DNA from: an uncultured Gammaproteobacteria bacterium | GTDB lineage: Bacteria > Patescibacteriota > Microgenomatia > Levybacterales > UBA12049 | Direction: 5' to 3' | DNA: 64,000 bases | NCBI GenBank assembly: GCA_964512695.1 | Contig: CAZEJU010000001.1 | Location: forward strand, 7,803 to 71,802 | Part shown: positions 1 to 64,000 of the stretch, one piece after another | Position numbering within the stretch: the stretch's first letter is position 1 | Layout of the letters: the number at the start of each line of letters is the position of its first letter | The notes under the pieces: generated by a model | Seen by the model: the letters and a program-made list of their open reading frames with translations, nothing else | The model's database searches: none | What the model was told of the DNA's origin: nothing | Position numbers and translations under genes: made by a program

Positions 1-54
1 ACAAAATATGCCTAATAGTGAAACCGCTACGAATAATAATAATTTTTTTCTCAT
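1..54 (-). CDS. 5' end of a secreted/lipoprotein-like gene leaving the window (partial)
   Basis: Minus-strand ATG at 54..52 followed by MRKKLLLFVAVSLLGIFC (basic n-region, hydrophobic core, Cys). Only 18 codons are visible. Confidence 0.3.
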   Translation of the reverse strand, partial: MRKKLLLFVAVSLLGIFC

Positions 55-93
55 CTATAGTCAGTATCACACGGTTTTCTAATAAAATCAAGC

Positions 94-567
94 ATGTTTC
101 TTGCCTACCTTTCAGAACTACTATACAATACAATTATGAACATGTTTAAAACTACATCAGCAAAAACTCCTGAAGAATATATTGCTATGATTGATGAGCC
201 CCGCAGATCTGAGATTAAAACGCTACATGAATTTATCACCAAGACTATTCCAGATCTCAAACCTCATATCATGGCAGGAATGATAGGTTATGGCACATAT
301 CATTATAAATACCCAAGTGGTAGAGAAGGGGACTGGGCTATCATAGCATTAGCAAATCAAAAACAATATATCTCCATTTATGTATGCGCGTCTGAAGGAA
401 AACAATATATTGCTGAGAAAAATAAAGAGAAGTTAGAAAATGCGAGTATAGGTAAAAGCTGCATTCGTTATAAGAGGTTATCAGATATTAACCTCGAAAA
501 GCTTAGTGAAGTAATAAAAGAAGGTGTCAAAATTGCTAAAGAACAAAATTTAACGACTAATCACTAG
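94..567 (+). CDS. DUF1801 / YdhG-like protein
   Basis: ORF translation (..TPEEYIAMIDEPRRSEIKTLHEFI..GYGTYHYKYPSGREGDWAIIALANQKQYISIYV) resembles the DUF1801 family. The true start may be an internal Met near 136. Confidence 0.45.
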   Translation: MFLAYLSELLYNTIMNMFKTTSAKTPEEYIAMIDEPRRSEIKTLHEFITKTIPDLKPHIMAGMIGYGTYHYKYPSGREGDWAIIALANQKQYISIYVCASEGKQYIAEKNKEKLENASIGKSCIRYKRLSDINLEKLSEVIKEGVKIAKEQNLTTNH

Positions 568-657
568 TACTTACTTCACTAAAAGCATTTGTGAACCTTT
601 GTTAAACTATAAGATATCTGATATAATATAAACATACCCCGTGTGAGGGGTTATTTT

Positions 658-2466
658 ATGAAAAACATACGAAACATAGCCATCATTGCGCACGTTGACC
701 ATGGAAAGACCACGTTAGTCGATGCACTACTGAAGCAATCAAATACAAAAATGCATAAAGACACTGCTGATTCTCTTATTATGGATAGTAATGAGTTAGA
801 GCAAGAAAGAGGAATAACAATTTTTTCAAAAAATGCTTCTGTTGTTTGGAAAGACATAAAAATAAACATTATCGACACCCCTGGACATGCAGACTTTGGC
901 GGAGAAGTAGAAAGAGTGCTTAAAATGGCAGATGGTTGTTTACTCCTCGTAGATGCTAAGGAAGGACCTATGCCACAAACCAGATTTGTTTTAAGAAAAG
1001 CACTTGAGATGAAATTAAAAACTATTGTAGTAGTCAATAAAATAGATAAAGCAGATGCGCGTATTCACCATGTACTTGACAAAACGCTCGACCTTTTTCT
1101 CGAGTTAGGTGCAGATGATAACTCCGCGGACTTTCCAATAGTTTATGCATCCGCCAAAGCAGGTAAAGCAGGACTTACAGAATCCCTTGAAGAAATGACT
1201 GATATTACTCCTCTTTTCAATACAATAATAGAGCAAGTCCCACCACCTTCGGGAGATGATAGTCAACCTCTACAAATCCTAATTACGACATTATCAAGCG
1301 ATTCTCATAAAGGAAGAATTGCTACGGGCAGAATATATAATGGTGTCATTAGAAATAATCAGGAAATTGCTCAAATAACTCGTGAAGGAGTTATTAAAAA
1401 GTGGCGTGTAACAAATCTTATAACTTTTGTAGGACTAGATAAAATAGAAACCCAGGAAGCATTCGCAGGAGATATTGTCGCAATTGCAGGTATAGAAAAC
1501 CCACAAATAGGAGAAACTATAGCTGACCCTATTAACCCTCTCCAACTACCTGTACTAAAAATAGAAGAACCGACAATAAGAATGCTTTTCACTGTAAATA
1601 ACTCTCCATTCGCTGGAAGAGAAGGAGAATTTAAGACGTCTCGACAAATTAGAGACAGACTATATAAAGAACTCGAAACTGACATGGCTTTACGAGTACA
1701 AGATGATCCGGGTGGAGGATGGATGGTTTCAGGCAGAGGAGAATTACATTTAGCAATTCTCATAGAGAGAATGCGAAGAGAGGGGTACGAATTCCAAGTA
1801 GGAAGACCACAGGTTATTGACAAAGTTGTAGATGGACAAATGCTAACTCCCTATGAAAGAGTATTCGTGGAAGTTCCTGAAGATCTTAGCGGAGTTGTTA
1901 TGCAAAAGCTTGGTGCAAGACGAGGAGAATTAAAAGATATGAATACGGATAATGGCATTGTATATATGGAGTTTATTATCTCAACTCGAGGACTTTTCGG
2001 TTATAGAAGTGAATTCGTTACAGATACAAGAGGTTTAGGAATAATTAATACTATGTTTCATGAATACTCTCCGGATAATGGATATACGCATGAACGTGAA
2101 CAAGGATCATTGGTAGCGTTTGAATCAGGAGCGTCAAATCTTTATGGCCTTACAAATATACAGGACAGAGGAACTCTATTTATAGGTCCTGGAGTTGAGG
2201 TATACAAAGGTCAAGTTGTAGGCCAAAATTCTCGTCTGGAGGACATGAGAGTAAATGTCTGTAAAGCAAAACAACTATCGAACATGCGTTCTAAAGGAGA
2301 AGGTACAATGGAACATTTTAATACCCCGAAAAAAATGGGGCTAGAAGACGCGCTTGAATTTATAGCTGATGATGAACTTGTAGAAGTAACGCCACAGAAT
2401 ATCCGTATCAGGAAAATCATCCTTGATGAAGTAGAAGAAAGAAGAAGACGTTCACAAAATCAATAA
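658..2466 (+). CDS. typA: Translational GTPase TypA/BipA
   Basis: MKNIRNIAIIAHVDHGKTTLVDALL.. DTPGHADFGGEVER.. NKIDK GTPase motifs and EF-G-like C-terminal domains. GAGGGG SD 7 nt upstream of the ATG at 658. Confidence 0.9.
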   Translation: MKNIRNIAIIAHVDHGKTTLVDALLKQSNTKMHKDTADSLIMDSNELEQERGITIFSKNASVVWKDIKINIIDTPGHADFGGEVERVLKMADGCLLLVDAKEGPMPQTRFVLRKALEMKLKTIVVVNKIDKADARIHHVLDKTLDLFLELGADDNSADFPIVYASAKAGKAGLTESLEEMTDITPLFNTIIEQVPPPSGDDSQPLQILITTLSSDSHKGRIATGRIYNGVIRNNQEIAQITREGVIKKWRVTNLITFVGLDKIETQEAFAGDIVAIAGIENPQIGETIADPINPLQLPVLKIEEPTIRMLFTVNNSPFAGREGEFKTSRQIRDRLYKELETDMALRVQDDPGGGWMVSGRGELHLAILIERMRREGYEFQVGRPQVIDKVVDGQMLTPYERVFVEVPEDLSGVVMQKLGARRGELKDMNTDNGIVYMEFIISTRGLFGYRSEFVTDTRGLGIINTMFHEYSPDNGYTHEREQGSLVAFESGASNLYGLTNIQDRGTLFIGPGVEVYKGQVVGQNSRLEDMRVNVCKAKQLSNMRSKGEGTMEHFNTPKKMGLEDALEFIADDELVEVTPQNIRIRKIILDEVEERRRRSQNQ

Positions 2467-2694
2467 GTTATTTTAAATTTTTAACATATTACTGTAATTC
2501 TTTAAGAATACCCATTGCTATTTCTTTATCTTTGTTTCCACTGTTTAAGTTTTTTTCGGAGAACAACTCCAGACTGTATAATCTTCCTTTTTTAAAACGT
2601 TAGAAAGGAAACGTTTTTTATCATCTTCAGACAATACAAAAAGAACTGTATCGAGTATTGCAGATTAGAATATAGACAAGCTATTATGTAGTAA

Positions 2695-3564
2695 ATGAAA
2701 AGTCCTAAAATTGGGTTAGCATTAGGGAGTGGAGGAGCGCGCGGTTTTGCTCATATAGGCGTCATTCAAACATTAGAAAAGTATAATATACCGATTGATT
2801 ATATAGCTGGATCGAGCATAGGTGCAGTTATAGGCGCACATTATGCTAAGTATAAAAGTAGTGAAAAATTAGTACATGATGCATTTATTTTAAATAGGAA
2901 GAAAGGATTACAATTATTTGATCCTGTTTTTAAATTCGGCATCTTTAAAGGGGAAAAATTCGAGAAACACATCCAGGAACTTCTGCAAACCACTAATTTT
3001 GATGCACTGCAAATACCCTTTGCAGCAGTTGCTACAGATTTACAAACAGCTAACTCTGTTGTTTTTAAAAGTGGTGATTTAATTAAAACGATTCGTGCAA
3101 GTAGTTCTATTCCAGGTTTTTTTCAACCGTTACAATATGAAAATAAAATTCTTGGAGATGGAGGATTATCTAACCCAGTTCCTCACGATGTGGTAAAAAA
3201 GATGGGAGCTGATATTGTAATCGCAGTGAATCTGGATCGAATTTTCGAGAACAGAGATGAAATAAAAATTCCTTCTTTATACAATATACCTATTCAATCT
3301 ATTAATATCTTACGTCATAATTTAGCCCACCACTCGCTTGCAAATGCAGATATTGTTTTATCTCCTCATGTATCCAGTGTCGGTTTAATAGGATTACAGC
3401 ACTTCGTAAATAAAAAAAAGATTGAAGAATTAATTCAAGAAGGTGTTACTGTAACCGAAGAAATGATTCCCTTCATTCTCCAAACTATTAATGAAAAAAA
3501 GAAACTTTCTATTCATGCAAAATTAAAAGGGTATTTTAGAAAAGCCAAAGATGTATTTTTTTAG
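2695..3564 (+). CDS. Patatin-like phospholipase
   Basis: GLALGSGGARGFAHIGV oxyanion motif, GSSIGA nucleophile elbow (GxSxG) and DGG motif. Confidence 0.8.
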   Translation: MKSPKIGLALGSGGARGFAHIGVIQTLEKYNIPIDYIAGSSIGAVIGAHYAKYKSSEKLVHDAFILNRKKGLQLFDPVFKFGIFKGEKFEKHIQELLQTTNFDALQIPFAAVATDLQTANSVVFKSGDLIKTIRASSSIPGFFQPLQYENKILGDGGLSNPVPHDVVKKMGADIVIAVNLDRIFENRDEIKIPSLYNIPIQSINILRHNLAHHSLANADIVLSPHVSSVGLIGLQHFVNKKKIEELIQEGVTVTEEMIPFILQTINEKKKLSIHAKLKGYFRKAKDVFF

Positions 3565-5414
3565 TGGAAAAGTTTATTGTAAACAAATGCCAGTCGTTCT
3601 CTTCTGGTACGCTGATAATGAAGTTCATCAACAGGAACGTAAATATATTTCGTTAATGGACAGTTAGCATCATCCATATGTTTATGTGATTCATTAATTT
3701 GTTTGAGAACGCTTTTTAAGGCCTGCAGCGTCGTAGGATAGAAGTTTTTTGCACCTATTACTTCATAAAGACCAGTTTTTTTGAAAATCTCGACTACTTG
3801 TGACTTTACTGTGGAGAAGAATATTTTCTTTCTTGTAACACGAAGAGTTTCTATAAAACCCGCTAGCAATTCTTCACCAGTTGCATCTATTTCGTTAATA
3901 CCGTTCGCAGAAAAAATAATATGCGTTACATGAGGATGTTGTGATAAATATCTAATAATTTCGTTTTCAAAAAAAGTTGCATTTGCGAAAAAAAGAGGAG
4001 CATCGAGACGTACAACAGCTATGTTTTCACATTGATCTAGATTATATAACTTATAATCATGTAAAAAACCATCTTTATACATAGATAAGAAAGCCACCTT
4101 AGGGCGTGTACTTCGAAAAACAAAATGTCCTATCGAAAAAACAATTCCAAGTAACAGTCCTTTCTCTAAGTCGGGCGCGAAGTATAACGTACCGAAGAAA
4201 GTTAATATTGCTGCAATACCATCATATAAACTAACACTAATAATAGGTTTAATTTTAGAAAAATCTATTAACGTTGAAACAGAGATGATGATAATCGCAG
4301 CGAGAACAACTTTTGGTAAATAGTAGAGTAAAGGAGTAAAAAACAGTAATGTGATAAGCACCATAAAAGAGGTAAAAAAACTAGAAAGCCATGTTTTAGC
4401 TCCCGCCTGATAATTAAGTGCTGTTCGAGAAAAAGAGCCTGAAACAGGATAACTAAGGCTAAATGAGCCTACGGCGTTCGCTATGCCTTGACCTATTAGT
4501 TCTTTATTCGGATCTAGCCGCTCTTTGGTCTTTAGAGCAATTGCTTGTGCTACAGAAACAGATTCTGTAAACCCTATAAGGGACATCGTAATAACAGGTA
4601 TAATTAAATGTCCTAGCACACCAGAATCAAAACGGGGAATGCCAATTATAGGTAAACCGTTTGGAATTGTCCCAACCAGAGCTACTGGATAGTTTAAAAA
4701 TTGTACAATGACAGAAAGCACGACAACAGTTATAAGCACATAAGGTATGTTCCGATTAATTTTTCGTAATATAAGCATCCAAGCGACAGCTATGCAACCT
4801 AGTATAAATGTCTGCCAATGAATTGCTGTTATAGCCTTTTGGAATAAAGCTATTATAGTTTGATAATGATGTTCCTGGTTAGGAACACTAATACCGAAAA
4901 AAGCTGATAGCTGTGTAGTAGCGATTATTAATGCCGCAGCATTCGTAAACGCATAAATAACAGGATGTGAAAGAAAACTAACAAGTCCCCCTAATTTCAA
5001 TGTACCAAGAAGAATTTGGAATAATCCTAATAAACAAGCTAAGAGAACAATATTTGAAATGTATTCGTTCGATCCGAGGGGACTAATGGGCGAAACAGCC
5101 GATAACGCTAAGAGAGATAAAACTGCGACAGGACCTGTTGCCAGCTGAGCGCTTGAACCAAATAATGCAGCTAAAAAAGGAGGTAATAAAGCTGCGTACA
5201 GTCCGTAATGTGGGGGCAAACCTGCCAGCTGAGCATACGCTAATGATTGGGGGATCAATACTAGACCCACTGTTATACCTGCAATAATATCTGCACGTAA
5301 AGTTACCTTATGGAGAAAAGGCCGGTAGACTTTAGCTAAAAATGAAGTGTTTCCTGGAAGTTGTTTCATTCTTTTCCTTATTACTAGCTTATCACAAGAT
5401 TTTTTCTCGCTCAA
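3561..5414 (-). CDS. SulP-family anion (sulfate/bicarbonate) permease with C-terminal STAS domain
   Basis: Polytopic membrane protein with SulP-like segments (AYAQLAGLPPHYGLYAALLPPFLAALFGSS) and a STAS-like C-terminus. Confidence 0.8.
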   Translation of the reverse strand: MSEKKSCDKLVIRKRMKQLPGNTSFLAKVYRPFLHKVTLRADIIAGITVGLVLIPQSLAYAQLAGLPPHYGLYAALLPPFLAALFGSSAQLATGPVAVLSLLALSAVSPISPLGSNEYISNIVLLACLLGLFQILLGTLKLGGLVSFLSHPVIYAFTNAAALIIATTQLSAFFGISVPNQEHHYQTIIALFQKAITAIHWQTFILGCIAVAWMLILRKINRNIPYVLITVVVLSVIVQFLNYPVALVGTIPNGLPIIGIPRFDSGVLGHLIIPVITMSLIGFTESVSVAQAIALKTKERLDPNKELIGQGIANAVGSFSLSYPVSGSFSRTALNYQAGAKTWLSSFFTSFMVLITLLFFTPLLYYLPKVVLAAIIIISVSTLIDFSKIKPIISVSLYDGIAAILTFFGTLYFAPDLEKGLLLGIVFSIGHFVFRSTRPKVAFLSMYKDGFLHDYKLYNLDQCENIAVVRLDAPLFFANATFFENEIIRYLSQHPHVTHIIFSANGINEIDATGEELLAGFIETLRVTRKKIFFSTVKSQVVEIFKKTGLYEVIGAKNFYPTTLQALKSVLKQINESHKHMDDANCPLTKYIYVPVDELHYQRTRRERLAFVYNKLFH

Positions 5415-5481
5415 TGATATAAAAAATTATGGTTCAAGGAAAATTTTAATGAAGTTTTATTATGTTTGAGGAAGCCTCTAC

Positions 5482-6477
5482 TTATTTTATTACTAAAACT
5501 TCATTTTTATCAGAAACTGTCAAACCTGGTTTAGGACCGCCTCCTATCGCATATATTTTACCGTCAACAGCCACAACTGCGAGACCGTGACGGGCAGTAG
5601 GAAGGGGAGGGAGTGAAAACCACTTTCCTTCTTCTATATGAAATGCCTCAACTCTATTAAAAGTCCCTAAGGCTTCTTCGCCACCAATTACTATAAATGC
5701 ATTACGAATAGTGACCCCTCCTATACCGCTTCGCTTCGATAACATTTTGGGTCCTGACGTCCAAACATCTGTAGTCGGATTATATATTTCCAAAGTATCA
5801 AGATTGGAAATTAGGGAATCTTGCCTTCCTCCAGCTACATACACTAATCCATCACTCATACCTATAGCTATATGATCACGCTTCGTAAATGCGCTTTTTT
5901 TCACAGTCCATATATCCGTAACTGTATCGTAGACATGAATACTACCCGTTACTCCATTTTTAGTCACTCCTCCCACAACATAAATTTTTGTCGCGATGGC
6001 AACAGCTGCATGCGCACCTCTCGCAAGAGGCATAGATTTTCCTTTTGTCCATTGTTTTGTTTCCGGGGAATAAATAAAGATATCGGAGGTCGGTGATGAA
6101 TCTTCTGAATATCCACCAAGAATAAATAACTTTCCCGCTACAGCTACTGCTGCAGTATGATGACGAGCCCCGGGCAAATCAGGAGCTGGACTCCATGAAT
6201 CATTCTTCGTATCATAAACCTCAACTTTAGAAGATGTGTTACCTGAATTCTCCAAACCTCCAATAATATAAATCTTACCATCTAACGAAGTACCAGCTAC
6301 TTCAGTCCGTGGTGTAGGAAGAGATTTTTTCACTGCCCATGTAGAAACTGTTTCTAAAAATGTCGTTTTATTTGTATATGATTTTTGTTTTTTTTCATTT
6401 GTAACGAATAGTATATAGAACGAAACAGTAAATAATAGTACAAAAAAAAGAGCAAAAACGAAAAGCTTTTTAATCAT
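5482..6477 (-). CDS. Kelch-repeat beta-propeller protein, N-terminally membrane anchored
   Basis: Repeated ..IYxxGG..(x)..vexYdpxtdxWt.. units (at least 5 blades) after an N-terminal hydrophobic helix. Confidence 0.7.
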   Translation of the reverse strand: MIKKLFVFALFFVLLFTVSFYILFVTNEKKQKSYTNKTTFLETVSTWAVKKSLPTPRTEVAGTSLDGKIYIIGGLENSGNTSSKVEVYDTKNDSWSPAPDLPGARHHTAAVAVAGKLFILGGYSEDSSPTSDIFIYSPETKQWTKGKSMPLARGAHAAVAIATKIYVVGGVTKNGVTGSIHVYDTVTDIWTVKKSAFTKRDHIAIGMSDGLVYVAGGRQDSLISNLDTLEIYNPTTDVWTSGPKMLSKRSGIGGVTIRNAFIVIGGEEALGTFNRVEAFHIEEGKWFSLPPLPTARHGLAVVAVDGKIYAIGGGPKPGLTVSDKNEVLVIK

Positions 6478-6585
6478 TTAATATAAGTATACATAGCTGT
6501 GACTGTTCAGAAAAGTACTCTGTATATTTTCTTTACTGACTCTAGTTCAGTAGATTTTCTAAAATAAGGAAATAATAACTGTTTT

Positions 6586-6700
6586 AGGGGTGTAGGTGGA
6601 CTCCCTCCAGGAGCTACAAACACACCTTCACCGACACCGCCTGATGGTTGCATGAACGGAGTGCAAGACCGAGCTTCAGGAAATCCTTAGTGGATTGTAA
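6586..6700. ncRNA. GC-rich island, candidate small structured RNA (class and strand unknown)
   Basis: About 115 nt, markedly GC-richer than the surrounding AT-rich intergenic DNA, with no ORF. Local hairpins, e.g. GGUGUAG..CUCC cucca GGAGCUAC..ACACC. Confidence 0.2.
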
Positions 6701-6715
6701 AGGAAAAAATAATAA

Positions 6716-7477
6716 TTATAAAATAAATTTTTCTAGAACATCTACTAAACCGTCTTCGTCGACAGTTGAAGCTATATAATCCGCAATTGCCTTTAAATCA
6801 TCTACTGCATTTCCCATAGCTACTTTAAGACCACAAGCCATTAATAATGGAAAATCGTTATACCCGTCACCCACACCTATTACATTATTCTTTTTTAAAT
6901 TCACCTTTTTCATTATGGTTTCAATACCATGAAGCTTTGTTGCATTAACATGCTCAACACTTAGACCATACATTCCCTGATTTCTATGGTGAGACTTTTG
7001 ACCTTTAACATGAGGTAGTTTACTTATTTTTTCTAGAACTTCCTCTACTGTCTGCAAATCATACAATTCATCGGCAAAGAACATATACGCTTTTTTTATT
7101 TCATCATCGTGCGTAAACCTTTTCTGGTAATCTGTGCCAATAACCTGCTGTTTAACATAAAAAGATATTTTTTTTTCTAAAAGTAAATCTTTAATCATAA
7201 TTGCTTCATCTACTGGAAGAGGACAATCATAAAGAAGTTCTCGTGACTTTAAATCCATAACTTGCGACCCATTATTTAAAACAACATAACCTTCATGCAT
7301 TTGTAACTTTGTTAAAACTGGTTCTAAAAAGCTATATGACCTGCCTGTAACAAGACAAACAATGACTTTCTCTTGCGCTTTTTTAATCGCATCAGTGACA
7401 CGTTCAGATGGGAGCGCATCATAATCATAAGGAACAATTGTTCCATCAACATCTAACATGAGTGCTTTATAATTCAT
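6716..7477 (-). CDS. HAD-IIB (Cof-type) phosphatase
   Basis: MLDVDGTI motif I, TGR motif II, GDGYNDFPLL motif IV. Confidence 0.75.
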   Translation of the reverse strand: MNYKALMLDVDGTIVPYDYDALPSERVTDAIKKAQEKVIVCLVTGRSYSFLEPVLTKLQMHEGYVVLNNGSQVMDLKSRELLYDCPLPVDEAIMIKDLLLEKKISFYVKQQVIGTDYQKRFTHDDEIKKAYMFFADELYDLQTVEEVLEKISKLPHVKGQKSHHRNQGMYGLSVEHVNATKLHGIETIMKKVNLKKNNVIGVGDGYNDFPLLMACGLKVAMGNAVDDLKAIADYIASTVDEDGLVDVLEKFIL

Positions 7478-7514
7478 TTTTCTAAGTTTAGCAGGAAAAT
7501 AGAAGCCTACTTGT

Positions 7515-7877
7515 TTAATATAAGTACTTTAGTGTAAAAACAAACGTTGCAAAACTAGAAAACGATGAAAATTTAACAAAGTTCACAGAAAAGTTATCTT
7601 TTTTTTGCATTTTTCTTAAAAGTAAGTATTCAATAACAAAAAGTACAGCTATATATATTCCTATTTTACTACAATAAACTATTGAAGAAGTTTTATCAGA
7701 TAATAAAGCTAATAGCGAACCTGTAATTACTTGCGTTGTGGCAATGGAAGCAATAATTATTGCTAATTTTTTATATGAAGAAAGTAAATTCTTTTTTAAA
7801 ACATACAATGATCTTATGCTAAACAGGAAAAGTAAAGACGCTCCTGTAAGGTGAAGAAGTAATATAAACGTGTACAT
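7515..7877 (-). CDS. Small integral membrane protein, unknown function
   Basis: 120-aa ORF with about 4 hydrophobic segments. No recognisable family. Confidence 0.4.
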   Translation of the reverse strand: MYTFILLLHLTGASLLFLFSIRSLYVLKKNLLSSYKKLAIIIASIATTQVITGSLLALLSDKTSSIVYCSKIGIYIAVLFVIEYLLLRKMQKKDNFSVNFVKFSSFSSFATFVFTLKYLY

Positions 7878-8121
7878 TCTATGAATAGTATACTAAAGCA
7901 AACCTAATTTCAATAAACTGGTTGGGAAGTTGATAGGTACGAATCTCTACGGGAAACCATTTATGAGGAGAAGCATCTTTTTTTGATAATAATGTCCATT
8001 TTTTAGGTGTCATAGCTATCCTTTAAGTAGAGTAAAACACAGTACTGATTTTAAGCCAGCTGCCTCTTCCATATAGAAATATATTTAATTTCTCCTAAAT
8101 ATGGTATTGTATTAGTAGAGT

Positions 8122-9525
8122 ATGAAATATGTTGTAGTTACTTTTGACGGATCAGGTACTCCAGTCGCACAACACTTGCAGTTGGAAGGCCAAGATGTTG
8201 TTTTGGCACAGATAGAAAACATGAGGAGTTTGGCATCTGAAGAGGATGATGAATATGCAGAAGGTCGAAATGATAAAGAACAACGTCTTTCAGTATTTGA
8301 AGGAGTTGTCAGGAAAAAACCCGCGGAAGAACTTTTGAAAGAAATGAAAACGTATAAAAATCCGCAGGATTATTTCGTTTACTTTGACACGAATGGTTTA
8401 TACGCTCTCGCAGAACAGATTAAAGACTTAGGATTCCACGGCAATTTTCCGACACGTGAAGACTATTTATATGAAGTTGACAGGGATAAAGCAAAAGAGT
8501 TTGTCAAAAAGCACTATTCTAAATTAAATATTGCAAGGAAAAAAGAATTTGCAAAAGTTTCCGATGCAAAAAAGTTCTTAACAGACACCGACGAAGTCTG
8601 GGTATTAAAAGGAAATAGTGATGCTTCAAGTGCTTTTGTGCCCGATGTCGATGATCCAATCCTTGCAGCACGACAAATAGTTGAGGTTTTGGATAATGAT
8701 TCGTCTTCATATGAATCAGAGGGATTCATTCTTGAATTACTTATTCCTTCTGTCATGGAACTTACCCCGGAGAAAATTTATTATGACGGCGAATTAATCG
8801 CTTGCACTTTAGATATTGAAAATAAGCCAATTGGCAGCGGTAACATTTCTGTTCAAACAGGTTGTGCTGCTGATTTGGTTTTTCCCATAGCAAATGACTC
8901 TCGGATTAACCAGATTGCATTTCCTCCAATTGTTGATGAATTAGCAAAAAAACACAAAGGGTTATTTTACTGGGATGCCTCAATTCTGATTAATAAACGG
9001 GATGGAAAAATGTACTTTGGAGAATTTTGTCCTAATAGGCCAGGCTACAATGCTTCATTTACAGAATTTGCTCAGTGCGGAAGTGTTCATGAGTTTTTTG
9101 AGAATGTAGTACAGAAAAAAAGTCCATTTAAATTGGGAACTGTCGCTTCCTCTATTCGCATCTTTAATCTTCATCGTGATAATGAAACCCAACAAATTCT
9201 TGGAGGATTAACTGTGGATTTTGCCCCAGAAGTGGAAAAAGATGTTTGGTTATGGGATGTGAAGAAAAAGGGAAAAAAACTGGTGAATATCGGTTATGGC
9301 GATGCAGTCGCGGCAATTACAGGTGCAGGAGATTCTGTTGAAGAAGCAGTCAGCAGGATGTACCGAAATCTAGAAAAGTTTTCTTTCTTAGGAGCTTATT
9401 ACCGTCCGAAAGCGGATTATTTATCTCTCGGGTATCCCACATCTATTCTTAATCGTTTGAATTACGGAATGGAAAGAGGGCTATATCAAATACCATTTAA
9501 TGTCAAAGTAGGGGATATCCTCTAG
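8122..9525 (+). CDS. PurD-like ATP-grasp protein
   Basis: Overall layout and the GEFCPNRPGYN segment (compare EfNxRfGDPE of phosphoribosylamine-glycine ligase). Recalled similarity only. Confidence 0.35.
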   Translation: MKYVVVTFDGSGTPVAQHLQLEGQDVVLAQIENMRSLASEEDDEYAEGRNDKEQRLSVFEGVVRKKPAEELLKEMKTYKNPQDYFVYFDTNGLYALAEQIKDLGFHGNFPTREDYLYEVDRDKAKEFVKKHYSKLNIARKKEFAKVSDAKKFLTDTDEVWVLKGNSDASSAFVPDVDDPILAARQIVEVLDNDSSSYESEGFILELLIPSVMELTPEKIYYDGELIACTLDIENKPIGSGNISVQTGCAADLVFPIANDSRINQIAFPPIVDELAKKHKGLFYWDASILINKRDGKMYFGEFCPNRPGYNASFTEFAQCGSVHEFFENVVQKKSPFKLGTVASSIRIFNLHRDNETQQILGGLTVDFAPEVEKDVWLWDVKKKGKKLVNIGYGDAVAAITGAGDSVEEAVSRMYRNLEKFSFLGAYYRPKADYLSLGYPTSILNRLNYGMERGLYQIPFNVKVGDIL

Positions 9526-9577
9526 AGTTTCAAAGCAGCAGAATGGCAAAGAACAACTTTAGAACTATTGTTTATCT

Positions 9578-10012
9578 TTACCGTACTTTCCAATTCTTCT
9601 TTGTCTTACTGCCTTTTTTCTTTGTAGGTTTTATTTTTACTTCCACACTATAGACTGCTTTTTGATAATTTTTCCAATCCATTCCCATATTCTCTATAAA
9701 GTGGCGCTCTACGTTATTCGCAATGCGGTGATATTTACAGTATAAATCATACTCTTTCTTGTGTTTTTCAGCAGCCGTATCAGTAGTGTCAAAAGCATCA
9801 ATCATAGCCACAGGAATACCAGCTGATCTAATTAAGGTATACTCAATAAACTCATGCAGCATAATAGCATTATTAATAATTGGGTTTTTCATATCATAAG
9901 CGATAATATGCGTGTCAAAATAGTCACCCACGTCATCATAGCGCATTGACTTACTAACCCTGAATTTAAGCTTAGAGTAATCAATTAATTTCGCTCGGTC
10001 TTTCTGTTTCAT
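9578..10012 (-). CDS. Hypothetical protein
   Basis: 144-aa ORF with a lysine-rich C-terminus. No recognised family. Confidence 0.4.
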   Translation of the reverse strand: MKQKDRAKLIDYSKLKFRVSKSMRYDDVGDYFDTHIIAYDMKNPIINNAIMLHEFIEYTLIRSAGIPVAMIDAFDTTDTAAEKHKKEYDLYCKYHRIANNVERHFIENMGMDWKNYQKAVYSVEVKIKPTKKKGSKTKKNWKVR

Positions 10013-10257
10013 AGTCGTTAATTATATCTCAATAGGTTACCTTAGTAAAGCAGTAAGAATCTGAGGCTAAAGCATAATATTATCCTATATTATTTATACA
10101 GAAGTATAATTTTACGAGTCTAATCTCGCAAGAAATAGTCCTATAATAACAGTTACGTTTAAACTAAATACAAGGAACTTAATCAGCTGCCCAACTATTT
10201 AAAAATTCCAACCGCAAGTTCCGCCCATACCATCCTTCCTCAACCAAGATTCAGCAC

Positions 10258-10440
10258 TCAAATTTCTTCTTGATCAATTTCATCATTTTTATACTCAAGA
10301 ATGTCTCCTGGCTGACAGTCTAAAGCTTTGCAAATCGCTTCCAAGGTTGAGAAACGAATAGCTTTTGCCTTTCCATTTTTCAAGATAGAAAGGTTAGCCA
10401 TGGTTATGCCAACTTTCTCAGTAAGTTCAGTAACACTCAT
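10258..10440 (-). CDS. Small XRE/Cro-type helix-turn-helix regulator
   Basis: MSVTELTEKVGITMANLSILKNGKAKAIRFSTLEAICKALDCQPGDILEY matches the YozG-like HTH pattern. I trimmed the ORF-track start to the internal ATG at 10440. Confidence 0.7.
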   Translation of the reverse strand: MSVTELTEKVGITMANLSILKNGKAKAIRFSTLEAICKALDCQPGDILEYKNDEIDQEEI

Positions 10441-10719
10441 TTTCCTTTTGACTAACAGGATACAGCCAGGAAAAGTTAGAAGCTCAGTTGAAAAAAGAAA
10501 CAGACTTTGAAACGTTCTTTGTAAATGCACCGCGACTGAATCCCTCGCGATCTTTAATCAAAGGCGTGATTTGTGGCGTCCGAGTGGAGGATAGTAAAGA
10601 ACCAATTATGCGCGAAATTCGCTATCTAGATAAATTAATCGATGAGCTAGCTGGAGGGAAAACGATGGAAAAGATTTTACGAAGGTGATATCTTACTGCC
10701 TTAACTTTTCCCAGTCAGA

Positions 10720-10790
10720 GCTGGGAAGCCTGGATTCGAACCAGAATAAACGGATCCAAAGTCCGTTGTCCTACCATTAGACGACTTCCC
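10720..10790 (-). tRNA. tRNA-Gln (anticodon UUG)
   Basis: Hand-folded cloverleaf: UGGGAAG/CUUCCCA acceptor with U1-A72, discriminator G73, anticodon loop CUUUGGA, T-loop UUCGAAU. CCA is not encoded. Confidence 0.85.
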
Positions 10791-10798
10791 AGCACTGA

Positions 10799-11050
10799 CT
10801 ACGAATTTTCCCTTGTTAAGATACTATCCAAATACTTTCTTCCTTGTCCAGTTTTTAAGAACTTTTCTCTTTTGACAGCTTCGCTTCTTGTATAAAACTG
10901 CTCTTGATAAATTAACTTCCATGGTTTTCTTCCTTTTGTATATCTAACTTTACCAGCATTGTGTGCAGCTAAGCGTATAGTTACATTTTCTGCACTTCCT
11001 ACATACCGCGTTCCATAGGTTATACTTTTCGGTACATATGCATACAACAT
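10799..11050 (-). CDS. Small GIY-YIG nuclease-family protein
   Basis: MLYAYVPKS..TRYVGSAENVTIRLAAHNAG..PWKLIYQEQFYTRSEAVKREKFLKTGQGRKYL matches the GIY..YVG..R..H..E pattern. The ORF-track N-terminal extension runs through tRNA-derived DNA, so I trimmed it. Confidence 0.7.
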   Translation of the reverse strand: MLYAYVPKSITYGTRYVGSAENVTIRLAAHNAGKVRYTKGRKPWKLIYQEQFYTRSEAVKREKFLKTGQGRKYLDSILTRENS

Positions 11051-11090
11051 AGTATGATTCTCCGCCGAAGGCGGATGCGCCTCTGGCGCA

Positions 11091-11175
11091 GAACCAGAAT
11101 AAACGGATCCAAAGTCCGTTGTCTCAGCCGGAGGCTGATCTGCCTCTGGCATGACTACCATTAGACGACTTCCCA
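11091..11175 (-). pseudogene. Disrupted second copy of tRNA-Gln
   Basis: Identical to nt 1-20 and 22-57 of the intact tRNA-Gln at 10720..10790. A 32-nt GC-rich insert (11124..11155) sits in the D-loop, and the copy is truncated in the T-loop. Confidence 0.75.
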
Positions 11176-11367
11176 ACGCAAACTCCAAGTTTATATTTTA
11201 AATACCATATCTAAATACTTCTTATATACCCATGAGTTTAAAGCCTTTCTCTCTTAGCGCTTTGCTTCTCATTTCTTCATTGTTCTTTATAAAGCAACAA
11301 CCATTCGATAACTTCAAATGAAAGTTAAAATTAACGCTCTGTTATTATAGCATTGAAAACCGTATAT

Positions 11368-12504
11368 CTAAAGGGTAGGGGAGCTAGCTTCAAAATATTT
11401 CTTCGCAGCGATAGTCCATAACTGAGGAGCATTGCCTTTCTTATGGACTTTAAATTCATCTACATGAAGTAACTCCGGAAAATCATGCAAGTAAGGAATA
11501 ATTCGTTCACAAACCTCCATTACATGCGGTAAATTAAACTTTTTCGCTCCAAGGTGAATAAATGCTTGTTCGAATGGCCAGACAGTATTCGTATGGTATC
11601 CATAATGGTGAGCTATATCATGTTGGAGAGAAATATCATGAGTACTTAATGTAAGATAACCTCGTTTCGTTTCTAAACTTTTAGTAGCTTCAACTATCTT
11701 TCTTACTTTTTCGGTTTTTATCTGATCAGGTTCAAGATAATATAAAATATGTAAGTTATCAGATGAAACACCGGGGAAAAAACCTTTTTGGTCCAGGCCT
11801 ATATGGAAAACTCCACGTTTATCATCAAAAAGAATAAATAAATGCTTATTCATCTCTTCAGCTTTCTTTTCTAAATCTTTCGCACCAAGAAGCCGAGCCG
11901 CACTTCGTAATGCTTTCATATTTTGGACATGTGCAAGTGTAAAAACTGCTGGATATGCTGGTATACCATGCTCGCGGTTGGAGATGTGCGAATCTTTCCA
12001 ATATGTAACCTTTAAAGCGTACCGTTTGGCATCGGCATATTTCGGATCTTCTACGAAAAGGTAATTAACCAGATGATGAAGGATATATGTTACTGCTTTT
12101 TCTAAATAATGGTGTTGTTTTTTAATGAAATAATCATCACCAGTCATATTAAGATATTCGTCATGACCAATAAGAAATAGTGCTGTCGTATCACATGCAT
12201 TATAATCAGTAGAATAGCCTTCTGTTAAAAATGGAGGCATTTCATGAAATATTTTTCCTGGCTCTTCACCTGTCTTTGAATCTTTTTTTGTTCCCTGCAA
12301 AAAGGAACAGTAAATTAATTGATCTCTCAGCATCTTCGCATCCCGCATCAAAATTGCAGAGAGAATTCCGTCCCTTGTAAAATTAGCTGGATAGCTGGGT
12401 AATCCTGCGCTATAGAGTGTTATATGGTTCAACTGGATTACTAATGAGTCAAGCGCTTCTTGAACAGTCATATGATGCTCGTGAAGAGGAGAGTGCTTAT
12501 ACAT
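11368..12504 (-). CDS. Glycogen-debranching-enzyme-like (six-hairpin) glycosidase
   Basis: Segments such as STDYNACDTTALFLIGHDEYL and TYWKDS resemble the amylo-alpha-1,6-glucosidase (GDE_C) family. Recalled similarity only. Confidence 0.35.
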   Translation of the reverse strand: MYKHSPLHEHHMTVQEALDSLVIQLNHITLYSAGLPSYPANFTRDGILSAILMRDAKMLRDQLIYCSFLQGTKKDSKTGEEPGKIFHEMPPFLTEGYSTDYNACDTTALFLIGHDEYLNMTGDDYFIKKQHHYLEKAVTYILHHLVNYLFVEDPKYADAKRYALKVTYWKDSHISNREHGIPAYPAVFTLAHVQNMKALRSAARLLGAKDLEKKAEEMNKHLFILFDDKRGVFHIGLDQKGFFPGVSSDNLHILYYLEPDQIKTEKVRKIVEATKSLETKRGYLTLSTHDISLQHDIAHHYGYHTNTVWPFEQAFIHLGAKKFNLPHVMEVCERIIPYLHDFPELLHVDEFKVHKKGNAPQLWTIAAKKYFEASSPTL

Positions 12505-12599
12505 AGTTCAATTGTATAGAAATGCAAGGAAGAAAAAAAGTAAGGTATTATACAACGAAGTAATGAAGCACAAGTTTTAGCAAGAACTATCTCTGGAGG

Positions 12600-12694
12600 A
12601 CTTTTGAGCGGGAGACGGGTAGTCCGATTAACATCGGACTCTCTTCTTTGAGCGGGAGACGGATAGTCCGATTAACATCGGACCCTCTTCTTTG
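12600..12694. repeat. Two 45-bp tandem copies of the tRNA-Gly 3' end
   Basis: TTTGAGCGGGAGACGG(G/A)TAGTCCGATTAACATCGGAC(T/C)CTCTTC occurs twice. GAGCGGGAGACGG is the complement of the tRNA-Gly 3' acceptor/T-stem, and a GTCCGAT..ATCGGAC hairpin replaces the T-arm. Confidence 0.85.
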
Positions 12695-12766
12695 AGCGGG
12701 AGACGGGTATCGCACCCGCGACCTCTTCCTTGGCAAGGAAGCATTCTACTGCTGAACTACTCCCGC
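12695..12766 (-). tRNA. tRNA-Gly (anticodon GCC)
   Basis: Hand-folded: GCGGGAG/CUCCCGC acceptor, discriminator U73, anticodon loop UUGCCAA. The T-loop is unusual (UGCGAUA, G at position 55). Confidence 0.75.
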
Positions 12767-12846
12767 AGTATCTCGCATTATAGCAAATTGACCTATAAAT
12801 AAAAAACCCCTTTACAAAATCATAAAATTTATCTTATCCTAAATAT

Positions 12847-13614
12847 GTGAAGAAAAAAATCAAGAGAAAAGTAGCCTCTAAAAAGAAACGAACTCCTATA
12901 GTACTTACCCGTACCCGATATATATTTATCGGGTTTGCAAGTGTCTGTCTTTTTCTTTTTAGCTTCTTACTGCTTAACCCAAAAACTGAAGAAAAGCATA
13001 GAGAATGCGCAAACTCCCTAAGCTGCGTAGATAATTTATCAGGTATCTACGAAGAAGACACGGTAGGTGTCTTCGCAGGGAGAAAAGTTAAAAGTCCACC
13101 AATAGCATCTCGACCATATATAAGAAACTTGTCTCAAAATATTACCCAGGCTAGTGTTCTCGGTGAAAATACTGATAGTAAACATATCTATGTGGATTTG
13201 ACTAATCAAAAGCTCTATGCCTTTGAGAATAATAGTCTCGTTTATGAATTCAAAGTATCCACAGGTAAACCATGGACACCTACCCCAACTGGTGATTTCC
13301 GCGTATGGATTAAATTGAAATATACCCGCATGAGAGGCGGAAGTGGTAGTGGATACTACGATTTACCAAATGTTCCCTATACTATGTTCTTTTATAACGA
13401 TAAAGTTGCTAAATCACGAGGATATGGGATTCATGGAGCGTATTGGCACGAGAATTTTGGATTTCCAATGAGTCACGGTTGCATTAATTTAGATGAACCG
13501 GATGCAGAGAAACTATATACTTGGGCTACACCCGTATCAGAAAAAAATACAGTGAATGCAACTGCAGAAAATCCTGGAACGCTCATTACTATCTATGGAG
13601 AAACACCAAAGTAA
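12847..13614 (+). CDS. L,D-transpeptidase (YkuD domain), membrane anchored
   Basis: GIHGAYWHENFGFPMSHGCINL contains the YkuD HxxxxxxxxxxxxSHGC active-site motif. N-terminal TM helix and GTG start. Confidence 0.8.
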   Translation: MKKKIKRKVASKKKRTPIVLTRTRYIFIGFASVCLFLFSFLLLNPKTEEKHRECANSLSCVDNLSGIYEEDTVGVFAGRKVKSPPIASRPYIRNLSQNITQASVLGENTDSKHIYVDLTNQKLYAFENNSLVYEFKVSTGKPWTPTPTGDFRVWIKLKYTRMRGGSGSGYYDLPNVPYTMFFYNDKVAKSRGYGIHGAYWHENFGFPMSHGCINLDEPDAEKLYTWATPVSEKNTVNATAENPGTLITIYGETPK

Positions 13615-13618
13615 AGAA

Positions 13619-13646
13619 TTTTCCATTTTCCACTTACCATTTGCCA
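13619..13646. repeat. Left heptamer array (TTTTCCA-type) of an inverted-repeat pair
   Basis: TTTTCCA TTTTCCA CTTACCA TTTGCCA is complementary to the TGGAAAA array at 14058..14085. Confidence 0.8.
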
Positions 13647-13682
13647 TTGATTTTTTAGTATAAAATTTATAGATTGGACATA

Positions 13683-14057
13683 ATGACATCTGATGAATTG
13701 TATAACCGGCTCCTTAATTTCGGTAGAGGTTGTCAAAAACATGTAAAAATGTTACCTAAAACAATTTATAACCTTGAATATGGAAGCCAACTTATTCGTT
13801 CTTCAGCATCAACCGATTCCAACTACATAGAAGCATTAGAAGCAGCTGGTTCGAAAGATTTTTGCTATAGGTTAAAAATCTGCAGAAAAGAGACAAGAGA
13901 ATCTAAGCATTGGTTGTATCTTCTTCTTAGTTCCAATCAAGAAATACAACATATTAATAATAATACTAAAGAACTATTATTAGAAGCATCAGAGCTAATT
14001 AGAATATTTACATCATCCATATTAACTTCTGAAAAAAATCAAAAAATGATTAAATAA
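13683..14057 (+). CDS. Four-helix-bundle protein (23S rRNA intervening-sequence protein family)
   Basis: ..LPKTIYNLEYGSQLIRSSASTDSNYIEALEAAGSKDFCYRLKICRKETRESKHWLYLL.. matches the family signature (QLxRSxxSixxNiaEg..). Flanked by inverted repeats. Confidence 0.7.
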   Translation: MTSDELYNRLLNFGRGCQKHVKMLPKTIYNLEYGSQLIRSSASTDSNYIEALEAAGSKDFCYRLKICRKETRESKHWLYLLLSSNQEIQHINNNTKELLLEASELIRIFTSSILTSEKNQKMIK

Positions 14058-14085
14058 TGGAAAATGATACTTGGAAAATGGAAAA
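14058..14085. repeat. Right heptamer array (TGGAAAA-type) of the inverted-repeat pair
   Basis: TGGAAAA TGATACT TGGAAAA TGGAAAA. Nearly identical to 46162..46189. Confidence 0.8.
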
Positions 14086-14088
14086 TAA

Positions 14089-14874
14089 TTAGTGACAATA
14101 CCCCTTTTCACAAGCTGCTAATAATGTTCCTGTCGTATTGCCTCCATAATACCGTAAACCTTGTTCGACTCCACCATGTTTAGCAAGATAGTTTGCTGCA
14201 CCGTGGATGGCATCTACAGCATTATTAATATCAGCAATCCCGTCTCCATTTCCATCAACACCATAGGCATTCCATGTACCAGGCATAAATTGCAGAGGAC
14301 CTTGCGCGCCAGATCCTTGGGCATTATAAATAGCTCCATCACGTAAACCTGTTTCAGTTAAATGAAGGCCATAGAGAATTTGCCAAGGTACACCATATTT
14401 TTCCCCTGCTTGCTTATAAATTTCGTCATAGTTAGTTGGCTCACCCTGGGTAGGGAGAATAGGGGAGGGACTTGGGAGAGTCTCCACTTGCGTAATTTGT
14501 GCTGAAAAATTTGTTTTATCTTCTTTATTTGATGCTTTTATAGAATTTTTAAGCAAACTTGCTAGTTTATCTGCCGGTATTTTGGCAACCAGGAGTGGTT
14601 TTTGTAAGGTAATGATTATTTTACTTCCTTCTGGCAAAACATTTGGATTGTTTATTTGAGGGTTATCTAACCAAATGTTCGTCCAGTAATCTTTACTCCC
14701 ATAATACTGTTGGGCCAAATCAGTTATAGTTTGTTGGGAAGAAACAACAAACTCTACCTCTGTAGGATAAAAAATAACAGGATAGGTAAAAGCGTAATAG
14801 TTAGGCTGTGAAAATAACGAGAATATAAAATATCCAAGGGCAGCGAGGGTATTTCCTAATACACCTTGCGTCAT
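14089..14874 (-). CDS. LysM-domain lytic transglycosylase (SLT-like)
   Basis: LysM-like TITDLAQQYYGSKDYWTNIWLDNP..LPEGSKIII, and a C-terminal ..GPLQFMPGTWNAYGVDGNGDGIADINNAVDAIHGAANYL transglycosylase motif. Confidence 0.75.
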   Translation of the reverse strand: MTQGVLGNTLAALGYFIFSLFSQPNYYAFTYPVIFYPTEVEFVVSSQQTITDLAQQYYGSKDYWTNIWLDNPQINNPNVLPEGSKIIITLQKPLLVAKIPADKLASLLKNSIKASNKEDKTNFSAQITQVETLPSPSPILPTQGEPTNYDEIYKQAGEKYGVPWQILYGLHLTETGLRDGAIYNAQGSGAQGPLQFMPGTWNAYGVDGNGDGIADINNAVDAIHGAANYLAKHGGVEQGLRYYGGNTTGTLLAACEKGYCH

Positions 14875-15005
14875 AATTGGGGAAATTCAACTATAGTGAA
14901 TTTCTATCGTGGAATTTTAACAATGTTCTTCTATCCTGTCAATAAAACTAATGACATATTACGTGTTTCTTACCCTAATCCATGATGTATGACAAGAGAA
15001 CTAAG

Positions 15006-15078
15006 TGCCGAGGATGTGAGTTGAACACATATCTGATGTTCTTCAGACACCCGCCGTGACCACCTTGGCTACCTCGGC
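15006..15078 (-). tRNA. tRNA-Phe (anticodon GAA)
   Basis: Hand-folded: GCCGAGG/CCUCGGC acceptor, A73, anticodon loop CUGAAGA, T-arm AUGUG-UUCAACU-CACAU, large D-loop. Confidence 0.7.
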
Positions 15079-15219
15079 TAATCGAACGAAACTATTGAAA
15101 CTAAGCTGTAACTGCTCTTAACTTATCCTGTATCATATTATAGCAAACGCTAAACGCATAGTGTAGATTGAAATTAGCAAGATGTGGTAAGGAGATTTTA
15201 TGAATGATATACTTGAGTA

Positions 15220-16203
15220 ATGGAATTGAAGCGCTACGCAGGCAATCCAATCCTCACCAAAAATCCGAAAAATCATTGGGAAGCAGGATCAGTACTTAAC
15301 CCGAACGTTCTTTACGATAATGGACTGTTCCGAATGGTTTACAGGGCTACAAATGACATTAAAACCGATGAGGATGGAGGGTATGTTTCGTCCATTGGTT
15401 ATGCAGAAAGTATTGATGGAATCCACTTTACTCGCTTCCCTCAGCCTCTTTTAGCACCTGATAAAGAGTATGAACTTAACGGGGGATGCGAAGATGCACG
15501 CGTGACAAAAATTGGGGATACGTATTTTCTCTATTATACCGCTTGCCACGTCGATAACGGAAAATGGAAAGTAAGAATAGCTTTAGCGACTAGTAAAGAT
15601 TTTAAGAACTGGAAAAAGCATGGGATTGTTGGCCCGCAGCACACAAAGTCAAAAGCGGCATGTCTTTTTCCTGAAAAAATAAACGGTAAATACACAATGC
15701 TTTATACATGGAAATCCGACAGTCCACTTTCCTCAATTATGCTTGCGCAATTTGAGACTTTGCAAGAAGTAATAAAACCTCCAAAAGGATTTATGGCAGA
15801 CAATATTGACCATTATCAAGATAATGTTGTATTTGAACCTCCGAAACCAGTATATCGTGGGGCAGAGGTCGGAGCTGTACCAATAAAAACAAAGGATGGT
15901 TGGCTCTTTATTTATTGCAATGCCAATGTATCCAATCATCCAGAATGGACTATTAATGCAGCGCTTCTTGACGTACATGACCCACGAAAGATATTGGCAG
16001 AAACAGAAAAGCCTCTTCTCAGACCCGAAACAGAGACAGAATTGAAAGGTGTGGTAAATAATGTCACATTTCCTGAAGGTGCAGCAGTTGTTGGTGATGA
16101 GTTATATGTTTACTATGGAAGTGGAGATCAGGGATGCTGTCTTGCGACCTGTAGTTTCAGCGAACTCATGAAGTATCTTACCTCGCGGATTCCTCGAAAA
16201 TAA
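15220..16203 (+). CDS. GH130-family glycoside phosphorylase/hydrolase (DUF377)
   Basis: NPILT..WE.GSVLNPNVLYDNGLFRMVYRA.. and the overall five-bladed propeller pattern typical of GH130. Confidence 0.65.
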   Translation: MELKRYAGNPILTKNPKNHWEAGSVLNPNVLYDNGLFRMVYRATNDIKTDEDGGYVSSIGYAESIDGIHFTRFPQPLLAPDKEYELNGGCEDARVTKIGDTYFLYYTACHVDNGKWKVRIALATSKDFKNWKKHGIVGPQHTKSKAACLFPEKINGKYTMLYTWKSDSPLSSIMLAQFETLQEVIKPPKGFMADNIDHYQDNVVFEPPKPVYRGAEVGAVPIKTKDGWLFIYCNANVSNHPEWTINAALLDVHDPRKILAETEKPLLRPETETELKGVVNNVTFPEGAAVVGDELYVYYGSGDQGCCLATCSFSELMKYLTSRIPRK

Positions 16204-16407
16204 ATTTATGTGGTTACCGTTATCGCTCACTACAGCCGTTGTTCTCTCTACGTATTTCTTTCTTAATAAACAACAAATAAAAACTGTTTCAATCTACACC
16301 AGCTTCAGCAAAGAAAAAAGTCTGTTTACAATTATGCCTACAATAATGATTACAATTATGTGAATTGGAGAAAACTATGTGGGTAGCACGAACAAGTATG
16401 GTTATTG

Positions 16408-16481
16408 TGGACGATTAGGGACTTGAACCCCAGACCTCTTCAGTGTAAATGAAGCGCTCTAGCCAGCTGAGCTAATCGTCC
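16408..16481 (-). tRNA. tRNA-Val (anticodon UAC)
   Basis: GGACGAU/AUCGUCC acceptor, GCUCAGCUGGCUAGAGC D-arm, anticodon loop UUUACAC, T-loop UUCAAGU. Confidence 0.85.
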
Positions 16482-16485
16482 AGTG

Positions 16486-16569
16486 TGCGGATGAGAGGAC
16501 TCGAACCTCCACGCTTTTTACGGCACTACCACCTCAAGGTAGCGTGTATACCAATTTCACCACATCCGC
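16486..16569 (-). tRNA. tRNA-Leu (anticodon GAG), type II
   Basis: GCGGAUG/CAUCCGC acceptor, anticodon loop UUGAGGU, long variable arm GCCGUAAAAAGCGU. Confidence 0.8.
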
Positions 16570-16575
16570 GTAAAA

Positions 16576-16666
16576 GCAAATAGCCTATGGCTAATAGCTT
16601 ATGGTTTGAAAATTATACCAAAATCTTCTTCCGCAAGCTATTAGCTATATATCCTTAGCCATTTGC
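16576..16666. repeat. Heptamer-periodic inverted repeat in the tRNA-Leu/tRNA-Leu spacer
   Basis: GCAAATA GCCTATG GCTAATA GCTT (16576..16600) is the imperfect reverse complement of AAGCTAT TAGCTAT ATATCCT TAGCCAT TTGC (16635..16666). Confidence 0.65.
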
Positions 16667-16674
16667 TATTTTTG

Positions 16675-16756
16675 TGCCCTGAGGGAGACTCGAACTCCCA
16701 CGGCTTTCGCCACTACCTCCTGAAGATAGCGTGTATACCAATTTCACCATCAGGGC
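16675..16756 (-). tRNA. tRNA-Leu (anticodon CAG), type II
   Basis: GCCCUGA/UCAGGGC acceptor, anticodon loop UUCAGGA, variable arm GGCGAAAGCCGU. Confidence 0.8.
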
Positions 16757-16936
16757 AATTCTGGACTCATTCTAACAAATGGCTGTAGAGGAAACAACAG
16801 AAAGTATCATATGAAATTATAAACTAGTAAAAAATTCACAAAGAAGATATCGAAGCTTAATTTTTACAGAGTGCGTGTGATTACCTACAATAGCCATTCA
16901 ACTTGACATTCTCAACTGTATCTGTAAATATGAAGA

Positions 16937-17521
16937 TTGATGAGAAAGGTTATACTGCTCATAACGTTTTCAATAATCTCACCCTCGCTGTTGATCTTCA
17001 GCCTTTTATTCTATCTTTTTCTATCTTACCATGGAGATACAACAACGTACGCAAACGCCCGGAAGGCAGCTCTCACACGCACCTATGCAGCTTTACCTCG
17101 TAAAAACGCTATAACAACTGATTCTATTACTATCGAAGAGGGCAGAGTAGAAATAGTAAGGCAATTTTTAGCTAAATATAAATCTCCACTTGAGGAACAT
17201 GCAGCATTTATAGTAAAAATTGCTGATAAATACGGGTTAGATTTTAGGCTAATTCCCGCTATTTCCATGCAAGAATCAAATGCTTGCAAAAAAATTCCTA
17301 AAGATTCATATAACTGCTGGGGATTTGGCATATATGGAGGCAAAGTAACGAGGTTTACTGACTATCCTGAGGCTATTGAAATTGTTACAAAAACTTTAGC
17401 CACAAAATACAGAAAGAAGGGCCTAATAACCCCAGAAGAGATTATGACTATGTATACACCCTCAAGTCCGAATGGTAGTTGGGCAAAAGGCGTTTCGCAC
17501 TTCATGGAAGAACTCCAATAA
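16937..17521 (+). CDS. Secreted glucosaminidase-like peptidoglycan hydrolase (paralogue 1)
   Basis: N-terminal TM/signal. LIPAISMQESNACKK..NCWGFGIYGG resembles the glucosaminidase/FlgJ motif. Paralogous to 17737..18279. Confidence 0.4.
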   Translation: MMRKVILLITFSIISPSLLIFSLLFYLFLSYHGDTTTYANARKAALTRTYAALPRKNAITTDSITIEEGRVEIVRQFLAKYKSPLEEHAAFIVKIADKYGLDFRLIPAISMQESNACKKIPKDSYNCWGFGIYGGKVTRFTDYPEAIEIVTKTLATKYRKKGLITPEEIMTMYTPSSPNGSWAKGVSHFMEELQ

Positions 17522-17736
17522 CTTCTGTAGTCAATTTTTCAGCTATTTGCTTATTGCTTAGATACAGGCTAGCCAGATTGCAAGACTAACCACCTGATAT
17601 GCCTTAATCCTATAGCAAACTACTTGACAAACCTATAGTTTAGTGATACAATCCACATCATGTACCTCGGCTAAAACTCCAAACTTTTGGCTGGGGTATA
17701 TTTTTACCAATATTTTAAATACTATAAGATTAAATT

Positions 17737-18279
17737 ATGAAGATTTTTTTAACTTTATTATTCTTTATTTTTCTTTCTACAGTACCTGCTTATGCTGAGA
17801 CTACAGCAGGAGCTTCTGCTATGCTTGTTCCTCAAAATATACCTTTTAAACAGGCTGATAAGAGAATACAAGTACTCAAGTCATATTTTAAAAAATATAA
17901 TTCTCCTTTAGAAAATGACGCTTCAGTTTTCATCGAAGTTGCTGATAAATATGATATTGACTATAGGATTTTACCGGCTATCGCTGGAGTAGAATCTGGT
18001 TTTGGAAAATTCATTCCATATAACTCTTTTAATGGTTGGGGATGGGGTATTTATGGTGGTAAAGTAACATATTTCTCATCATGGGAAGAAGCGATTCAAA
18101 CCATCTCTAAAGAATTACGGGAACGATATATGGATAAATGGGGAGCAAAAAATGTCTATGATATTGGTAAATATTATGCTTCAGATCCAGCATGGGCATA
18201 TAAAGTAAATAGGTTTATGGAAGATATTGAGAACTTTGCGCAGGAAAAAGAAGACAAAGCTATTTCCATTTCTATCTAA
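17737..18279 (+). CDS. Secreted glucosaminidase-like peptidoglycan hydrolase (paralogue 2)
   Basis: Signal peptide (..VPAYAET). ILPAIAGVESGFGKF..NGWGWGIYGG is colinear with the upstream paralogue. Confidence 0.4.
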   Translation: MKIFLTLLFFIFLSTVPAYAETTAGASAMLVPQNIPFKQADKRIQVLKSYFKKYNSPLENDASVFIEVADKYDIDYRILPAIAGVESGFGKFIPYNSFNGWGWGIYGGKVTYFSSWEEAIQTISKELRERYMDKWGAKNVYDIGKYYASDPAWAYKVNRFMEDIENFAQEKEDKAISISI

Positions 18280-18309
18280 ATAGATTATAATTAGCTAAAC
18301 TGTCTATGC

Positions 18310-18392
18310 GCGGATGTGGTGGAATGGTAGACACGTAAGGTTTAGGACCTTATGGCCGCAAGGCTGTGGAGGTTCAAGTCCTCTCATCCGCA
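18310..18392 (+). tRNA. tRNA-Leu (anticodon UAG), type II
   Basis: GCGGAUG/CAUCCGC acceptor, anticodon loop UUUAGGA, variable arm GGCCGCAAGGCUGU. Confidence 0.85.
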
Positions 18393-18423
18393 CTCATACG
18401 CGCACTATATCGCATGCAATACT

Positions 18424-19269
18424 ATGACTAAAGAAGCAACTATTACATCTCTTATAGATAAGAAAGAAGACGGTACTGTACAGTTAACGATAACAATACC
18501 CTGGGGTGATATCAGTAAAACTAAAGAAACAGTTATTCAAAAAGCTGTAGAGCAAGCTGAAGTCGCAGGATTCCGGAAAGGTAAAGCACCTCGAAATATA
18601 GTAGAACCAACTTTAGATACAGCGAAGATCAGAGAAGAAGTACTTCGCGCATTATTACCTGAAGCATATGTAAAAGCTGTTCAGGAACACCAATTACGTC
18701 CAATTATCAATCCCAAAATTCACGTGGAGAAGTTAGAAGATGAGAAAGATTGGGTTGTATCTGCATTAACATGCGAAATGCCTAAGGTCGAGCTTGGTAA
18801 ATACAAAGAAGCTGTTAAGAAGGTTACTGCTGGTTCGAAAATAGTCATACCTGGCAAAGAAAAAAAAGAACCATCACTTGATGAAATTGTTAAAGCCATA
18901 CTAGGTGAAATTACGGTTAAAGTTCCTTCTTTATTAATAGAGCAAGAAGTAGATAGACTATTATCGCAAACACTTGACGAGATTAAACGCTTAGGACTTA
19001 CATTAGACCAGTATTTAGCTTCAACTGGCAAAAATCCTAACCAGCTTCGCGAAGATTATATGAAAAAAGCTGAAGCAGATATTACGTTAGAGTTTGTACT
19101 ACAAGAGATTGCGGAAACAGAAAAAATTACAGTAGAGGAAACGGAAATCAATGAAGCAATTCAAAAAGCAAAAGATCCTATAGAAAAGGAGAACCTCGAA
19201 AGAAATCGATATATGCTTGCAAGCATCTTGAGGCAACAAAAAACACTTGATTTTTTGAAGAATTTATGA
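18424..19269 (+). CDS. tig: Short trigger-factor-like chaperone (N- and C-domains, apparently no PPIase domain)
   Basis: Ribosome-binding signature GFRKGKAP. Only 281 aa. I trimmed the ORF-track start (18352) because it overlaps tRNA-Leu. Confidence 0.6.
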   Translation: MTKEATITSLIDKKEDGTVQLTITIPWGDISKTKETVIQKAVEQAEVAGFRKGKAPRNIVEPTLDTAKIREEVLRALLPEAYVKAVQEHQLRPIINPKIHVEKLEDEKDWVVSALTCEMPKVELGKYKEAVKKVTAGSKIVIPGKEKKEPSLDEIVKAILGEITVKVPSLLIEQEVDRLLSQTLDEIKRLGLTLDQYLASTGKNPNQLREDYMKKAEADITLEFVLQEIAETEKITVEETEINEAIQKAKDPIEKENLERNRYMLASILRQQKTLDFLKNL

Positions 19270-19284
19270 TAACTTGCAGCCTAT

Positions 19285-20037
19285 ATGTCAAAACAGAAAA
19301 CGAATTATACCAAGTCATATGCTAATCCTATAGAAAAGGTAAACAACTCCGGAAGATTTTATAGTGGGGATAAACCAAAAACAGTTTCCCAGCAAGTAAA
19401 AGCCCAAATAGACGGCATCGAAGATGATTTCCTTGCTCAACTTCTAGGATACGATTATAAAGATCCAAAAACGAAAATGAGAATGCCTTCTGAACAAATA
19501 AAGAAGGATACCTCCGGAGATATGCAGCAAGGCCAATCTGTTGATTTTGCTTCACAATCAACAAACACTGACAGTATATCTTCATCCTATTCAGAATCAA
19601 TGTTTATCGAAAATACTGATTATTATTCTGAACAACGAGAGAGAAAACCAGAAGTTCTTGCAGGTATTGATTATAGAAGAGAGGTTATGTATGGAAGTGA
19701 ATCGCTTACGAAGAGAGAAGCAGCACAGCTACAACAAAGAGTCCAGGAAATTATTGATGAACTCTCAAGGCTGGTTAGTGCATCTGTCATATTACAAACA
19801 CAGTTCTCAGTATCCGTAGACCAAGCTCCACAAAGTGTCGGTAAATACCATATTAATTTTTTTGAATGGATGCTTATCTGGGTTAAAGAGTTACGAAGGA
19901 AAACAGAAGATGCGGGTTCTTGGTTGAGTGTTATGCAAAGCAAAAAATCCCAAAAAACGTATGGTAAAATGGCGAAAAAAATGGGTACGAAATTTACATT
20001 AGCCAACGAAAGAACCCCAGCAACGCAGACAGGTTAA
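19285..20037 (+). CDS. Hypothetical protein
   Basis: 250-aa ORF, Ser/Gln-rich middle, no recognised family. Confidence 0.4.
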   Translation: MSKQKTNYTKSYANPIEKVNNSGRFYSGDKPKTVSQQVKAQIDGIEDDFLAQLLGYDYKDPKTKMRMPSEQIKKDTSGDMQQGQSVDFASQSTNTDSISSSYSESMFIENTDYYSEQRERKPEVLAGIDYRREVMYGSESLTKREAAQLQQRVQEIIDELSRLVSASVILQTQFSVSVDQAPQSVGKYHINFFEWMLIWVKELRRKTEDAGSWLSVMQSKKSQKTYGKMAKKMGTKFTLANERTPATQTG

Positions 20038-20260
20038 TAATATTTAATTTCTATTTACCAAATACCATTTTCCATTTTGTTTCTTCAGATTTTTCCTTGA
20101 TGTATTAATTGAGGATGTACATATCCCGATTCCTATTAATGAAGCCAGTGCATTGGTTTGCCGATTTTTAGTACTATGCAATGGAAAATTGAAAAACGGA
20201 CAATGGGAAATTTTAATAGTTGTAGGCATAATAAGAATATGTTACAGTTACACAGGTTTT

Positions 20261-21430
20261 ATGATTTCACAACGTGTCGCAAATCTTACTCCCTCGCCTA
20301 CATTAACATTAGACGCAAAAGTAAAAACTTTACAAGCACAAGGACAAAGTGTTATTAACTTATGTGTAGGTGAACCTGATTTTGATACCCCACAGCACGT
20401 CCAAGATGCAGCTTTCCAAGCCATGCAAGACGGTTTCACTCATTACACTGTCACTGCAGGAATTCAAGAACTCAGGGAAGCAATCGTAGAAAAATTTAAA
20501 AAAGATAATACTATAACGTACAATCCTTCTGAAGTAATCGTAGGTATGGGTAGTAAACCACTACTGTACCTCGCTTTTTTATCTTTATTAAATAAAGATG
20601 ATGAGGTACTTATACCTACTCCCACATGGAACTCGTTCGTGGAACAAGTTAAATTGGTTGGGGGGAAACCAGTATTAGTACCTTTACAACCTCCTTTTAA
20701 ACTCCTAGCTGCTGATATTAAAGAGAAAATCACAAAGAAAACAAGAATGCTACTTGTCAATACACCTTCTAATCCTACAGGAGCAATGATAGATAGCATT
20801 GAGCTTGAAAAAATAGCCGAATTAGCAGTAGAAAATGATTTTTTTATTCTCGCAGATGAAATATATGAAAAAATTGTTTACACACAGCAGCATATTTCAA
20901 TCGCGTCACTATCTGCAGCTATTAAACAAAAGACTATTACTATTAACGGGTTCTCAAAAGCATACGCAATGACAGGATGGAGAATAGGCTATGCTGGAGG
21001 ACCTCAAGAGATTATTCAGGCAATGGTAGCTCTGCAAGGACAAATAACTTCAAACGTGGCTTCTTTTGTGCAGAGAGCAGGCATAGAAGCATTAAAAGGC
21101 GACCAGAATGATTTAATGAAAATGACGAAGGCATTTAGTGAACGGCGAAGGTTTGTTATTCAAACCTTAAAAAATATTCCTGGTATCACATTTTCCGAAC
21201 CAGAAGGGGCTTTTTATGTTTTTATATCAGTTGAAAAAAAATTAGGAAAAGTGTATAAGTCATCTTCAGAGTGGTGCGAAGCATTACTTGAAAAGCAAAG
21301 TGTGGCTGTAGTACCTGGAGAGGGATTCTTCCGCCCAGGCTATTTCAGACTAAGCTATGCTGCTTCGATGGAAGAGTTAAAGAGGGGAATAGAGGGAATA
21401 AAAAAGTTTATTTTGGATCAATATACATAG
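20261..21430 (+). CDS. PLP-dependent aminotransferase class I (aspartate aminotransferase-like)
   Basis: MISQRVANLTPSPTLTLDAKVKTLQAQGQSVINLCVGEPDFDTP.., NPSNPTG, SFSKAYAMTGWRIGY (PLP-Lys motif). Start moved to the ATG at 20261. Confidence 0.8.
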   Translation: MISQRVANLTPSPTLTLDAKVKTLQAQGQSVINLCVGEPDFDTPQHVQDAAFQAMQDGFTHYTVTAGIQELREAIVEKFKKDNTITYNPSEVIVGMGSKPLLYLAFLSLLNKDDEVLIPTPTWNSFVEQVKLVGGKPVLVPLQPPFKLLAADIKEKITKKTRMLLVNTPSNPTGAMIDSIELEKIAELAVENDFFILADEIYEKIVYTQQHISIASLSAAIKQKTITINGFSKAYAMTGWRIGYAGGPQEIIQAMVALQGQITSNVASFVQRAGIEALKGDQNDLMKMTKAFSERRRFVIQTLKNIPGITFSEPEGAFYVFISVEKKLGKVYKSSSEWCEALLEKQSVAVVPGEGFFRPGYFRLSYAASMEELKRGIEGIKKFILDQYT

Positions 21431-21554
21431 TCAGAATTTTTATTTGAAATTTTTAATTCAAAATCAAAATTTAATATTTAAATTTTTAAGTTTACATTAT
21501 TTGATATTGAATAAAAATTAAAAACTTAAAATTAAAAATTATACTCATATAAAT

Positions 21555-23063
21555 ATGGCGCGTAAAATACCAGCAACAATGGTCTCACAACATCCTGATA
21601 ATGCGAGTAAACCGTACTGGCATACGGAAGAATTTATTAGCACCCAACATGAAACATTTGAATGTTTCTTATCTTTCTCTGAACTTGGTGTCTCTGAATA
21701 TAAATGGGATTGGGAAGGAAAGCTCGTAGATGAGTCTATTATGGAACGGCTTTTTAGCCAGTATTATGAATTTTTTAAGACAAATCCACTAGGTTATAGC
21801 AAATTTCTCACATTCCGTCTTCCAAACCCAAAAGTAGAAACAGAATTCCGTATAGGGCGCGCTTTCATGGGTATTCTCAGTGCGGATATGTTAGCTCGTC
21901 AGCTTGGATTCTACAGTCCCTCCTTATTTGAAGTAATCTTACCAATGACAGAGTCAGCGCAAGAGATGATAGAAATTCAAGAAGCTTTTCGCGAAATGAG
22001 TGGATTAAAACATAAATTATATCGCATGGCAGATAAATCTCTTCGTCATATCGAATTGATTCCCTTATTTGAAGATGTACATACGATAATTAACTCTGCA
22101 AATATTCTCGAACAGTATATTAAACTTCACAAAAAGAAATTTAAATTTTTACCTTCATATATAAGGCCGTACATCGCTCGTTCTGATCCAGCATTAAACG
22201 CAGGAATTGTGCCTACGGTACTTGCAGCAAAAATCGCTCTTTCAAGATACAAAGCATTTTCAGAAAAAACTGGCATTCCTTTATATCCCGTTATAGGCTC
22301 TGCATCCTTACCGTTTCGCGGAGGGCTTACACCAGTAACTGTCGAAGCGTTTGCTAACGAATATAAAGGAGTCCGAACAGCTTTGCTCCAGAGCGCATTC
22401 CGATATGATTATGATAAAAATGTCGTTAAACAGGCAGTGGAACAGCTTGAAAAATTACTTCCTTCAAATAGTGCAATTTCAATACCCCAAAAAGACGAAA
22501 AAGTTATGATCGAGCTTATTAACTTATTCGAGGGATATTATAAACCTACTATAGAACAATTAGCAGATAAGATAAACGCAGTAGCCACATCTCTACCTCG
22601 CAGAAGAGAACGAGTGCAGCATGTGGGTTTATTCGGGTACTCAAGGGGTGTCGGAAAAGTAAAACTACCACGAGCCATAGGGTTTACCGCCGCTATGTAC
22701 TCACTGGGTATTCCTCCAGAAATAATAGGCACGGGACGAGGCATAAAAGAAGCAAAGGAACGCGGACTTCTGCCAGTACTCGAAAAGTATTATGTTAATC
22801 TACAAGCTGATCTCACTCGAGCAGGGAAATACGTTAATAAACCAGCAATTAAAAAACTCGCGAAAACTGATACGACATGGAATGATGTTTTAACAGATAT
22901 AACGGAAATCGAAAAATTCCTTAAGATAGCACTTGAACCTGAGACAGAAGAAGAGAAACAACATAAAACCATTACGGATGATATTACGAAGAAACTTGCT
23001 GCTGAGGAATCTATAGCAAAACTCATAGAACAAGCAGCAGTACTCCGAAAAAGTTTAGGATAG
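21555..23063 (+). CDS. Archaeal-type phosphoenolpyruvate carboxylase (PepcA family)
   Basis: N-terminus KIPATMVSQHPDN and a length of about 500 aa are characteristic of the short archaeal-type PEPC family. Recalled similarity only. Confidence 0.6.
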   Translation: MARKIPATMVSQHPDNASKPYWHTEEFISTQHETFECFLSFSELGVSEYKWDWEGKLVDESIMERLFSQYYEFFKTNPLGYSKFLTFRLPNPKVETEFRIGRAFMGILSADMLARQLGFYSPSLFEVILPMTESAQEMIEIQEAFREMSGLKHKLYRMADKSLRHIELIPLFEDVHTIINSANILEQYIKLHKKKFKFLPSYIRPYIARSDPALNAGIVPTVLAAKIALSRYKAFSEKTGIPLYPVIGSASLPFRGGLTPVTVEAFANEYKGVRTALLQSAFRYDYDKNVVKQAVEQLEKLLPSNSAISIPQKDEKVMIELINLFEGYYKPTIEQLADKINAVATSLPRRRERVQHVGLFGYSRGVGKVKLPRAIGFTAAMYSLGIPPEIIGTGRGIKEAKERGLLPVLEKYYVNLQADLTRAGKYVNKPAIKKLAKTDTTWNDVLTDITEIEKFLKIALEPETEEEKQHKTITDDITKKLAAEESIAKLIEQAAVLRKSLG

Positions 23064-23073
23064 ATCAGAATAA

Positions 23074-23658
23074 TTATTGAAACAACGGAACCGTACCAGA
23101 TCCTACTGAATAAGACTTTCTCTGCCATTCATAACCCATTTCTTCAGCTTTTCTTTCATGGACTTTGTTTAAATGTACTCTTACTGAATCTTGAAATCGA
23201 TATTCAGCTTCATCAGGGTCAAGATTTTCAGGAAATTCTGCAAATGGTCCTTCGCGTCTTCTAAACTGCTGATAATACTCACCACTAATCATACTTATTT
23301 CCTGAGGTTCAAGCACTAAGAGATCAGCCGCAAATTGAAATGTAGCACGAATGATTTGTATAGTTTTAGCTTCAGTAATATTTGTTGGGCCATTTCCGGT
23401 ATGCTTATGCGCTTTAACAGCTTTTTCCATAATTCTCCATACTAAGCTCCTGTCTTCAATTACTGCGTTTCCTAATAATCCCGGCTCAGAAAGCCCATCC
23501 CTTTTACAAATTTCAGCAATGACAGCAGCTTGAGCTGTAACAGATCCAGGCGTTCTTACACTTGCTTGGACAAATAAAGACTCTCCCAAAGTTTTTCTGT
23601 CATTTTCTGATACTTGAGAACCATCACGTGGTGTATATAACATTGCTTCTTTATTCAT
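23074..23658 (-). CDS. Hypothetical protein
   Basis: 194-aa ORF, convergent with the PEPC gene. No recognised family. Confidence 0.4.
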   Translation of the reverse strand: MNKEAMLYTPRDGSQVSENDRKTLGESLFVQASVRTPGSVTAQAAVIAEICKRDGLSEPGLLGNAVIEDRSLVWRIMEKAVKAHKHTGNGPTNITEAKTIQIIRATFQFAADLLVLEPQEISMISGEYYQQFRRREGPFAEFPENLDPDEAEYRFQDSVRVHLNKVHERKAEEMGYEWQRKSYSVGSGTVPLFQ

Positions 23659-23728
23659 AAATACTATAAGACAGAATTATACCAAGAATCTGCTTATTTG
23701 TATAGCACAATATTGAATGTAACACTTC

Positions 23729-23875
23729 TTGACAATAAGCAAAAAGTAGAGTATTATCGGATATAACGATATGCATTATATAAAAGTTGAAAACATGATG
23801 GCAATGATGATGACTTCCTAACGGAGGTGTATCACGTGCTGTTTGTGAACGACCTCCTTACTAGGAGGTTTTTTT
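23729..23875 (+). promoter_or_regulatory. Promoter plus Met-codon leader-peptide transcription attenuator
   Basis: TTGACA(23729)-17 nt-TATTAT(23752). Leader ORF 23771..23821 = MHYIKVENMMAMMMTS. GGAGGU (23823..28) can pair with ACCUCC (23852..57), which alternatively forms the terminator ACCUCCU-uacu-AGGAGGU + U6 (23852..23875). Confidence 0.7.
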
Positions 23876-23886
23876 ATTGTAAAAAT

Positions 23887-24684
23887 ATGTTTGTGACCAT
23901 TATTAACGACTGTACAGATCATAACGTAATAGGAAGGCAACTAACCAGAGCAGCTGTCTTATTTTACGCGCCTGTTATTCCGGTTGGGGTTCACAACGAG
24001 TTAGAAGCTGCCGGAAACCTCATAGATGTTCTCGATGCTGCAGAAAAGGGAAAAGGAGTAATCATTCTGAATGTCGCACCCCGACATGGTAACGCGAAAA
24101 AGTGGCCGAATGGAACACCATTTGCGTACTTTAACGTCAATAATATACTTATTATAGCCACAATAGATGGCTACTCCTTGTCTCTTATAAAAAAACTCAG
24201 GATAATAGATTCCGTGAATCTCCTTGATATTCCTGATGTAGTTAACAGGATGCAAGAAGAACATGTCATTTCTTCAGAACTACGAGATCAAATCATTCAT
24301 ACGCAATTTCGAAGTTTCGAGTTCGCTCCCCGCGTAGCAAAGTGGCTGACCGAAAGAATAGAAATCCCCAGCACACCGTATGCTTTATCCCAAGTTCCTG
24401 ATGTACCAAAAGCTATATGGTATATCGATAATTTCGGAAACTGTAAAACCACACTCCTACCAGAAGATGTAAACTTCCAGGCAGGCAAAAAAGTTCATAC
24501 GGAATTAGGTGAGTTAGCTTGCTATAACAGATTAAAAGATGTCCCTGATGGAAAAACAGCTCTTATCATTGGTAGTTCAGGTTATAAAGATAAACGATTT
24601 ATCGAGTTAATAATCCAAGGTAAAAGCGCAGCACAGATATATGGTCTGCAAGTCGGATCATTAATCATAAATACTATTGGTTAA
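23887..24684 (+). CDS. DUF62-family protein (SAM hydroxide adenosyltransferase / SAM hydrolase-like, divergent)
   Basis: C-terminal hallmark IWYIDNFGNCKTTLL (compare iDxFGNxxTN), NVAPRHG (compare VVDPGVG) and TIDGYSL (compare PDNG). N-terminal motif is divergent (IINDC versus lTDFG). Confidence 0.55.
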   Translation: MFVTIINDCTDHNVIGRQLTRAAVLFYAPVIPVGVHNELEAAGNLIDVLDAAEKGKGVIILNVAPRHGNAKKWPNGTPFAYFNVNNILIIATIDGYSLSLIKKLRIIDSVNLLDIPDVVNRMQEEHVISSELRDQIIHTQFRSFEFAPRVAKWLTERIEIPSTPYALSQVPDVPKAIWYIDNFGNCKTTLLPEDVNFQAGKKVHTELGELACYNRLKDVPDGKTALIIGSSGYKDKRFIELIIQGKSAAQIYGLQVGSLIINTIG

Positions 24685-24794
24685 ATTCGACACTACAGAA
24701 ATAACATTTATGGGAATTAAGATTACCATATTAAAAAATAACAGAAAAATACCTCAATGCCTGGACTAAAGGAATCTCGCATTACCGGCTATTA

Positions 24795-25107
24795 TTGACA
24801 AGCTCAGGCTGATAAGGTAAAGTATGGAAAGAATCAAGAGTGATGGGGAGACCCCAGTCTGATCTTCCTTTTCGCCTTAGTAGATTTCTACTTCGGCTTA
24901 AAGAGCGATCTTACCGGGGCGGGAGTTTTGGCTTCATGATCCATCCGGCAACCCTTCGGTAAGTTCAAACAATGCTTGAACAACGAGCAGGGTGCCAAAC
25001 CCAACCCAAGAGATGTGCTACCGAGTACATCTTCGTAAAGGAGGATTTGATCCTGAGACAATCGAAGGATAAACTATGTATTACCTCTCTTTACGAGAGG
25101 TTTTTTT
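24795..25107 (+). promoter_or_regulatory. Promoter plus S-box (SAM-I)-like riboswitch with extra insert, antiterminator and terminator
   Basis: TTGACA(24795)-17-TAAAGT. S-box-like strings AUCAAGAG (24833), GGGAGUUUUGGCUUCAUGAUCCAUCCGGCAACC (24921..53), GGUGCCAAACCC (24991), AAGAGAUG (25008). UUUGGC (24927) is complementary to GCCAAA (24994), like the SAM-I pseudoknot. Terminator ACCUCUC-uuuac-GAGAGGU + U7 (25083..25107). GUAAAGGAGG (25035) can pair with CCUCUCUUUAC as an antiterminator. Confidence 0.5.
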
Positions 25108-25113
25108 ATTTAT

Positions 25114-26868
25114 ATGGCTAAAGAAGGTGAAATAAAAGGCACATATCAGTTTAGTATAGATGGCCCTCAGCTGACCAGTGACGATATACAGAGGAAGTTC
25201 CCTGGTGTCAAAAATAATGGTCATCTCGGAAAGACTGGTGTAGTACTACATGATACAGCAATTCCTATCGCAGCTATCCGACATCCTCGACTTATACCTA
25301 CGCGGTTAGATGGAATTATACCTGTGTTTGGTGGCCCCCAAACACACAGTAAAATAGAGCATATCCGTATCCGACCAGCTGGTGGCTCAGAAGCGAAAAG
25401 AATAGCAAAAGCAGTCCGTGGAACAACCCCAACACTCGGACCAGAAGCAGAAGCATTTGTACATAACAGAAGAACAGGCAGACTTGTACCTACATTTAAA
25501 GGAAAACAAATTGAAACACAAAAAGCACTGAGAGAAGATGCACTTGGACATACGGGATCGCTTGAAGAACACATCGTAGCATCTGCTAAATTTACAGTTT
25601 TTAGAGCTAATCAAGAGCGCAGACGAGGACGTATCGCAGTTGAAACAAGTGTTCCTATAACCTATGGTGAAGGTAAAGATGCTCGAGATAGTGAAGGTCT
25701 CGCAGGTAGTGAAAATCCATATATTGTGGCTATGACACATCTGTTCCCTGAAAATATGCTCCCTACAGAGAAGCTTGATCCACAAGTTGCAAGCGTTTTA
25801 AATCAATACGCTCTTCGCCATGGGTTTGCGACTATTTCTGATATGACCAGCGCTCTCGGTCTTAACCGCACCTGGCACATGGCTGCAAGCCATCTGAGTC
25901 TTGGTCTACCGCAGGAACAACAACCAGATGGGAAATATATTACTTCTACTGAGATCGCGATAGGAGTTATGAATGTATTTATGAGTGACCTTAATATTTC
26001 GCATATGTTTACTCATGGAACACCTATGCTAGGCGGACAATTAGTAGATGTTCCAGCACGAAATCGTCAATCAGAACATGTGGCCTCAAATCAACCGTTA
26101 CGGGATGTACGACTTGGTGCATTTAAGCATATGTTAGGCACTGCTTATCCTGGCCCGCTTATCGCGAATGAAGAAGATCTCTATGATCGCTGGAGAAAGA
26201 TTGTTATTCCAGGGAAAGCCGCGACTGTAGATCGAGCATCGGCAATTAGTATAGCACCAAATGGAGAAATCTATGCCTCAATGCATGCACGGGCTCGTCT
26301 TCGTGTGGGAGGTGATCCCACAAAACAAACTGTACGAGTCGAATCAGTAGGAGATAGCGCTACACCTTCACGCTACGACTTAATAGCGCGTGACGCGTAT
26401 CTAGTAATGTTATGGAACGGTGCTATGGAGGCAATGGCAAAAGGAAAAACCCCACAAGATTTCTGGGGGGGAAATTATCCAGCAATAACTGACTGGAAAA
26501 AGCAGCAGGAAGCGACATTAGGATTTTCTGTTAATGGACCAGCGAATAGGGAAGCACATGTGCTGATTGAACAAAACCTGGGGTTTTTACGTGATATGAA
26601 AGCTCTCCAACCTACATTAGGTACGTACATCGATTATGTAACAGCACGTATTCGTAATTTTAGTAGACCGACAAAAGCACACACACTCGATGAGTATACA
26701 ACAGATCCATCAGGTAGCATAAGCGAGGTAATTCGACGCATGAAAGAAACCGGATATAAAGATGATGAAATCGTGCGAGCTATTGACACACATCAAACTG
26801 CAGTATCACGAAGAGTTGTTCAAGTTCATGGAGATTTTAAAGCGCTTCTACAAGATGTACAAAAGTAA
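25114..26868 (+). CDS. GCS2 / glutamine-synthetase-fold carboxylate-amine ligase-like protein, paralogue A (584 aa)
   Basis: Shares family landmarks with the other paralogues: GRIAVETSV (G-x-E-x-E-type strand), AASHLSLGLPQ, MHARARLRVGGDPTKQTVRVESVGDSA (R-x-R...E...D, compare HWxxRxx...xExRxxD of GCS2/YbdK). Confidence 0.55.
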   Translation: MAKEGEIKGTYQFSIDGPQLTSDDIQRKFPGVKNNGHLGKTGVVLHDTAIPIAAIRHPRLIPTRLDGIIPVFGGPQTHSKIEHIRIRPAGGSEAKRIAKAVRGTTPTLGPEAEAFVHNRRTGRLVPTFKGKQIETQKALREDALGHTGSLEEHIVASAKFTVFRANQERRRGRIAVETSVPITYGEGKDARDSEGLAGSENPYIVAMTHLFPENMLPTEKLDPQVASVLNQYALRHGFATISDMTSALGLNRTWHMAASHLSLGLPQEQQPDGKYITSTEIAIGVMNVFMSDLNISHMFTHGTPMLGGQLVDVPARNRQSEHVASNQPLRDVRLGAFKHMLGTAYPGPLIANEEDLYDRWRKIVIPGKAATVDRASAISIAPNGEIYASMHARARLRVGGDPTKQTVRVESVGDSATPSRYDLIARDAYLVMLWNGAMEAMAKGKTPQDFWGGNYPAITDWKKQQEATLGFSVNGPANREAHVLIEQNLGFLRDMKALQPTLGTYIDYVTARIRNFSRPTKAHTLDEYTTDPSGSISEVIRRMKETGYKDDEIVRAIDTHQTAVSRRVVQVHGDFKALLQDVQK

Positions 26869-27021
26869 CATTTGACAATATATTTGTAAATATAATTGAC
26901 AATATTACATATCTTTCAGTTAGTAATTATGAGTGCTGCCAATGCCTCTCAATACTTTTCGCACTCACTCACATCCTATAGTTGAATTTCTTCTCATATC
27001 TTTGTTACAATTTACCCCTAT

Positions 27022-28503
27022 ATGTCCCGAATACACGAATTACCAAGTATCCATACACTCTCTTCTACTGATGCTCAAAGATATTGGGATAAGTTACATC
27101 CAATAAAAGTTGTATCTCATGAGAGACCCCTGCAATACGGACATCCAGTTGAAATTCCTCCTAAACTCGCAGGAACTATTGGCAGATCAGCAAATCTCAT
27201 GGAAGAAATTGCGATAGATAGCATTATGCAACAAGGGGCCACTACATGGCTTGGAAATAATGCGGCTTCTTTCGCAGGTGATAGTCTTAACATACAAGAA
27301 ATCAACCACCAGCTCGAAGGTAGGCTTCTTCAAGGCTATCGATTACCTATTAGTTACGATGGAATGATAACAGTCTTTCGTGGAAGACCACATTATACAG
27401 TAGTGGAAGCACAATCTCTAGTTGCTCATGGCCCATGGATTCGGTCTATGCTTCAAGCAGCAGATAAAGATCCAGATGATCCATCATCATGGCAAGGGAA
27501 AGAAAATCCTACCCTCGTAGTTCAACAAATGAAAGACAATTTCGCGAAGGGTGAAGTTATAACAGTATTAGATACCACTCCACTTTCAGGTCCATTTATT
27601 CATGAACAAGTGGGTCTAGCGAAAGCATTAGGAACATCGGGAAGCGTGCCTATTTCTGCGCTTGATATCCAATTTAATCCTGAAATAGGTTATTTTCATT
27701 ACGGTTATGCAGTTGATACTAGAGGCTACCCTATACCAAATGGAAACGGCTTTTTAAGAACATCCGACCGAATACCAATCCGGCATGTGTTAAGCCGTAT
27801 GACGCAACCTGATCTGGATCATTTATACAATCTGGTCCGCGGTAACCCCCAACAAAGTGAACTTATACTCAAGTTCTTACGAGATGAAAAGATTAATTGG
27901 ATCTGGCATCCAGCATGGCAGTCCCTCATCGATAAATCGAGATTACCATATATCTGTAAAAAACTGGAAGAAAGACAAGAAAACGTAACACGCAATCAAT
28001 TTGTTCCGATTTTCGTAGCCGGTGAAACTCCACCCCTAGGAACGTATGTGCGTAAACCCGTAAGCAGCGTCCAAGGTGAAGGAGTAACAATTGTGCAAGT
28101 TAATGGCGTACCTCAACAAGTCGAAGAAGGCACAGTATACCAAAAGTATTTTTACCCGTATCCGTTTTCCATTCCCTTAGACGCAGAAATAGCACGGCAA
28201 TTTCCTGTAACACCCCATGCTCCCAGAAATGTCGCGTCTGGCTTCCAGGAACATTTCGGTTGGGGACAAACCACAACGCCTGCTAGTCTAGAATTATGTT
28301 ATATGGTGCCACCTTGGTGTAAAGGAGAACTTACGGGATATTTTATAGGGAGAGTAGCACCCAGGTATACAGGACCAGATTCAAGAAACATAACCCAAAC
28401 AAACCTCTCAAAAGCGCAAGCTGCGATGTACGAATATATCCGAGATCAGGATCATTGGAAAACACCCTTCGGCTTTTCCCCTGTAACTCTTCAAAAGACT
28501 TAA
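27022..28503 (+). CDS. ATP-grasp-like ligase (glutathionylspermidine-synthase-like flavour), 493 aa
   Basis: IWHPAWQSLIDKSRLPYI (compare the W..l.nKa.l..L motif of GspS-type pre-ATP-grasp proteins) and YVRKPVSSVQGEGVTIV (K-P-x-x-x-x-x-G-x-G-V ATP-grasp strand). Own TTGAAT-18-TACAAT promoter-like signal at 26982..27011. Confidence 0.45.
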   Translation: MSRIHELPSIHTLSSTDAQRYWDKLHPIKVVSHERPLQYGHPVEIPPKLAGTIGRSANLMEEIAIDSIMQQGATTWLGNNAASFAGDSLNIQEINHQLEGRLLQGYRLPISYDGMITVFRGRPHYTVVEAQSLVAHGPWIRSMLQAADKDPDDPSSWQGKENPTLVVQQMKDNFAKGEVITVLDTTPLSGPFIHEQVGLAKALGTSGSVPISALDIQFNPEIGYFHYGYAVDTRGYPIPNGNGFLRTSDRIPIRHVLSRMTQPDLDHLYNLVRGNPQQSELILKFLRDEKINWIWHPAWQSLIDKSRLPYICKKLEERQENVTRNQFVPIFVAGETPPLGTYVRKPVSSVQGEGVTIVQVNGVPQQVEEGTVYQKYFYPYPFSIPLDAEIARQFPVTPHAPRNVASGFQEHFGWGQTTTPASLELCYMVPPWCKGELTGYFIGRVAPRYTGPDSRNITQTNLSKAQAAMYEYIRDQDHWKTPFGFSPVTLQKT

Positions 28504-28528
28504 GCACACATACTCTTAAGTTTAAATA

Positions 28529-28675
28529 TTGACAATTTATAATTGATCTGGTAAGATTATAAGACAAATATGCAACATACGTTTAATTCTATTATTGTCG
28601 TCCTTCTCGTTACCCATTAATTGGGCGGAGGACTCGTGTTAAAAAACGTACCCGCTCAAAGAAGCGGGTTTTTTT
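28529..28675 (+). promoter_or_regulatory. Promoter plus Ile/Val/Leu-codon leader-peptide attenuator
   Basis: TTGACA(28529)-17-TAAGAT. Leader ORF 28570..28620 = MQHTFNSIIVVLLVTH (7 consecutive I/V/L codons). UUGGGCGG (28621) pairs with CCGCUCAA (28652) as antiterminator, versus terminator ACCCGCU-caaaga-AGCGGGU + U7 (28650..28675). Confidence 0.75.
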
Positions 28676-28696
28676 ATGTTTTAAAAGGAGAAATAT

Positions 28697-30556
28697 ATGA
28701 GTTCACATAAAGAATATGCAGGGCAAGCTGCTCTCAAATCCTTAGCTGAAAGATATATTAGAAGGTATGGCTTAAAAGCTGATTTTAATCCCGAAGAGAC
28801 AGGTGGAGTAATTTTCGCTCAAGACGGTACACCACTAAGGCAAGTCCGTGCTCCTTTCTGGAGAGCAGAAAAAGGTGCAAAGGGAACAGGCAGAAAAGAT
28901 ATGCCTAGAGTTTACACTGCTACAAATCCTGACCCGGATAAACCTAACTCAGGATTAGAATTAGAATTCCAAGCTTTCCATGCCATGACAGGAGAAATGG
29001 AACCAGTCATGGATGCAGACCACCCAGTACATCAGGGGTTATTGGAACACAATCGAAAAGCAAAAAATGGACACACTGAAAATAATGGAAATGGACTTGG
29101 AAACGGAAATGGGGTTAATGGATATGTTTTTGTAGAAGACGGCGCTGACTGGGACCATGACTTCCCAACTGGACCTAAAGAAGTAGGATTTAGCCCAGAG
29201 CTAACACGTCATACTTTGGAGGAAAACTTTCCTCCGAATGTAGATTCCGGAACACGAAACAGAGAGACATTATATGGTATTAGCACAGTTGTACAATTAG
29301 CAGAAGCAAATAACACACTTATCTCTCCGTTCTCGACTATACCGCATCGAGATATTACACAAATTGATACGAATCAACATCCATATGTCCAACGCATAGC
29401 GTTCGAACACATGGGTCCCGAAAAAGTTAAACACTTTACAGGTACTTCACTGCAAATTCACGTAGAAATCAAGGATTTAGAGTCAGCTTTACACGCTGCA
29501 AACCGTTGGCAGCTAGTTACACCTATTATGTATGCGGGAACACTTTCAGCACCTTTTATCGCAGGAGAAATAACACCCGATTTACAAGAACGGTATGGTC
29601 AAGTTCCCGACGTGGTTGGCGATCCACTAAAAGAAAGCACATTTGATACTATGACACAAGGACCCCATGAATCATATAGATATTATGGTAGATTAATAGG
29701 ATCACCTTCTGGAGGTGCAATGAGACAGCCTCTACCTGAAACATCTGAAGAATTTTGGTCTGCGGCTAATAATCTTCTAAAATCAGGAGAAAGTCCTTCC
29801 GTGGGTAGAGTAGCAGGACACCATGCAGATTTTCGTATTCGCCCTGACTTGGGACCGTATGGCACAATCGAGTTAGCAGTATTAGATACTGCCGGTGCGC
29901 GCATTCCAAATATCGTAGCCATTCAAGAATTCTCCAGAGCTTTGGGTTGGAAGTTACAGAGACAAGCAGGTAATTGGGAACAAATTATGGAAGATCCTCG
30001 TTTTAAATCGATATTCGGGCAAGCACCTTCTAAGGAAACATTCGAGACTGTTCACTGGAATACTATAGAGGTAGCAAAACATGGAAATAAGGCAATGATT
30101 ACTGGTATGGACGGAGAACAGCATTCTATAGCAGAGTTATGGAGTAAGTTAGTGGAATATGTACAAGAACCTATTGAAGAAACCGGTTATACTGGTTTAC
30201 CGGAAGGTATTATCGAGGTATTAGATAAAGCTTATCAAGACCCATCAGAACTATTTGATGTTTATAAAGACGAAAAAGGAGTTACTTCTGTCAAAGGATT
30301 CTATGAAACCGGAGTCGGAACTATGAGCCAGTGGGCCAGACAACGTGCAGAAGAGTTGAAAGCAAGAGGCTTAGCAGAAAAAGAAGCCATTATCGATACT
30401 ACACTTAATGTAGGCAAAAGCTTTCATGAACATGTAAAGTCAATGACACCCAAAGATCTTAATACTTTATATGTAAGCGCTAACAAGGATGTGGATAAAT
30501 CACCCCAATACAGCGCTAATGGTCAGAATCCATCATACCAAACCACTGCGTCCTAA
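28697..30556 (+). CDS. GCS2-fold carboxylate-amine ligase-like protein, paralogue B (619 aa)
   Basis: SGLELEFQAF, GTSLQIHVEIKD, GHHADFRIRPDLGPYGTIELAVLDTA (close to the GCS2 HWDVRP...T(I/V)E(V/L)RV.D signature). AAAGGAG SD 6 nt upstream. Confidence 0.65.
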   Translation: MSSHKEYAGQAALKSLAERYIRRYGLKADFNPEETGGVIFAQDGTPLRQVRAPFWRAEKGAKGTGRKDMPRVYTATNPDPDKPNSGLELEFQAFHAMTGEMEPVMDADHPVHQGLLEHNRKAKNGHTENNGNGLGNGNGVNGYVFVEDGADWDHDFPTGPKEVGFSPELTRHTLEENFPPNVDSGTRNRETLYGISTVVQLAEANNTLISPFSTIPHRDITQIDTNQHPYVQRIAFEHMGPEKVKHFTGTSLQIHVEIKDLESALHAANRWQLVTPIMYAGTLSAPFIAGEITPDLQERYGQVPDVVGDPLKESTFDTMTQGPHESYRYYGRLIGSPSGGAMRQPLPETSEEFWSAANNLLKSGESPSVGRVAGHHADFRIRPDLGPYGTIELAVLDTAGARIPNIVAIQEFSRALGWKLQRQAGNWEQIMEDPRFKSIFGQAPSKETFETVHWNTIEVAKHGNKAMITGMDGEQHSIAELWSKLVEYVQEPIEETGYTGLPEGIIEVLDKAYQDPSELFDVYKDEKGVTSVKGFYETGVGTMSQWARQRAEELKARGLAEKEAIIDTTLNVGKSFHEHVKSMTPKDLNTLYVSANKDVDKSPQYSANGQNPSYQTTAS

Positions 30557-30590
30557 CAAGTATCAACTATTGTTGTGATACAATAACAAC

Positions 30591-31676
30591 ATGATTCAAC
30601 AAGAAAGGCTTCTAAAAACATTCTTCGATCTTGTTTCAATCGATAGTCCTACAGGTGAAGAAGAACGCATTCGTAACGAACTCTCAAATCGTTTGAAAAA
30701 ACTTGGCGCTGAAACAGTGGAAAAAGATACCTATGGTAACCTCATAGCGAAATTCCATGGTGAAGGTGAACCGCTCATGATTAACTGCCATATGGACACT
30801 GTAGAGCCCGGTAGAGGCATAGTACCAATTATGAAAGGTGATAGAGTAGAAACCGACGGGAAGACAATTCTAGCGGGTGATGCAAAGGCAGGTTTAGCGA
30901 TTATCCTCGAAGCCTTAACTTCACTAAAAGAAGAAAATAAAAAACATGTACCTATCGAAATCGTCTTTACTGTAGAGGAGGAAACTGGACTTTATGGAGC
31001 TGTTAACCTCGACTATTCAAAAGTCTCCGCAAAAAAAGGATTTGTTTTTGATGGTTCAAAAGATCCTTGTACCTTAACCACATCAGCACCGGGATATTAT
31101 AGAGTCGATGTTACAATCATAGGAAGAGCGGCTCATGCGGGAGCCGAACCTGAAAAAGGTATTTCAGCTATTAAAATCGCTTCTGATATTATTACGAAGC
31201 TCGAGGTAGGCAGAATTGATGAAGAAACTACGGCAAACGTCGGTATTATAGAAGGCGGAAGCGCCCGGAATGCAGTACCAGAAAAAGCACATTTTAAGGC
31301 AGAAATTCGAAGTAGAAAGCTAGAAAAGCTTGAAAAACATGCAGGTCATTTCCAAGAAGTTTTTGAGGAAGCGATGAAGAAACATCCTGAAGCGAAAATA
31401 GAGATAGACATGCATTTAGAATTTAATCCATATATTTTCGATGAAAACCATCATGTTATTCAGCTTGCGAGTAAAGCGTTAAGCGAACTAGGACAAACAC
31501 CGAAACTTGCACCTTCGAATGGAGGATCCGATGTCAATATTTTTATTTCACACGATATAGAAACAGTGGCTGTAGGAATTGGCGATTATAATGCTCATAC
31601 AACCCGCGAATACGTCGTCATATCTGAAATAGTGTTAGGAGCTAGACTCTGCGAAAAACTCCTTGAGGCGAAGTAA
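30591..31676 (+). CDS. M20-family metallopeptidase (peptidase T / tripeptidase-like)
   Basis: SPTGEE, CHMDTVEPG, LAGDAKAGLA, EEETGLYGA, RAAHAGAEPEKGISA: M20 metal-ligand motifs. 34 nt after paralogue B, so likely the same operon. Confidence 0.75.
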   Translation: MIQQERLLKTFFDLVSIDSPTGEEERIRNELSNRLKKLGAETVEKDTYGNLIAKFHGEGEPLMINCHMDTVEPGRGIVPIMKGDRVETDGKTILAGDAKAGLAIILEALTSLKEENKKHVPIEIVFTVEEETGLYGAVNLDYSKVSAKKGFVFDGSKDPCTLTTSAPGYYRVDVTIIGRAAHAGAEPEKGISAIKIASDIITKLEVGRIDEETTANVGIIEGGSARNAVPEKAHFKAEIRSRKLEKLEKHAGHFQEVFEEAMKKHPEAKIEIDMHLEFNPYIFDENHHVIQLASKALSELGQTPKLAPSNGGSDVNIFISHDIETVAVGIGDYNAHTTREYVVISEIVLGARLCEKLLEAK

Positions 31677-31759
31677 ATTGGTATATTGCTAAACTGCTAA
31701 TTGTTACGTGAGAGTAACCATACAACAATACCCATATCAATAAATTTTCGCTACAAAAA

Positions 31760-32107
31760 TTGACACGTCATTAACCTCATGGTAGAATTACTATAACATA
31801 CGAATAACAGCGTTGATCCAGTATGGATGGGACTGGGGATTCTCCTTCATTAAAGTTACGCAAGGAGAGCGCTGGGTCTAATCAACCCCGGAGGCGAAAC
31901 CGTAAAAAGATCAGCAACATGTGTCATAGCTGCAGATAAGCACTGATTAAAAGCTGATTCTCGCTGATATAGAGCATGTCATGAATGAGAAGTCCTCCCA
32001 CGCCAAAGCTCCGGAGGATAAAACAAGGTGGCACCGTCCTTAAATAAACGTGGGACCCTTGTAAATAACTACAAAGTAATTTTGTGGTTGTTTACAAGGG
32101 TTTTTTT
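31760..32107 (+). promoter_or_regulatory. Promoter plus T-box-like leader (antiterminator bulge UGGC; specifier not resolved)
   Basis: TTGACA(31760)-17-TAGAAT. ACAAGG-UGGCACC-GUCC..GGAC-CCUUGU (32023..32062) is a T-box-type antiterminator with a 7-nt bulge. Its 3' strand is shared with a 14-bp terminator CCCUUGUAAAUAAC/GUUGUUUACAAGGG + U7 (32056..32107). Confidence 0.6.
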
Positions 32108-32108
32108 A

Positions 32109-33269
32109 ATGGTAAAAACTATGAAAGAAGGAGTTATTATACAAGTTGATCCGAGAATACCAGAGCCATATATAACATATATCCGGCAACGAAATGGGAA
32201 TGTCGGCAGAGATATAGCAGATCACCTTGGCCTACCCTATGTAGGAGACAGTCAGGGAGTACAACGTGCAGCTGATTATTATCCTGTACTTGCCAGAACT
32301 GTCACCAGAGAACATGCAAGAGTATTAGGTGCAGAAAATACAAGAGATTTCTATGGTCTTGCAGTTGAAGATTTAAATGTTGTGGGTAAATCTATACTCC
32401 ATCCTTCTATAAGCAGAAGACATCCTTTATTTCATAGAGAACAATTCGCACGAAAAGTCTTAGGTCAAACCCTTCCTGGTATAACCGGTTTCTCTAAAGA
32501 AGATTTATTAGCAGGGTATGAAAATGGTTACGCTGGATCACTGGATCATGCTTTAGATTACGAGCAGTATGGATTACGTGTTAAACTTCCAAATGAATCC
32601 GACGGCGTAGGACAATTTACTATACAAAGCAAGGATGATCTGGTTACTCTTCTAGAAGCTATTGAGGATAAAGATATCCACGAACAAGGACTGGTTCTGG
32701 AAGCTGATGTACAGAAACCTGAGACTATATCAGTCGGATTCGCGAGAATCGGTGATGAACAATTAAGTTTCATAGCCCAACAAAAAGATGCACGTGTGTT
32801 AGTAGATCATAAGGGCAAAACAATAGAGCAGAATAGATATGGTGGGGCATACGTCGTTGTGGCAAAAGGCCCTTTACAGTTACTATGCCAAGCCACGGAA
32901 GCAACTTCGCGTGAGAGATCTGCTGTAGAAAAAACACTGGCGTTTCATGAAGCCTATCAACGCATCTATGATCCTTTAGCTTCGAGATTAAGTTTCGATG
33001 TCATTTTCGGAGAAGGGAAAAACGGTCTCCCACTTGCAGGAATAAGTGACATTACTGGTAGGCTAGGTGGAACGTGTCCAGCACTCATGCAAGCTGCTGA
33101 AGAGTTCAGGAAAAACCCTTCTATTCAAATGGTAGGAACAGAAGTATCTCTTAATTATACTCCCCATGTACGATTTCCCTATGAAGATGAAGCTAAGGTG
33201 TATGTAGACCACCCAACACTCAGACTTACAGCAAGAGTAAACTCAAAACACAGAAGACTCGCAGCATAG
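32109..33269 (+). CDS. ATP-grasp-like protein (386 aa from the ATG at 32109)
   Basis: GLRVKLPNESDGVGQFTIQSKDDLVTLLE.. and ..GLVLEADVQKPETISVGFARIG.. fit ATP-grasp central-domain strands. I rejected the ORF-track start (32028) because it overlaps the leader terminator. Confidence 0.4.
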   Translation: MVKTMKEGVIIQVDPRIPEPYITYIRQRNGNVGRDIADHLGLPYVGDSQGVQRAADYYPVLARTVTREHARVLGAENTRDFYGLAVEDLNVVGKSILHPSISRRHPLFHREQFARKVLGQTLPGITGFSKEDLLAGYENGYAGSLDHALDYEQYGLRVKLPNESDGVGQFTIQSKDDLVTLLEAIEDKDIHEQGLVLEADVQKPETISVGFARIGDEQLSFIAQQKDARVLVDHKGKTIEQNRYGGAYVVVAKGPLQLLCQATEATSRERSAVEKTLAFHEAYQRIYDPLASRLSFDVIFGEGKNGLPLAGISDITGRLGGTCPALMQAAEEFRKNPSIQMVGTEVSLNYTPHVRFPYEDEAKVYVDHPTLRLTARVNSKHRRLAA

Positions 33270-33278
33270 ACATGAATC

Positions 33279-33422
33279 TTGACATTACACATGGGCTATC
33301 CTATAATCATTTATATGATACGACAAGCAGTAAATTTCTTTTTCTTTTTTACCCCACTCGCGGGGAGGTAATTTCGTGATCACACGAAATACTCTATACC
33401 CCGCATAAGGCGGGGTTTTTTT
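33279..33422 (+). promoter_or_regulatory. Consensus promoter plus Phe-codon leader-peptide attenuator
   Basis: TTGACA(33279)-17-TATAAT(33302). Leader ORF 33315..33371 = MIRQAVNFFFFFTPLAGR, with its ATG only 7 nt after the -10 (leaderless). CCCC/GGGG (33352/33362) 1:2 hairpin. GCGGGG (33360) can pair with CCCCGC (33399), versus terminator CCCCGC-auaag-GCGGGG + U7 (33399..33422). Confidence 0.8.
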
Positions 33423-33435
33423 ATGGAGGAATTCT

Positions 33436-35136
33436 ATGGCAATGACTGAACAAGACATACTAAAAGGTACAATGAACGGCCGAGTTGATTCAGGTTTAAA
33501 GGCAACTGATAACACAGCAGTACCTTTAGGTGAACAATCTCATGGCGGCATAGTCCGAAATACCGATGGACTATGGTGGCTACCTGCCTCACCACATCGC
33601 GGAAGGGGTTTCGAATGGCAAGACTCAAAGGATCCTAGATATAACGCAACACATTTAAGTGAAGTTGGCTACCACCCTGAACCTCTAGAACCACAGAGAA
33701 CCGTAGAAGTATTAGCTGAACATTTACAAGAAAAAGTTGAAGGAAGAATTCCGGAAACAGAAACCCATGGAGTTGAAGTTGAAGGGACTACCTATGATCG
33801 AGAAGGCAATCTCTTAGCAATTCCTGTCGATCAGAAAACAAATCCCGAATTATTAGCTTCTACACATGAAGAAGCCACAAAACTGGAAAACGGACAGTAC
33901 CCGAGAAAACCATTTGAAATAGCTCGAGCAGTAGCCAGTGCAACCCAGCGGGGTATCGCAATCGCTGAAAATCATAGCGGAATACTTGTCCTCACAGAAG
34001 TACCAGAAGGTGGAACATTTCATGATGCTGAAAACAGTACATTTCCATATATAGTACGTCAACAAGGAAGAATTCGAAGACACGCATTAGCACACCTTGA
34101 TGAGATACCTGAAGAAACATGGGCTCTCTATCGACGTTACGGCGTAGATATTCGAGAACTACTGGAATCTAATAGACCGCTCAATTGGCCTACTCATGGA
34201 TTGCATCATCATGCCGGTGCGCCACAAATAGAAGGATTAGTCGACCCGAGAGCCGCACTGGTTATGGGAAAAATGCGTCAAACACTTTTTGCAAAATTAC
34301 TGCAATACCCAGCATTTAATAGCAGTAGATTATATGAAAAAGAAACTGATCTCCGCGGAGTCCGATCTGTCGCAAAACACGCGCTTGCTACAACAGTTAA
34401 TAATGATTTACCTGATAGTGCTGAAGAGCTAATGTGGGATGTGCAACGGGCAATGAGAGAGGGAGAAATCGCTACGCCTTCACGATATCCTTATAAAGGC
34501 CAACACGATGTCGTTCGATTTAGGATGGATGGAAAACATAAAACTGTCGAGTCTATTAAAGATCCTATGACACCTGACCTATTAACAGCGCTTCATCTCG
34601 TGTTCGGCAATCAACTCCTGGATACCATCGGCCAGCAAGCTCTCGTACAAGTAGGTGGAGATGAAAGCAAAGTTATGGGTTATTTACAATCTATACATCC
34701 TGAGCTTTTTGCCACATTGCCTTCATTAGGTCCTGAGTCATCACATAGTGCAGATATGCAGTTTAATAAAGCAGGGTATCTAGGAACATTCCGCGGGAAA
34801 ACTTATGCTGAGCTTATAAGAGATGCACGTGCTGTCGTGGAAGGGGTAGGCAAACATTATACAGCACTTGAGACACAAGCTAAAATTGTAAATCACGTAC
34901 TAGGATACCAAACAGATATTCCTCATCCACAGACTGATCTAGCAACATTTATGGGAATAAAAAATGGAGTTTACCAACCAAATAGTATGAGAGCAGGAAT
35001 TCTAACGGATTATAAAACGGGTATTCCTACAAATGAACTGTTAGTTGTCCAGGCTGAAGCAACGAAATTACAAGCTCAAGCTTTAGCACAAGTGAGAGAT
35101 GATAAAGATCTTCTCGAAGTGTATGGATTACAGTAA
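33436..35136 (+). CDS. GCS2-fold carboxylate-amine ligase-like protein, paralogue C (566 aa)
   Basis: HGVEVEGTTY, THGLHHHAGAP, GQHDVVRFRMDGKHKTVESIKDPM. GGAGG SD 6 nt upstream. Confidence 0.55.
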   Translation: MAMTEQDILKGTMNGRVDSGLKATDNTAVPLGEQSHGGIVRNTDGLWWLPASPHRGRGFEWQDSKDPRYNATHLSEVGYHPEPLEPQRTVEVLAEHLQEKVEGRIPETETHGVEVEGTTYDREGNLLAIPVDQKTNPELLASTHEEATKLENGQYPRKPFEIARAVASATQRGIAIAENHSGILVLTEVPEGGTFHDAENSTFPYIVRQQGRIRRHALAHLDEIPEETWALYRRYGVDIRELLESNRPLNWPTHGLHHHAGAPQIEGLVDPRAALVMGKMRQTLFAKLLQYPAFNSSRLYEKETDLRGVRSVAKHALATTVNNDLPDSAEELMWDVQRAMREGEIATPSRYPYKGQHDVVRFRMDGKHKTVESIKDPMTPDLLTALHLVFGNQLLDTIGQQALVQVGGDESKVMGYLQSIHPELFATLPSLGPESSHSADMQFNKAGYLGTFRGKTYAELIRDARAVVEGVGKHYTALETQAKIVNHVLGYQTDIPHPQTDLATFMGIKNGVYQPNSMRAGILTDYKTGIPTNELLVVQAEATKLQAQALAQVRDDKDLLEVYGLQ

Positions 35137-35139
35137 GCT

Positions 35140-35982
35140 TTATTCTCCTGACCAGGACATGGCATTCATAGCTATTTGAGAATCCATATCCAAATTCTTC
35201 AAAGTAAGTGGCAGAAAAGATACATTACTTAATAAGACAGCTCGTTCTAAGGGGGTATTTTCCAGAATAGGAGCATACAGTCGTCCTTCAATACCATCTC
35301 GGACTTCCTTCACATTAACAGAATCAGTAACACCAACCACAGGTACTGTAATTGAGTGTTTTTCTATCTGTAAATATTTCGAGGGCCAGATAAGATCTGG
35401 ATTTTCACTATCTGAAACGAAAAACTGTCTACCATTCGCAGGAACTACTAAACCTGATACAGCAGGTCTGGTATCAAAACTCTGGCCTTCATCACCCCAT
35501 AACATCTCACGAATGTCCTGGTGTACGTAACCTCTTCCACCTGAAAGGAGCGCAGCGCCATTCGCGTTGGAATAGAGCAATCCGAATGCTATACCTATCT
35601 CATCTAATTCTATGGCAGCAGGGGATGCAGCACGCTCTGAAAGTGATAAAGAAGCAGTACGCATTTGTTGCATCTGACTTATAGCACCTCTATGCTTCTG
35701 CATAACCATTTCTCTAACAGATTCACGTTCTTTATTAAAAGCTGACCATGTAGCAGGGAGAACGTCTATATATGCAGTTATACCCAATTCTTCGCGAATT
35801 GTTTTCTCTAATGCAGCCACCCTATCCATAGCGATCAATCGCTCACGGTCAGCGTGGATACTAGCGCCAATATCCTTACCTGCCAGAGCTTTTAAATAAG
35901 CAGCATGATACTCAGCATATAACGTGCGTAGTTGTTGGGTGTAGATTTGCAGCAATCTCGAATTTTCTCTACGTTCTATCAT
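35140..35982 (-). CDS. Hypothetical protein (280 aa) embedded in the ligase cluster
   Basis: Long ORF convergent with paralogue C (stops 3 nt apart), with cluster-like GC-rich codon usage. No recognised family. Confidence 0.45.
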   Translation of the reverse strand: MIERRENSRLLQIYTQQLRTLYAEYHAAYLKALAGKDIGASIHADRERLIAMDRVAALEKTIREELGITAYIDVLPATWSAFNKERESVREMVMQKHRGAISQMQQMRTASLSLSERAASPAAIELDEIGIAFGLLYSNANGAALLSGGRGYVHQDIREMLWGDEGQSFDTRPAVSGLVVPANGRQFFVSDSENPDLIWPSKYLQIEKHSITVPVVGVTDSVNVKEVRDGIEGRLYAPILENTPLERAVLLSNVSFLPLTLKNLDMDSQIAMNAMSWSGE

Positions 35983-36100
35983 GGGTAATATTATATATTA
36001 TAGGATCTAATTCACACAAGCATACGGGTCGGTATTTTCCAGCACAGTTATTTATTAAGCAGTTTGTAATATTAGGAAGACTATTGTAGTTAGTAAAGTG

Positions 36101-36174
36101 TGGGGCCAAGTGGACTTGAACCACTGACCTTTTCAATGTCAATGAAACGCTCTAGCCAACTGAGCTATGGCCCC
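36101..36174 (-). tRNA. tRNA-Val (anticodon GAC)
   Basis: GGGGCCA/UGGCCCC acceptor, A73, D-arm GCUCAGUUGGCUAGAGC, anticodon loop UUGACAU, T-loop UUCAAGU. Confidence 0.85.
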
Positions 36175-36306
36175 ATTTTTTACAATCACCATTCTAACAA
36201 AATAGTACTTGTAAAACAATCTTTCTCGTTTTCTAGCATTGTTAATATTTTTACTGTATTTATTGACATAGCTTTATGACCTTCTGTTATACTATCTGCA
36301 TACTTA

Positions 36307-36900
36307 TTGGGGCAACAAATGACAAGATCTGAAGCATATACAATGCTTACAAAATATCTCCATAATAAAAACCTTATTAAGCATTGTCTTGCTGCTGAAG
36401 CGACAATGAAAGCTTTATATAAACGCCTGACTCCACAGCATGAACAAAACCCAGCAGATGAGGAAAAATGGGGGATTGTGGGACTCATGCATGATGCGGA
36501 TTATGAAATTGCACAACAGACAAACCAGCTTGATAAACATGGATTGTTACTCTTTGAAAAAGAACAGGGAACAATACCAGATGATATCGCGCATGCTATT
36601 AAATCTCACAATTTTTTAAACACGAGAGTAATGCCAGAGAATGCCATGGATTGGGCTATAGAAACATGTGATCAACTAACAGGGCTTATCGTCGCAGCCG
36701 CGCTCATCCACCCTGATAGAAAATTATCCTCACTAGATACACAATTCGTATTAAACCGATTTCACGAAAAATCATTTGCGAAGGGAGCAAAACGTGAGGC
36801 GATTATTCTCGCTGAAAAAAAGCTAGGGTTACAGCTAGAAGAATTCATAACAGTTACATTAAAGGCAATGCAAGGAATTAGTACAGAATTGGGATTGTAA
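36307..36900 (+). CDS. HD-domain phosphohydrolase
   Basis: ..HCLAAEATMKAL.. and GLMHDADYE (H..HD motif). About 197 aa, HDIG-like. Confidence 0.65.
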   Translation: MGQQMTRSEAYTMLTKYLHNKNLIKHCLAAEATMKALYKRLTPQHEQNPADEEKWGIVGLMHDADYEIAQQTNQLDKHGLLLFEKEQGTIPDDIAHAIKSHNFLNTRVMPENAMDWAIETCDQLTGLIVAAALIHPDRKLSSLDTQFVLNRFHEKSFAKGAKREAIILAEKKLGLQLEEFITVTLKAMQGISTELGL

Positions 36901-36930
36901 TTTATACTTTTATTCTCCATAATATTTTTA

Positions 36931-37152
36931 ATGTCTTCCGAAAAATATCATCATGTACATAAAGGAAAGATTGAGATTTTCATCAATAATTTTACAGGCG
37001 GAATTGCCTGGGGATTAGGAGCAAGTGTAGGTGTATCAATCCTATTTACGATTCTCGGTTTTATAGCAACTCAAGCAAATCTCGTTCCCTATATAGGAAC
37101 ATTTGTTTCACAAATTATCGACTTCGTGTTAAAACATAACAAACATTTTTAA
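36931..37152 (+). CDS. Small membrane protein
   Basis: 73-aa ORF with two hydrophobic helices (GGIAWGLGASVGVSILFTILGFIA..). Confidence 0.4.
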   Translation: MSSEKYHHVHKGKIEIFINNFTGGIAWGLGASVGVSILFTILGFIATQANLVPYIGTFVSQIIDFVLKHNKHF

Positions 37153-37163
37153 TAACTGCTGTA

Positions 37164-37296
37164 TTGACGAACTGTATGACTCATGGTATATTGCTCAAAT
37201 ATATGAAATCCACTTTTTTAGTTTGTTGTGTTACAACTCTGCTTTAAGGGGTTGTAGTTATCGTGGAATATGCACCCCGCCAAGCGGGGTTTTTTT
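37164..37296 (+). promoter_or_regulatory. Promoter plus leader-peptide attenuator with tandem Cys codons (specificity tentative)
   Basis: TTGACG(37164)-17-TATATT. Leader ORF 37203..37247 = MKSTFLVCCVTTLL. GGGG (37248) immediately after the stop can pair with CCCC (37275), versus terminator CCCCGC-caa-GCGGGG + U7 (37275..37296), directly abutting the gene's ATG. Confidence 0.55.
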
Positions 37297-38289
37297 ATGA
37301 GAAACTTATTAGAATTAGGAATTTTCGAAACATACGGAAATGGTGGAGGAGCAATTACCAAAGATAGAGTATCTCCTCCTATTTATCCAGTAGATGCTAA
37401 TTTAGGTGAATGGAGGATACTAGCAACTGATCATGAAAGAGAATTCCCGGGCGAGCATCTCGAACGTGCTTTTGAAGTGATAAAGCAATGGCAGGAAGTA
37501 TTTCCTCGGGAAGATACCTGGATTAATCGTGCGTATGGTATTCCGTCACCGATTATTAAACTCGATGCAACAATTACTAATAATGAATTACAGGTGTATG
37601 AAGTAGAAGATAGACCAGCAGGAATGGGTTATAGCGAATTAATAAATCCTGACTTACGAACAAATTTTGCTGATATTGTATCTACTTGGCCAGATTTCCG
37701 AGTCGTCGTTTCTCCTCAAAGATCTGGAAATGACGATCATTTATGGGCAAAGCCAGCAGAAGCAGATTGGCATGGTCTAGTTCTCGTCCGGGCAGAACCG
37801 TCTGAAGAAGAATTCCATGCATTACAGCGAAGATCCATAAGTACTCTGCTTACAGAAGGAGACAAATCGTATGGTGAAAAAATGGGTTTATGGAAAAGAG
37901 TTCATACAGCAGATGAGATAGATTTTTCACAAGGTTTTGTCGTCAAGCCCACCCAAGGAAGCAAAGGGAATGGTGTGTATGTATCTTTACCGAAACAATA
38001 CATGAAAGAACATGGGATCGACCCAGGTAGAAATGGCGTAGCTACTGCAGGGAAAATACGAGGTGTAATCGATACTGCAGCAGCAAATGGAGGAGTCTTC
38101 GTACAACAATATCATCCTCCTATGGAAACAGGTATCCCGACCCATCCCTGGGCAGTAAACCGGTTATTCTTCGGGTATGATATGCAAAATGGAGAATGGA
38201 GATATATAGGGGGAACATGGAATGCTCGAAATAATTTGAAAATTCATGGAGCTAGTGATACATTAACTGGCCCGTTAAAAACGGTATAA
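37297..38289 (+). CDS. ATP-grasp-like ligase (330 aa)
   Basis: GFVVKPTQGSKGNGVYVSL (ATP-grasp K-P-x-x-G-S-x-G-x-G-V strand), ..VFVQQYHPP... Start set at the ATG abutting the terminator U-tract. Confidence 0.5.
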   Translation: MRNLLELGIFETYGNGGGAITKDRVSPPIYPVDANLGEWRILATDHEREFPGEHLERAFEVIKQWQEVFPREDTWINRAYGIPSPIIKLDATITNNELQVYEVEDRPAGMGYSELINPDLRTNFADIVSTWPDFRVVVSPQRSGNDDHLWAKPAEADWHGLVLVRAEPSEEEFHALQRRSISTLLTEGDKSYGEKMGLWKRVHTADEIDFSQGFVVKPTQGSKGNGVYVSLPKQYMKEHGIDPGRNGVATAGKIRGVIDTAAANGGVFVQQYHPPMETGIPTHPWAVNRLFFGYDMQNGEWRYIGGTWNARNNLKIHGASDTLTGPLKTV

Positions 38290-38346
38290 AAAAAATTGAT
38301 TAGATTTTACTTCACTTACCCTCGGTTCGTAAACGTAAATGCTCTC

Positions 38347-38492
38347 TTGACGTCCAAATAGATATAACTCTATAATACAAAGTGTTCTATATGAATATCA
38401 TGAATAACAATGGAGCAGTAAAGAAGAACCTCTCGTAAGAGGGGTCTTTCTGTTGTCTGCACAATAGTACCCCTTACAGAAGGGGTTTTTTT
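38347..38492 (+). promoter_or_regulatory. Promoter plus Asn-codon leader-peptide attenuator
   Basis: TTGACG(38347)-18-TATAAT(38371). Leader ORF 38391..38438 = MNIMNNNGAVKKNLS (5 Asn in 15 aa). CCUCU/AGAGG hairpin over the stop codon. GAGGGG (38439) can pair with CCCCUU (38470), versus terminator CCCCUU-acag-AAGGGG + U7 (38470..38492). Confidence 0.65.
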
Positions 38493-38615
38493 ATGGATTT
38501 TTTGCTGAACCAATAGTTCTACTTAGAAATCCAAATCCTCCAAAAAGCGCTCTTCGAGCCGCAGTTCAAATGAACTAAAGCGGAAAGGAAGCTTAGGAGG
38601 ACAAAGCTTTACATT

Positions 38616-39899
38616 ATGAAAGAAGGACTAAAAGTATTATCACACTCATCTATAGAGGAATATCTATTCGATACTGATGTCGAAGACCGATATTATATTC
38701 CGTGGCGTGCAGCCGCAGAAGCAGCAGCAAGAATCGAACTAGGACAACAAGTTTTGACAATCCTTCCAAAACGTGAAGCTTTTAACGAATACCTCACCCT
38801 TTTACAAATGAAATTACTGGGAGGAAGAAGTATTCCAACGCTGTTTACACCTGATGAAGATTATCTTATGGATACTGATATTAAAAAATATCTTATGGAT
38901 ACTCTTCGTGGCAGATTTAACAGAAGTACCACTATTCATCCCTATCAAGCAACACCTGAATTTTATGATTGGGCGGGGGAGTTAGAACAGAAAGGCGTTA
39001 AAATTTACGCAGATAGAAAACGCAAAGACTTACGTGACTGGTGGGGACATAAAGGAGCATATCATCGATGGATAGATGATCTCGATACTCCCACTCAATT
39101 TGAAGGATTACATTTACCAATACCTCGAGGATACGTGGCTCAAAACCATGGAGAATTACTTGTAGCGAAAAAACTTCTACCAACTGACACTGTTGTGGCA
39201 AAACCAATTTTCGGAGCTGGTGGATTTCAAATAGAGTTCTTAGACGACGATAATATCGATACATATGAATGGCCTACCGACCCCACAACGGAAAAACCCA
39301 TGCCAGTTGCTGTACAAGAAAGACTAAGAATTGGTCGAGATGAATTCGGCGAACGTGTTTTTTCCTACCAGTTTGAGGGCCCACAACCAATGGGACGATT
39401 AACACGACAAATTATGGATCAGGAAACTGGGAAAGTCTGGAGTGGGAATAGAGTACCAGCAGATGTTACACCTGAGTTTGAACGAAGAGCAAAGGATGTA
39501 GTTCATACTTTAGTCATGAAAACAAAACCAAAAGGAGACGGGGGAGTCGATATAGCAGATGTAGATGGAGAACCAGTAATCATCGAAGTAAACGGAGGAA
39601 GGCCAACTGGCGCACATATGCCGAAACGATTTCAACAAGCCTTCGCGCCTGAAGCTCCACATTTCGTATTTCAGAAAGTAGAACCAAACGGATATTCACC
39701 ATTCGATATTTGGGATAGACTCGAAGGAGGAAACTTGCCTCGCACGAATGAAACTCTAGTATTTCAGCGTGAAAGACAACGCGGGGTTTTTCCATTAGTT
39801 TGGTTACCGAACTCTTGGGGAATGCTTGCAAGCTTCGGAGGATCATTCGAAGAAGCAAATAATCAGTTACTCGCAGCTCGTGATAGAATAGGCGTATGA
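38616..39899 (+). CDS. ATP-grasp-like ligase (427 aa)
   Basis: VVAKPIFGAGGFQIEFL, ..GGVDIADVDGEPVIIEVNGGRPTG.. (ATP-grasp C-terminal E-x-N region). AGGAGG SD. Confidence 0.5.
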   Translation: MKEGLKVLSHSSIEEYLFDTDVEDRYYIPWRAAAEAAARIELGQQVLTILPKREAFNEYLTLLQMKLLGGRSIPTLFTPDEDYLMDTDIKKYLMDTLRGRFNRSTTIHPYQATPEFYDWAGELEQKGVKIYADRKRKDLRDWWGHKGAYHRWIDDLDTPTQFEGLHLPIPRGYVAQNHGELLVAKKLLPTDTVVAKPIFGAGGFQIEFLDDDNIDTYEWPTDPTTEKPMPVAVQERLRIGRDEFGERVFSYQFEGPQPMGRLTRQIMDQETGKVWSGNRVPADVTPEFERRAKDVVHTLVMKTKPKGDGGVDIADVDGEPVIIEVNGGRPTGAHMPKRFQQAFAPEAPHFVFQKVEPNGYSPFDIWDRLEGGNLPRTNETLVFQRERQRGVFPLVWLPNSWGMLASFGGSFEEANNQLLAARDRIGV

Positions 39900-40966
39900 C
39901 TGAGAAAAGGGTAGTACAAATATTTTTCGATTTAGTAAAAATTGACAGCCCTTCTGGACATGAAGAGAACGTTTTAGAGTATATAGAAGCATATTGCAAA
40001 AAACTCTCACTAAATACACAGAGGGATTCTTATGGAAACCTCATCGTTAAAAAAGAAGGAGTAGGTGAACCACTACTTCTCTGTTCACATGCCGATACAG
40101 TAGAACCAGGGAAAAATATTCAACCACGAATAGAGAACGGAATTATAAAAAGCGATGGTACGACGATACTTGGTGCTGATAATAAATCGTCTATTGCAGC
40201 GATTCTCGAGGCTGTGAAACAATTAGTTGAAGAAAAAAAACACCATAGGCCTCTAGAGCTTGTGTTTACAAAATCTGAAGAAGTTGCTAGCTGGGGAGCA
40301 GTATATCTGGACTACAAACAACTTCAAGCAAAAGAAGGATATACGATAGATAACGCAAATCCTGTAGGAACAATTGTCTACGCGTCTCCTTTTTACTATC
40401 GTTTCGATATTACAGTATTCGGTAAAGATGCCCATGCTTCAAGACCGCATGAAGGAATTCATGCTTTAAAAATCGCTGCAAGCGCCATTCATAAAATAAA
40501 ACTTGGAAAAATTGATACAAATACACTTGCCAATATCGGCATGATCCAATCAGGCCATGTACGCAACACAATTCCAGGTTCAGTAGTGCTTATGGGAGAA
40601 GTACGAAGCTATTCCGATGAGAAAGCTCAAAGGTACTTAAACAAAATTATTGATACATTTAGAAAAACTGCAGAAAAAACGGGAGGATCTATAACGTACG
40701 AAACGCTGAAAGAAAATGCTGGGTATATATATAAAACAAATGATCCCTTTGTAAAAAAAACGATGCAGATTATGAAAAAGATTGGAGTAGAAACGAACTT
40801 AATTAAAACTCTGGGCTGTGCCGATGCAAATGTGATCCAAGAGCATGGAATTAAAATGCTCGACCTGGGCGACGGCTCACGCAGAGCGCATACACTAAAG
40901 GAGTCAATACCGGTAGCACAGTTACAAAGAGTCGTTGAGCTAGTATTAGCTCTTGCTGGAGCATAA
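39896..40966 (+). CDS. M20-family metallopeptidase (second copy, peptidase T-like)
   Basis: SPSGHE, SHADTVEPG, LGADNKSSIA, KDAHASRPHEGIHA. ATGA start/stop overlap with the upstream ATP-grasp gene. Paralogue of 30591..31676. Confidence 0.75.
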   Translation: MTEKRVVQIFFDLVKIDSPSGHEENVLEYIEAYCKKLSLNTQRDSYGNLIVKKEGVGEPLLLCSHADTVEPGKNIQPRIENGIIKSDGTTILGADNKSSIAAILEAVKQLVEEKKHHRPLELVFTKSEEVASWGAVYLDYKQLQAKEGYTIDNANPVGTIVYASPFYYRFDITVFGKDAHASRPHEGIHALKIAASAIHKIKLGKIDTNTLANIGMIQSGHVRNTIPGSVVLMGEVRSYSDEKAQRYLNKIIDTFRKTAEKTGGSITYETLKENAGYIYKTNDPFVKKTMQIMKKIGVETNLIKTLGCADANVIQEHGIKMLDLGDGSRRAHTLKESIPVAQLQRVVELVLALAGA

Positions 40967-41085
40967 AACCATACACTCTTCACCCTCCCTTTTCGAATTT
41001 ACGTGAACACTTCCCGAGGTTTGAATAGAAACCAACCTCCCAGGTTGGCAACTAGTAATTTGAGGACTTGCTTAAGGGAGCGTTT

Positions 41086-41204
41086 ATGCGATATACTTTC
41101 TTCAACATGAGTAAATCAGTTTTCGGAACTACCACTACAACAACCCTTTCCTAAGGGAGGTTGGCGTGGTATTATTTAACAACCTCCTTAATAGGAGGTT
41201 TTTT
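41086..41204 (+). promoter_or_regulatory. Thr-codon leader-peptide attenuator
   Basis: AGGGAG SD, then leader ORF 41086..41154 = MRYTFFNMSKSVFGTTTTTTLS (6 consecutive Thr codons). CCCUU/AAGGG 1:2 hairpin. AAGGGAGGUUG (41153) pairs with CAACCUCCUU (41180), versus terminator CCUCCU-uaau-AGGAGG + U6 (41183..41204). The terminator is nearly identical to that of the Met leader. Confidence 0.8.
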
Positions 41205-41322
41205 ATTGGGGAGAACACGTATCCGTCAGCTGAGGGATACCACGATAGAATCCCATGGATTATTGCATGGAATCCTATCGCCCCGGTGTACGTCAGGACT
41301 GAAAGCTGACCACAAATAACAT

Positions 41323-43107
41323 ATGACAAACGAACAAGAACTAAAAATAGGAGGACAAAAATCAGCGACGAAAGTTGATTTCGCTCATGCTGAGCATCCT
41401 TTAACCCATGCACGTCTTTATGAAGCAGTAGAAGAACGACGTGGTACCGTAGGTCCTGTAGGAGATGTTCCCAGAGCATATATAAGGGACTCTGCAACTG
41501 CGGCAATTATAGTAAGCACACCTTCAAAAGAGGTGGTTGCTGCTGTTCGATCACCTCTATGGATTCCTAGTGGTGTACGAAATGGAAGAGTAGAATTTGG
41601 TGGAAGACCAGATAAAGATCATATCGAATTTTCTTACTTACGTGAAACTGATTGGGAGTATGTAAAAGAATCTGCGAGGAAAAGATTAGACGCACTTAAA
41701 AAAGCCACAAAACTTAACGAATTTGTTGCTGAGCATGGAGGCTATCTCGGTATAGGAACAGAGCCGGAAGCATTTCTCCTTCATGAAGATGGCAGTGTCG
41801 TACAGATAAACGCTGGAGAGTCATTTTTAGGCCAGAGAGAAGACGCTCTGCCACCGATAGCGACACCCAGAGAGTATGCCCGCGCACGAGCGGAACTTAT
41901 TCAAAATCGAAGACAGCAATTACAGGCTGGTCAAATTGCCTTCGACGGCTCAGTTCGACCTACGGGGAAGATGAGCGAAACAAGAATAACCCAAGAAGGT
42001 GATGAAGCAATATATAATGTAGCTATCACGCAAGCGCTCCATACACGATACACCCATTGTGCAGATCCATTAACACGACAAATCATGGATCAGCTTGCTA
42101 AAACAGAAAACTATAGAGATTTTGACGAAATCTATAATCATGCTTCAACGATAACATACTGGGGTCCTCCCTCTGCATCGCATGCAGCTATAGGAATGCA
42201 TCAAAGACGCGAAAATGGGACAACCTTTGTACCAGAATGGGAAGCAGTAGCTCATGCAGATGTCATAAATAGCGATTTCGCAACTGCTGATGAACTACTG
42301 ATGATGTCAACGCCAGTCATATTCGGAGAACAACCTCAAGTTTTACATAAAGGTACATGGAGAAAACCACGCGACTATCGTCATTTTATGCGACATGTCG
42401 TTGACACTACCTATCCAGCACCTTTTGTCGGCTCGCCAGAAGCATTACGAGCAAATGTTACCGACAGTATACTCTCCGGCAGATCGCACACACTTGATAG
42501 ATCTGCATATACTGCAGATGTACATGGTTTATTAGTCCCTAACTATCATGGAAGAGTACGGATTAGACAAAAGGTTGATGTTACTCATAAAGGAGAAATT
42601 AAACAATCATGCCGTATAGAAGAAACAGGATGTTCACAGTCCGCATCTTTACCTGATGAATTGGCAAGAAATGCACTTATGCAGCTTAGAGCTGTTGCTG
42701 TCGACGAAGCCCTCGCAGCAGGTATGCATCCCTCTGAATTCTATAAAGAGAAATATCCGCATATGACAACTTGGCAAAAGCAGCAAGATATCGTACTCCA
42801 TGCAAATCTCTATGGTTTCCGACATCCTTTACCATCTGCTGTGATAATGGAAAATATTAGGCTTGTACGAGATATCGGTAAGAGATATCCTGTACTCGGT
42901 CTTCAAGCCGTACTCGCAGAAACACGCTTGAGAAATTTATTTGATGATCCAGCACGCTCTTTAGAAGTTTATGAACAAAAACCTATTGGTCCATTTAGCG
43001 AAGTTCTCCAGAATGAATTACATAATGGTACTTCACCTGTAGAACTCGCTCAAAAAGTAGCCGCTTACCAGGATACAGTAGCGGAAAAGATATTAAGAGT
43101 TCCATAG
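41323..43107 (+). CDS. GCS2-fold carboxylate-amine ligase-like protein, paralogue D (594 aa)
   Basis: YLGIGTEPEAFLLHEDG, SASHAAIGMHQ, NYHGRVRIRQKV...SCRIEETGCSQSA. Lies between the Thr attenuator and thrS. Confidence 0.55.
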   Translation: MTNEQELKIGGQKSATKVDFAHAEHPLTHARLYEAVEERRGTVGPVGDVPRAYIRDSATAAIIVSTPSKEVVAAVRSPLWIPSGVRNGRVEFGGRPDKDHIEFSYLRETDWEYVKESARKRLDALKKATKLNEFVAEHGGYLGIGTEPEAFLLHEDGSVVQINAGESFLGQREDALPPIATPREYARARAELIQNRRQQLQAGQIAFDGSVRPTGKMSETRITQEGDEAIYNVAITQALHTRYTHCADPLTRQIMDQLAKTENYRDFDEIYNHASTITYWGPPSASHAAIGMHQRRENGTTFVPEWEAVAHADVINSDFATADELLMMSTPVIFGEQPQVLHKGTWRKPRDYRHFMRHVVDTTYPAPFVGSPEALRANVTDSILSGRSHTLDRSAYTADVHGLLVPNYHGRVRIRQKVDVTHKGEIKQSCRIEETGCSQSASLPDELARNALMQLRAVAVDEALAAGMHPSEFYKEKYPHMTTWQKQQDIVLHANLYGFRHPLPSAVIMENIRLVRDIGKRYPVLGLQAVLAETRLRNLFDDPARSLEVYEQKPIGPFSEVLQNELHNGTSPVELAQKVAAYQDTVAEKILRVP

Positions 43108-43197
43108 GTACAAAGATGCAAGGTTCTACCGTAGTTCTCTGTAACATAAGATCTTCGTAACTATGCAACTATTCGCAGGTATGTTATAGTACAGCTT

Positions 43198-44937
43198 ATG
43201 GATAATAACGAAAAATTACAAAACTTACGACACTCAACAGCGCATTTACTTGCGGCTGCAGTCATGGAATTATGGCCTGATACGAAAAGAACAATAGGTC
43301 CTGCGATAGAAACTGGATTTTACTATGACTTCGATTTCGTAAAACCAATCTCAGTGGAAGACCTTCCTAAAATCGAACAAAAAATGCGGGAAATTCTTAA
43401 GTCATGGACAGGATTTATCAAAGAAGAAGTCTCAATAGAAGAAGCAAAAAAGAAAGTAGCAGGAAATGAATATAAACTCGAACTTATAGAAGAATTCGCG
43501 AAAGATAATAAAACCCTTACATTCTATACATCAGGTAATTATGAAGATTTATGTAAAGGCGGTCATGTAGAAAATCCAAAAATGGAAATCGGAGCATTTA
43601 AACTCCTCTCTCTCGCAGGCGCGTACTGGCGGGGAGACGAGAAAAACAAGATGTTAACTCGCATCTATGGTACTGCTTTTCCGACGAAACAAGAATTAGA
43701 AGAGTACCTAACCATGCTTGAGGAAGCGAAAAAACGAGACCATAAAAAATTGGGGAAGGAACTAGATCTCTTTATTTTTTCTCCTCTTGTAGGAGGGGGA
43801 CTTGCACTCTGGACACCCCGGGGGACAATTATTCGTGAAGAATTAGATAATTTTATTTGGCATATAAGAAAAAAGTTCGGTTATCAGAAAGTAACAATTC
43901 CTCATATTACAAAAAAAGATCTCTATGAGACATCCGGACACTGGGAAAAATTTGCAAATGAACTATTTAAAATCCAAACCCGTGAAGAAGATTTATTTGC
44001 GATGAAGCCTATGAATTGTCCTCACCATACACAACTCTACGCTTATAAACCTCGAAGCTACCGAGAGTTGCCACTACGTTATTCAGAAACAACTATGTGC
44101 TATAGAGACGAGCAAAGCGGAGAACTAGCTGGTTTATCCCGAGTTCGTGCTTTTACACAAGACGATGCGCATGTTTTTCTCAGAAAATCGCAAATAGAAG
44201 AAGAATTCTTACGAACTTGGGATATCGTAGATGATTTCTATAAAACTTTTGGCTTTGAGCTGAGAGTAAGGCTCTCACTTCATGATCCTGAACATATGGA
44301 AAAGTATCTAGGCGATGCGGGAATTTGGAAGGATGCTGAATCAAAAATTCGGGCGGTAGCAGAAAAAAGAAAAGCTAATACTTTTGAAGGAATTGGTGAA
44401 GCTGCAATGTATGGACCTAAACTAGACTTTATGACAAAAGATGCTCTTGGACGTGAATGGCAAGTAGCTACCATTCAACTTGATTTAAATCAACCAAAAC
44501 GCTTTGGCTTAACATGTATTAATGAAGAAGGAAAACAAGAAGACATCGTCATGATGCATTGTGCGGTTATGGGATCAATCGAAAGATTTGCTTCGATTTT
44601 AATCGAACATTACGCGGGAGCATTTCCACTCTGGCTTGCGCCAGTTCAAATCGAACTTTTACCAATAGCTGATCGCCATACAGAATATGCCCAATCAGTG
44701 TATAATCAGCTATCTGCAGCCAATATTCGTGTAAATCTTAATACCGAAAAAGCAACACTCCAGGCAAAAATACGTGAGGCTACTTTACAAAAAGTACCAT
44801 TTATGGGTATAATAGGCGATAAGGAAATTGCTGCAGAAGCGATTTCAGTCCGAACAAGAGAAGGAAAAGATGTCGGCCAACAACAGGTTGGTACATTTAT
44901 AACGGAGTTACAGGAAAAAATTGATAAAAAAGAATAG
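43198..44937 (+). CDS. thrS: Threonyl-tRNA synthetase (no N-terminal TGS domain)
   Basis: HSTAHLLAAAV editing-domain motif, class II motifs (..FRDEQSGELAGLSRVRAFTQDDAH.., ..GSIERF..) and an anticodon-binding C-terminus. TATAGT sits 7 nt before the ATG and there is no SD. Confidence 0.9.
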   Translation: MDNNEKLQNLRHSTAHLLAAAVMELWPDTKRTIGPAIETGFYYDFDFVKPISVEDLPKIEQKMREILKSWTGFIKEEVSIEEAKKKVAGNEYKLELIEEFAKDNKTLTFYTSGNYEDLCKGGHVENPKMEIGAFKLLSLAGAYWRGDEKNKMLTRIYGTAFPTKQELEEYLTMLEEAKKRDHKKLGKELDLFIFSPLVGGGLALWTPRGTIIREELDNFIWHIRKKFGYQKVTIPHITKKDLYETSGHWEKFANELFKIQTREEDLFAMKPMNCPHHTQLYAYKPRSYRELPLRYSETTMCYRDEQSGELAGLSRVRAFTQDDAHVFLRKSQIEEEFLRTWDIVDDFYKTFGFELRVRLSLHDPEHMEKYLGDAGIWKDAESKIRAVAEKRKANTFEGIGEAAMYGPKLDFMTKDALGREWQVATIQLDLNQPKRFGLTCINEEGKQEDIVMMHCAVMGSIERFASILIEHYAGAFPLWLAPVQIELLPIADRHTEYAQSVYNQLSAANIRVNLNTEKATLQAKIREATLQKVPFMGIIGDKEIAAEAISVRTREGKDVGQQQVGTFITELQEKIDKKE

Positions 44938-45502
44938 ATATCAACAAGAAAATAAAAAGTTTTATCGGACGAATGAGCGGATATTCGCACAAACGCTCAG
45001 GGTTGTCGATTCTGAGGGAAAGCAAATAGGTGTTTTCTCCAAACAAGAAGCGTTAGAAAAAGCGCGAGAAGAAGAGTTAGACCTTGTTGAAATAGCGCCA
45101 CAAGCGCAACCACCTGTAGCAAAAATCATAGATTTCCGAAAATTCCTCTATCAAGAAGAAAAAAAGAAAAAAGAAGAGAAAAAGAAAGCTAAAACCAGTG
45201 ATACAAAAGAAGTTCGACTCGGTCCTTTCATGTCTGACAACGATTTACAGGTCATGATAAACCGATGTAGAGATTTCCTAACAGAAGGAGATAAAGTACG
45301 ATTAGTCGTTAAGTTTCGAGGAAGACAAGTTACTCGATCAGATTTCGGTTTCGGTGTCGTCAAAAAAGTGATAGCAGCCGTTAACGATATTTCAAAAGTC
45401 GATAAAGATGCAAAAATGGAGGGGAGACAAATAGTAGCCGTTCTCTCTCCAGAAAGGAAAAAACAACATGGGCAAGATCAAAGTGAGAAAATCAGCAGCT
45501 AA
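44921..45502 (+). CDS. infC: Translation initiation factor IF-3
   Basis: ..NERIFAQTLRVVDSEGKQIGVFSKQEALEKAREEELDLVEIAPQAQPPVAKIIDF... The start codon is uncertain (non-ATG, overlapping the thrS end), as is usual for infC. Confidence 0.8.
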   Translation: MIKKNRYQQENKKFYRTNERIFAQTLRVVDSEGKQIGVFSKQEALEKAREEELDLVEIAPQAQPPVAKIIDFRKFLYQEEKKKKEEKKKAKTSDTKEVRLGPFMSDNDLQVMINRCRDFLTEGDKVRLVVKFRGRQVTRSDFGFGVVKKVIAAVNDISKVDKDAKMEGRQIVAVLSPERKKQHGQDQSEKISS

Positions 45503-45665
45503 ACGTTTTAAAGTTACAAAAACAGGTAAAGTCATGCATGGTTCACAATATAGTAGTCATTTAAAACTACATAAGTCAAAAAGACGACTACGACGACAAA
45601 AAGAACCAACTGCATTAACAGGTGAATTTGCAAAGAAAATTAAAAGAATGCTCGCAGTGGGGTAA
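45468..45665 (+). CDS. rpmI: Ribosomal protein L35
   Basis: MGKIKVRKSAAKRFKVTKTGKVMH.. Confidence 0.9.
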   Translation: MGKIKVRKSAAKRFKVTKTGKVMHGSQYSSHLKLHKSKRRLRRQKEPTALTGEFAKKIKRMLAVG

Positions 45666-45737
45666 CGATTTTCACTGATCAGAAGCGGATTAACACGGAT
45701 CCGCGAAAATCTGTATAGAATCCGTGTAAATCATAAC

Positions 45738-46085
45738 ATGAGAATAAAAAGAGGGATGGTATCCCGAAGAAAACACAACAAACTATTAGGATTAACCAAA
45801 GGGTATCGTGGAACGAAAAGTAAACTCATAAAAGTGGCTCACGAAGCTGCGCTACATGCTGGCGCATACGCATTCCACGGTAGGAAACTTCGTAAACAGA
45901 ATTTCCGATCACTCTGGACTGTCCGTATAAGCGAGGCTTTAAAAACTGAAGACATGTCTTACAGTGTATTCATCAATAAATTAAAAAAGGCCAACATCAC
46001 ACTTGATAGAAAAATTCTCAGTGATCTCGTCGTAAACGATCCAGCCACATTTAAACACATTGTCAATTCGGTAAAAACAGAATAA
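45738..46085 (+). CDS. rplT: Ribosomal protein L20
   Basis: MRIKRGMVSRRKHNKLLGLTKGYRG.. Confidence 0.9.
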   Translation: MRIKRGMVSRRKHNKLLGLTKGYRGTKSKLIKVAHEAALHAGAYAFHGRKLRKQNFRSLWTVRISEALKTEDMSYSVFINKLKKANITLDRKILSDLVVNDPATFKHIVNSVKTE

Positions 46086-46086
46086 A

Positions 46087-46189
46087 CTCCCATTCTCCAT
46101 TGTCCATCTTCCATTTACCATTTATTCTCATTTATCTCATTTTTTGAATTTATTCTTTTCAATGGAAATGATACCTGGAAAATGGAAAA
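46087..46189. repeat. Heptamer-periodic inverted repeat pair with no cargo (long hairpin between rplT and pheS)
   Basis: Left: CTCCCAT TCTCCAT TGTCCAT CTTCCAT TTACCAT. Right: ATGGAAA TGATACC TGGAAAA TGGAAAA, which is near-identical to 14058..14085. Confidence 0.75.
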
Positions 46190-46211
46190 TAAGTATGTTA
46201 TCCTTAAGCCT

Positions 46212-47315
46212 ATGGAAGAGCGATTATTAACAATAAAAAATAATGCACTACCTCTCATATTCGATGCTGAATCACTTAAGGAACTTGAAGCAGCAAGGAT
46301 TCAGATTTTAGGAAAAAATGGAACATTAACTCTTATAATGAAGGAAATAGCGAAAGCTGATCCAGAAGACCGGCCGAGATTCGGAAAGGCAGCAAATGAA
46401 ATAAAAAGTGTTCTTGAAAATGCAATCTCTGAAAAATTATCAGACCTCAACCGTCAGCAGACAGATCAATTCTCCAGCAAAAAAGTAAAATTGGATGTCA
46501 CAGAACCTGGAATCCGGCCGCAGTTAGGGCATCTCCATCTTATTACACAAGCAATTTATGAAATTACTACTATTTTTGAGAAAATAGGTTTTACACGTGT
46601 CCGATACCCTGAAGTAGAGTGGGATTGGTTTGCATTCGAGGCATTAAACTTTCCTGAAAACCACCCAGCCAGGGATGACTGGGAAACTTTTTTTATAAAA
46701 GAAAAACCAGATCCCAAACTCGGTCCTATGCTACTTACTCCACACACCTCATCAGGACAAGTAAGAGAAATGCAAAAACACATGGAACAAAAGTTAAAAG
46801 TCAAAAGTCAAAAGTCAAAAGTTCAAGAAAATGAAGTTAACACAATTAATATTAAAATGTTAAATATTGCGAAGTGTTATCGCCGTCAATCTGATGTATC
46901 CCATACACCTATGTTTCACCAGTTCGAAGGATTGGTCGTAGGAAAGGATATAGCAATTACACATCTAAAAGGAACTTTGGATTACTTCGTAAGATCATAT
47001 TTCGGAGAGAATAGGAAAGCCCGTATTCGACCCTATCATTTTCAATTCACTGAACCTTCATTCGAAGTTGATGTTTCATGTGGGGTTTGTAATGGTAACG
47101 GATGCAGATTATGTAAAGCTGGATGGCTGGAGATGGGCGGAGCAGGTATGGTACACCCTAATGTACTAAAAGCTGGAGGAATAGACCCTAAAGAATATAC
47201 TGGTTTCGCGTTCGGATGGGGAGTAGAAAGAGTACTGATGATGAAAGAAGGAATTGAAATAGATGATTTACGATTGCTGTATTCGAATAAACTAGAATTT
47301 CTTGAACAGTTCTAA
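46212..47315 (+). CDS. pheS: Phenylalanyl-tRNA synthetase alpha subunit
   Basis: ..LTPHTSSGQVREM.., ..CYRRQSDVSHTPMFHQFEGLVV.., ..GFAFGWGVERVLM... Start set at the ATG at 46212, outside the repeat. Contains an in-frame (AAAAGTY)x5 array. Confidence 0.9.
   Translation: MEERLLTIKNNALPLIFDAESLKELEAARIQILGKNGTLTLIMKEIAKADPEDRPRFGKAANEIKSVLENAISEKLSDLNRQQTDQFSSKKVKLDVTEPGIRPQLGHLHLITQAIYEITTIFEKIGFTRVRYPEVEWDWFAFEALNFPENHPARDDWETFFIKEKPDPKLGPMLLTPHTSSGQVREMQKHMEQKLKVKSQKSKVQENEVNTINIKMLNIAKCYRRQSDVSHTPMFHQFEGLVVGKDIAITHLKGTLDYFVRSYFGENRKARIRPYHFQFTEPSFEVDVSCGVCNGNGCRLCKAGWLEMGGAGMVHPNVLKAGGIDPKEYTGFAFGWGVERVLMMKEGIEIDDLRLLYSNKLEFLEQF
46789..46823 (+). repeat. Five tandem heptamers (AAAAGTT AAAAGTC x3 AAAAGTT) inside the pheS coding sequence
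   Basis: Read directly. Encodes ..KLKVKSQKSKVQ.. in a loop between conserved PheS motifs. The same heptamer, as its reverse complement TTTTGAC, occurs in the T-box leader at 56186..56220. Confidence 0.85.
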
Positions 47316-47383
47316 TAAAAATCCTACATCACAAGTGATTGAGTTAGGACTCATAAATGATAACTTTTTAACTATTATAAATT

Positions 47384-49372
47384 ATGAATATTAAAATACT
47401 TGATTCTTGGTTACGGGAGTATGTAAAAACAGATGCGACACCGCAAAAAATCGCTGAGGTTATGTCCTTAACAAGTGTCTCAATAGAAAAAATTGAGAAA
47501 TGGGAAAATGATTATGCCTATGATATTGAAGTAACGACAAACAGACCAGATTTAATGTCTGTAACTGGCTTAGCCAGAGAAGCAGCAGCTGTATTACCAC
47601 ACTTCGGAATACCAGCAACTTTTGAACAACTACATCTGCAGCGTCATCCTGATAAAGCGGCAATCCAAGATAGAATCTCGTCTTCACTCCAGCATGACAA
47701 CAAGGTCAAGTTTGAAATTGAAAACAATCCGGAACTGGTCAATAGAGTGAGTGGCGTTGTGATGGAAGTACAAGTTAAAGATACCCCCAAAGATATTAAA
47801 AAGAGATTGGAAGCTTCAGGAATACGCAGTCTAAATAACCTTATCGATATTACAAATTATGTTATGAGAGTCATCGGACACCCTACGCATGTTTTCGATT
47901 ATGACCGGTTACAATCTCAAAAACTCCGCATTCGGGAATCGAAAAAAGGAGAAAAGATAATAACGCTAGATGGAAAAACATATGAACTACCAGGAGGGGA
48001 CATCATCGCAGTCGATGAAAAGGGAAGAATAGTAGATCTCCTCGGTATCATGGGGCTCGAAAATAGCGTGGTAACTGACGAAACGAAAAGAATTTTATTC
48101 TTCATCGATAATAATGACCCTGAAAGAATGAGAAAAACATCTATGACTTTAGGGATACGTTCTGAAGCAGTACAGCTAAATGAAAAAGCGATTGATCCTC
48201 ATTTAATAGAAGATGCTCTGTATTATGGAATATCCCTGTATGAACAATTCGCAGATGGGAAAATTATCTCAAATATTTTCGATCACTTTCCCAACCAATA
48301 TAAAAAAAAGGTTCTGATCGTTAGTGAAAATCTTATTAATACAGTAATTGGTATTGAAATACCTTTAAATCAAGCTGCTACAATAGTAACTTCTTTAGGA
48401 TTCGATGTAAAAATAGGTAAAGATATTCTTGATATCACCGTACCTTCATTCCGATATAACGATATCAATAATGAAGAAGATATCATCGAGGAAATAGCGC
48501 GTATTTATGGCTACCATAAAATACCATCTGCTTTGCCACCCCTTTCTCCCAGCAATCTAGCTCATTATACAAATGAATTCTACTGGGAACAGCGAATCAA
48601 AGACGCGTTTAAATATTGGGGTTTTTCTGAAGTATATACCTATTCGATGGTAGGAGAAAATCTTTTCGAGGGCGAGTTATCAGAGGCTGTTACTATTCAG
48701 AATCCGCTTACAGAAGATATGGTCTATATGCGGAAAACTCTCATTCCGAATCTTCTACAAGTTATTCACGAAAACAAAACTAGAGAAGAAATTAAAATAT
48801 TCGAAATAGCAAATATTTACAGAAAACAAATAAACAGTTTGCCTCACGAAAAACTACACTTGGCAGGAATCATGAAAAAACCTAATGTTTCTTTCTTCGA
48901 AGTAAAAGGATTATTCGAACAGCTAGCAGAAGATCTTGGAATTAATGGATTAAAATTTAAAGCAATTGATAACGGTAGTACAGGTGCAGAAATATATATA
49001 CATTCAGAAAGAATTGGAGATATTGAAATACTTGATGCGCAAGTCATTGATTTCGAAATAGACTTCGGATTACTTATAGAACATGCTACCGCGAAAAAAA
49101 CCTACGAACCACTCGCGAAGTATCCACCAATAATTGAAGATATGGCTTTTCTACTACCTGATACAGTTTCAATTGGAGAAATAATTGAAACCATAAAAGC
49201 TCAGAATCAACTTATTAAAACAGTAACATTATTGGATAAATACAAAGATACCAGAACCTTTAGAATAACCTACCAAAACCCAGAGAAAAATTTAACATCA
49301 GAAGATGTAACACCAGTACGAGAAAAAATCGAAAAAGTTTTAAAAGAGAAACTTCAAATTCAACTGAAATAA
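47384..49372 (+). CDS. pheT: Phenylalanyl-tRNA synthetase beta subunit (short form)
   Basis: B3/4 domain (..TNRPDLMSVTGLAREAAA..), B5 domain, and a C-terminal ferredoxin-fold anticodon-binding domain. At 662 aa it lacks the usual N-terminal OB-fold tRNA-binding domain. Confidence 0.85.
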   Translation: MNIKILDSWLREYVKTDATPQKIAEVMSLTSVSIEKIEKWENDYAYDIEVTTNRPDLMSVTGLAREAAAVLPHFGIPATFEQLHLQRHPDKAAIQDRISSSLQHDNKVKFEIENNPELVNRVSGVVMEVQVKDTPKDIKKRLEASGIRSLNNLIDITNYVMRVIGHPTHVFDYDRLQSQKLRIRESKKGEKIITLDGKTYELPGGDIIAVDEKGRIVDLLGIMGLENSVVTDETKRILFFIDNNDPERMRKTSMTLGIRSEAVQLNEKAIDPHLIEDALYYGISLYEQFADGKIISNIFDHFPNQYKKKVLIVSENLINTVIGIEIPLNQAATIVTSLGFDVKIGKDILDITVPSFRYNDINNEEDIIEEIARIYGYHKIPSALPPLSPSNLAHYTNEFYWEQRIKDAFKYWGFSEVYTYSMVGENLFEGELSEAVTIQNPLTEDMVYMRKTLIPNLLQVIHENKTREEIKIFEIANIYRKQINSLPHEKLHLAGIMKKPNVSFFEVKGLFEQLAEDLGINGLKFKAIDNGSTGAEIYIHSERIGDIEILDAQVIDFEIDFGLLIEHATAKKTYEPLAKYPPIIEDMAFLLPDTVSIGEIIETIKAQNQLIKTVTLLDKYKDTRTFRITYQNPEKNLTSEDVTPVREKIEKVLKEKLQIQLK

Positions 49373-49450
49373 TAAAGAAAGTTATTCAAAACCACTTGCG
49401 TATGGTTTAGTCCCAAAACTGAAATATTTCTTTCTCTCTCCGACCAGTAT

Positions 49451-51802
49451 TCATGTAGGAGAAGGGGCATCACTAGGAGGGATAGTCGGTGTAGGTGTTT
49501 GTTCTTCTTTCTTTTCCTCCTCCTTCTTCTCTTCCTTTTTCACTTCCAGAATATCACCTGGAGGATGATATTTCTTATCATCTTTATGGGACTGTTCTAT
49601 CCATGCGTTGATACCTTCTTGCCAACGGTTTTTTCCATCATTTGAGGTAAAATCATCTTCACGGAAAACGAAGTAATCCTGACCATCTTTGTTCTGAAAA
49701 ACACGAGATTTCGTGGTAGGTTCTGTTCCTTTTACGAAATATTCAGTACGTGCCTGTAAACCATCTGTAGCCAATCCTCCAGCTAATGTGTCTACTTGTA
49801 CTGCTATGACATTATCTGGTTTTTTAAATTCCTCATTTGGTTTATCTTTTAAAGCCAATTTCATTAATTTGTTCCAGATAGAAGAAGCGCCTGTCGTTCC
49901 TGAAGCTATAGTGGGATTCATAGCACTATTATCGTTATTTCCTACCCATACACCTACTACGAAAGATGGGGTGTAACCCACAGTCCAGTTATCGCGTTTT
50001 TCGTCAGTAGTACCAGTTTTAACTGCAACAGTTTTTCCAGGAATGACGAGCAGCGAATTAGCACCGAACTCCTGTACACGGGCGTTATTATCAAGCAATA
50101 TATGAGAAATGATATAGCTAATCTCTTCTGATAATACTCGGGAACCTTCACGATTTTTATGTTCAAAAAGAATCTTCCCTTTAACATCTTTTACGTTTAT
50201 GAACGATATCAAATCTTTTCTAACTCCACTATTTGCGAAAACACCATATGCTTTTACTTCATCAAGTAATGATGTTTCTCTTCCTCCCAGAACTAACGAA
50301 TAGCCAACATTCTTCATAGTCTCCGTAGTAGGTTCCCAATTTTCTATACCCATTTCATACCCTTTTTGCATTGCGTCTTTTAGACCTACCATAGCAAGCA
50401 TCTTAACGGCAGGGATATTAAGAGAATTTCCTAAAGCGAAACGCATTTGAACAGGACCTTGGAATTTACCGCTATAGTTATTCGGCAGGTATGAATTCTC
50501 ATTTTCATTTGCTCGAAATTCTGTCTTTACATCCATAAACATGGTAGCTGCGGTATATCCTTTTTCTAAACCTTTAGCATAAATAATGGGCTTTAGTGAA
50601 GAGCCAGGTTGTCGTTTACCGATAGCGGCATTAAAATTCGGCTCGAAAACGCAATTCTTTCCCGGAGTACAACCTTCCGGAAGAGGATCGCTAAAATAGT
50701 CTTTACTTCCTACCATAGCAAGAATCTCTCCTGTTTTCGGATTTGTAATCACAGCTGAACCATTACCCACCTTATACTTCTCTAAATTATCAATCTCATC
50801 CTTTAAAATCTCTTGTGCTTCAGTTTGTAGCTTATAATCAAGAGTCGTAGTTACTTGTAAACCACCACGTTCCACCATCTGTTCACCGAACTGCCGCGCA
50901 AGTTGTTCTTTCACATACAAAACGAAGTGGGGGGCTTTAATCGTAGTATCCCGCTGAGAAAAAGTCATTTTCTCAATTTTTTTAATTGTCTCATCTGACT
51001 GTTTCTGTGTGATATATTTATTAGCTACCATTTGCTTTAAGACTGCTTTTGAACGGTCTATATAAAATTTATTACCAGTAAGCGGAGAATAAATGCTCGG
51101 ATTTTGAGGTAAACCTGCCATAAAAACAGACTCTGCTAAGGTTAAATCTTTCGCTGATTTATTAAAATACATTTGCGCTGCTGCCTCAACACCGACCGAG
51201 GTACCACCATAACCGATGTTATTTAGATACATCTCGAGAATCTGGTCTTTACTGAATTTGCTATCTACCTGAATAGCCAAAATTAACTCTTTAATCTTAC
51301 GAGGTAAACTTCTTTCGCTAGAAAGAAGAACATTCTTAACTAACTGTTGCGTAATACTCGAAGCACCGATTGCACGTCTTTTAAAAACGAGATTATATGC
51401 TATTCTCAAAGGACCCATAGGATCAAATCCTTTATTTTTATAGAAGTTTTCATCTTCTATAGCTACAGTAGCATTGCGGAGATTTTTCGCGATGTTATCT
51501 ATCGTGACATATGTCCTGTTTTGTTCAGCGTATACGGAATAGAGTAACTCGCCATTTCTGTCATAAATTCTCGTAGCATCTGAATATTTCGATTCAGCTA
51601 TCTTTCCTGGCTGCGGTAATTGGAAACTATAGTAAACGAAAAGACCCGCCACAAATATAATTCCAGCGATCACTGCAAAGAGAAGATACTTCATAAGCTT
51701 ATTAACAGTGATAACATCGAGAAGTTTTATTTTCCTTTTTGGAAAGCGAGATCTAAAGCGGTTAATCGCCCGGAGATTCCTTCTTCGTGACCGATAATCC
51801 AT
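49451..51802 (-). CDS. Class A penicillin-binding protein (glycosyltransferase + transpeptidase)
   Basis: GT51 motifs (AIEDENFYKNKGFD, GASSITQQLVKN, RKIKELILA), transpeptidase SxxK (GSSLKP) and KTGTT. Pro/Glu/Lys-rich C-terminal tail. Confidence 0.85.
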   Translation of the reverse strand: MDYRSRRRNLRAINRFRSRFPKRKIKLLDVITVNKLMKYLLFAVIAGIIFVAGLFVYYSFQLPQPGKIAESKYSDATRIYDRNGELLYSVYAEQNRTYVTIDNIAKNLRNATVAIEDENFYKNKGFDPMGPLRIAYNLVFKRRAIGASSITQQLVKNVLLSSERSLPRKIKELILAIQVDSKFSKDQILEMYLNNIGYGGTSVGVEAAAQMYFNKSAKDLTLAESVFMAGLPQNPSIYSPLTGNKFYIDRSKAVLKQMVANKYITQKQSDETIKKIEKMTFSQRDTTIKAPHFVLYVKEQLARQFGEQMVERGGLQVTTTLDYKLQTEAQEILKDEIDNLEKYKVGNGSAVITNPKTGEILAMVGSKDYFSDPLPEGCTPGKNCVFEPNFNAAIGKRQPGSSLKPIIYAKGLEKGYTAATMFMDVKTEFRANENENSYLPNNYSGKFQGPVQMRFALGNSLNIPAVKMLAMVGLKDAMQKGYEMGIENWEPTTETMKNVGYSLVLGGRETSLLDEVKAYGVFANSGVRKDLISFINVKDVKGKILFEHKNREGSRVLSEEISYIISHILLDNNARVQEFGANSLLVIPGKTVAVKTGTTDEKRDNWTVGYTPSFVVGVWVGNNDNSAMNPTIASGTTGASSIWNKLMKLALKDKPNEEFKKPDNVIAVQVDTLAGGLATDGLQARTEYFVKGTEPTTKSRVFQNKDGQDYFVFREDDFTSNDGKNRWQEGINAWIEQSHKDDKKYHPPGDILEVKKEEKKEEEKKEEQTPTPTIPPSDAPSPT

Positions 51803-51869
51803 ATATCACCTACAGTATAACAAAAATAGTACCCGCGAGGCAAAATCTACGGAGTGATATACTTCAGGT

Positions 51870-52526
51870 ATGGAAGAAAAATATTTTAAAGCATTCAAAG
51901 AAAAAAGAGATAAACAATTAGAAAACCTGCAACCTGAAGATGTTATTCCTTTTGACTTCACACCAATTCCTACAAGCTATTCACTGATTCTTCGACCTGA
52001 TCAAGGAACGTATATGAAACTTTCCGCATTACAAGACGAACTGAAAATTATAGATAATGATCAATATTATTATCCTAAGGATAGACTCCACCTAACACTT
52101 ATTGGTGGATTTTCAAGTGCTTTAAACGAAGAATTGATTGTTACAGCGATTAGAGATTCGTTATCTAAATATAATCCTATACGTTTTACGTTAGGAGTTA
52201 TCGCAAGTAACCAGTATTGTTCGTCAGTTTCAGCATTGCCAATTAGTTTTTCACTACATGATTTCCGAGAAGAAATCCGAGCAAAAGTTGGAGAAAACGG
52301 AGATGATTATTACCAGCATGTTTTTTACTATGAATATGTAGGATGGATAAACTATTTGCGTTATCTAAAGCAGCCTAAAGAAGCATTACTTAATGCATTA
52401 AGAGAAAAAAAAGAATATTCGGTTGGTGAGATGACTCCATCATCAATTAGCTTATTTAAAACTTCTAGCAGAATATTACATCCTAAAGAAACAACCATAA
52501 TTCATGAATTTGATGTCTATGCATAA
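51870..52526 (+). CDS. Hypothetical protein (possible 2H-phosphoesterase/LigT-like)
   Basis: One H-x-T-x motif (RLHLTLIG). A second is not evident. Confidence 0.25.
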   Translation: MEEKYFKAFKEKRDKQLENLQPEDVIPFDFTPIPTSYSLILRPDQGTYMKLSALQDELKIIDNDQYYYPKDRLHLTLIGGFSSALNEELIVTAIRDSLSKYNPIRFTLGVIASNQYCSSVSALPISFSLHDFREEIRAKVGENGDDYYQHVFYYEYVGWINYLRYLKQPKEALLNALREKKEYSVGEMTPSSISLFKTSSRILHPKETTIIHEFDVYA

Positions 52527-52710
52527 GTTCCGATATATATTAGGCCTAATGATAAAAGTTGTACGGAACGACCGTGGATATAATGTACTTACTATTACTA
52601 AACCTGAGAGTAGGGAATCACATGAAACTAAAAAGAAAAATTACCTCGTAACAAACTTGCGTTGCACAAAGATAACTTCATTAATAATATATTCAATACT
52701 TATTTTGCGA

Positions 52711-54291
52711 TTAGGTTGATTCAACAGCATCAAGTTGAGGAGTTATGATAACCGTGTGCATGGTATCGCTACCAACTTGATATGAATCAAGTTCTTTTAC
52801 TTCGAAATGCACTCCAGATCCATGCGTAAATCTATTTAAAAGTCCCCGGGAAATCAGGCGATATGAAGTATCTCCACGCATTTGAGAAAAAATCGGCAAT
52901 AATTTTCCTTTTTTAGCATACTCTTCAACATATTTTTCTATAAATGCTTGAATTAACTTTATGCCACCCATACCTGTGCTGCTATCAAATCTATCGGTAG
53001 CAAAATCCATTATATATATACAAGATTGATCTGCATATTCAGGGTTATCAGCTATTGATATATCACGCATTTTCCCTTCATACGCTAATAAATACCCTTT
53101 AAGCCTTCCCTCTGATGTTCTATATGCAAAACTCATATTAGGTCTACCTTGTCTTGCGTTATTAATATCTTTCGCAATAAGTGTATTTTCCATCCCGTGC
53201 AAACCTAATAATAATCCATCATTTTCTTTGTATATACGGCTTTCTAGAAAACCTACTTGCAAAGAATCTTCAAATGTAAGAGGCGTTATTTGTTGATCTA
53301 AAGCTGGAGGAGTTTTTTTATCTGTTTGGCTAACATGAACCGTTTTATTTCTTATTTGATGTTTTCTCTTACGTTTTTCTTGAAGACCCAATTCGTATAC
53401 TTCATCATCGATATTATCTGAATAGCTCATCGGTGCTTGGGGAGCGAATGTGTTAGGACGCTTTGGAAGTTGGGTAAGTGCATCAGAATATCCCATACCA
53501 ATCACGACTCTTCCCTTTTCTACTCCAAGTTGATCACCGTATTGATCAACATATTCTTTAAAAAAGTCACTATAGAGTAACTCTAATACTTCATCTTTTC
53601 CCTTAAAATTTGGTGTAATTTCAATATTATCGCAGGCAATTATCCCTTCTTGTTTATCAAGAACGGTTTCTGGAAGGACTTCGTCAAGTGGTGTCTTTTG
53701 CTGTAGTGCTCTCGTGACATTTGGTATTGGTATATTCATATTTTTATCCTTAGTTACGACACTTTGTGCAACTGTCCTTTTCTTTCCATTTTTTTGTACA
53801 ATTTGAATAAGAAGTTGACTACAATTTGGATTAAATGTATACACCGTGTTTTTCCCATCCCCGAACGGCATACAACACGCTGTATCATTGCCTGCTACTG
53901 TTGCTTCGGGATCAGACTTTACTGCTATTTCAACAATATATTTAGTAGTTTGTGCCTCGGATTTCGGTATTCCAAATTCTGGATTATATATAAGACTCTC
54001 AAGTCTGGCTGCAATGTCAGCAGGTAAATCAATCCCAGATTCAAGATAGTCATTAAGCGAAATGTTGGGTATACGGAAAATTGCGGCGATTTCTTTATAG
54101 AGTCTCTGAGGATTACGCGCTTCTCCTGCAATTCGACGAGAACGTGATCCTAATGCTTTTTGAGCAACTTCATTTAAAGCGATAGATTCCTTATAATCTT
54201 CAACTTCATATTCAATTCGCATTGGAGGAAATACTTGTAAAGTATCTATTGTTCCTTCCACTAATGCATCGCGTAAATCTTCCGATGTCAT
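52711..54291 (-). CDS. Hypothetical protein, downstream ORF of a frameshift-linked pair (C-terminal GNAT-like region)
   Basis: 526 aa from the ATG at 54291, but the frame stays open upstream to 54480 with no start codon. The C-terminal ..CIYIMDFATDR..GMGGIKLIQAFIEKYVEEY.. looks acetyltransferase-like. Confidence 0.5.
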   Translation of the reverse strand: MTSEDLRDALVEGTIDTLQVFPPMRIEYEVEDYKESIALNEVAQKALGSRSRRIAGEARNPQRLYKEIAAIFRIPNISLNDYLESGIDLPADIAARLESLIYNPEFGIPKSEAQTTKYIVEIAVKSDPEATVAGNDTACCMPFGDGKNTVYTFNPNCSQLLIQIVQKNGKKRTVAQSVVTKDKNMNIPIPNVTRALQQKTPLDEVLPETVLDKQEGIIACDNIEITPNFKGKDEVLELLYSDFFKEYVDQYGDQLGVEKGRVVIGMGYSDALTQLPKRPNTFAPQAPMSYSDNIDDEVYELGLQEKRKRKHQIRNKTVHVSQTDKKTPPALDQQITPLTFEDSLQVGFLESRIYKENDGLLLGLHGMENTLIAKDINNARQGRPNMSFAYRTSEGRLKGYLLAYEGKMRDISIADNPEYADQSCIYIMDFATDRFDSSTGMGGIKLIQAFIEKYVEEYAKKGKLLPIFSQMRGDTSYRLISRGLLNRFTHGSGVHFEVKELDSYQVGSDTMHTVIITPQLDAVEST

Positions 54292-54419
54292 ATCTAAATT
54301 AGGAAGGCGTGTATAATTAGAAGGTTTTTTTCTATCTTGAATCCAGTCAGGAGTATGGGAAGCTTGAGCATTTAGAACAAGATCGGGATTAAAGGCAAAA
54401 TTTAGTACTGCAGTTTGAT

Positions 54420-55760
54420 CTACTTTACTATTGGGATGAAAGCCGACAGTTGTAACCCATTGATATAATTTTGCTTTTTTTCATCTTTTTTTCCTTCTCT
54501 TCCTAACGTGTTTAATTTTATTAACAAATATTTCTTTTGCAGAAGTTCAGCAAGTTTCGCGAAACGTTTTAGATTATTCCAACTCTCAAAAACTTTTTTC
54601 GGATTTTGAAACTCTGATGCCAGTGCAGAAACTTCTGGTGTATCTTTAGCTTCCTCTAGTAATTGTATGCAAGTCTCCCAATTCGTTAGGATTGTTTGAG
54701 CAATAGGAATAAAAAAGTCATAAGAGGTATATTCAGCTACCTCATCATCATCGCTCAACTTATACCTTCCACGGTCAAGTGAAACTTGATGGAGAATATT
54801 TGCCCAGAATTCATCAGGTGTCAGACCACTGACTTCATATAGCTTTAAGACATCTGGAAATGCATGGATTGCATCATGGGTACTTATATCTTGTTCAAAT
54901 GTTGCTTCATGAGTTTTTGGATCAAGGTGATAGCGTCGTATATATTTAAACATTCTATCATAACCAAATATTTCTCCTGCTGCTCTGAAATTAGTAATGT
55001 CTAACTCCTTCCATTCATTGATCCATGATTCTAAGTTTTTTGATCCACTAGTTATTGCATCAAATGCTCTTTTAAAATCTTCTGAAGATCTTAAGTTAAG
55101 AATGTCAATTCCCGCTTTCTTTACAAACTCTGCATCTATAGGAGATATACCGACTTTATGTGCATAATCAATTTCACTCCTTGTTAAACCAGAAGGTTCA
55201 ATAATTTTATTTAACAAAGCGTAAGCATGATCAAACGGTAAGACATATTCACAAATTGCATAAAGATCTGAGAAGGAATTAACGTTATATGATGCAAAAA
55301 GAGATTGAAGCTGCGGTGGCATATCCTTTTTATATTCTTCTAATAAACCTTTTGAATCGATATCTTTGAACACCTGCATGATCTGACCATTTAGATCGGA
55401 CTCTCTTCCGTAGTTTGTTATTAAGAAATTGGAAAGTACGTTTAAAGGGGGAGGTGTCTGGGAGTGATCATAAATATATTTATAAAAATCAAACCTTTTA
55501 ACTTGTCTAGACCCAGTTCTATTATCATCAGTTAATAATTCATAGGTTTTAGCTGCCTCATCTGGTGTAAGAACTAGGCCATTATATTGAGTTTGTAATT
55601 CTTCTACTAACTTTGTATTATCTTCTCCTTCGACTGTGGAAAATTTTCTAAAAAGATCTTCGAATTTTGCTTTTCTTTCTATTTCAGCAGGATTAACTTC
55701 TACAACACTATTAGTATCTGATATCTGATATCTGATATCTGATATCGACAATATCTTCAT
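54420..55760 (-). CDS. Hypothetical protein, upstream ORF of the frameshift-linked pair (446 aa)
   Basis: Long ORF with no recognised family. It ends 17 codons after the A7 tract. Confidence 0.5.
   Translation of the reverse strand: MKILSISDIRYQISDTNSVVEVNPAEIERKAKFEDLFRKFSTVEGEDNTKLVEELQTQYNGLVLTPDEAAKTYELLTDDNRTGSRQVKRFDFYKYIYDHSQTPPPLNVLSNFLITNYGRESDLNGQIMQVFKDIDSKGLLEEYKKDMPPQLQSLFASYNVNSFSDLYAICEYVLPFDHAYALLNKIIEPSGLTRSEIDYAHKVGISPIDAEFVKKAGIDILNLRSSEDFKRAFDAITSGSKNLESWINEWKELDITNFRAAGEIFGYDRMFKYIRRYHLDPKTHEATFEQDISTHDAIHAFPDVLKLYEVSGLTPDEFWANILHQVSLDRGRYKLSDDDEVAEYTSYDFFIPIAQTILTNWETCIQLLEEAKDTPEVSALASEFQNPKKVFESWNNLKRFAKLAELLQKKYLLIKLNTLGREGKKDEKKQNYINGLQLSAFIPIVK
54474..54480 (-). 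promoter_or_regulatory. Candidate -1 frameshift heptamer A_AAA_AAG
   Basis: Zero-frame codons GAA AAA AAG of the 446-aa ORF. The -1 frame has TGA immediately upstream (54483..54481) and is open from 54480 into the 526-aa ORF. Confidence 0.45.
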
Positions 55761-55810
55761 TCATGCTTTATATTATTACATATTTAAAAACATTTTTTTG
55801 AATCGGTCTA

Positions 55811-56331
55811 TTGACGTACTATAGGGAATATAGTATCATTATTTAACAATTTATAAAGGCTATGACGAAGTCAAAGTAGTTTTCGCAGAGTGACACCAGA
55901 GAGAAGACGTCGCTGCAAGATCTTCCGTATCTTCGAAAATGAATTACGCTTCTGAGCTGTATGCCGAATCCGTTAACCGATGGATAGGCAGAACCGGGTT
56001 CGCACCGTGATAGCGAAAGAATGTGTCGCAGAAGAAGTGGAGCATTCGAAAATAAGCGTTTATCGTATTACTTCGAATCCCTTCATAAGGGATTTTTTAT
56101 TGCTAAGATAAGCGAAACCGAGGTGGTACCACGGAGAAAAATTAAAAGGTAAAAGGTAAAAATTGTATAAGGAAAGATAGTAGTAATTTTACTTTGGACT
56201 TTTGACTTTACACTTTTAACTTTCTTGTTCCGTCCTTGAGAATCATTATTGTTCGAGTGAAGTGAGAGTTATTTTTTACACATAAACTTCTCATTTTGTT
56301 CGAAGAATAGTATTTCTGGGACGGTTTTTTT
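55811..56331 (+). promoter_or_regulatory. Promoter plus T-box leader, probable Tyr (UAC) specifier, with unusually large inserts
   Basis: TTGACG(55811)-17-TATCAT. Stem I base GCUAUGACGAAG/CUUCUGAGC with AGUA...GAA flank and UAC+G at 55945..48. AGAGA box. F-box CCGUUA (55970). T-box GAGGUGGUACCACGG (56119..34). CGAGG-UGGUACC-ACGG pairs with CCGU-CCUUG (56230..38). Terminator arm CCGUCC/GGGACGG + U7 (56230..56331). Confidence 0.6.
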
Positions 56332-57711
56332 ATGAAAGACAATGTACTATCAACTGAGCAAGAACAAGAAAACGAGTTAGAGATGCATGAAGCTTTCCAC
56401 AAGCAAGTACATGCAGTTCTAGAATCTGAAGACAGATTCAGAAAAGCTGAAAGAACAACGAGAATTGGCCTTGAAGCCGAATATAGTGTCATAAATGCAA
56501 CGTGTGATCAAGTAGACCAAACAGTCAGAGATCAAATTATTGAAGACAATAGAGACTTCGCTACCCAAGAGTTAGGGGCAGCACAAATTGAATTACGAAC
56601 TGACCCTATTATCCTTTCTGATGGAGGAATCTGGCAGGTATTTGACCAGATGGCATCTAGAGATGACGCTATAAGGAATGCGGCACATAGACGGGGTGCG
56701 CGTATACTGAGAAGCGGCACAAACCCCTTAGTCGATCTTCATGACATACTAAGAACTGATAAACCAAAATACCGGCAAGTACCTGATTTCCATAATAGAA
56801 AGAGAAAGTTTGGCACAGACACAACAATTGGCAATGGAAAAAGAGTTGATGTAGGAGACGCTGCTGTAGTTGCACTCTTAAACTCTTTGCAGACGAATAT
56901 AGAAGCTGTAGATTTCGCAGATGCCACAGATAAATTAAACAGATCGTTAATGATTGGACCGTATGTTACTGCAGTCAGTTCCGGGGCACGGTATATCGCT
57001 CATCAAGACGCAGGCTTAGCTGATTTACGAATTCTTGCTTGGGAAACGAGTCATGACACGAGAACTGACTCAGAGAGAACACTAGGTGAAAAAACCAGAG
57101 TCGGACTGCCAGCACGATACTATACTGATGTAAAGGATTACTTTACACAAGTGGGATCATATCCATTTATTCTCCATAATCCAGAGGCAGCACTTCAAAT
57201 AGGAATCGGTCTTCATTGGAGAGATACACGGTTAAAAGTAATAGGGGACAGCCTTGTGGTAGAATTCCGTCCCATATCTGCACAGCCAACATCTGCAGAA
57301 AATGTAGCTTCTGCTTTATTTTATACAGGAAGACTACATTGGTCTCAAGCCACAAACGAACCATTGCTGCCGTTTGATAAAGTAGAACATAATAGAAAAC
57401 AAGCACTACACGAAGGCCCTAGAGGGACTATGTACTATACAGAAGACAATAATGTACAGCGATATAAAGCTCCAGAAATCATAAAACTAGAATTAGCGAG
57501 AGCAAAACATGGATTAGAGATGATAGGTTGTCACCCAAAAGATATTGAACCATTCTTTTCAGTTCTAGAAAAAAATCTCGATGAAGGTACACCTGCTGAA
57601 CGGATGCACAATGTCGTATCACGTCTCACAGAAAATGTTTCTGAGAAAGATAAAAAAGAGGCTACACATGATGCTCTTATCACAGCCATTCAAGTCTTAC
57701 AATTCGTATGA
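56332..57711 (+). CDS. GCS2-family carboxylate-amine ligase-like protein, paralogue E (459 aa, the most canonical copy)
   Basis: RIGLEAEYSVIN, GLHWRDTRLKVIGDSLVVEFRPISAQPTSAENVASALFYTG matches the GCS2/YbdK signature closely. Confidence 0.7.
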   Translation: MKDNVLSTEQEQENELEMHEAFHKQVHAVLESEDRFRKAERTTRIGLEAEYSVINATCDQVDQTVRDQIIEDNRDFATQELGAAQIELRTDPIILSDGGIWQVFDQMASRDDAIRNAAHRRGARILRSGTNPLVDLHDILRTDKPKYRQVPDFHNRKRKFGTDTTIGNGKRVDVGDAAVVALLNSLQTNIEAVDFADATDKLNRSLMIGPYVTAVSSGARYIAHQDAGLADLRILAWETSHDTRTDSERTLGEKTRVGLPARYYTDVKDYFTQVGSYPFILHNPEAALQIGIGLHWRDTRLKVIGDSLVVEFRPISAQPTSAENVASALFYTGRLHWSQATNEPLLPFDKVEHNRKQALHEGPRGTMYYTEDNNVQRYKAPEIIKLELARAKHGLEMIGCHPKDIEPFFSVLEKNLDEGTPAERMHNVVSRLTENVSEKDKKEATHDALITAIQVLQFV

Positions 57712-57723
57712 TATACTTTCGAT

Positions 57724-58920
57724 ATGGATAAAATAGAAGAAGTACTCACCAGAGGAGTTGCAAACATTATTCCAGGAAAACAAGTCCTAAAGGACGTTTT
57801 AACTTCAGGTAGAAAAATAAATATCTATCTCGGTATCGATCCTACAGCACCGAGAATCCATCTCGGTCATGCAGTTTCTATTCGAAAACTACAAAACTTC
57901 GTCGACTTAGGTCATAAAGTAACATTTCTTATTGGTAATTTTACTTCGCTTATCGGCGATACCTCTGATAAGGATTCAGAAAGGCCCATTCTCACAGAAA
58001 AAGAAATAGAACAAAACTTCCAGACATATAAAGAACAAGCAGAGAAGTTACTTGATTTTTCAAAAGTACACATAGTACGTAACAGAGATTGGTTAAATAC
58101 ATTAACATTTGCCGAAATTGTACGATTAACACAAAACTTTTCAGTTAATGACTTTATCAGTAGAGAGTTAATTAGAAAACGTTTAGATGAAGGCAAACGT
58201 GTACGACTCGATGAGGTACTCTATCCAATTATGCAGGGATATGACAGTTATTTTATGGATACAGATCTACAGATAGGGGGTACTGATCAAACGTTTAATA
58301 TGCAAGCTGGGAGAACATTACAAAAAGTGATGAGAAATAAAGAATCTTTTGTCTTATCTACTGTTTTCCTAACAGGAACAGATGGTCGAAAAATGAGTAA
58401 ATCGTGGGGGAATGCAATCTGGATAAGCGATTCAGCTGAAGATATGTTTGCGAAAGTAATGGCTGTCAGAGATGACCTTCTCCTAGAATATTTCTTATTA
58501 GCTACAAATGTCCCCTTACACCAGGTCGAGGCTATAAAAGAACGGTTACAATCCGGTGCAAATCCTATGGAAATTAAAAAAGAACTCGCTTTTATAATTG
58601 TCGAGGAATTACATGATAAAACTGCCGCGGTAGCAGCTCAAGAAAAATTCGAAAAAACTGTACAGAACAGAGAATTACCCGAAGAGATACCTGTGGTCAT
58701 TATTCCGGAAACACTACAATCAGAAATTGCTATTGCAGACGTTTTAAGCACACTGGGATTAGTAGAAAGTAAATCAGAAGCCAAACGTTTAGTAGATCAA
58801 GGTGGTGTGGAAATAGATGGACAAAAAGTAACGAATACAAATGAAATAATTAGTGTAAAAGATGATATGATAATAAAAGTAGGAAAGAGAAGAATTGTTA
58901 AACTGACAACGACGAAATAA
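57724..58920 (+). CDS. tyrS: Tyrosyl-tRNA synthetase
   Basis: GIDPTAPRIHLGH (HIGH), KMSKS, and a C-terminal S4-like domain (..SKSEAKRLVDQGGVEIDGQKV..). Starts 12 nt after paralogue E. Confidence 0.85.
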   Translation: MDKIEEVLTRGVANIIPGKQVLKDVLTSGRKINIYLGIDPTAPRIHLGHAVSIRKLQNFVDLGHKVTFLIGNFTSLIGDTSDKDSERPILTEKEIEQNFQTYKEQAEKLLDFSKVHIVRNRDWLNTLTFAEIVRLTQNFSVNDFISRELIRKRLDEGKRVRLDEVLYPIMQGYDSYFMDTDLQIGGTDQTFNMQAGRTLQKVMRNKESFVLSTVFLTGTDGRKMSKSWGNAIWISDSAEDMFAKVMAVRDDLLLEYFLLATNVPLHQVEAIKERLQSGANPMEIKKELAFIIVEELHDKTAAVAAQEKFEKTVQNRELPEEIPVVIIPETLQSEIAIADVLSTLGLVESKSEAKRLVDQGGVEIDGQKVTNTNEIISVKDDMIIKVGKRRIVKLTTTK

Positions 58921-59080
58921 TATGAACTTCGCACGAAAACATCAAAAAATATTCAGAGTGATCATGCTTATTGCTATTATAGCGATGATTCTGTCATCAT
59001 TCCTCATGTACCTACCATACTTCTAACCCTTAGTTTGAAAACTAAAACAAGGCTAAAATAATCTGCTACAATTGCAACAT

Positions 59081-61168
59081 ATGACTTTACAAACTCCAGT
59101 TGCGACATTAGGACGAGCCTTTAAAATGTATGCAGGGAGATTAGCTAAGCTGGGAATATTTACAATCGAAGACCTATTTTTTCACTTTCCTTTTCGTTAT
59201 GATAACTTTTCTTTGATTTCTAAAATTGCCAGCATTCAGCCCGGAGAGGTCGTAACAGTTCAAGGACAAGTTTTAACAATTGATAATATCTATACTCGAA
59301 ACAACAAAAAAATCCAGAAAGGTATGGTTGCTGATGAAACTGGTTCACTAGAAGTCGTTTGGTATAACCAACCTTTTCTTACGAAATATATTCATGTAAA
59401 CGACAAGATTTCTCTTTCTGGCACGGCAGAAATGTTTCAAAATAAAGTAGTTCTTACATCCCCAGAGTACGAGCTTATCCACGCAGAAGGCAAAACCTTA
59501 CATACAGGGAGATTAGTACCAATATATCCAGAAACAGCTGGCGTCACATCTAAATGGCTACGACGGCAAATTTATAAACTACTCGATGAAACGCAAGCCA
59601 GCATTCGAGATTACTTACCAGCTAGTCTGTTAATAAAATACAATTACCCGCCTCTCCGTGAAGCATTGTGGCAGATTCATTTTCCTCAAACGCTAGAACA
59701 AGCACAACGGGCAAGAGAAAGACTTTCTTTTGATGAATTATTGCTGATACAACTGAAGTCTCAAGAGCGACGAAAAGAATGGGAAAAAGACTTACGTGGG
59801 TATAAGTTATCAGTTGTAGGTTATCAGAAGGAACTCGACAATTTTATACAATCCTTACCTTTTACCTTAACACAATCACAATCAAGGGCTGTTGATGAAA
59901 TATTTCGAGATATGACAAAAGAAAAACCGATGAATACACTTTTACAAGGTGACGTCGGTAGTGGAAAAACAATAGTTGGTGCTTTTGCTATATATCTCGC
60001 TTATTTAAATGGTTTTCAATCAGTTTTCATGGCTCCTACTGAAATCCTCGCACAACAACACTATGAAACGATTAAAAAGTTTTTAGAGCCTTTTGGTGTA
60101 AAAATTGCGTTGGCAACAGGAAGTAAAAGAGAAGGATTTAAGATTCAAGATTCAGGATTCAAGAATAAAAAGACAAAAGAACATACATCTTTAATCTTAA
60201 ATCATGAATCTTTTCATGTATTAGTCGGTACTCATGCTGTACTTTCGGACAAAATCAAACTCGATAACCTTGGACTTGTGATCATCGACGAGCAACAACG
60301 TTTCGGCGTAGAACAACGGGGAATAATCAGGGAAAAAGGAACAAATCCTCACTTTCTTACCATGACTGCCACACCAATACCGCGAACTGTTGCACTTACA
60401 ATGTACGGAGATCTTGAGGTAGTATTTCTAGGTGATATGCCTAAAGGCAGAAAGCCAATTAAGACATGGCTCGTACCACCAGAGAAAAGAGAGGGGGCAT
60501 ATGGATGGATTCGAAAGCAGATTACTGACACGCATTCGCAAATATTTATTATCTGTCCTTTTATAGAAGAATCAGAAAATATGCAAACAGTAAAAGCTGC
60601 AAAAGTAGAATTTGAAAGACTTCAAAAAGAAGTGTTTCGGGATTTACGGTTAGGATTACTCCATGGAAAATTAAAAGCAAAAGAAAAAGACCAGGTATTA
60701 ACTGATTTTCGTGAAAATAAGTTTGATATCCTTGTAGCTACACCAGTCGTAGAAGTAGGAATAGATATTCCCAATGCGACAGTTATTATGATAGAAGCAG
60801 CTGACCGGTTCGGCCTAGCGCAATTACACCAGTTACGAGGAAGAGTAGGAAGAGGAGAGAAACAATCATACTGTTTACTTTTTACAGAGTCTCCATCACA
60901 GCAAACGTTTACTCGTCTAAAAGCAATGGAAACGAAACACCAGGGTGCAGAACTGGCTGAACTGGATCTTAAGCTACGAGGTCCAGGAGATATTTTCGGT
61001 ACAGCACAGTCAGGACTACCAACATTAAAAATAGCGACATTTTCAGATTTCCCACTCATAGAAAGAACAAGACAAGAGGCTCACAACTTATTTCCAATGG
61101 TAGAAAAATATCCTGCGTTGCAGGAAAAAGTGACAGAGATTACATCAACAATAGTCTCCCCAGACTAA
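59081..61168 (+). CDS. recG: ATP-dependent DNA helicase RecG
   Basis: Wedge/OB N-terminus and helicase motifs (LLQGDVGSGKT, DEQQRFGV, TATPIPRT, QLHQLRGRVGRG). Confidence 0.85.
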   Translation: MTLQTPVATLGRAFKMYAGRLAKLGIFTIEDLFFHFPFRYDNFSLISKIASIQPGEVVTVQGQVLTIDNIYTRNNKKIQKGMVADETGSLEVVWYNQPFLTKYIHVNDKISLSGTAEMFQNKVVLTSPEYELIHAEGKTLHTGRLVPIYPETAGVTSKWLRRQIYKLLDETQASIRDYLPASLLIKYNYPPLREALWQIHFPQTLEQAQRARERLSFDELLLIQLKSQERRKEWEKDLRGYKLSVVGYQKELDNFIQSLPFTLTQSQSRAVDEIFRDMTKEKPMNTLLQGDVGSGKTIVGAFAIYLAYLNGFQSVFMAPTEILAQQHYETIKKFLEPFGVKIALATGSKREGFKIQDSGFKNKKTKEHTSLILNHESFHVLVGTHAVLSDKIKLDNLGLVIIDEQQRFGVEQRGIIREKGTNPHFLTMTATPIPRTVALTMYGDLEVVFLGDMPKGRKPIKTWLVPPEKREGAYGWIRKQITDTHSQIFIICPFIEESENMQTVKAAKVEFERLQKEVFRDLRLGLLHGKLKAKEKDQVLTDFRENKFDILVATPVVEVGIDIPNATVIMIEAADRFGLAQLHQLRGRVGRGEKQSYCLLFTESPSQQTFTRLKAMETKHQGAELAELDLKLRGPGDIFGTAQSGLPTLKIATFSDFPLIERTRQEAHNLFPMVEKYPALQEKVTEITSTIVSPD
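60135..60213. repeat. Inverted pair of heptamer arrays inside the recG coding sequence
   Basis: GATTTAA GATTCAA GATTCAG GATTCAA (60135..62), and CATCTTT AATCTTA AATCATG AATCTTT (60186..60213). GATTTAAGATT is exactly complementary to AATCTTAAATC. Confidence 0.75.
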
Positions 61169-61248
61169 TGATATAATTACGAAAATTATATTTATAATTT
61201 TTATATATTCACTGACTTATAGGCCAATAGTACTGATATAATATTTTT

Positions 61249-61575
61249 ATGCAATCAATTTGGATTCTCATAAACTGCAATTCTCAGGAAGAAGCCGAAA
61301 AAATAGGAGATAGACTCCTGCATGAATTAATAATTAACTGTTACAATATTTTTGACAGAAAACTCTCAAAGTACTTTTGGCCGCCAAAATCTCATCAGCT
61401 TGAGGCAGCAAAAGGTGCATTATTAATTGCAGAAACTTTTGAACCTTATTATGAACAAGTTCGGACACTAGTAAAATCATTACATAGTGATAAACTCGCA
61501 TTTATAGGATATATTCCAATATATGGATTGGAGAAAGACTTCGTGGATTGGATGAGAGGAGAATTAAAAAAGTAA
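61249..61575 (+). CDS. CutA1-like protein
   Basis: Pattern ..EEAEKIGDRLL.ELIINCYNIF...SKYFW....LLIAET....HSDKLAFI...FVDWM is colinear with CutA1. Confidence 0.45.
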   Translation: MQSIWILINCNSQEEAEKIGDRLLHELIINCYNIFDRKLSKYFWPPKSHQLEAAKGALLIAETFEPYYEQVRTLVKSLHSDKLAFIGYIPIYGLEKDFVDWMRGELKK

Positions 61576-61578
61576 TTT

Positions 61579-62016
61579 ATGAGGTGTAACTTCTGTTATC
61601 CTAATAAATCATTTAAACACTTATGTATTAAACAATATAGATTTTGGAGACTAGAGTTAGGTTGTAATCAATATTTCCTCGGAAAGTCGCTACTAATCCT
61701 TAATAGACACTTAGAAGATTTTATGGAAATATCTACTGAAGAACAAAAAGAGCTGTTTATAATTAGTAAAAAAGTAAAAAAAGCTTTAAATATTTTATTT
61801 AAACCTGATAAATTTAATTATTCTAGTTTGGGAAATGAACAGAACCATGTACATTGGCACATCGTTCCTCGTTATATGCGAAGCAGAAACTATAATGGTG
61901 TTTACTTCGAAGATAAAATTTGGGGCAGAAACTATGCTCATTATGATAAAACTTTTACAATCTCTAAAGAGATTGAGCAATATATTGTTCAGGCAATACA
62001 AAAAAACTTACAATGA
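61579..62016 (+). CDS. HIT-family hydrolase
   Basis: Histidine triad HVHWHIVPR. Confidence 0.7.
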   Translation: MRCNFCYPNKSFKHLCIKQYRFWRLELGCNQYFLGKSLLILNRHLEDFMEISTEEQKELFIISKKVKKALNILFKPDKFNYSSLGNEQNHVHWHIVPRYMRSRNYNGVYFEDKIWGRNYAHYDKTFTISKEIEQYIVQAIQKNLQ

Positions 62017-62555
62017 AACTCTTACTCATCCGACATGGACAAACAGATATAAATGGAACTGGTTATATGCATAAAATTCATGATCCTGTTAGCTTAAACG
62101 ATACTGGAAAGAAACAAGCGAAAGCATTAGTACCTATCTTAGAAATGCACCAAGTAGAGGCTATTTATTCTTCGCCAGAAAGAAGAGCTATAGATACAGC
62201 AGAAACACTTTCAGCTTCACTCAATATTCCAGTTATAACAACACCTAATCTGGAAGAGAGAAACTTCGGAGAGCTGCAGAAACTGCCTTATAGAGAAATA
62301 AAAGAAAAACTTGATGCCCTGTCCATCGAAAAACGGTATTTATTTAAACCTCCTGGGGGAGAGTCATGGGAAGAAATGGATAAAAGACTCCAACTTTTCT
62401 TAAAGGAAATAAAGAAAAAATCATACGCATCAATCGCTATGGTCACGCACGAAGGCGTACTACGGGCACTCATAACATTAATCAACCAAGAACCAAAAGA
62501 AAAAAGTCTCGAAAAACACTTTGATAACGGTTCATGTAGTGTAATTGAAATATAA
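62013..62555 (+). CDS. Histidine phosphatase (phosphoglycerate-mutase-like) family protein
   Basis: LLLIRHGQTD (RHG motif), SSPERRAIDTA, THEGVLRAL. Confidence 0.75.
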   Translation: MKLLLIRHGQTDINGTGYMHKIHDPVSLNDTGKKQAKALVPILEMHQVEAIYSSPERRAIDTAETLSASLNIPVITTPNLEERNFGELQKLPYREIKEKLDALSIEKRYLFKPPGGESWEEMDKRLQLFLKEIKKKSYASIAMVTHEGVLRALITLINQEPKEKSLEKHFDNGSCSVIEI

Positions 62556-62560
62556 AACTT

Positions 62561-63250
62561 CTAAAGAATCCTTAGTCCCTGGAGTAGTTTTTCGGTTGAT
62601 TCTTCGTCTGAGCCACCAGCGATATAAAATGCACGATTACTATCTATTACGACCATACAAAGTATATTCGTCATAGAAAGATCAACATTATACATACATA
62701 AACCAGATTTACCATTAACTGTGTAATTTTTTTCATATGTCCTGTCTGTAATCATACCTTCTCCATTAGAAGACGATTGTTTATAGAGAAATTGATGTCT
62801 CGAACCCCCATCATACGCTCGAATATTTACTGTATATACGAGGAATTGATATCCTTCTTTCAAGTTAAGAGTAACATAATCACTTGTAGCTGTCGCTTTG
62901 TATATTTGTGGATCATATGCGACTTCAAACGTTTTATCTCCACTTTGCATAGTGGTCCATCCTGCCGGTACTGAATAGGTAAGAGATTTAATTGATTCCT
63001 TTTTACTATTTTGTCCGGGGTTTATTGTCTCTGAAATATATGCCGTAGCGACCGGAGACGCGGTCGCTTGTTTATTCATCTCTCCCGTCTCAGTTGGTGG
63101 TATGTCAACCTTAGAAGAACCATGACGTAAACCTGCAGAATATGATAAATAAGACACCAATAACACAAAAACAATGCCAGCAATAATGAAAAATATTTTT
63201 TTAAATTTATTTGTACTTTGTGGTTCCTGTATCGTGCTTCGCTCTTCCAT
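62561..63250 (-). CDS. Membrane-anchored hypothetical protein
   Basis: 229-aa ORF with one N-terminal TM helix. No recognised family. Confidence 0.4.
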   Translation of the reverse strand: MEERSTIQEPQSTNKFKKIFFIIAGIVFVLLVSYLSYSAGLRHGSSKVDIPPTETGEMNKQATASPVATAYISETINPGQNSKKESIKSLTYSVPAGWTTMQSGDKTFEVAYDPQIYKATATSDYVTLNLKEGYQFLVYTVNIRAYDGGSRHQFLYKQSSSNGEGMITDRTYEKNYTVNGKSGLCMYNVDLSMTNILCMVVIDSNRAFYIAGGSDEESTEKLLQGLRIL

Positions 63251-63316
63251 ATAACACTACGATAATATACGAAAAGAACACTGTCAACAAGGAAAAGCTG
63301 TGTTATAATCACATTC

Positions 63317-64000
63317 ATGCAGCCTCAGAGATACTTTATAATTGACTTTGATAGTACACTTGTAACAGTAGAAGCATTGGACGAACTTGCAAAAATCGTA
63401 TTGAAAAATAATGCAAAGAAAGAAACGGTTTTGGAAGAAATAAAACGAACGACTTCTTTAGGTATGGATGGTACAATAAGTTTTCCAGAATCCTTAGCTA
63501 AACGACTTGTATTATTTCAACCTAATAAAGAACATATCCAAAAACTTATAACACATTTAAAGAAACAAATTACACCTTCTATACTCTCGAACAAAGCGTT
63601 TTTTAAAGAAAATGCACAATGTATCTATATTATTTCAGGCGGATTTAAGGAGTATATTTACCCAGTTATAAAAGGATTTGGTATTCCCGAAGATCATATT
63701 TTAGCTAATACGTTCACATTCGCTAAAAATGGAAATGTTACAGGTTTTGATAAAACAAACCCCCTCAGCCAAGAAGATGGAAAAGTAAAACAAATAAGAA
63801 AACTTAAGCTTCAAGGAGAAGTGTATGTGATAGGAGATGGATTTACTGATTATCAAATTAGGGAAAAAGGTCAAGCAACAAAATTTTTCGCTTTTACAGA
63901 AAATGTTAAGAGAGAAATTATTACAGAGAAAGCAGACGATATTGTCAAATCATTTGACGAATTACTTTACAAACTACAGATGCCACGTTCTTTATCTTTT
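63317..64000 (+). CDS. HAD-IB hydrolase, phosphoserine-phosphatase-like (3' end outside the window)
   Basis: My translation from the ATG at 63317: MQPQRYFIIDFDSTLVTVEALDEL.. (DxDxT motif) ..ISGGF.. ..VIGDGFTDYQ... The frame is open to the window end and is absent from the ORF track because it has no stop. Confidence 0.6.
   Translation, partial: MQPQRYFIIDFDSTLVTVEALDELAKIVLKNNAKKETVLEEIKRTTSLGMDGTISFPESLAKRLVLFQPNKEHIQKLITHLKKQITPSILSNKAFFKENAQCIYIISGGFKEYIYPVIKGFGIPEDHILANTFTFAKNGNVTGFDKTNPLSQEDGKVKQIRKLKLQGEVYVIGDGFTDYQIREKGQATKFFAFTENVKREIITEKADDIVKSFDELLYKLQMPRSLSF

Follow-up and report, generated by a model that had tools for sequence, protein, structure and literature searches.

A candidate leader-peptide attenuator with invariant lysine codons upstream of an ATP-grasp and M20 peptidase operon in an uncultured bacterium

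The window analysed here is a 64-kb stretch of DNA from an uncultured bacterium. It contains an operon in which the genes for an ATP-grasp enzyme and an M20 metallopeptidase share an ATGA overlap, preceded by a leader with its own promoter, a short open reading frame (ORF), alternative hairpins and an intrinsic terminator (Table 1). An initial annotation had described the promoter, an asparagine-rich leader peptide of 15 residues, alternative RNA pairings, a terminator ending in seven uridines and the coupling of the two genes, and all of these are present where it had placed them.

Table 1. Features of the leader and operon. Positions are those of the window; L001 to L006 are orthologous loci.
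Feature	Position	Strand	Remarks
Sigma-70-type promoter	TTGACG 38347-38352, 18-nt spacer, TATAAT 38371-38376	+	11/12 matches
Leader ORF, 15 codons and stop, MNIMNNNGAVKKNLS	38391-38438	+	ATG 38391, TAA 38436-38438
Asn run AAT AAC AAT, codons 5-7	38403-38411	+	Outside the modelled responsive zone
Candidate regulatory codons AAG AAG (Lys 11-12), then AAC (Asn 13)	38421-38429	+	Invariant Lys-Lys, inside the zone
Region 1, 5' arm of the anti-antiterminator (pause-type) helix	38415-38434	+	Overlaps codons 9-15; from folding
Region 2, 3' arm of helix 1:2	38439-38460	+	Core GAGGGGU 38439-38445 alternatively pairs with region 3
Small internal hairpin CUGUUGU/ACAAUAG, inside the 2:3 antiterminator	38450-38467	+	Counterpart in L001, L002, L003 and L005
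Intrinsic terminator	38469-38492	+	Region 3 ACCCCUU 38469-38475, loop ACAG, region 4 AAGGGGU 38480-38486, U run (U7) to 38492
Terminator-to-gene spacer, ~120 nt	38493-38615	+	AGGAGG at 38595-38600
ATP-grasp enzyme, 427 aa, amino-acid/peptide-ligase type	38616-39899	+	PF02655, 37.9 bits (cutoff 23.2)
M20 metallopeptidase, 356 aa, PepT-like	39896-40966	+	TIGR01883, 297.6 bits (cutoff 274.25); PF01546, PF07687

The promoter is the best promoter-like site between 37000 and 41500. The leader ATG lies 14 nt past the -10 box, and a transcription start at normal spacing from that box would give a 5' untranslated region of about 7 nt. No Shine-Dalgarno sequence precedes the ORF, and the ribosome-binding site expected of a leader-peptide attenuator is thus absent. 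Five of the 15 codons specify asparagine, an excess over the asparagine frequency of the window (5 in 14 codons against 4.2%, binomial P = 2e-4). Helix 1:2 comprises 19 bp (38415-38434 with 38439-38460) and encloses the stop codon within its GUAA loop. Its GAGGGG(U) segment (38439-38445) can pair either with (A)CCUCUC at 38428-38434 or with the ACCCCUU of region 3. The terminator hairpin alone has a predicted energy of -9.5 kcal/mol, and the leader RNA folds better than all of 200 dinucleotide shuffles (z = -3.35).

Both the Pfam domain and the predicted fold place the first enzyme in the ATP-grasp superfamily. Its AlphaFold model (pLDDT 83) has as its best solved counterparts in Foldseek BesA (8yi6, E = 3e-16), a Streptomyces ATP-grasp peptide ligase (8ynd) and an ATP-grasp protein (3wvq), while a PDB sequence search returned marginal ATP-grasp matches only. 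It has only eight close clusters among 5.8 billion proteins, its family as a whole numbering roughly 240 clusters, and profile comparison found this family unrelated to the other attenuator-controlled proteins of the window that were compared with it (a 619-aa protein, a 330-aa protein and a DUF3182 protein). Fused amidohydrolase domains occur in four of its relatives (P0012, P0014, P0016 and P0019), and an AstE/AspA-type enzyme occurs in locus L015. The second enzyme belongs to the PepT-like subfamily of M20 peptidases, since its whole-protein score exceeds the curated cutoff.

Six orthologous loci were identified, with ATP-grasp proteins 50-80% identical to that of the window; genome and metagenome scans returned only duplicates of known loci. 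The comparison accordingly covers seven leaders, the window's own and six orthologs, two of them close relatives. A promoter, a short ORF starting with ATG, helices 1:2, 2:3 and 3:4, and a U run occur in all six orthologous loci, with helix 1:2 and the terminator weak in L004, so that the full set of mutually exclusive helices and terminator is found in six of the seven leaders. Five leaders have an ORF of 15 codons, one has 16 and another 24, and in six the stop codon falls in the loop of helix 1:2. In all seven the ATG stands 6-14 nt past the -10 box, which implies leaderless or near-leaderless initiation. The long spacer ahead of the ATP-grasp gene is particular to the window, with a shorter version in L001; in L002 to L006 the gene starts 12-25 nt past the U run.

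Because the helices of L003 are one column out of register in the MAFFT alignment, per-sequence folds and shuffles were used instead of column-based covariation counts. Apart from L004 (z = -1.6), every leader folds more stably than any of its 200 shuffles (z from -3.4 to -5.5), and the minimum-energy fold alternates between terminator and antiterminator forms among the orthologs. The recurrence of the whole layout in six orthologous loci indicates a genuine leader-peptide attenuator ahead of the ATP-grasp and M20 genes, as the initial annotation had proposed; the comparative analysis that it recommended finds the leader conserved.

The conserved element within the peptide is a pair of lysine residues. 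Tandem lysine codons (AAG followed by AAG or AAA) are invariant across the seven leaders, at codons 11-12 in six of them and at 10-11 and again at 13-14 in L005. Apart from this pair the peptides have diverged, and codons 2-10 have changed while ORF length and frame have been kept. The five more distant leaders carry 20 lysine codons out of 80 (P = 4e-7), against 7 asparagine codons out of 80 (P = 0.05). AAG is the minor lysine codon in the genes of the window (232 AAG to 829 AAA, or 22% of lysine codons).

At least six leader-peptide attenuators are present in the window. Five are siblings of the lysine leader, and sibling leaders of identical architecture carry clear runs of Thr, Met, Phe or Ile/Val/Leu codons. 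A leader with a Cys-Cys pair also lies in the window, at 37203-37247. The Ile/Val/Leu leader heads genes for the 619-aa protein and for a paralog of the M20 enzyme (28697-31676). Three siblings, the Thr, Met and Ile/Val/Leu leaders, served to calibrate a model of which codons can signal. In this model, a transcript ending before region 4 is folded with the stretch under the ribosome masked, and the readout is the probability that region 3 pairs upstream; a kinetic process is thereby treated as if it were at equilibrium. With the 3' boundary of the mask at +7 to +10, the responsive zone of each control leader coincides with its run of regulatory codons: codons 8-13 for Thr, 9-14 for Met and 8-14 for Ile/Val/Leu. 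At the same settings, the window leader responds to stalls within A V K K N L (codons 9-14) and nowhere else.

In the model, a ribosome stalled at Lys 11-12 masks region 1, leaves region 2 available and frees the antiterminator (P 0.92-0.96), and the lysine pair lies inside the responsive zone in all seven leaders. For a stall at Asn 5-7, the probability is 0.04-0.18, compared with 0.05 when no ribosome is present, and helix 1:2 stays intact at boundaries from +7 to +13. Only at a boundary of +16, the worst fit to the control leaders, does N7 reach 0.71 and join the codons whose stall masks region 1 alone. Equilibrium folding of the whole leader under a ribosome mask was rejected: it allows region 1 to pair with region 4, a pairing that is kinetically irrelevant, and it fitted the controls poorly.

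Gene neighbourhoods also point to lysine. In L004, L006, L007/L008 and the locus of a distant homolog, L013, the ATP-grasp gene adjoins lysyl-tRNA synthetase (LysRS) genes that score above the TIGR00499 cutoff. L006 has two LysRS copies, one of which, of class II, immediately follows the M20 gene, and in L005 the gene after M20 encodes a class I LysRS (PF01921, E = 9e-92). The position after M20 is thus filled by LysRS of two unrelated families in different lineages. Mixed Lys and Thr leaders precede an aspartate-kinase gene in L004 (MNLELKTKKTKTLQ) and a gene of the amino-acid-kinase family (PF00696) in L008 (MDLILKNTKKATKTLPLG), so that lysine codons would have a regulatory role elsewhere in this lineage too. 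The kinase of L010 scores as an aspartate kinase, and an amino-acid kinase gene is found nearby in three relatives. In relatives, linkage to genes for LysRS of both classes and for aspartate kinase is strong. Within the 64-kb window itself, tblastn searches for LysRS, aspartate kinase and a 210-aa protein gave no match.

The element is probably a ribosome-mediated transcription attenuator that responds to how much charged tRNA-Lys is available, a reading held with moderate confidence. Transcription would start a few nucleotides upstream of the 15-codon ORF, and, given the lack of a Shine-Dalgarno sequence, translation would be nearly leaderless. When Lys-tRNA is plentiful, the ribosome would reach the UAA, located in the helix 1:2 loop, and cover region 2, or would depart and allow helix 1:2 to re-form. 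By either route region 3 would pair with region 4, and RNA polymerase would terminate at the U run (38492), giving a leader RNA of about 110 nt. When Lys-tRNA is scarce, a ribosome stalled at AAG AAG would keep region 1 open and leave GAGGGGU free for ACCCCUU. This pairing would block the terminator, so that the ATP-grasp ligase and the M20 hydrolase would be transcribed, together with the downstream LysRS gene in relatives that have one there. The operon may then serve lysine supply, and the best guess is that its two enzymes release or form lysine via an amide-linked intermediate.

Several observations weigh against this reading. The window leader has only two lysine codons, compared with five to seven regulatory codons in its siblings. 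AAGAAG pairs with CUUUCU within helix 1:2, so part of its conservation could reflect RNA structure alone. Asparagine is over-represented in the leaders of the window and L001, and N13 lies inside the responsive zone. There is no lysS in the window, the helices of L004 are weak, the leader ORF lacks a Shine-Dalgarno sequence, the transcription start is placed by inference, the folding model is of the equilibrium kind, and the comparison covers only seven leaders.

The asparagine codons have a place in the alternative that best survives these data, namely a dual or aspartate-family attenuator in which lysine and asparagine codons (and threonine codons in L001) are all regulatory and the operon responds to several aspartate-derived amino acids. 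Asparagine is enriched across the seven leaders as a whole (16 of 108 codons, P = 1e-5), most densely in the window and L001 (9 of 28), and it occurs in the responsive zone of six of them: N13 in the window; N5, N7 and N13 in L001; N8-N9 in L002; N8 and N10 in L003; N8 in L006; and N15 in L005. Mixed leaders are also known from the Lys and Thr examples on aspartate-kinase genes of relatives. However, the leader of L004 contains no asparagine at all, the excess in the five distant leaders is marginal, and none of the loci is linked to asparagine genes. In the window, only N13 of the five asparagines falls within the zone at boundaries of +7 to +13, with N7 joining at +16, and the A-rich early codons could merely keep a nearly leaderless 5' end unstructured. 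A dual response is accordingly considered rather unlikely, although it retains some plausibility.

Somewhat less probable is an attenuator with no amino-acid specificity, in which the ORF reports translation capacity or ribosome availability, or in which a protein or small molecule operates the switch without translation. The missing Shine-Dalgarno sequence and the presence of only two candidate regulatory codons would suit such a device, as would faint likenesses to PyrR-type (E = 7.7) and rimP-type (E = 0.84) leaders in Rfam. Among the Rfam matches listed for 38200-38700, these reach 17 bits against a gathering score of 54 and 20 bits against 47, respectively, and all matches are below the gathering score. 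At E values up to 10, matches in this interval are at chance level, none being better than E = 0.26, and no family there passes its threshold. The preservation of ORF length and frame while codons 2-10 diverge, and the position of the stop codon in the helix 1:2 loop of six leaders, speak against such a device. In siblings of identical architecture, moreover, the runs of Thr, Met, Phe and Ile/Val/Leu codons are unmistakable.

Asparagine had been named in the initial annotation as the amino acid sensed, with a stall at the NNN run (codons 5-7) leading to readthrough. In favour of this stand the asparagine content of the leader (5 of 15 codons, P = 2e-4), with three asparagines in a row, and the retention of N5 and N7 in both the window and L001 although codons around them have changed and an AAT has been exchanged for synonymous AAC. 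Yet asparagine is not conserved, the seven leaders having 5, 4, 2, 2, 2, 1 and 0, and in the stall model a ribosome at N5-N7 leaves the antiterminator at its no-ribosome level for boundaries of +7 to +13. The annotation had itself cautioned that the stall geometry was less clear-cut than in other leaders, and this caveat holds: NNN lies about 16-18 nt upstream of the region 1 core, whereas in each of the window's five siblings region 1 directly adjoins the regulatory run. Linkage points throughout to LysRS and aspartate kinase; none of the loci has a linked asnS, asnA, asnB or gatCAB gene. Specificity for asparagine alone is therefore regarded as very improbable. Finally, the possibility that the hairpin is simply the terminator of the upstream 330-aa gene, which stops at 38289 and is followed by no other terminator until 38469, and that the ORF is accidental, can be set aside as highly implausible, given the strong promoter between that gene and the hairpins and the recurrence of the same leader beside unrelated upstream genes (divergent thrS in L002, murB in L003, lysS in L004 and L006).

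A charged tRNA-Lys sensor would matter beyond this locus. Leader-peptide attenuation is a textbook mechanism whose known cases sense Trp, His, Phe, Leu, Thr or Ile/Val or, in mycobacteria, Cys; lysine genes are instead known to be controlled by riboswitches and T-boxes. A literature search found no account of an attenuator based on Lys or Asn codons, and a further search on ATP-grasp, LysRS and M20 neighbourhoods and on attenuation in Patescibacteria yielded nothing relevant. A nearly leaderless attenuator with lysine codons in an uncultured lineage would thus widen the range of the mechanism. Attenuators can also act as labels: the present one would tie an ATP-grasp family and its hydrolase partner to lysine, and others in the window would tie neighbouring genes without family matches to Thr, Phe, Cys or Ile/Val/Leu, providing testable functional hypotheses for unannotated enzymes. 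A gammaproteobacterial affiliation, as given for two related metagenome-assembled genomes, is doubtful on gene content: a ThrS that lacks the TGS domain, a short trigger factor, an archaeal-type PEP carboxylase and T-box-like leaders.

More tentatively, the ATP-grasp and M20 genes could form an unrecognised lysine-supply module, working by salvage of amide-linked conjugates or through ligase-protected intermediates, as one unit of a larger regulon. It is likewise conceivable, though doubtful at present, that attenuators or T-box-like leaders for Met, Ile/Val/Leu, Phe, Cys, Lys and Thr each drive a dedicated and mostly uncharacterised enzyme, often beside the matching aminoacyl-tRNA synthetase. 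If this is true, the leaders would be a key to the amino-acid specificity of several protein families without a counterpart in either Pfam or NCBIfam. The set of attenuators hints at how the organism copes with shortage of individual amino acids, and its wider occurrence ahead of uncharacterised enzymes is a more interesting lead than the lysine leader itself.

Among characterised enzymes, BesA, 8ynd and 3wvq share the ATP-grasp amino-acid or peptide ligase fold with the window protein (TM-scores ~0.63-0.68) at only 14-16% sequence identity. Unlike BesA-type ligases, the family described here is coupled to hydrolases, in this case M20. The pairing of ligase and M20 hydrolase in a lysine context, with a kinase gene nearby in three relatives, resembles LysX and LysK of the LysW pathway, a likeness that the initial annotation had raised. 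Membership in that pathway does not hold. The ligase has no LysX match in NCBIfam, and of RimK/LysX-type ligases only MptN is matched, weakly (E = 0.002, 17 bits against a cutoff of 350). The hydrolase falls far below the LysK cutoff (NF003367, 58.9 bits against 363) and below that of TIGR01902 (92.8 against 163.1), its best match being PepT-like TIGR01883. A simple six-frame pattern search of the window and all loci for a LysW-like carrier with a C-terminal EDWGE found none. The lysine chemistry implied by the comparison nevertheless appears right, on other grounds.

In Firmicutes, lysS and lysK are controlled by the lysine riboswitch (L-box, RF00168) and by T-boxes. As in those systems, a shortage of lysine or Lys-tRNA would here turn on lysine-related genes through readthrough of a terminator; the proposed sensor is instead a translating ribosome, and the leader has no Rfam match at the gathering score. 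At gathering scores, Rfam detects only tRNAs in the whole window, with no T-box, lysine riboswitch or PyrR site, and a T-box test of 24700-32130 at E values up to 0.1 made no T-box call.

Closer parallels are found among leader peptides. In Escherichia coli, pheM provides leader-peptide attenuation of an aminoacyl-tRNA synthetase operon, pheST, and thrL mixes Thr and Ile codons. The lysine leaders of L005 and L006 similarly head operons ending in LysRS; the amino acid differs, and the window operon contains no synthetase. The use of two kinds of regulatory codon in thrL is matched by the Lys and Thr leaders on aspartate-kinase genes of relatives. The E. coli trpL leader has two tandem regulatory codons, three more codons and a stop. 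The window leader has the same arrangement of a tandem codon pair, three codons and stop, and the same helices 1:2, 2:3 and 3:4, of which 3:4 is an intrinsic terminator. It differs from trpL in its lysine codons, its lack of a Shine-Dalgarno sequence, an ORF only ~0-7 nt from the inferred transcription start, and downstream genes that are not a canonical biosynthetic operon. In mycobacteria, leaderless short ORFs encoding polycysteine tune the expression of downstream operons through their Cys-specific codon content (bioRxiv 10.1101/834739). The window leader is likewise a leaderless or nearly leaderless short ORF whose codon content would give a response to one amino acid, but in contrast to the mycobacterial ORFs it is joined to a classical three-helix terminator switch.

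On sequence evidence, the element at 38391-38492 is a real, conserved leader-peptide attenuator. The promoter, leader ORF, alternative pairings, terminator, and ATGA overlap of the ATP-grasp and M20 genes described in the initial annotation are all present in the sequence (see the table). The fold of the leader outscores 200 of 200 dinucleotide shuffles (z = -3.35), and an Rfam search at the leader returned no family at gathering score. The ATP-grasp protein has just 8 close clusters among 5.8 billion proteins. DNA was recovered for seven of these, and in six the leader lies upstream of the gene. The comparison of relatives advised in that annotation has thus been run, and the leader is kept in six orthologous loci (L001-L006), giving seven leaders in all, two of them from close relatives.

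All seven leaders have a TTGAC-type -35 box, a TAnnAT-type -10 box, and an ATG 6-14 nt past the latter, with no Shine-Dalgarno sequence. Given the transcription start that these boxes imply, the leader ORF would be nearly leaderless. Helices 1:2, 2:3 and 3:4 and the U run are likewise found in each, and six of the seven are far more stable than shuffles (z -3.4 to -5.5), the L004 leader being weak. The minimum-energy fold varies among orthologs, some favouring the terminator and others the antiterminator, as expected for a switch with two near-isoenergetic states. Upstream neighbours also differ (divergent thrS, murB, lysS), which rules out the hairpin as the terminator of one particular upstream gene.

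Features of the leader under study and of related loci (coordinates without a locus handle refer to the window; stop codons are omitted from peptides)
Feature	Position	Strand	Remarks
Promoter TTGACG-18-TATAAT	38347-38376	+	Near-consensus; top promoter-like site of 37000-41500
Leader ORF MNIMNNNGAVKKNLS	ATG 38391, TAA 38436-38438	+	Downstream of promoter
Helix 1:2 (anti-antiterminator)	38415-38434 with 38439-38460	+	Long; stop codon inside GUAA loop
Helix 2:3 (antiterminator), GAGGGGU with ACCCCUU	38439-38445 with 38469-38475	+	Alternative pairing
Helix 3:4 (terminator), ACCCCUU-ACAG-AAGGGGU + U7	38469-38492	+
ATP-grasp ORF	38616-39899	+	PF02655
M20 ORF	39896-40966	+	ATGA overlap with ATP-grasp ORF; above curated cutoff of PepT-like family TIGR01883
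Met-rich leader MHYIKVENMMAMMMTS	23771-23821	+
Ile/Val/Leu-rich leader MQHTFNSIIVVLLVTH	28570-28620	+
Phe-rich leader MIRQAVNFFFFFTPLAGR	33315-33371	+
Cys-Cys leader MKSTFLVCCVTTLL	37203-37247	+	L001 counterpart MKSTGTICCTTTLF
Thr x6 leader MSKSVFGTTTTTTLS	41107-41154	+
T-box-like motif AGGTGGTACCACGG	near 56121		Upstream of 459-aa unknown ORF and tyrS
T-box-like motif GGTGGCACCG	near 32028		Upstream of DUF3182 gene
L001 leader peptide MLNTNTNTTVKKNLS
L002 leader peptide MIVKYAVNNSKKHLS
L003 leader peptide MKSFIVVNVNKKKLR
L004 leader peptide MRHQKSIQKLKKQAS
L005 leader peptide MTMKLTVLVKKSKKNPLMRGFCLG
L006 leader peptide MKNLHLGNKSKKQTLY
L006 class II LysRS genes	L006 2216-3826 and 6393-7886 (= L010 4198-5808 and 8375-9868)		39% identical; flank ATP-grasp and M20 pair
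L005 class I LysRS	L005 2655-3731		Slot after M20; PF01921, E = 9e-92; unrelated to class II
L004 aspartate-kinase leader MNLELKTKKTKTLQ	L004 444-542		Lys and Thr codons mixed; terminator follows
L008 amino-acid-kinase-family leader MDLILKNTKKATKTLPLG	L008 2150 to about 2265 (also L007 from 5300)		Lys and Thr codons mixed; terminator follows
L013 gene order	L013 1756-9858		Orn/Lys/Arg decarboxylase (opposite strand), LysRS, ATP-grasp gene (3 nt after LysRS), radical SAM/SPASM protein, DapE/ArgE-like M20, PepT-like M20, RelA/SpoT
Short ORF MQNEFTNFIIARRRGVHIQRIPKFWCS	L014 183-320		Upstream of distant ATP-grasp homolog P0013; CGT CGT CGC, three consecutive Arg codons; GC-rich terminator next

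The spacer between terminator and ATP-grasp start (38493-38615, about 120 nt) occurs elsewhere only in L001, where it is shorter. It opens with a 7-codon ORF (ATG GAT TTT TTG CTG AAC CAA TAG) at the place where the structural gene of relatives starts, and carries an AAGCTT...AAGCTT inverted repeat on both sides of AGGAGG.

Asparagine was initially taken as the sensed amino acid. That identification is not supported by the comparison, since Asn falls to zero among orthologs (5, 4, 2, 2, 2, 1 and 0 per leader), Lys-Lys is invariant, and the genes are linked to lysyl-tRNA synthetase (LysRS). Four lines of evidence (conservation, geometry, gene linkage, and Lys codons in other leaders) point towards lysine instead. 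The tandem Lys codons are AAG AAG throughout, or AAG AAA in L002, and in six leaders their distance from the ATG is 30 nt, although codons 2-10 have diverged almost fully. Genes of the window use AAG for Lys less often than AAA (232 vs 829). Relative to codon usage in the window itself, the 80 codons of the five more distant leaders include 20 for Lys (P = 4e-7) and 7 for Asn (P = 0.05).

Stall geometry was assessed with a ribosome-mask folding model, an equilibrium approximation in which the transcript stops short of region 4, a mask covers -15 to between +7 and +16 nt around the A-site codon, and pairing of region 3 with upstream sequence is read out. Five further attenuators of identical build on the + strand of the window, each with promoter, 14-18-codon ORF, helices and terminator, served as internal controls. 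With the 3' boundary at +7 to +10, the responsive zone matches the Thr, Met and Ile/Val/Leu runs of the controls. The same settings give codons 9-14 as the zone in the leader studied here, where K11 and K12 score 0.92-0.96, compared with 0.05-0.18 for N5-N7 and 0.05 with no ribosome. In each of the seven leaders, Lys-Lys is within the zone. The E. coli trpL leader ends WW-R-T-S-stop, an arrangement mirrored here by KK-N-L-S-stop.

An unlikely rival is that Asn acts as a second input, or that the leader is of a mixed aspartate-family kind: N13 lies within the responsive zone, most orthologs have some Asn in theirs, and the Asn excess in the window and L001 leaders is genuine (P = 2e-4 for the window), with N5 and N7 common to both, one of them with a synonymous codon change. 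A-rich codons past the start may equally serve to leave a nearly leaderless 5' end free of structure. Asparagine as sole signal through stalling at the NNN run, as first proposed, is very improbable: N5-N7 fall outside the zone, except N7 at +16, the most generous boundary and the worst fit to the controls.

Lysine as the signal is also indicated by linkage. A class II LysRS gene adjoins the ATP-grasp gene in L004, L006, the relatives L007/L008, and the distant-homolog locus L013, always above the TIGR00499 cutoff. L006 has two copies, one 12 nt past M20, and L005 has a class I enzyme. That two non-homologous LysRS types occupy one slot argues strongly for a functional tie to lysine. L007/L008 have no leader because the ATP-grasp gene sits 47 nt behind lysS. 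No Asn-related gene is linked in any locus examined, and no lysS was found in the 64-kb window. An amino-acid-kinase-family gene is linked in L004, L006 and L008; the test made on its copy in L010, which is the genome-contig duplicate of L006, returned aspartate kinase. Lysine and threonine are the two products of the aspartate-kinase branch point, and the mixed kinase leaders indicate a regulatory role for Lys codons in other leaders of the lineage. A 210-222-aa protein encoded immediately before lysS in three lineages (L010 3508-4140, L004 1616-2257, L007 1812-2480) has no Pfam match; NCBIfam was also negative for the L010 copy.

In its AlphaFold model (pLDDT 83), the ATP-grasp protein most closely resembles BesA, a Streptomyces ATP-grasp peptide ligase, and the ATP-grasp protein 3wvq, while PurK and biotin carboxylases rank lower; it is therefore predicted to be a ligase of the amino-acid or peptide type. 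About 240 clusters of the family came out of a profile search. Fused amidohydrolase domains in some, an AstE/AspA-type deacylase gene following one distant member, and the two M20 genes at L013 indicate that ligase plus metal-dependent hydrolase is a recurring module. The L014 leader may be an Arg-specific counterpart, a hint that leaders change together with specificity across the family. The LysX/LysK comparison originally drawn was abandoned, as the pair falls outside that type on each testable feature. Our best guess is that the pair may form or release lysine via an amide-linked intermediate.

Most genes downstream of the five sibling leaders have no family match. The gene behind the Met leader (23887-24684) has a SAM hydroxide adenosyltransferase C-terminal domain (PF20257); enzymes of this family split SAM into adenosine and methionine. 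Should that apply here, shortage of Met would switch on an enzyme that releases methionine. The Ile/Val/Leu leader precedes a 619-aa protein without family match and an M20 paralog (28697-31676; M20 30591-31676, 37% identical to that at 39896-40966), so that an unknown enzyme is again paired with M20, here behind a leader for other amino acids. Downstream of the Thr leader come a 594-aa protein without family match and, 90 nt on, thrS (41323-44937). A 584-aa paralog of that protein (26% identity, 25114-26868) follows a structured leader of about 270 nt with a terminator at its end (25083-25101). Two long, terminator-ended leaders (55812-56331 and 31761-32110) carry T-box-like motifs. The Rfam T-box model made no call at the DUF3182 leader, at gathering score or E < 0.1, nor at the tyrS leader at gathering score.

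Gene content is unusual for the Gammaproteobacteria label of related records. It includes an archaeal-type PEP carboxylase (PF14010, 21555-23063), a 305-aa trigger factor (18352-19269), and, at L010 1335-2327, an archaeal-type phosphopantetheine adenylyltransferase fused to a GTP-dependent dephospho-CoA kinase. ThrS (43198-44937, 579 aa) begins at the editing-domain motif and therefore appears to lack the N-terminal TGS domain.

The main value of these attenuators lies in what they reveal about the unannotated enzymes under their control. Full-text literature searches found no Lys-codon or Asn-codon attenuator. According to a 2010 survey, leader-peptide systems had until then been known only from Proteobacteria and Actinobacteria, to which it added new cases of its own in Firmicutes (PMC2965389). 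The proposed mechanism is that of the classical E. coli trpL type, and the synthetase gene inside the operon in relatives recalls pheM-pheST. Three points set the present system apart: the amino acid that it would sense, a leader ORF that would be nearly leaderless, for which mycobacterial poly-Cys short ORFs offer a parallel (bioRxiv 10.1101/834739), and the non-canonical genes that it would regulate.

Follow-up and report, generated by a model that had tools for sequence, protein, structure and literature searches.

A putative threonine leader-peptide attenuator upstream of a ligase-like gene and thrS in a Patescibacteria-type genome

We propose that the gene of protein D, a divergent carboxylate-amine ligase-like protein of GCS2/YbdK fold, is under a ribosome-mediated leader-peptide transcription attenuator that responds to charged tRNA-Thr, and that the neighbouring thrS is expressed mainly from a promoter of its own; we consider this reading likely. 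The locus lies in a 64-kb stretch of DNA that was analysed as a whole (the window). All coordinates given for the leader, D and the thrS cluster refer to the + strand.

A threonine leader peptide and its alternative stems

The first-pass annotation placed a leader ORF at 41086-41154. This ORF reads as described (MRYTFFNMSKSVFGTTTTTTLS, then the stop codon), but its first codon is probably not where translation begins, as far as the sequence allows a judgement. TTGCTT-18 nt-TATACT (41068..41097), from which a sigma-70 start of the leader transcript is predicted, falls inside the longer ORF, and the homologous leader at the related locus L002 has the short form; on these two grounds we set the conserved start at the internal ATG 41107, 9 nt downstream of the promoter, giving the peptide MSKSVFGTTTTTTLS (41107..41154 with its stop codon). 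The transcript is probably near-leaderless, its start site being inferred from the promoter position and unmapped. The putative sensing element is the previously noted run of six threonine codons, ACT ACC ACT ACA ACA ACC (41128..41145). This T6 run (reverse complement V6) is the sole six-residue homopolymer in all six frames of the whole 64 kb, with about 0.002 expected by chance from the threonine frequency. As a short ORF with a single-amino-acid codon run just 5' of the regulated gene, the Thr leader passed the corresponding membership test.

Together with the downstream sequence, the run forms a complete four-segment attenuator: a 1:2 hairpin, a 2:3 antiterminator and a 3:4 terminator with a U tract. 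Segment 1 (CCACUACAACAACCCUU, 41132..41148) is the partner of segment 2 (AAGGGAGGUUGGCGUGG, 41153..41169), and the Thr codons themselves pair with segment 2 in this hairpin, which was absent from the first-pass description. Segment 2 overlaps the stop codon and can pair alternatively with segment 3 (CAACCUCCUU, 41180..41189), at once the antiterminator 3' arm and the terminator 5' arm. The 10-bp antiterminator claimed earlier is present, its arm AAGGGAGGTTG (41153-41163) being complementary to CAACCTCCTT (41180-41189) and overlapping the leader UAA stop (41152-41154). So is the CCUCCU/AGGAGG-U6 terminator behind it (41181..41204), with an 8-bp G+C-rich stem (AACCUCCU/AGGAGGUU), loop UAAU and U tract; in DNA, AACCTCCT-TAAT-AGGAGGTT spans 41181-41200 and the T run then reaches 41204. 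The test for an intrinsic terminator between leader ORF and structural gene is met.

The minimum-free-energy fold combines 1:2 and 3:4 (-33.5 kcal/mol, z -4.9), and the folding of the leader region was matched by none of its shuffles (z -4.5 to -4.9, 0/200 as good). When a ribosome footprint was masked at Thr1-5 in constrained folding, the 2:3 antiterminator resulted (-14 to -22 kcal/mol), whereas masking at Thr6 or the stop codon returned the terminator (-11.7 kcal/mol), which also forms in free RNA without a ribosome. An antiterminator favoured by a ribosome stalled at the regulatory codons, and prevented by one at the stop codon, is thus predicted, and that membership test is met as well. 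No known RNA family and no T-box was found in the D leader by Rfam search. Between terminator and D lies a spacer without a Shine-Dalgarno sequence (41205..41322); its part 41205-41290 is strongly structured (z -3.6, 0/200 shuffles as good).

In the proposed model, RNA would start at TTGCTT-18-TATACT and the near-leaderless transcript would be translated from ATG 41107. With plentiful Thr-tRNA, a ribosome at the stop codon would cover segment 2, the 3:4 terminator would form and transcription would stop before D; on ribosome-free RNA, the 1:2 hairpin and the terminator would both form. Under scarcity, a ribosome stalled on Thr codons 1-5 would mask segment 1, allowing 2:3 pairing and transcription of D. 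What we observed is the sequence and its alternative pairings, with the energies and the conservation of these; that ribosomes stall and that read-through follows is inference, and no transcript or enzymatic data stand behind any part of the model.

L002 is the only close homologue (76 % identical). Its leader (MSKSIIITTTTTTLS, then stop) has an in-frame stop upstream of the ATG and keeps MSKS...TTTTTTLS before the stop codon, all stems and the same fold. A TTGCTT-18-TATAAT promoter ends 8 nt upstream of this ATG, thrS is again downstream, and Ile codons are present too. At L014, a homologous attenuator (MKKLFKINTTTFF, then stop) with a TTT run and alignable stems stands directly before thrS. 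Absence of the Thr run from homologous leaders had been named as a refuting outcome; the run is kept as TTTTTT in L002 and as TTT in L014. Conservation of codon run and stems is therefore met, in three sequences only: two D-type leaders and one of thrS type are known, too few for covariation statistics. Thr-responsive leader-peptide control, as first suggested, is supported by the structure, the simulated ribosome positions, the L002 Thr run and the L014 attenuator.

The closest textbook parallel is E. coli thrL, in which a Thr-codon run with Ile codons is coupled to mutually exclusive 1:2, 2:3 and 3:4 pairings and a terminator, and read-through occurs when charged tRNA-Thr is scarce. The short ORF with its Thr run, the exclusive pairings, the intrinsic terminator, read-through under scarce charged tRNA-Thr (inferred here) and, in L002, the Ile codons are all shared. 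Unlike thrL, which controls the biosynthetic thrABC, our element targets an orphan GCS2-fold gene and possibly thrS, belongs to a Patescibacteria-type genome, is probably near-leaderless and has no sequence similarity to its counterpart.

Protein D and its family

The regulated 594-aa protein announced by the first-pass annotation is encoded at 41323..43107. An AlphaFold2 model built from a 66-sequence alignment reached a pLDDT of 93.5 (a six-sequence alignment alone gave 46 and was unusable), and D meets the membership test for a glutamine synthetase/glutamate-cysteine ligase-type catalytic fold. PF04107 profile membership was not met: neither D nor any of the 66 family members has a Pfam match, D has no NCBIfam match, and the family profile found no PDB sequence match. 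We therefore place D in the fold superfamily, not in PF04107 as defined. Its identity to YbdK/GCS2 (PDB 1tt4, 1r8g; PF04107) is about 12-14 %. D exceeds these ligases by about 240 residues: its N-terminus is extended (about residues 1-110), and a helical domain forms the C-terminal part (about 440-594). A further difference is the inferred gating of its expression by amino-acid-specific leaders. Among the 66 members, E166, E173, R393, R413 and E433 (D numbering) are invariant, and conservation reaches at least 90 % at E147, E149, Y231, H287, D351 and R353; the Glu, His and Arg residues among them may, judged by conservation alone, bind metal and ATP in the active site.

The family is rare (147 clusters at 50 % identity), and all its genome matches are Patescibacteria-type MAGs. 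It was retrieved by exhaustive HMM search, a word-indexed homologue search giving three proteins only. Leader type follows family clade: Ile/Leu/Val leaders accompany D-like genes, Phe leaders C-like genes, and the Thr leader solely D. Two metagenome scans revealed no further D orthologues, so the Thr-leader sample stays at two D loci plus L014.

From its modelled fold, D may be regarded as an ATP-dependent carboxylate-amine ligase-type enzyme; amide-bond formation is inferred and the substrate is unknown. That it acts on threonine or a threonine conjugate, serving supply to ThrRS and not consumption, is a weak inference. Since a ligase with threonine as its substrate would use up what is already scarce, the supply reading is backed by regulatory logic and by the parallel of a Met-leader/SAM-hydrolase pair, and by no chemistry.

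Control of thrS and rival readings of the locus

The 579-aa ThrRS (43198..44937) has tRNA_SAD, class II core and anticodon-binding domains. Its gene is followed by infC (44921-45502, as listed), rpmI (45468-45665) and rplT (45738-46085), then pheS and pheT; Pfam matches and coordinates satisfied the test for this gene order, and the thrS cluster order is found also in L014, L016, L018, L020 and L022. As reported before, thrS begins 90 nt after D with no obvious terminator between them: the gap is exactly 90 nt, has no terminator-like site on the + strand and is unstructured (z 0.2). The TATAGT described 7 nt before the thrS ATG is likewise there (43185-43190), without a Shine-Dalgarno sequence, as part of an extended -10 element, TGTTATAGT (43182..43190), from which a leaderless thrS mRNA is predicted to arise. 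TGnTATAGT stands 6-13 nt before the ATG at five further thrS loci (L002, L018, L020/L021, L022/L023), and in four of these five the upstream genes are unrelated to D.

The first-pass annotation had left the choice between such an internal promoter and Thr control shared with D. Because the -10 motif is kept in relatives with different upstream genes, the internal leaderless promoter is favoured, with the reservation that -10 assignments are consensus matches and that in our scan promoter-like sites were no commoner than in shuffled sequence. E. coli-type operator control of thrS was rejected, there being essentially no 5' UTR. Read-through control remains possible, given the missing terminator and the L014 attenuator directly on thrS: transcripts that pass the attenuator can enter thrS because no terminator intervenes. 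In our model thrS would be expressed mainly as a leaderless mRNA from its conserved extended -10 promoter, and read-through would add a Thr-responsive component of unknown size. As neither D nor thrS has a Shine-Dalgarno sequence, translation of thrS from the long read-through transcript may be inefficient.

Taken further, the same facts could describe one Thr-regulated operon of D and thrS, possibly with infC-rpmI-rplT, in which the attenuator is essentially that of thrS, D is a passenger inserted behind it, and Thr-dependent read-through is the main control of thrS. This is a serious contender that we nevertheless rate below an even chance. Besides the absent terminator, it can draw on L014, the closest ThrRS relative (89 % identity), where the attenuator directly precedes thrS and the TATAGT element is absent, and on the tyrS locus, which has the same layout of T-box-like leader with a probable UAC specifier, GCS2 gene and tyrS. 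Yet the extended -10 is kept in relatives with neither D nor an attenuator upstream, which argues for autonomous thrS expression, and the 90-nt gap holds no Shine-Dalgarno sequence. The proposed check of synteny cut both ways: immediate D-thrS adjacency is conserved in L002, but in L002 only, and genomes with a ThrRS of 69-89 % identity lack it. In a comparison of 104 N-terminal ThrRS residues, the window's sequence is nearest to that of L014 and L002 falls outside this pair, which suggests, on thin evidence, that L014 lost D and the thrS promoter secondarily.

Two further readings concern the enzyme and the hairpins. D might be a hydrolase that, like Dop of the pupylation system, turns a GCS2/glutamine-synthetase-type active site to amide cleavage, splitting for instance a gamma-glutamyl or N-acyl threonine conjugate and freeing threonine, with the neighbouring M20 peptidases in the same salvage route. 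A releasing enzyme suits induction by scarcity better than a consuming one, behind the window's Met-rich leader lies a SAM hydrolase-like gene whose product would set methionine free, and an M20 peptidase gene follows family genes at L003, L005, L006, L007, L009, L010, L012 and paralogue B. We find this unlikely: D itself has no M20 gene downstream, Dop is outscored in comparison with D by YbdK and glutamate-cysteine ligases, the sequence holds nothing that tells a hydrolase from a ligase, and no substrate is known. That the hairpins merely terminate the upstream ATP-grasp/M20 operon, with a chance Thr run in an untranslated ORF and no sensing, seems to us barely tenable. The element does lie 120-240 nt downstream of the M20 gene stop codon (40966), and no translation data exist for the leader ORF; but the Thr run is far beyond chance and is kept in L002 where the terminator-to-D spacer is not, the alternative pairing is in exact register with the Thr codons and the stop codon, a conserved promoter belongs to the element itself, and at least four other leaders of the same build, each with a different amino-acid run, occur in the window.

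Leader-peptide attenuators of aminoacyl-tRNA synthetase genes are known, as in E. coli pheST with pheM. In bacilli, His leaders precede hisS paralogues (PMC2965389). As in these systems, a cognate leader would control a synthetase gene, exactly so for the L014 thrS; unlike in them, a ligase gene of 1.8 kb and a further promoter stand between the window's attenuator and thrS.

Amino-acid switches in the window and the clade

At the tyrS locus, a sub-threshold T-box (RF00230, 55853-56072, 58.2 bits, E 3.5e-12) precedes a 459-aa Pfam GCS2 protein (56332-57711) that ends 12 nt before the start codon, 57724, of tyrS (57724-58920). There is no RF00230 match at the gathering threshold (93), and the UAC specifier is read from the sub-threshold alignment alone; GGTGGTACC stands at 56122-56130. 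The earlier claim that a ligase-like paralogue recurs before a cognate synthetase here is right about the layout, but "paralogue" holds at superfamily level only. We do not count this GCS2 protein among the D family, a profile comparison with that family not being significant. With the Firmicutes T-box on thrS/tyrS, the Thr element shares relief of a terminator upstream of a synthetase gene by shortage of charged cognate tRNA; it differs in that it would sense by ribosome stalling, not tRNA binding.

The window holds about nine amino-acid-specific switches, mostly controlling orphan ligases: an Ile/Val/Leu leader precedes paralogue B, a Phe leader paralogue C, and the enzyme role of the gene behind the Met-rich leader is taken from its Pfam family name. 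Long leaders before paralogue A and a DUF3182 gene gave no Rfam match. Elsewhere, at L015, a Tyr/Phe leader stands before an operon whose first gene matches DAHP synthase weakly and which also carries genes for chorismate mutase and prephenate dehydrogenase/dehydratase. Judged by these predicted leaders, leader-peptide attenuation is common in the clade. Leader peptides have been described for Proteobacteria, Actinobacteria and Firmicutes (PMC2965389). Our literature search found no relevant paper joining leader peptide, attenuator or T-box to Patescibacteria or the candidate phyla radiation.

Few amino-acid biosynthesis genes are generally attributed to Patescibacteria (candidate phyla radiation), and little is understood of how these bacteria detect and obtain amino acids. 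The locus indicates that they use textbook leader-peptide attenuation, which no paper we found reports for the group. More tentatively, the D family, the attenuated ATP-grasp ligases and the M20 peptidases may form a system by which Patescibacteria acquire or make amino acids and which has so far gone unrecognised, an idea we hold to be possible and no more. If true, every paralogue would be an ATP-dependent enzyme specific for one kind of side chain (Thr, Ile/Leu/Val, Phe, possibly Tyr) and induced by shortage of its own amino acid, and D would be the threonine-specific member recruited beside thrS. The three Thr loci also record a change of attenuator target: in two genomes the element controls a ligase gene, in the third it acts on thrS directly. 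The leaders act as built-in labels, linking genes whose function is unknown to an amino acid (Thr, Ile/Leu/Val, Phe, Met, probably others), and an orphan family without a Pfam domain thereby gains a specific, testable substrate hypothesis.

A probable threonine attenuator upstream of protein D

The first-pass annotation had placed a threonine leader peptide in control of D, a divergent GCS2/YbdK-fold ligase-like protein of 594 residues (41323-43107, forward strand). The six consecutive Thr codons on which this rested are indeed present, at 41128-41145 in the open reading frame 41086-41154 (MRYTFFNMSKSVFGTTTTTTLS*). Together with its reverse complement, V6, this is the sole run of six identical residues in all six frames of the 64-kb window, for which composition predicts about 0.002 six-Thr runs. 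The Thr reading frame stands, but its start at 41086 is probably set too far upstream: a predicted promoter, TTGCTT-18-TATACT (41068-41097), lies within the long frame and ends 9 nt before an internal ATG at 41107. Since the conserved peptide also begins there, ATG 41107 is probably the true start. The leader transcript would then be almost leaderless, an inference from consensus spacing, as the transcription start is not mapped.

Both proposed alternative stems were recovered. The antiterminator arm AAGGGAGGTTG (41153-41163) shares bases with the UAA stop codon and can pair with CAACCTCCTT (41180-41189); a T run reaching 41204 comes after the terminator stem AACCTCCT/AGGAGGTT (41181-41200). 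The minimum-free-energy fold of 41107-41206 (-33.5 kcal/mol, z -4.9 against dinucleotide shuffles) consists of two hairpins. One joins the Thr codons, as segment 1 (41132-41148), to segment 2 (41153-41169); the other is the terminator (segments 3 and 4). Ribosome positions were simulated by masking the RNA to 14 nt beyond the A-site codon. A stall at Thr codons 1-5 led to the 2:3 antiterminator (-14 to -22 kcal/mol), which replaced the terminator (-11.7 kcal/mol); with the ribosome on Thr6 or on the stop codon the terminator formed, and leader RNA free of ribosomes folded into 1:2 plus 3:4. Such four-segment switching is the classical logic of the trp and thr attenuators, and the folds of the D leader follow the same logic.

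A word-indexed search found only two relatives of D, and two metagenome scans gave no further orthologues. At the locus of the 76 %-identical homologue (L002), on a 3-kb metagenome contig, the order is TTGCTT-18-TATAAT, MSKSIIITTTTTTLS*, the same segments with the same predicted fold, the D homologue and thrS; the Thr run is thus kept in a homologous leader, where its absence would have counted against the first-pass annotation. The nearest genome by ThrRS (L014, 89 % identical), found through the genomic contexts of the closest ThrRS proteins, has no D gene. A homologous attenuator (TTGACT-18-TATATT, MKKLFKINTTTFF*, with stems alignable to those of the window) lies there directly upstream of thrS. 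The same element therefore gates two copies of the ligase gene, in the window and in L002, and thrS itself in L014. In the spacer that leads from the terminator to the start codon of D, which lacks a Shine-Dalgarno sequence, 41205-41290 is strongly structured (z -3.6); this stretch is absent from L002.

A rare ligase-fold family with varied leaders

D has no match in Pfam, NCBIfam or PDB sequence searches, and its family is rare, comprising just 147 clusters at 50 % identity in an exhaustive profile search. An AlphaFold2 model built with 66 family sequences (pLDDT 93.5, pTM 0.94) confirmed the GCS2 fold assigned earlier, but not membership of Pfam PF04107; in this model D is extended by some 110 residues at the N-terminus and by a helical domain of about 150 at the C-terminus. 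E166, E173, R393, R413 and E433 are invariant across the family, while E147, E149, Y231, H287, D351 and R353 are nearly so. This pattern fits an intact metal- and ATP-binding site, without a residue-by-residue superposition. Compared with relatives behind Ile/Leu/Val leaders, D shows changes in conserved motifs (GGELQ to AGESF, TGRIEFTGCS to SCRIEETGCS, HGRVRNR to HGRVRIR), which would fit an altered specificity without proving it. Its chemistry could be that of a ligase making a threonine amide or of a Dop-like hydrolase releasing threonine.

The window holds three paralogues of D, namely A (25114-26868), B (28697-30556) and C (33436-35136). Of eleven family loci in the genome collection, ten come from MAGs filed under Patescibacteria, Candidatus Roizmanbacteria or Microgenomates; L005, the remaining one, bears a Gammaproteobacteria label but has the same gene order as the others. 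Judged by these relatives, the window probably belongs to a Patescibacteria lineage. A promoter, a short ORF and a terminator precede nearly all members with readable upstream DNA, and the type of leader tracks the clade. D-like genes have Ile/Leu/Val-rich leaders, such as MKFRVLSVIILVLLITA, and C-like genes have Phe runs (FFFFF or FFFFFF), less clearly in the L010 copy; within the family the Thr leader is limited to D and its L002 orthologue. The C unit (33279-35136) has a perfect TTGACA-17-TATAAT promoter 7 nt before its Phe leader MIRQAVNFFFFFTPLAGR* (33315-33371) and a terminator at 33398-33416; Phe leaders also precede C-like genes in L001, L003, L007 and L008. The B unit (28529-31676) comprises an Ile/Val/Leu leader MQHTFNSIIVVLLVTH* (28570-28620), a terminator (28650-28669), B and a PepT-like M20 peptidase (30591-31676), and an M20 peptidase gene likewise lies 3' of the family gene in L003, L005, L006, L007, L009, L010 and L012. 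Two long leaders (about 280 nt), one at 24795-25113 before A and the other at 31760-32108 before a DUF3182 gene, both have a promoter and end in an intrinsic terminator; neither matches an Rfam family, and the latter holds a T-box-like core, GGTGGCACC, at 32027-32035.

A ligase-like paralogue had also been proposed 5' of tyrS (57724-58920). A 459-residue Pfam GCS2 protein (56332-57711) does end 12 nt before the tyrS start codon, but profile comparison detects no relationship to the D family, so the recurrence holds at superfamily level only. Upstream of this gene, in a locus spanning 55853-58920, a T-box scores below threshold (58 bits, E 3.5e-12); its specifier is probably Tyr UAC, and the core GGTGGTACC lies at 56122-56130. 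Inside the same leader a terminator-like hairpin is placed near 56075-56101, and a second terminator follows near 56230-56330. TATACT stands 6 nt before the tyrS ATG, a layout that mirrors that of thrS.

Control and neighbourhood of thrS

Pfam confirms thrS, infC, rplT, pheS and pheT in the cluster downstream of D. thrS starts at 43198, 90 nt after D, as annotated, and two modes of control had been considered for it, each of which finds support. An independent promoter is favoured by the TATAGT at 43185-43190, 7 nt before an ATG without a Shine-Dalgarno sequence, which forms part of an extended -10 element (TGn plus hexamer; TGTTATAGT). Such a motif recurs 6-13 nt ahead of the ATG of thrS in L002, L018, L020/L021 and L022/L023, and the L022 sequence (TGTTATAGTACAGCT-ATG) almost matches the one in the window; in L016, TATAAT stands 9 nt upstream. 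With the exception of L002, the genes upstream of thrS at these loci are unrelated to D. Shared threonine control is favoured by the D-thrS spacer, in which a terminator scan and folding found no terminator and no significant structure, and by the attenuator placed directly on thrS in L014.

The two lines point apart; on the reading preferred here, thrS combines constitutive leaderless expression with a Thr-responsive read-through component of unknown size. Over 104 N-terminal ThrRS residues the window is 87 % identical to L014 and 84 % to L002. Given this closeness, the attenuator-D-thrS layout may be ancestral to all three, with loss of D and the promoter in L014, though the data are thin.

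Immediate adjacency of D and thrS is kept in L002 but not beyond it, whereas conservation does hold on a larger scale: in L005/L018 thrS shares a few kb with a D-like gene, an M20 gene and a DUF5665 gene, and L015 retains M20 (cut at the locus edge), DUF5665 and thrS. Gene order in L005/L018 (CAYRUR010000006.1) runs from the D-like gene, behind a hydrophobic leader, through M20, IlvA (threonine dehydratase), RidA and DUF5665 to thrS. The label of this contig, 'uncultured Gammaproteobacteria', is probably wrong, judging by gene order and proteins that match Patescibacteria loci. In the relatives compared (L014, L016, L022) the distance from DUF5665 down to thrS ranges from a few hundred bases to about 1 kb; in the window (36933-43198) about 6 kb separates them, occupied by three attenuator-controlled units (an ATP-grasp-like gene, an ATP-grasp plus M20 pair, and D). 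A transposase gene (rve) is found nearby in L014. The region appears to be a hotspot where attenuator-controlled genes are gained and lost.

The first unit (37164-38289) has a promoter, a short ORF MKSTFLVCCVTTLL* (37203-37247; two Cys and three Thr, amino-acid specificity unclear), a terminator (37274-37290) and an unannotated 330-residue gene that probably starts at 37297 and carries an ATP-grasp-like KPxxGSxGxGV motif. The second (38347-40966) opens with a TTGACG-18-TATAAT promoter and a short ORF containing five Asn (MNIMNNNGAVKKNLS*, 38391-38438). Two hairpins and a terminator (38469-38486) come next, and then the genes for an ATP-grasp protein (38616-39899) and a PepT-like M20 peptidase (39896-40966); this unit may be an Asn-responsive operon.

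An inferred link to amino-acid supply, and novelty

Two further leaders bear on function. In L015 a short ORF with terminator (7913-8030; MQKLIKQVSYFYSFYFTT..., read through to the terminator region), just after rplT, is an aromatic-amino-acid attenuator: this Tyr/Phe leader precedes an aromatic-pathway operon of recognisable biosynthetic genes, with a weak DAHP-synthase match, chorismate mutase and prephenate dehydrogenase/dehydratase. In the window, 23729-24684 holds a TTGACA-17-TATTAT promoter, a leader MHYIKVENMMAMMMTS* (23771-23821, six Met), a terminator (23851-23870) and a gene resembling SAM hydroxide adenosyltransferases (Pfam SAM_HAT_C, start probably at 23887); the unit has the look of a Met-sensing attenuator for an enzyme expected to release methionine. 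From these cases, leaders in this clade mark genes tied to the supply of the named amino acid, and D is thereby inferred to serve threonine supply. Every function ascribed to D beyond its fold, this role included, remains inference.

The attenuator mechanism itself is textbook and not new. A 2010 survey listed leader-peptide systems for Proteobacteria, Actinobacteria and Firmicutes (PMC2965389), and our literature search found no paper relevantly linking leader peptides, attenuators or T-boxes with Patescibacteria. What is new is leader-peptide attenuation in a Patescibacteria-type genome, together with its target, an orphan family of ligases in which the amino acid of the leader differs from clade to clade. 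Also new is that one attenuator, as read from sequence comparison, has apparently moved between a gene of this kind and thrS.

Follow-up and report, generated by a model that had tools for sequence, protein, structure and literature searches.

Two minus-strand reading frames lie at the locus within the window, as we call the whole 64,000-nucleotide stretch of DNA that was analysed, and they are on record as two separate NCBI-derived proteins. ORF1 (54420..55760; P0133, 446 aa) is read in frame 0 and provides the N-terminal part of the gene; ORF2 (52711..54291; P0132, 526 aa counted from its first ATG) provides the C-terminal part, residues 491-1016 of the fusion, and includes a C-terminal GNAT-fold (acyl-CoA N-acyltransferase-like) domain at 52732..53304 (fusion residues ~820-1010). 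Towards the end of ORF1 the minus strand reads ...GGA AAA AAA GAT GAA AAA AAG CAA AAT..., in which the codons GA[A] AAA AAG present an in-phase A_AAA_AAG heptamer (54474..54480) that overlaps an A7 homopolymer (54475..54481; T7 on the plus strand). A second A7 run, the in-frame GGA AAA AAA (54486..54492), is preceded by a purine-rich AAGGA (54496..54492) that stands about 11 nt 5' of the heptamer.

Residues 1-428 of ORF1 belong to the full protein. After the AAG the 0 frame runs for 17 further codons (QNYINGLQLSAFIPIVK, 54473..54423) to a TAG stop (54422..54420), and this tail is out-of-frame read-through that has no homology. In the -1 frame a TGA (54483..54481) is followed by 589 open codons (54480 to 52711), among which the first ATG, GTG or TTG is codon 64, the ATG at 54291. 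The 63 start-less codons that this leaves (54292..54480) form the longest such extension in the window, the runners-up measuring 35 and 32 codons; they carry conserved family residues (..AFHPxSKV..SHTP..DRKKPSNY..PNLD..), among them the family-invariant H442, P459, P480, S481 and Y483. The 0 and -1 frames overlap at 54480..54423, with the heptamer inside the overlap and in phase. Because the TGA closes the -1 frame up to the A-run, and homology to relatives restarts in the -1 frame right after it, with GCA 54474..54472, a change of frame is possible only at the heptamer or A-run. Slippage by -1 at the heptamer yields a product of 1016 aa that reads ..DEKK before the shift and AKLYQW.. after it (junction peptide ..EKKAKLYQWVTTVGFHPNSKVD..). 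The earlier note had described this layout correctly, from the in-phase heptamer and the TGA directly 5' of it to the start-less open frame leading into ORF2 and the end of the unslipped ORF 17 codons later.

Homology runs through the break. The fusion matches single long proteins with E = 1e-191 to 1e-208 in one alignment over the junction, and ~290-450 relatives, mostly from CPR/Patescibacteria MAGs and all ≤46% identical, are single proteins spanning it, with relatives of 750-5700 aa aligning unbroken across fusion residue 428. Among the matches listed, leaving out the window's own halves, ~140 of 148 representatives span the junction in one frame. The earlier note had proposed comparing the frame arrangement in related genomes; at the DNA level a single tblastn HSP crosses the junction in 62 of 71 genomic loci, the other nine being cut by contig ends or broken elsewhere, and none of 58 relatives has a frame break at the site seen in the window. 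The split arrangement was not found in any relative examined. Two loci with frame breaks of their own were set aside, L063 on account of a scaffold gap and L062 on account of an internal deletion, neither being at a homopolymer. The shortest natural family members begin at query residue ~260-290, and an exhaustive protein search returned none that starts near residue 430-490, which speaks against the two independently initiated genes that the earlier note had envisaged in orthologues. As judged from this homology, ORF1 and ORF2 are the halves of one coding sequence for a predicted protein of ~1016 aa, as had been claimed, and their pairing lies far beyond chance. A single continuous ORF in relatives had been named beforehand as the mark of an assembly error; it is indeed found at the level of the family, but public data hold no close relatives in which to look for it.

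The predicted protein falls in a widespread, uncharacterised Patescibacteria (CPR) family whose N-terminus varies and whose helical domain is conserved, together with an alpha/beta domain that carries a GNDTACCMPFGDGKN motif and, at the C-terminus, a domain of GNAT fold. Searches of Pfam, NCBIfam and the PDB gave no sequence match for the protein, the C-terminal domain included. This domain has the alpha/beta fold of the GNAT superfamily; it differs from that superfamily in having no match by sequence to a curated model or a solved GNAT, and in ending a conserved ~750-aa module that has no characterised relative. AlphaFold2 models the junction as a short loop that links helices 410-423 and 427-440 within a confidently predicted helical domain. 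The frame break sits in this length-variable surface loop, and the 446-aa unslipped product would end within the folded helical domain.

One relative shows what the intact sequence may have looked like. At locus L033, where the loop has the same length as in the fusion, the DNA reads GAT GAA GAT AAA GCT AAA TTA TAT (TDEDKAKLY), and the corresponding GAT GAA AAA AA- GCA AAA TTA TAT of the window matches it codon for codon once one A is restored, which argues that an A8 run of the intact gene is recorded in the window as A7. We propose, with a probability of about 80%, that one gene has been broken by a sporadic, non-programmed deletion of one base in the A-run, through mutation or consensus error. 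The intact lysine-codon run GAA AAA AAA GCA (A8) would thereby have become GAA AAA AAG CA (A7) in the record, and A_AAA_AAG would be a by-product of the deletion rather than an evolved signal, its phase being the automatic outcome of deleting one A from that run. Both halves are otherwise intact, with the 589 codons past the shift open and no second lesion, which fits a recent or artefactual event. Furthermore, the ORFs match consecutive parts of one family continuously over the break, and the break, found in this genome alone, falls inside an error- and mutation-prone homopolymer; where homology validates a singleton frameshift, a sequencing error or a recent indel is to be expected (PMC3711429). 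The homopolymer error and the recent deletion that the earlier note had listed as alternatives are thus better explanations than the programmed signal that it put first.

Of the two origins, a real mutation of recent date in the sequenced population has something just under an even chance, and a homopolymer-length error of the consensus is a tentative proposal with a real but lesser claim. Should the deletion be real, an occasional spontaneous -1 slip of tRNA-Lys on A_AAA_AAG would restore the ancestral ..DEKKAKLY.. at a low level, and the rarer slippage of RNA polymerase would likewise restore the ancestral protein. Such slippage would be compensatory, a 'leaky' expression in which most ribosomes would yield the 446-aa fragment.

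The two origins are inseparable because the site has neither a close relative nor an independent assembly. No close relatives came from a single-protein scan of JGI metagenome contigs, the 71 loci from the scan of GTDB genomes are all ≤43% identical, and an exhaustive search of a library of 1.84 billion representatives returned nothing above 46% identity except the window's own two halves, a lack of close relatives that is to be set against a sporadic loss. Exact look-ups found no other contig carrying ORF1 or ORF2. TypA does have relatives that are 80-86% identical. The neighbours of the gene in the window (PBP1A, TyrS, GCS2-like and RecG) are present at none of 73 relative loci, and no syntenic orthologue was identified. 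Two independent short-read Logan contigs, one each from SRR11524805 and SRR8893623, agree with the window at 100% identity through 3.9 kb in which two runs of A7 and one of A8 occur, which counts against a generally error-prone assembly, although the contigs cover only 57426-60164 and 51373-52544 and the heptamer lies outside them. The other window genes with Pfam matches are all full length, which likewise does not favour a sporadic break.

An evolved, lineage-specific programmed -1 ribosomal frameshift at A_AAA_AAG, possibly helped by pairing of AAGGA with the anti-Shine-Dalgarno sequence, would yield the complete 1016-aa enzyme and the 446-aa N-terminal product in a fixed proportion, in the style of IS3-family orfAB or of a 'reversed' dnaX. 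Much at the site invites this reading, which we nevertheless consider improbable: a canonical in-phase heptamer, of the slippery X_XXY_YYZ form and the most shift-prone in E. coli (PMC5009743), is pinned to the sole place in which a shift is possible, a purine-rich element stands upstream, both halves are intact, conserved residues fall within the start-less stretch, and the assembly otherwise looks clean. That the best-known bacterial slippery heptamer should lie here in phase, at this distance from AAGGA, is an observation that tells against a sporadic loss, as is the missing second lesion, which would also be expected under selection on a frameshift-dependent gene. Yet a one-base deletion in GAA AAA AAA G yields the heptamer automatically, and the heptamer itself is common. 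In-phase A_AAA_AAG occurs 16 times in the 54.9 kb of window coding sequence, the 15 besides this site having nothing to shift into; in-phase A_AAA_AAA occurs 17 times in the window's genes, which give no sign of avoiding either heptamer. Of the AAA_AAG codon pairs (n = 36), 44% are preceded by an A-ending codon, against 39% of all codons. The occurrence of the heptamer is not beyond chance.

A downstream stimulatory element is similarly lacking. Pseudoknot-free folds of the 60 nt and 100 nt downstream gave -7.1 kcal/mol (z = -0.40) and -15.4 kcal/mol (z = -0.96) against shuffled sequences, and no significant stem-loop 3' of the heptamer, at the usual spacing of 5-9 nt or elsewhere in these folds, was found; the earlier note had seen no convincing hairpin either. 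AAGGA could be a Shine-Dalgarno-like stimulator, but it encodes E-G where purines predominate, and of 39 window genes checked most have no Shine-Dalgarno sequence, which makes stimulation of that type doubtful; the 16S rRNA 3' end falls outside the window. The split is absent from all 58-62 relatives, though those compared are all distant (≤46% identical), and the site is in a variable loop. The predicted end of the truncated product inside a folded domain also makes a useful second isoform unlikely. A programmed frameshift has no positive support: of the claim that a canonical frameshift heptamer joins the two ORFs, the heptamer, its phase and the fusion stand, and the programmed signal, with a common heptamer, no downstream stimulator and an arrangement that relatives do not share, does not. 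We hold it similarly improbable that a one-base deletion in a chromosomal, non-mobile gene has become fixed in a Levybacteria-like CPR bacterium, which now depends on -1 ribosomal slippage at A_AAA_AAG, with no downstream structure, for its 1016-aa GNAT-domain protein. Were this so, the site would serve for lineage-specific recoding or for setting dosage, or as an ON/OFF switch based on the A-tract, in a bacterium whose mRNAs largely lack a Shine-Dalgarno sequence.

The remaining explanations have little chance of being right. Transcriptional slippage, in which the A7/T7 tract leads RNA polymerase to add an A and normal translation of the A8 mRNA gives the full protein, is suggested by the homopolymer and by the AT-richness of the genome, and slippage at A/T runs that restores disrupted ORFs is known (PMC1088944). 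The tract of 7 nt, however, is shorter than the A/T homopolymers of at least ~9 nt associated with such slippage, and in many genomes selection against slippage-prone runs is evident at ~9 nt (PMC1088944). The window ORFs contain 43 runs of 7 nt, 10 of 8 nt and one of 9 nt; the apparent tolerance of 7-nt runs there points to little slippage, and we rate this mechanism as very improbable. Only one of these 54 A/T runs of at least 7 nt is at a frame break, an observation at odds with a sporadic loss.

It is no likelier that the locus holds two independently expressed genes, with ORF2 starting at ATG 54291 and functional without the upstream part. Gene callers did record P0133 and P0132 separately, and many window genes appear leaderless, so that a Shine-Dalgarno sequence is not required; but 63 conserved codons, family-invariant residues among them, would be left untranslated, no family member begins near this ATG, and the split would fall inside the modelled helical domain. 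No promoter-like site for ORF2 was found on the minus strand from 54480 to 54291. An 11-nt tandem duplication (AGGAAAAAAAG followed by ATGAAAAAAAG) in place of a one-base loss is equally remote, even though the copies match at 10 of 11 positions, removal of 11 nt restores the frame (REGKKAKLYQW), and the loop is 5 residues shorter in most relatives. Only nine consecutive matches hold at period 11, and a further substitution would be needed; moreover, the loop of L033 equals that of the fusion, with D-E-x-K-A-K-L-Y shared between the two across the break, which suggests that the longer loop is older than the break, and on this comparison the duplication was rejected. Reading TGA as a sense codon was also rejected, as window housekeeping genes are intact under table 11, and the TGA has no bearing on the fusion, since it precedes the slip site.

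The finding is of an ordinary kind, a frameshifted gene, and matters mainly for annotation, where one merged entry of ~1016 aa, flagged as frameshifted, should replace those of 446 aa and 526 aa. If A7 is real and fixed, the locus would be a small, clean natural case of an indel that leaves the most slippery bacterial heptamer in its wake, and it could then serve to gauge the 'leaky' frameshifting of a CPR ribosome on A_AAA_AAG without stimulators.

The heptamer and its phase are identical to those of E. coli dnaX and IS3/IS911, where a purine-rich Shine-Dalgarno-like element also lies ~10-11 nt upstream; the spacing of AAGGA here resembles that of dnaX, and the shift is required for the long product, just as in IS3 orfAB and a 'reversed' dnaX. 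In contrast to those systems, a stem-loop downstream is missing here, no relative conserves the arrangement, the gene is neither dnaX nor that of a mobile element, the host genome largely lacks genes led by a Shine-Dalgarno sequence, and the 0-frame product ends inside a domain. Other parallels are the compensatory 'savior indel' frameshifting and poly(A)-tract rescue of AT-rich reduced genomes (Atkins et al., 2016, PMC5009743; PMC1088944), which share the one-base homopolymer indel in an otherwise intact gene and the low-level slippage that would restore the exact protein, although transcriptional rescue is documented at tracts of at least 9-10 nt (Baranov et al., 2005, PMC1088944) and the tract here is of 7 nt. 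Among the closest known systems are also the category i singletons of GeneTack, 'authentic frameshift' or sequencing-error genes (Antonov et al., 2013, PMC3711429), in which both parts match one family consecutively, the break is in a homopolymer and unshared by relatives, and gene callers report two ORFs; nothing substantive sets the present gene apart from them, save that the residual sequence here happens to be an in-phase copy of the most slippery bacterial heptamer.

The 446-aa ORF1 (minus strand, 55760..54420) and the 526-aa ORF2 (minus strand, 52711..54291) are one gene, and overall this is an ordinary gene frameshifted at a homopolymer. From about 54500 to 54470 the minus strand reads AGA GAA GGA AAA AAA GAT GAA AAA AAG CAA AAT, with an A7 run at 54481..54475 and the heptamer A_AAA_AAG, in X_XXY_YYZ phase, at 54480..54474. 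The 0 frame meets a stop 17 codons past the AAG of the heptamer, while the -1 frame carries a TGA at 54483..54481 followed by 589 open codons, reaching 52711. In this frame the earliest ATG, GTG or TTG is the ATG at 54291 (codon 64), where the listed 526-aa ORF begins; no other start-less extension in the window is as long as these 63 codons, the runners-up having 35 and 32. A -1 slip on the heptamer is predicted to give a fusion of 1016 aa. On re-reading, all that the earlier note had stated of the sequence (the ORFs, the in-phase heptamer, the TGA, the open -1 frame and the 17-codon tail) was correct.

The fusion matches nothing in Pfam, NCBIfam or the PDB sequences; relatives were found by word-indexed search (11), at 71 genomic loci among GTDB species representatives, mostly Patescibacteria/CPR MAGs, and by exhaustive HMMER search (456 cluster representatives, 292 of them at E <= 1e-30). 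All are uncharacterised and at most 46% identical to the fusion, and nearly all have 900-2500 aa and align in one stretch to its residues ~200-1010. A single tblastn HSP spans the junction at residue 428 in 62 of the 71 loci, the rest being cut by contig ends or broken elsewhere. The shortest natural members start at query residue ~260-290, where the conserved module begins, and none of the HMMER cluster representatives starts near 430-490. Homology is uninterrupted at the junction, where the window's ..LNTLGREGKKDEKK joined to AKLYQWVTTVGFHPNSKV.. aligns with ..LKELKAEGKE-----KLYRYVETLAFHPDSKV.. in relatives, and the start-less stretch contains the family-invariant H442, P459, P480, S481 and Y483. 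In an AlphaFold2 model of the fusion (pLDDT 75, pTM 0.64) the junction falls where a short loop connects helix 410-423 to helix 427-440; since this loop lies inside a confident helical domain, the break is predicted to split a domain rather than to separate two modules. The gene is a member of a sizeable uncharacterised CPR family whose C-terminus has a GNAT fold.

The N-terminal regions vary greatly across the family and are rich in repeats; one member (P0008) has only a weak and unrelated Pfam match, PF25082, and in another of 5715 aa (P0135) two separate stretches match the query. The family is multi-copy in places, with three copies of the conserved module in ~8 kb of a Drouetiella sp. MAG contig (L041, DATNPZ010000013.1). 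Two further loci (L029 and L030) are the same gene copy at both ends of JAAZJX010000069.1 (58,642 nt), in opposite orientation and with identical match coordinates (314-2620), an arrangement that suggests a palindromic assembly artefact (an inverted terminal duplication).

The genomic context of the frameshifted gene is shared by no relative. Its divergent neighbour (56332-57711, plus strand, 459 aa) weakly matches glutamate-cysteine ligase family 2 / carboxylate-amine ligase, and the gene on its downstream side (51870-52526) shows a 2'-5' RNA ligase-like match below threshold. PheT (47384-49372), immediately after pheS and otherwise intact, is short (662 aa); its match to the bacterial PheT model begins at model position 158, so it lacks most of the N-terminal B1/tRNA-binding region. 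Trigger factor is also short (305 aa), its N- and C-domains being matched and its PPIase domain unmatched; 14 codons at the start of its listed ORF (18352-19269) lie within tRNA-Leu(tag) (18310-18393), and translation therefore probably begins at a later codon. Positions 24000-44000 have a G+C of 0.39-0.42 against 0.35-0.38 elsewhere and hold large ORFs without a Pfam match (25114-26868, 27022-28503, 28697-30556, 33436-35136 and 41323-43107), two M20 peptidase paralogues, a DUF3182 protein and an ATP-grasp protein; this region may be an acquired or biosynthetic cluster. A 331-aa Kelch-repeat beta-propeller (5482-6477, minus strand) with strong eukaryote-type Kelch_1 matches (E = 1e-64) is unusual in a CPR bacterium.

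With the -1 frame shut by the TGA as far as the A-run, and homology picking up again at the GCA that follows, the frame change is confined to the A7 run. At the DNA level 58 relatives were compared, and none is broken at this position. L033, a relative whose loop equals that of the fusion in length, reads GAT GAA GAT AAA GCT AAA TTA TAT (TDEDKAKLY) and agrees codon for codon with a hypothetical GAT GAA AAA AAA GCA AAA TTA TAT in the window; with one A thus restored, the simplest history is that an A8 run was recorded as A7. An 11-nt near-tandem duplication (AGGAAAAAAAG followed by ATGAAAAAAAG) fits less well, because the period-11 match covers only nine consecutive positions and the long loop, as L033 shows, predates the break. 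The same gene is broken elsewhere in L063 (1561-1572), at a scaffold gap (N run), and in L062 (3420-3430), by a ~70-residue internal deletion with a frame change, neither at a homopolymer.

We slightly favor a real one-base deletion, at a probability of roughly 0.45. Only one of the 54 A/T runs of at least 7 nt inside ORFs lies at a frame break, namely this one; every other window gene with a Pfam match is full length; and two independent Logan contigs (SRR11524805 and SRR8893623) match the window sequence with 100% identity across 2739 and 1172 nt outside the break site, two A7 tracts and an A8 tract among them. These observations count for an accurate assembly. A consensus error at the run is only somewhat less probable. 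Published surveys attribute homology-validated singleton frameshifts to sequencing errors or recent indels (PMC3711429). In a 15-billion-protein collection both ORF proteins occur only as singletons from one NCBI contig (161,342 nt). The TypA of this organism is 76-86% identical to Candidatus Levybacteria TypA proteins, which marks it as Levybacteria-like.

An evolved programmed frameshift at this heptamer, which the earlier note had called canonical, is improbable. The motif itself is its sole positive support, but removal of one A from GAA AAA AAA GCA necessarily yields GAA AAA AAG CA, an in-phase A_AAA_AAG, and the coding sequence of the window (54.9 kb) holds 16 such heptamers and 17 in-phase copies of A_AAA_AAA. 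The codon preceding the 36 AAA_AAG pairs ends in A in 44% of cases, compared with 39% of all codons, so the motif is neither avoided nor special. Downstream folds of 60 and 100 nt are no better than shuffles (z = -0.40 and -0.96). The heptamer is best read as a by-product of the deletion. A programmed shift keeps a small probability because conservation at the lineage level is beyond the reach of such distant relatives. A purine-rich AAGGA 11 nt upstream resembles the dnaX SD-like stimulator in its spacing, but most window genes have no Shine-Dalgarno motif and instead a TATAAT-like box (gatatact, tataat, tatact) ending ~5-12 nt before the ATG (e.g. 15220, 51870, 57724, 61249 and 23658), a sign that mRNAs of this genome may have no leader or a very short one. 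No promoter-like site precedes the ORF2 ATG on the minus strand. Transcriptional slippage becomes significant from a tract of roughly 9 nt (PMC1088944), a threshold that the A7 tract does not reach; A/T runs of 7, 8 and 9 nt occur 43, 10 and 1 times inside window ORFs.

The practical result is an annotation correction. Among heptamers known in E. coli, A_AAA_AAG shifts most readily, a property that depends on the presence of a single tRNA-Lys (PMC5009743); the window contains no tRNA-Lys gene. Were the deletion real, spontaneous -1 slippage at a low level would recreate ..DEKKAKLY.. exactly, a rescue in the same sense as the compensatory frameshifting described by Atkins et al. (PMC5009743).
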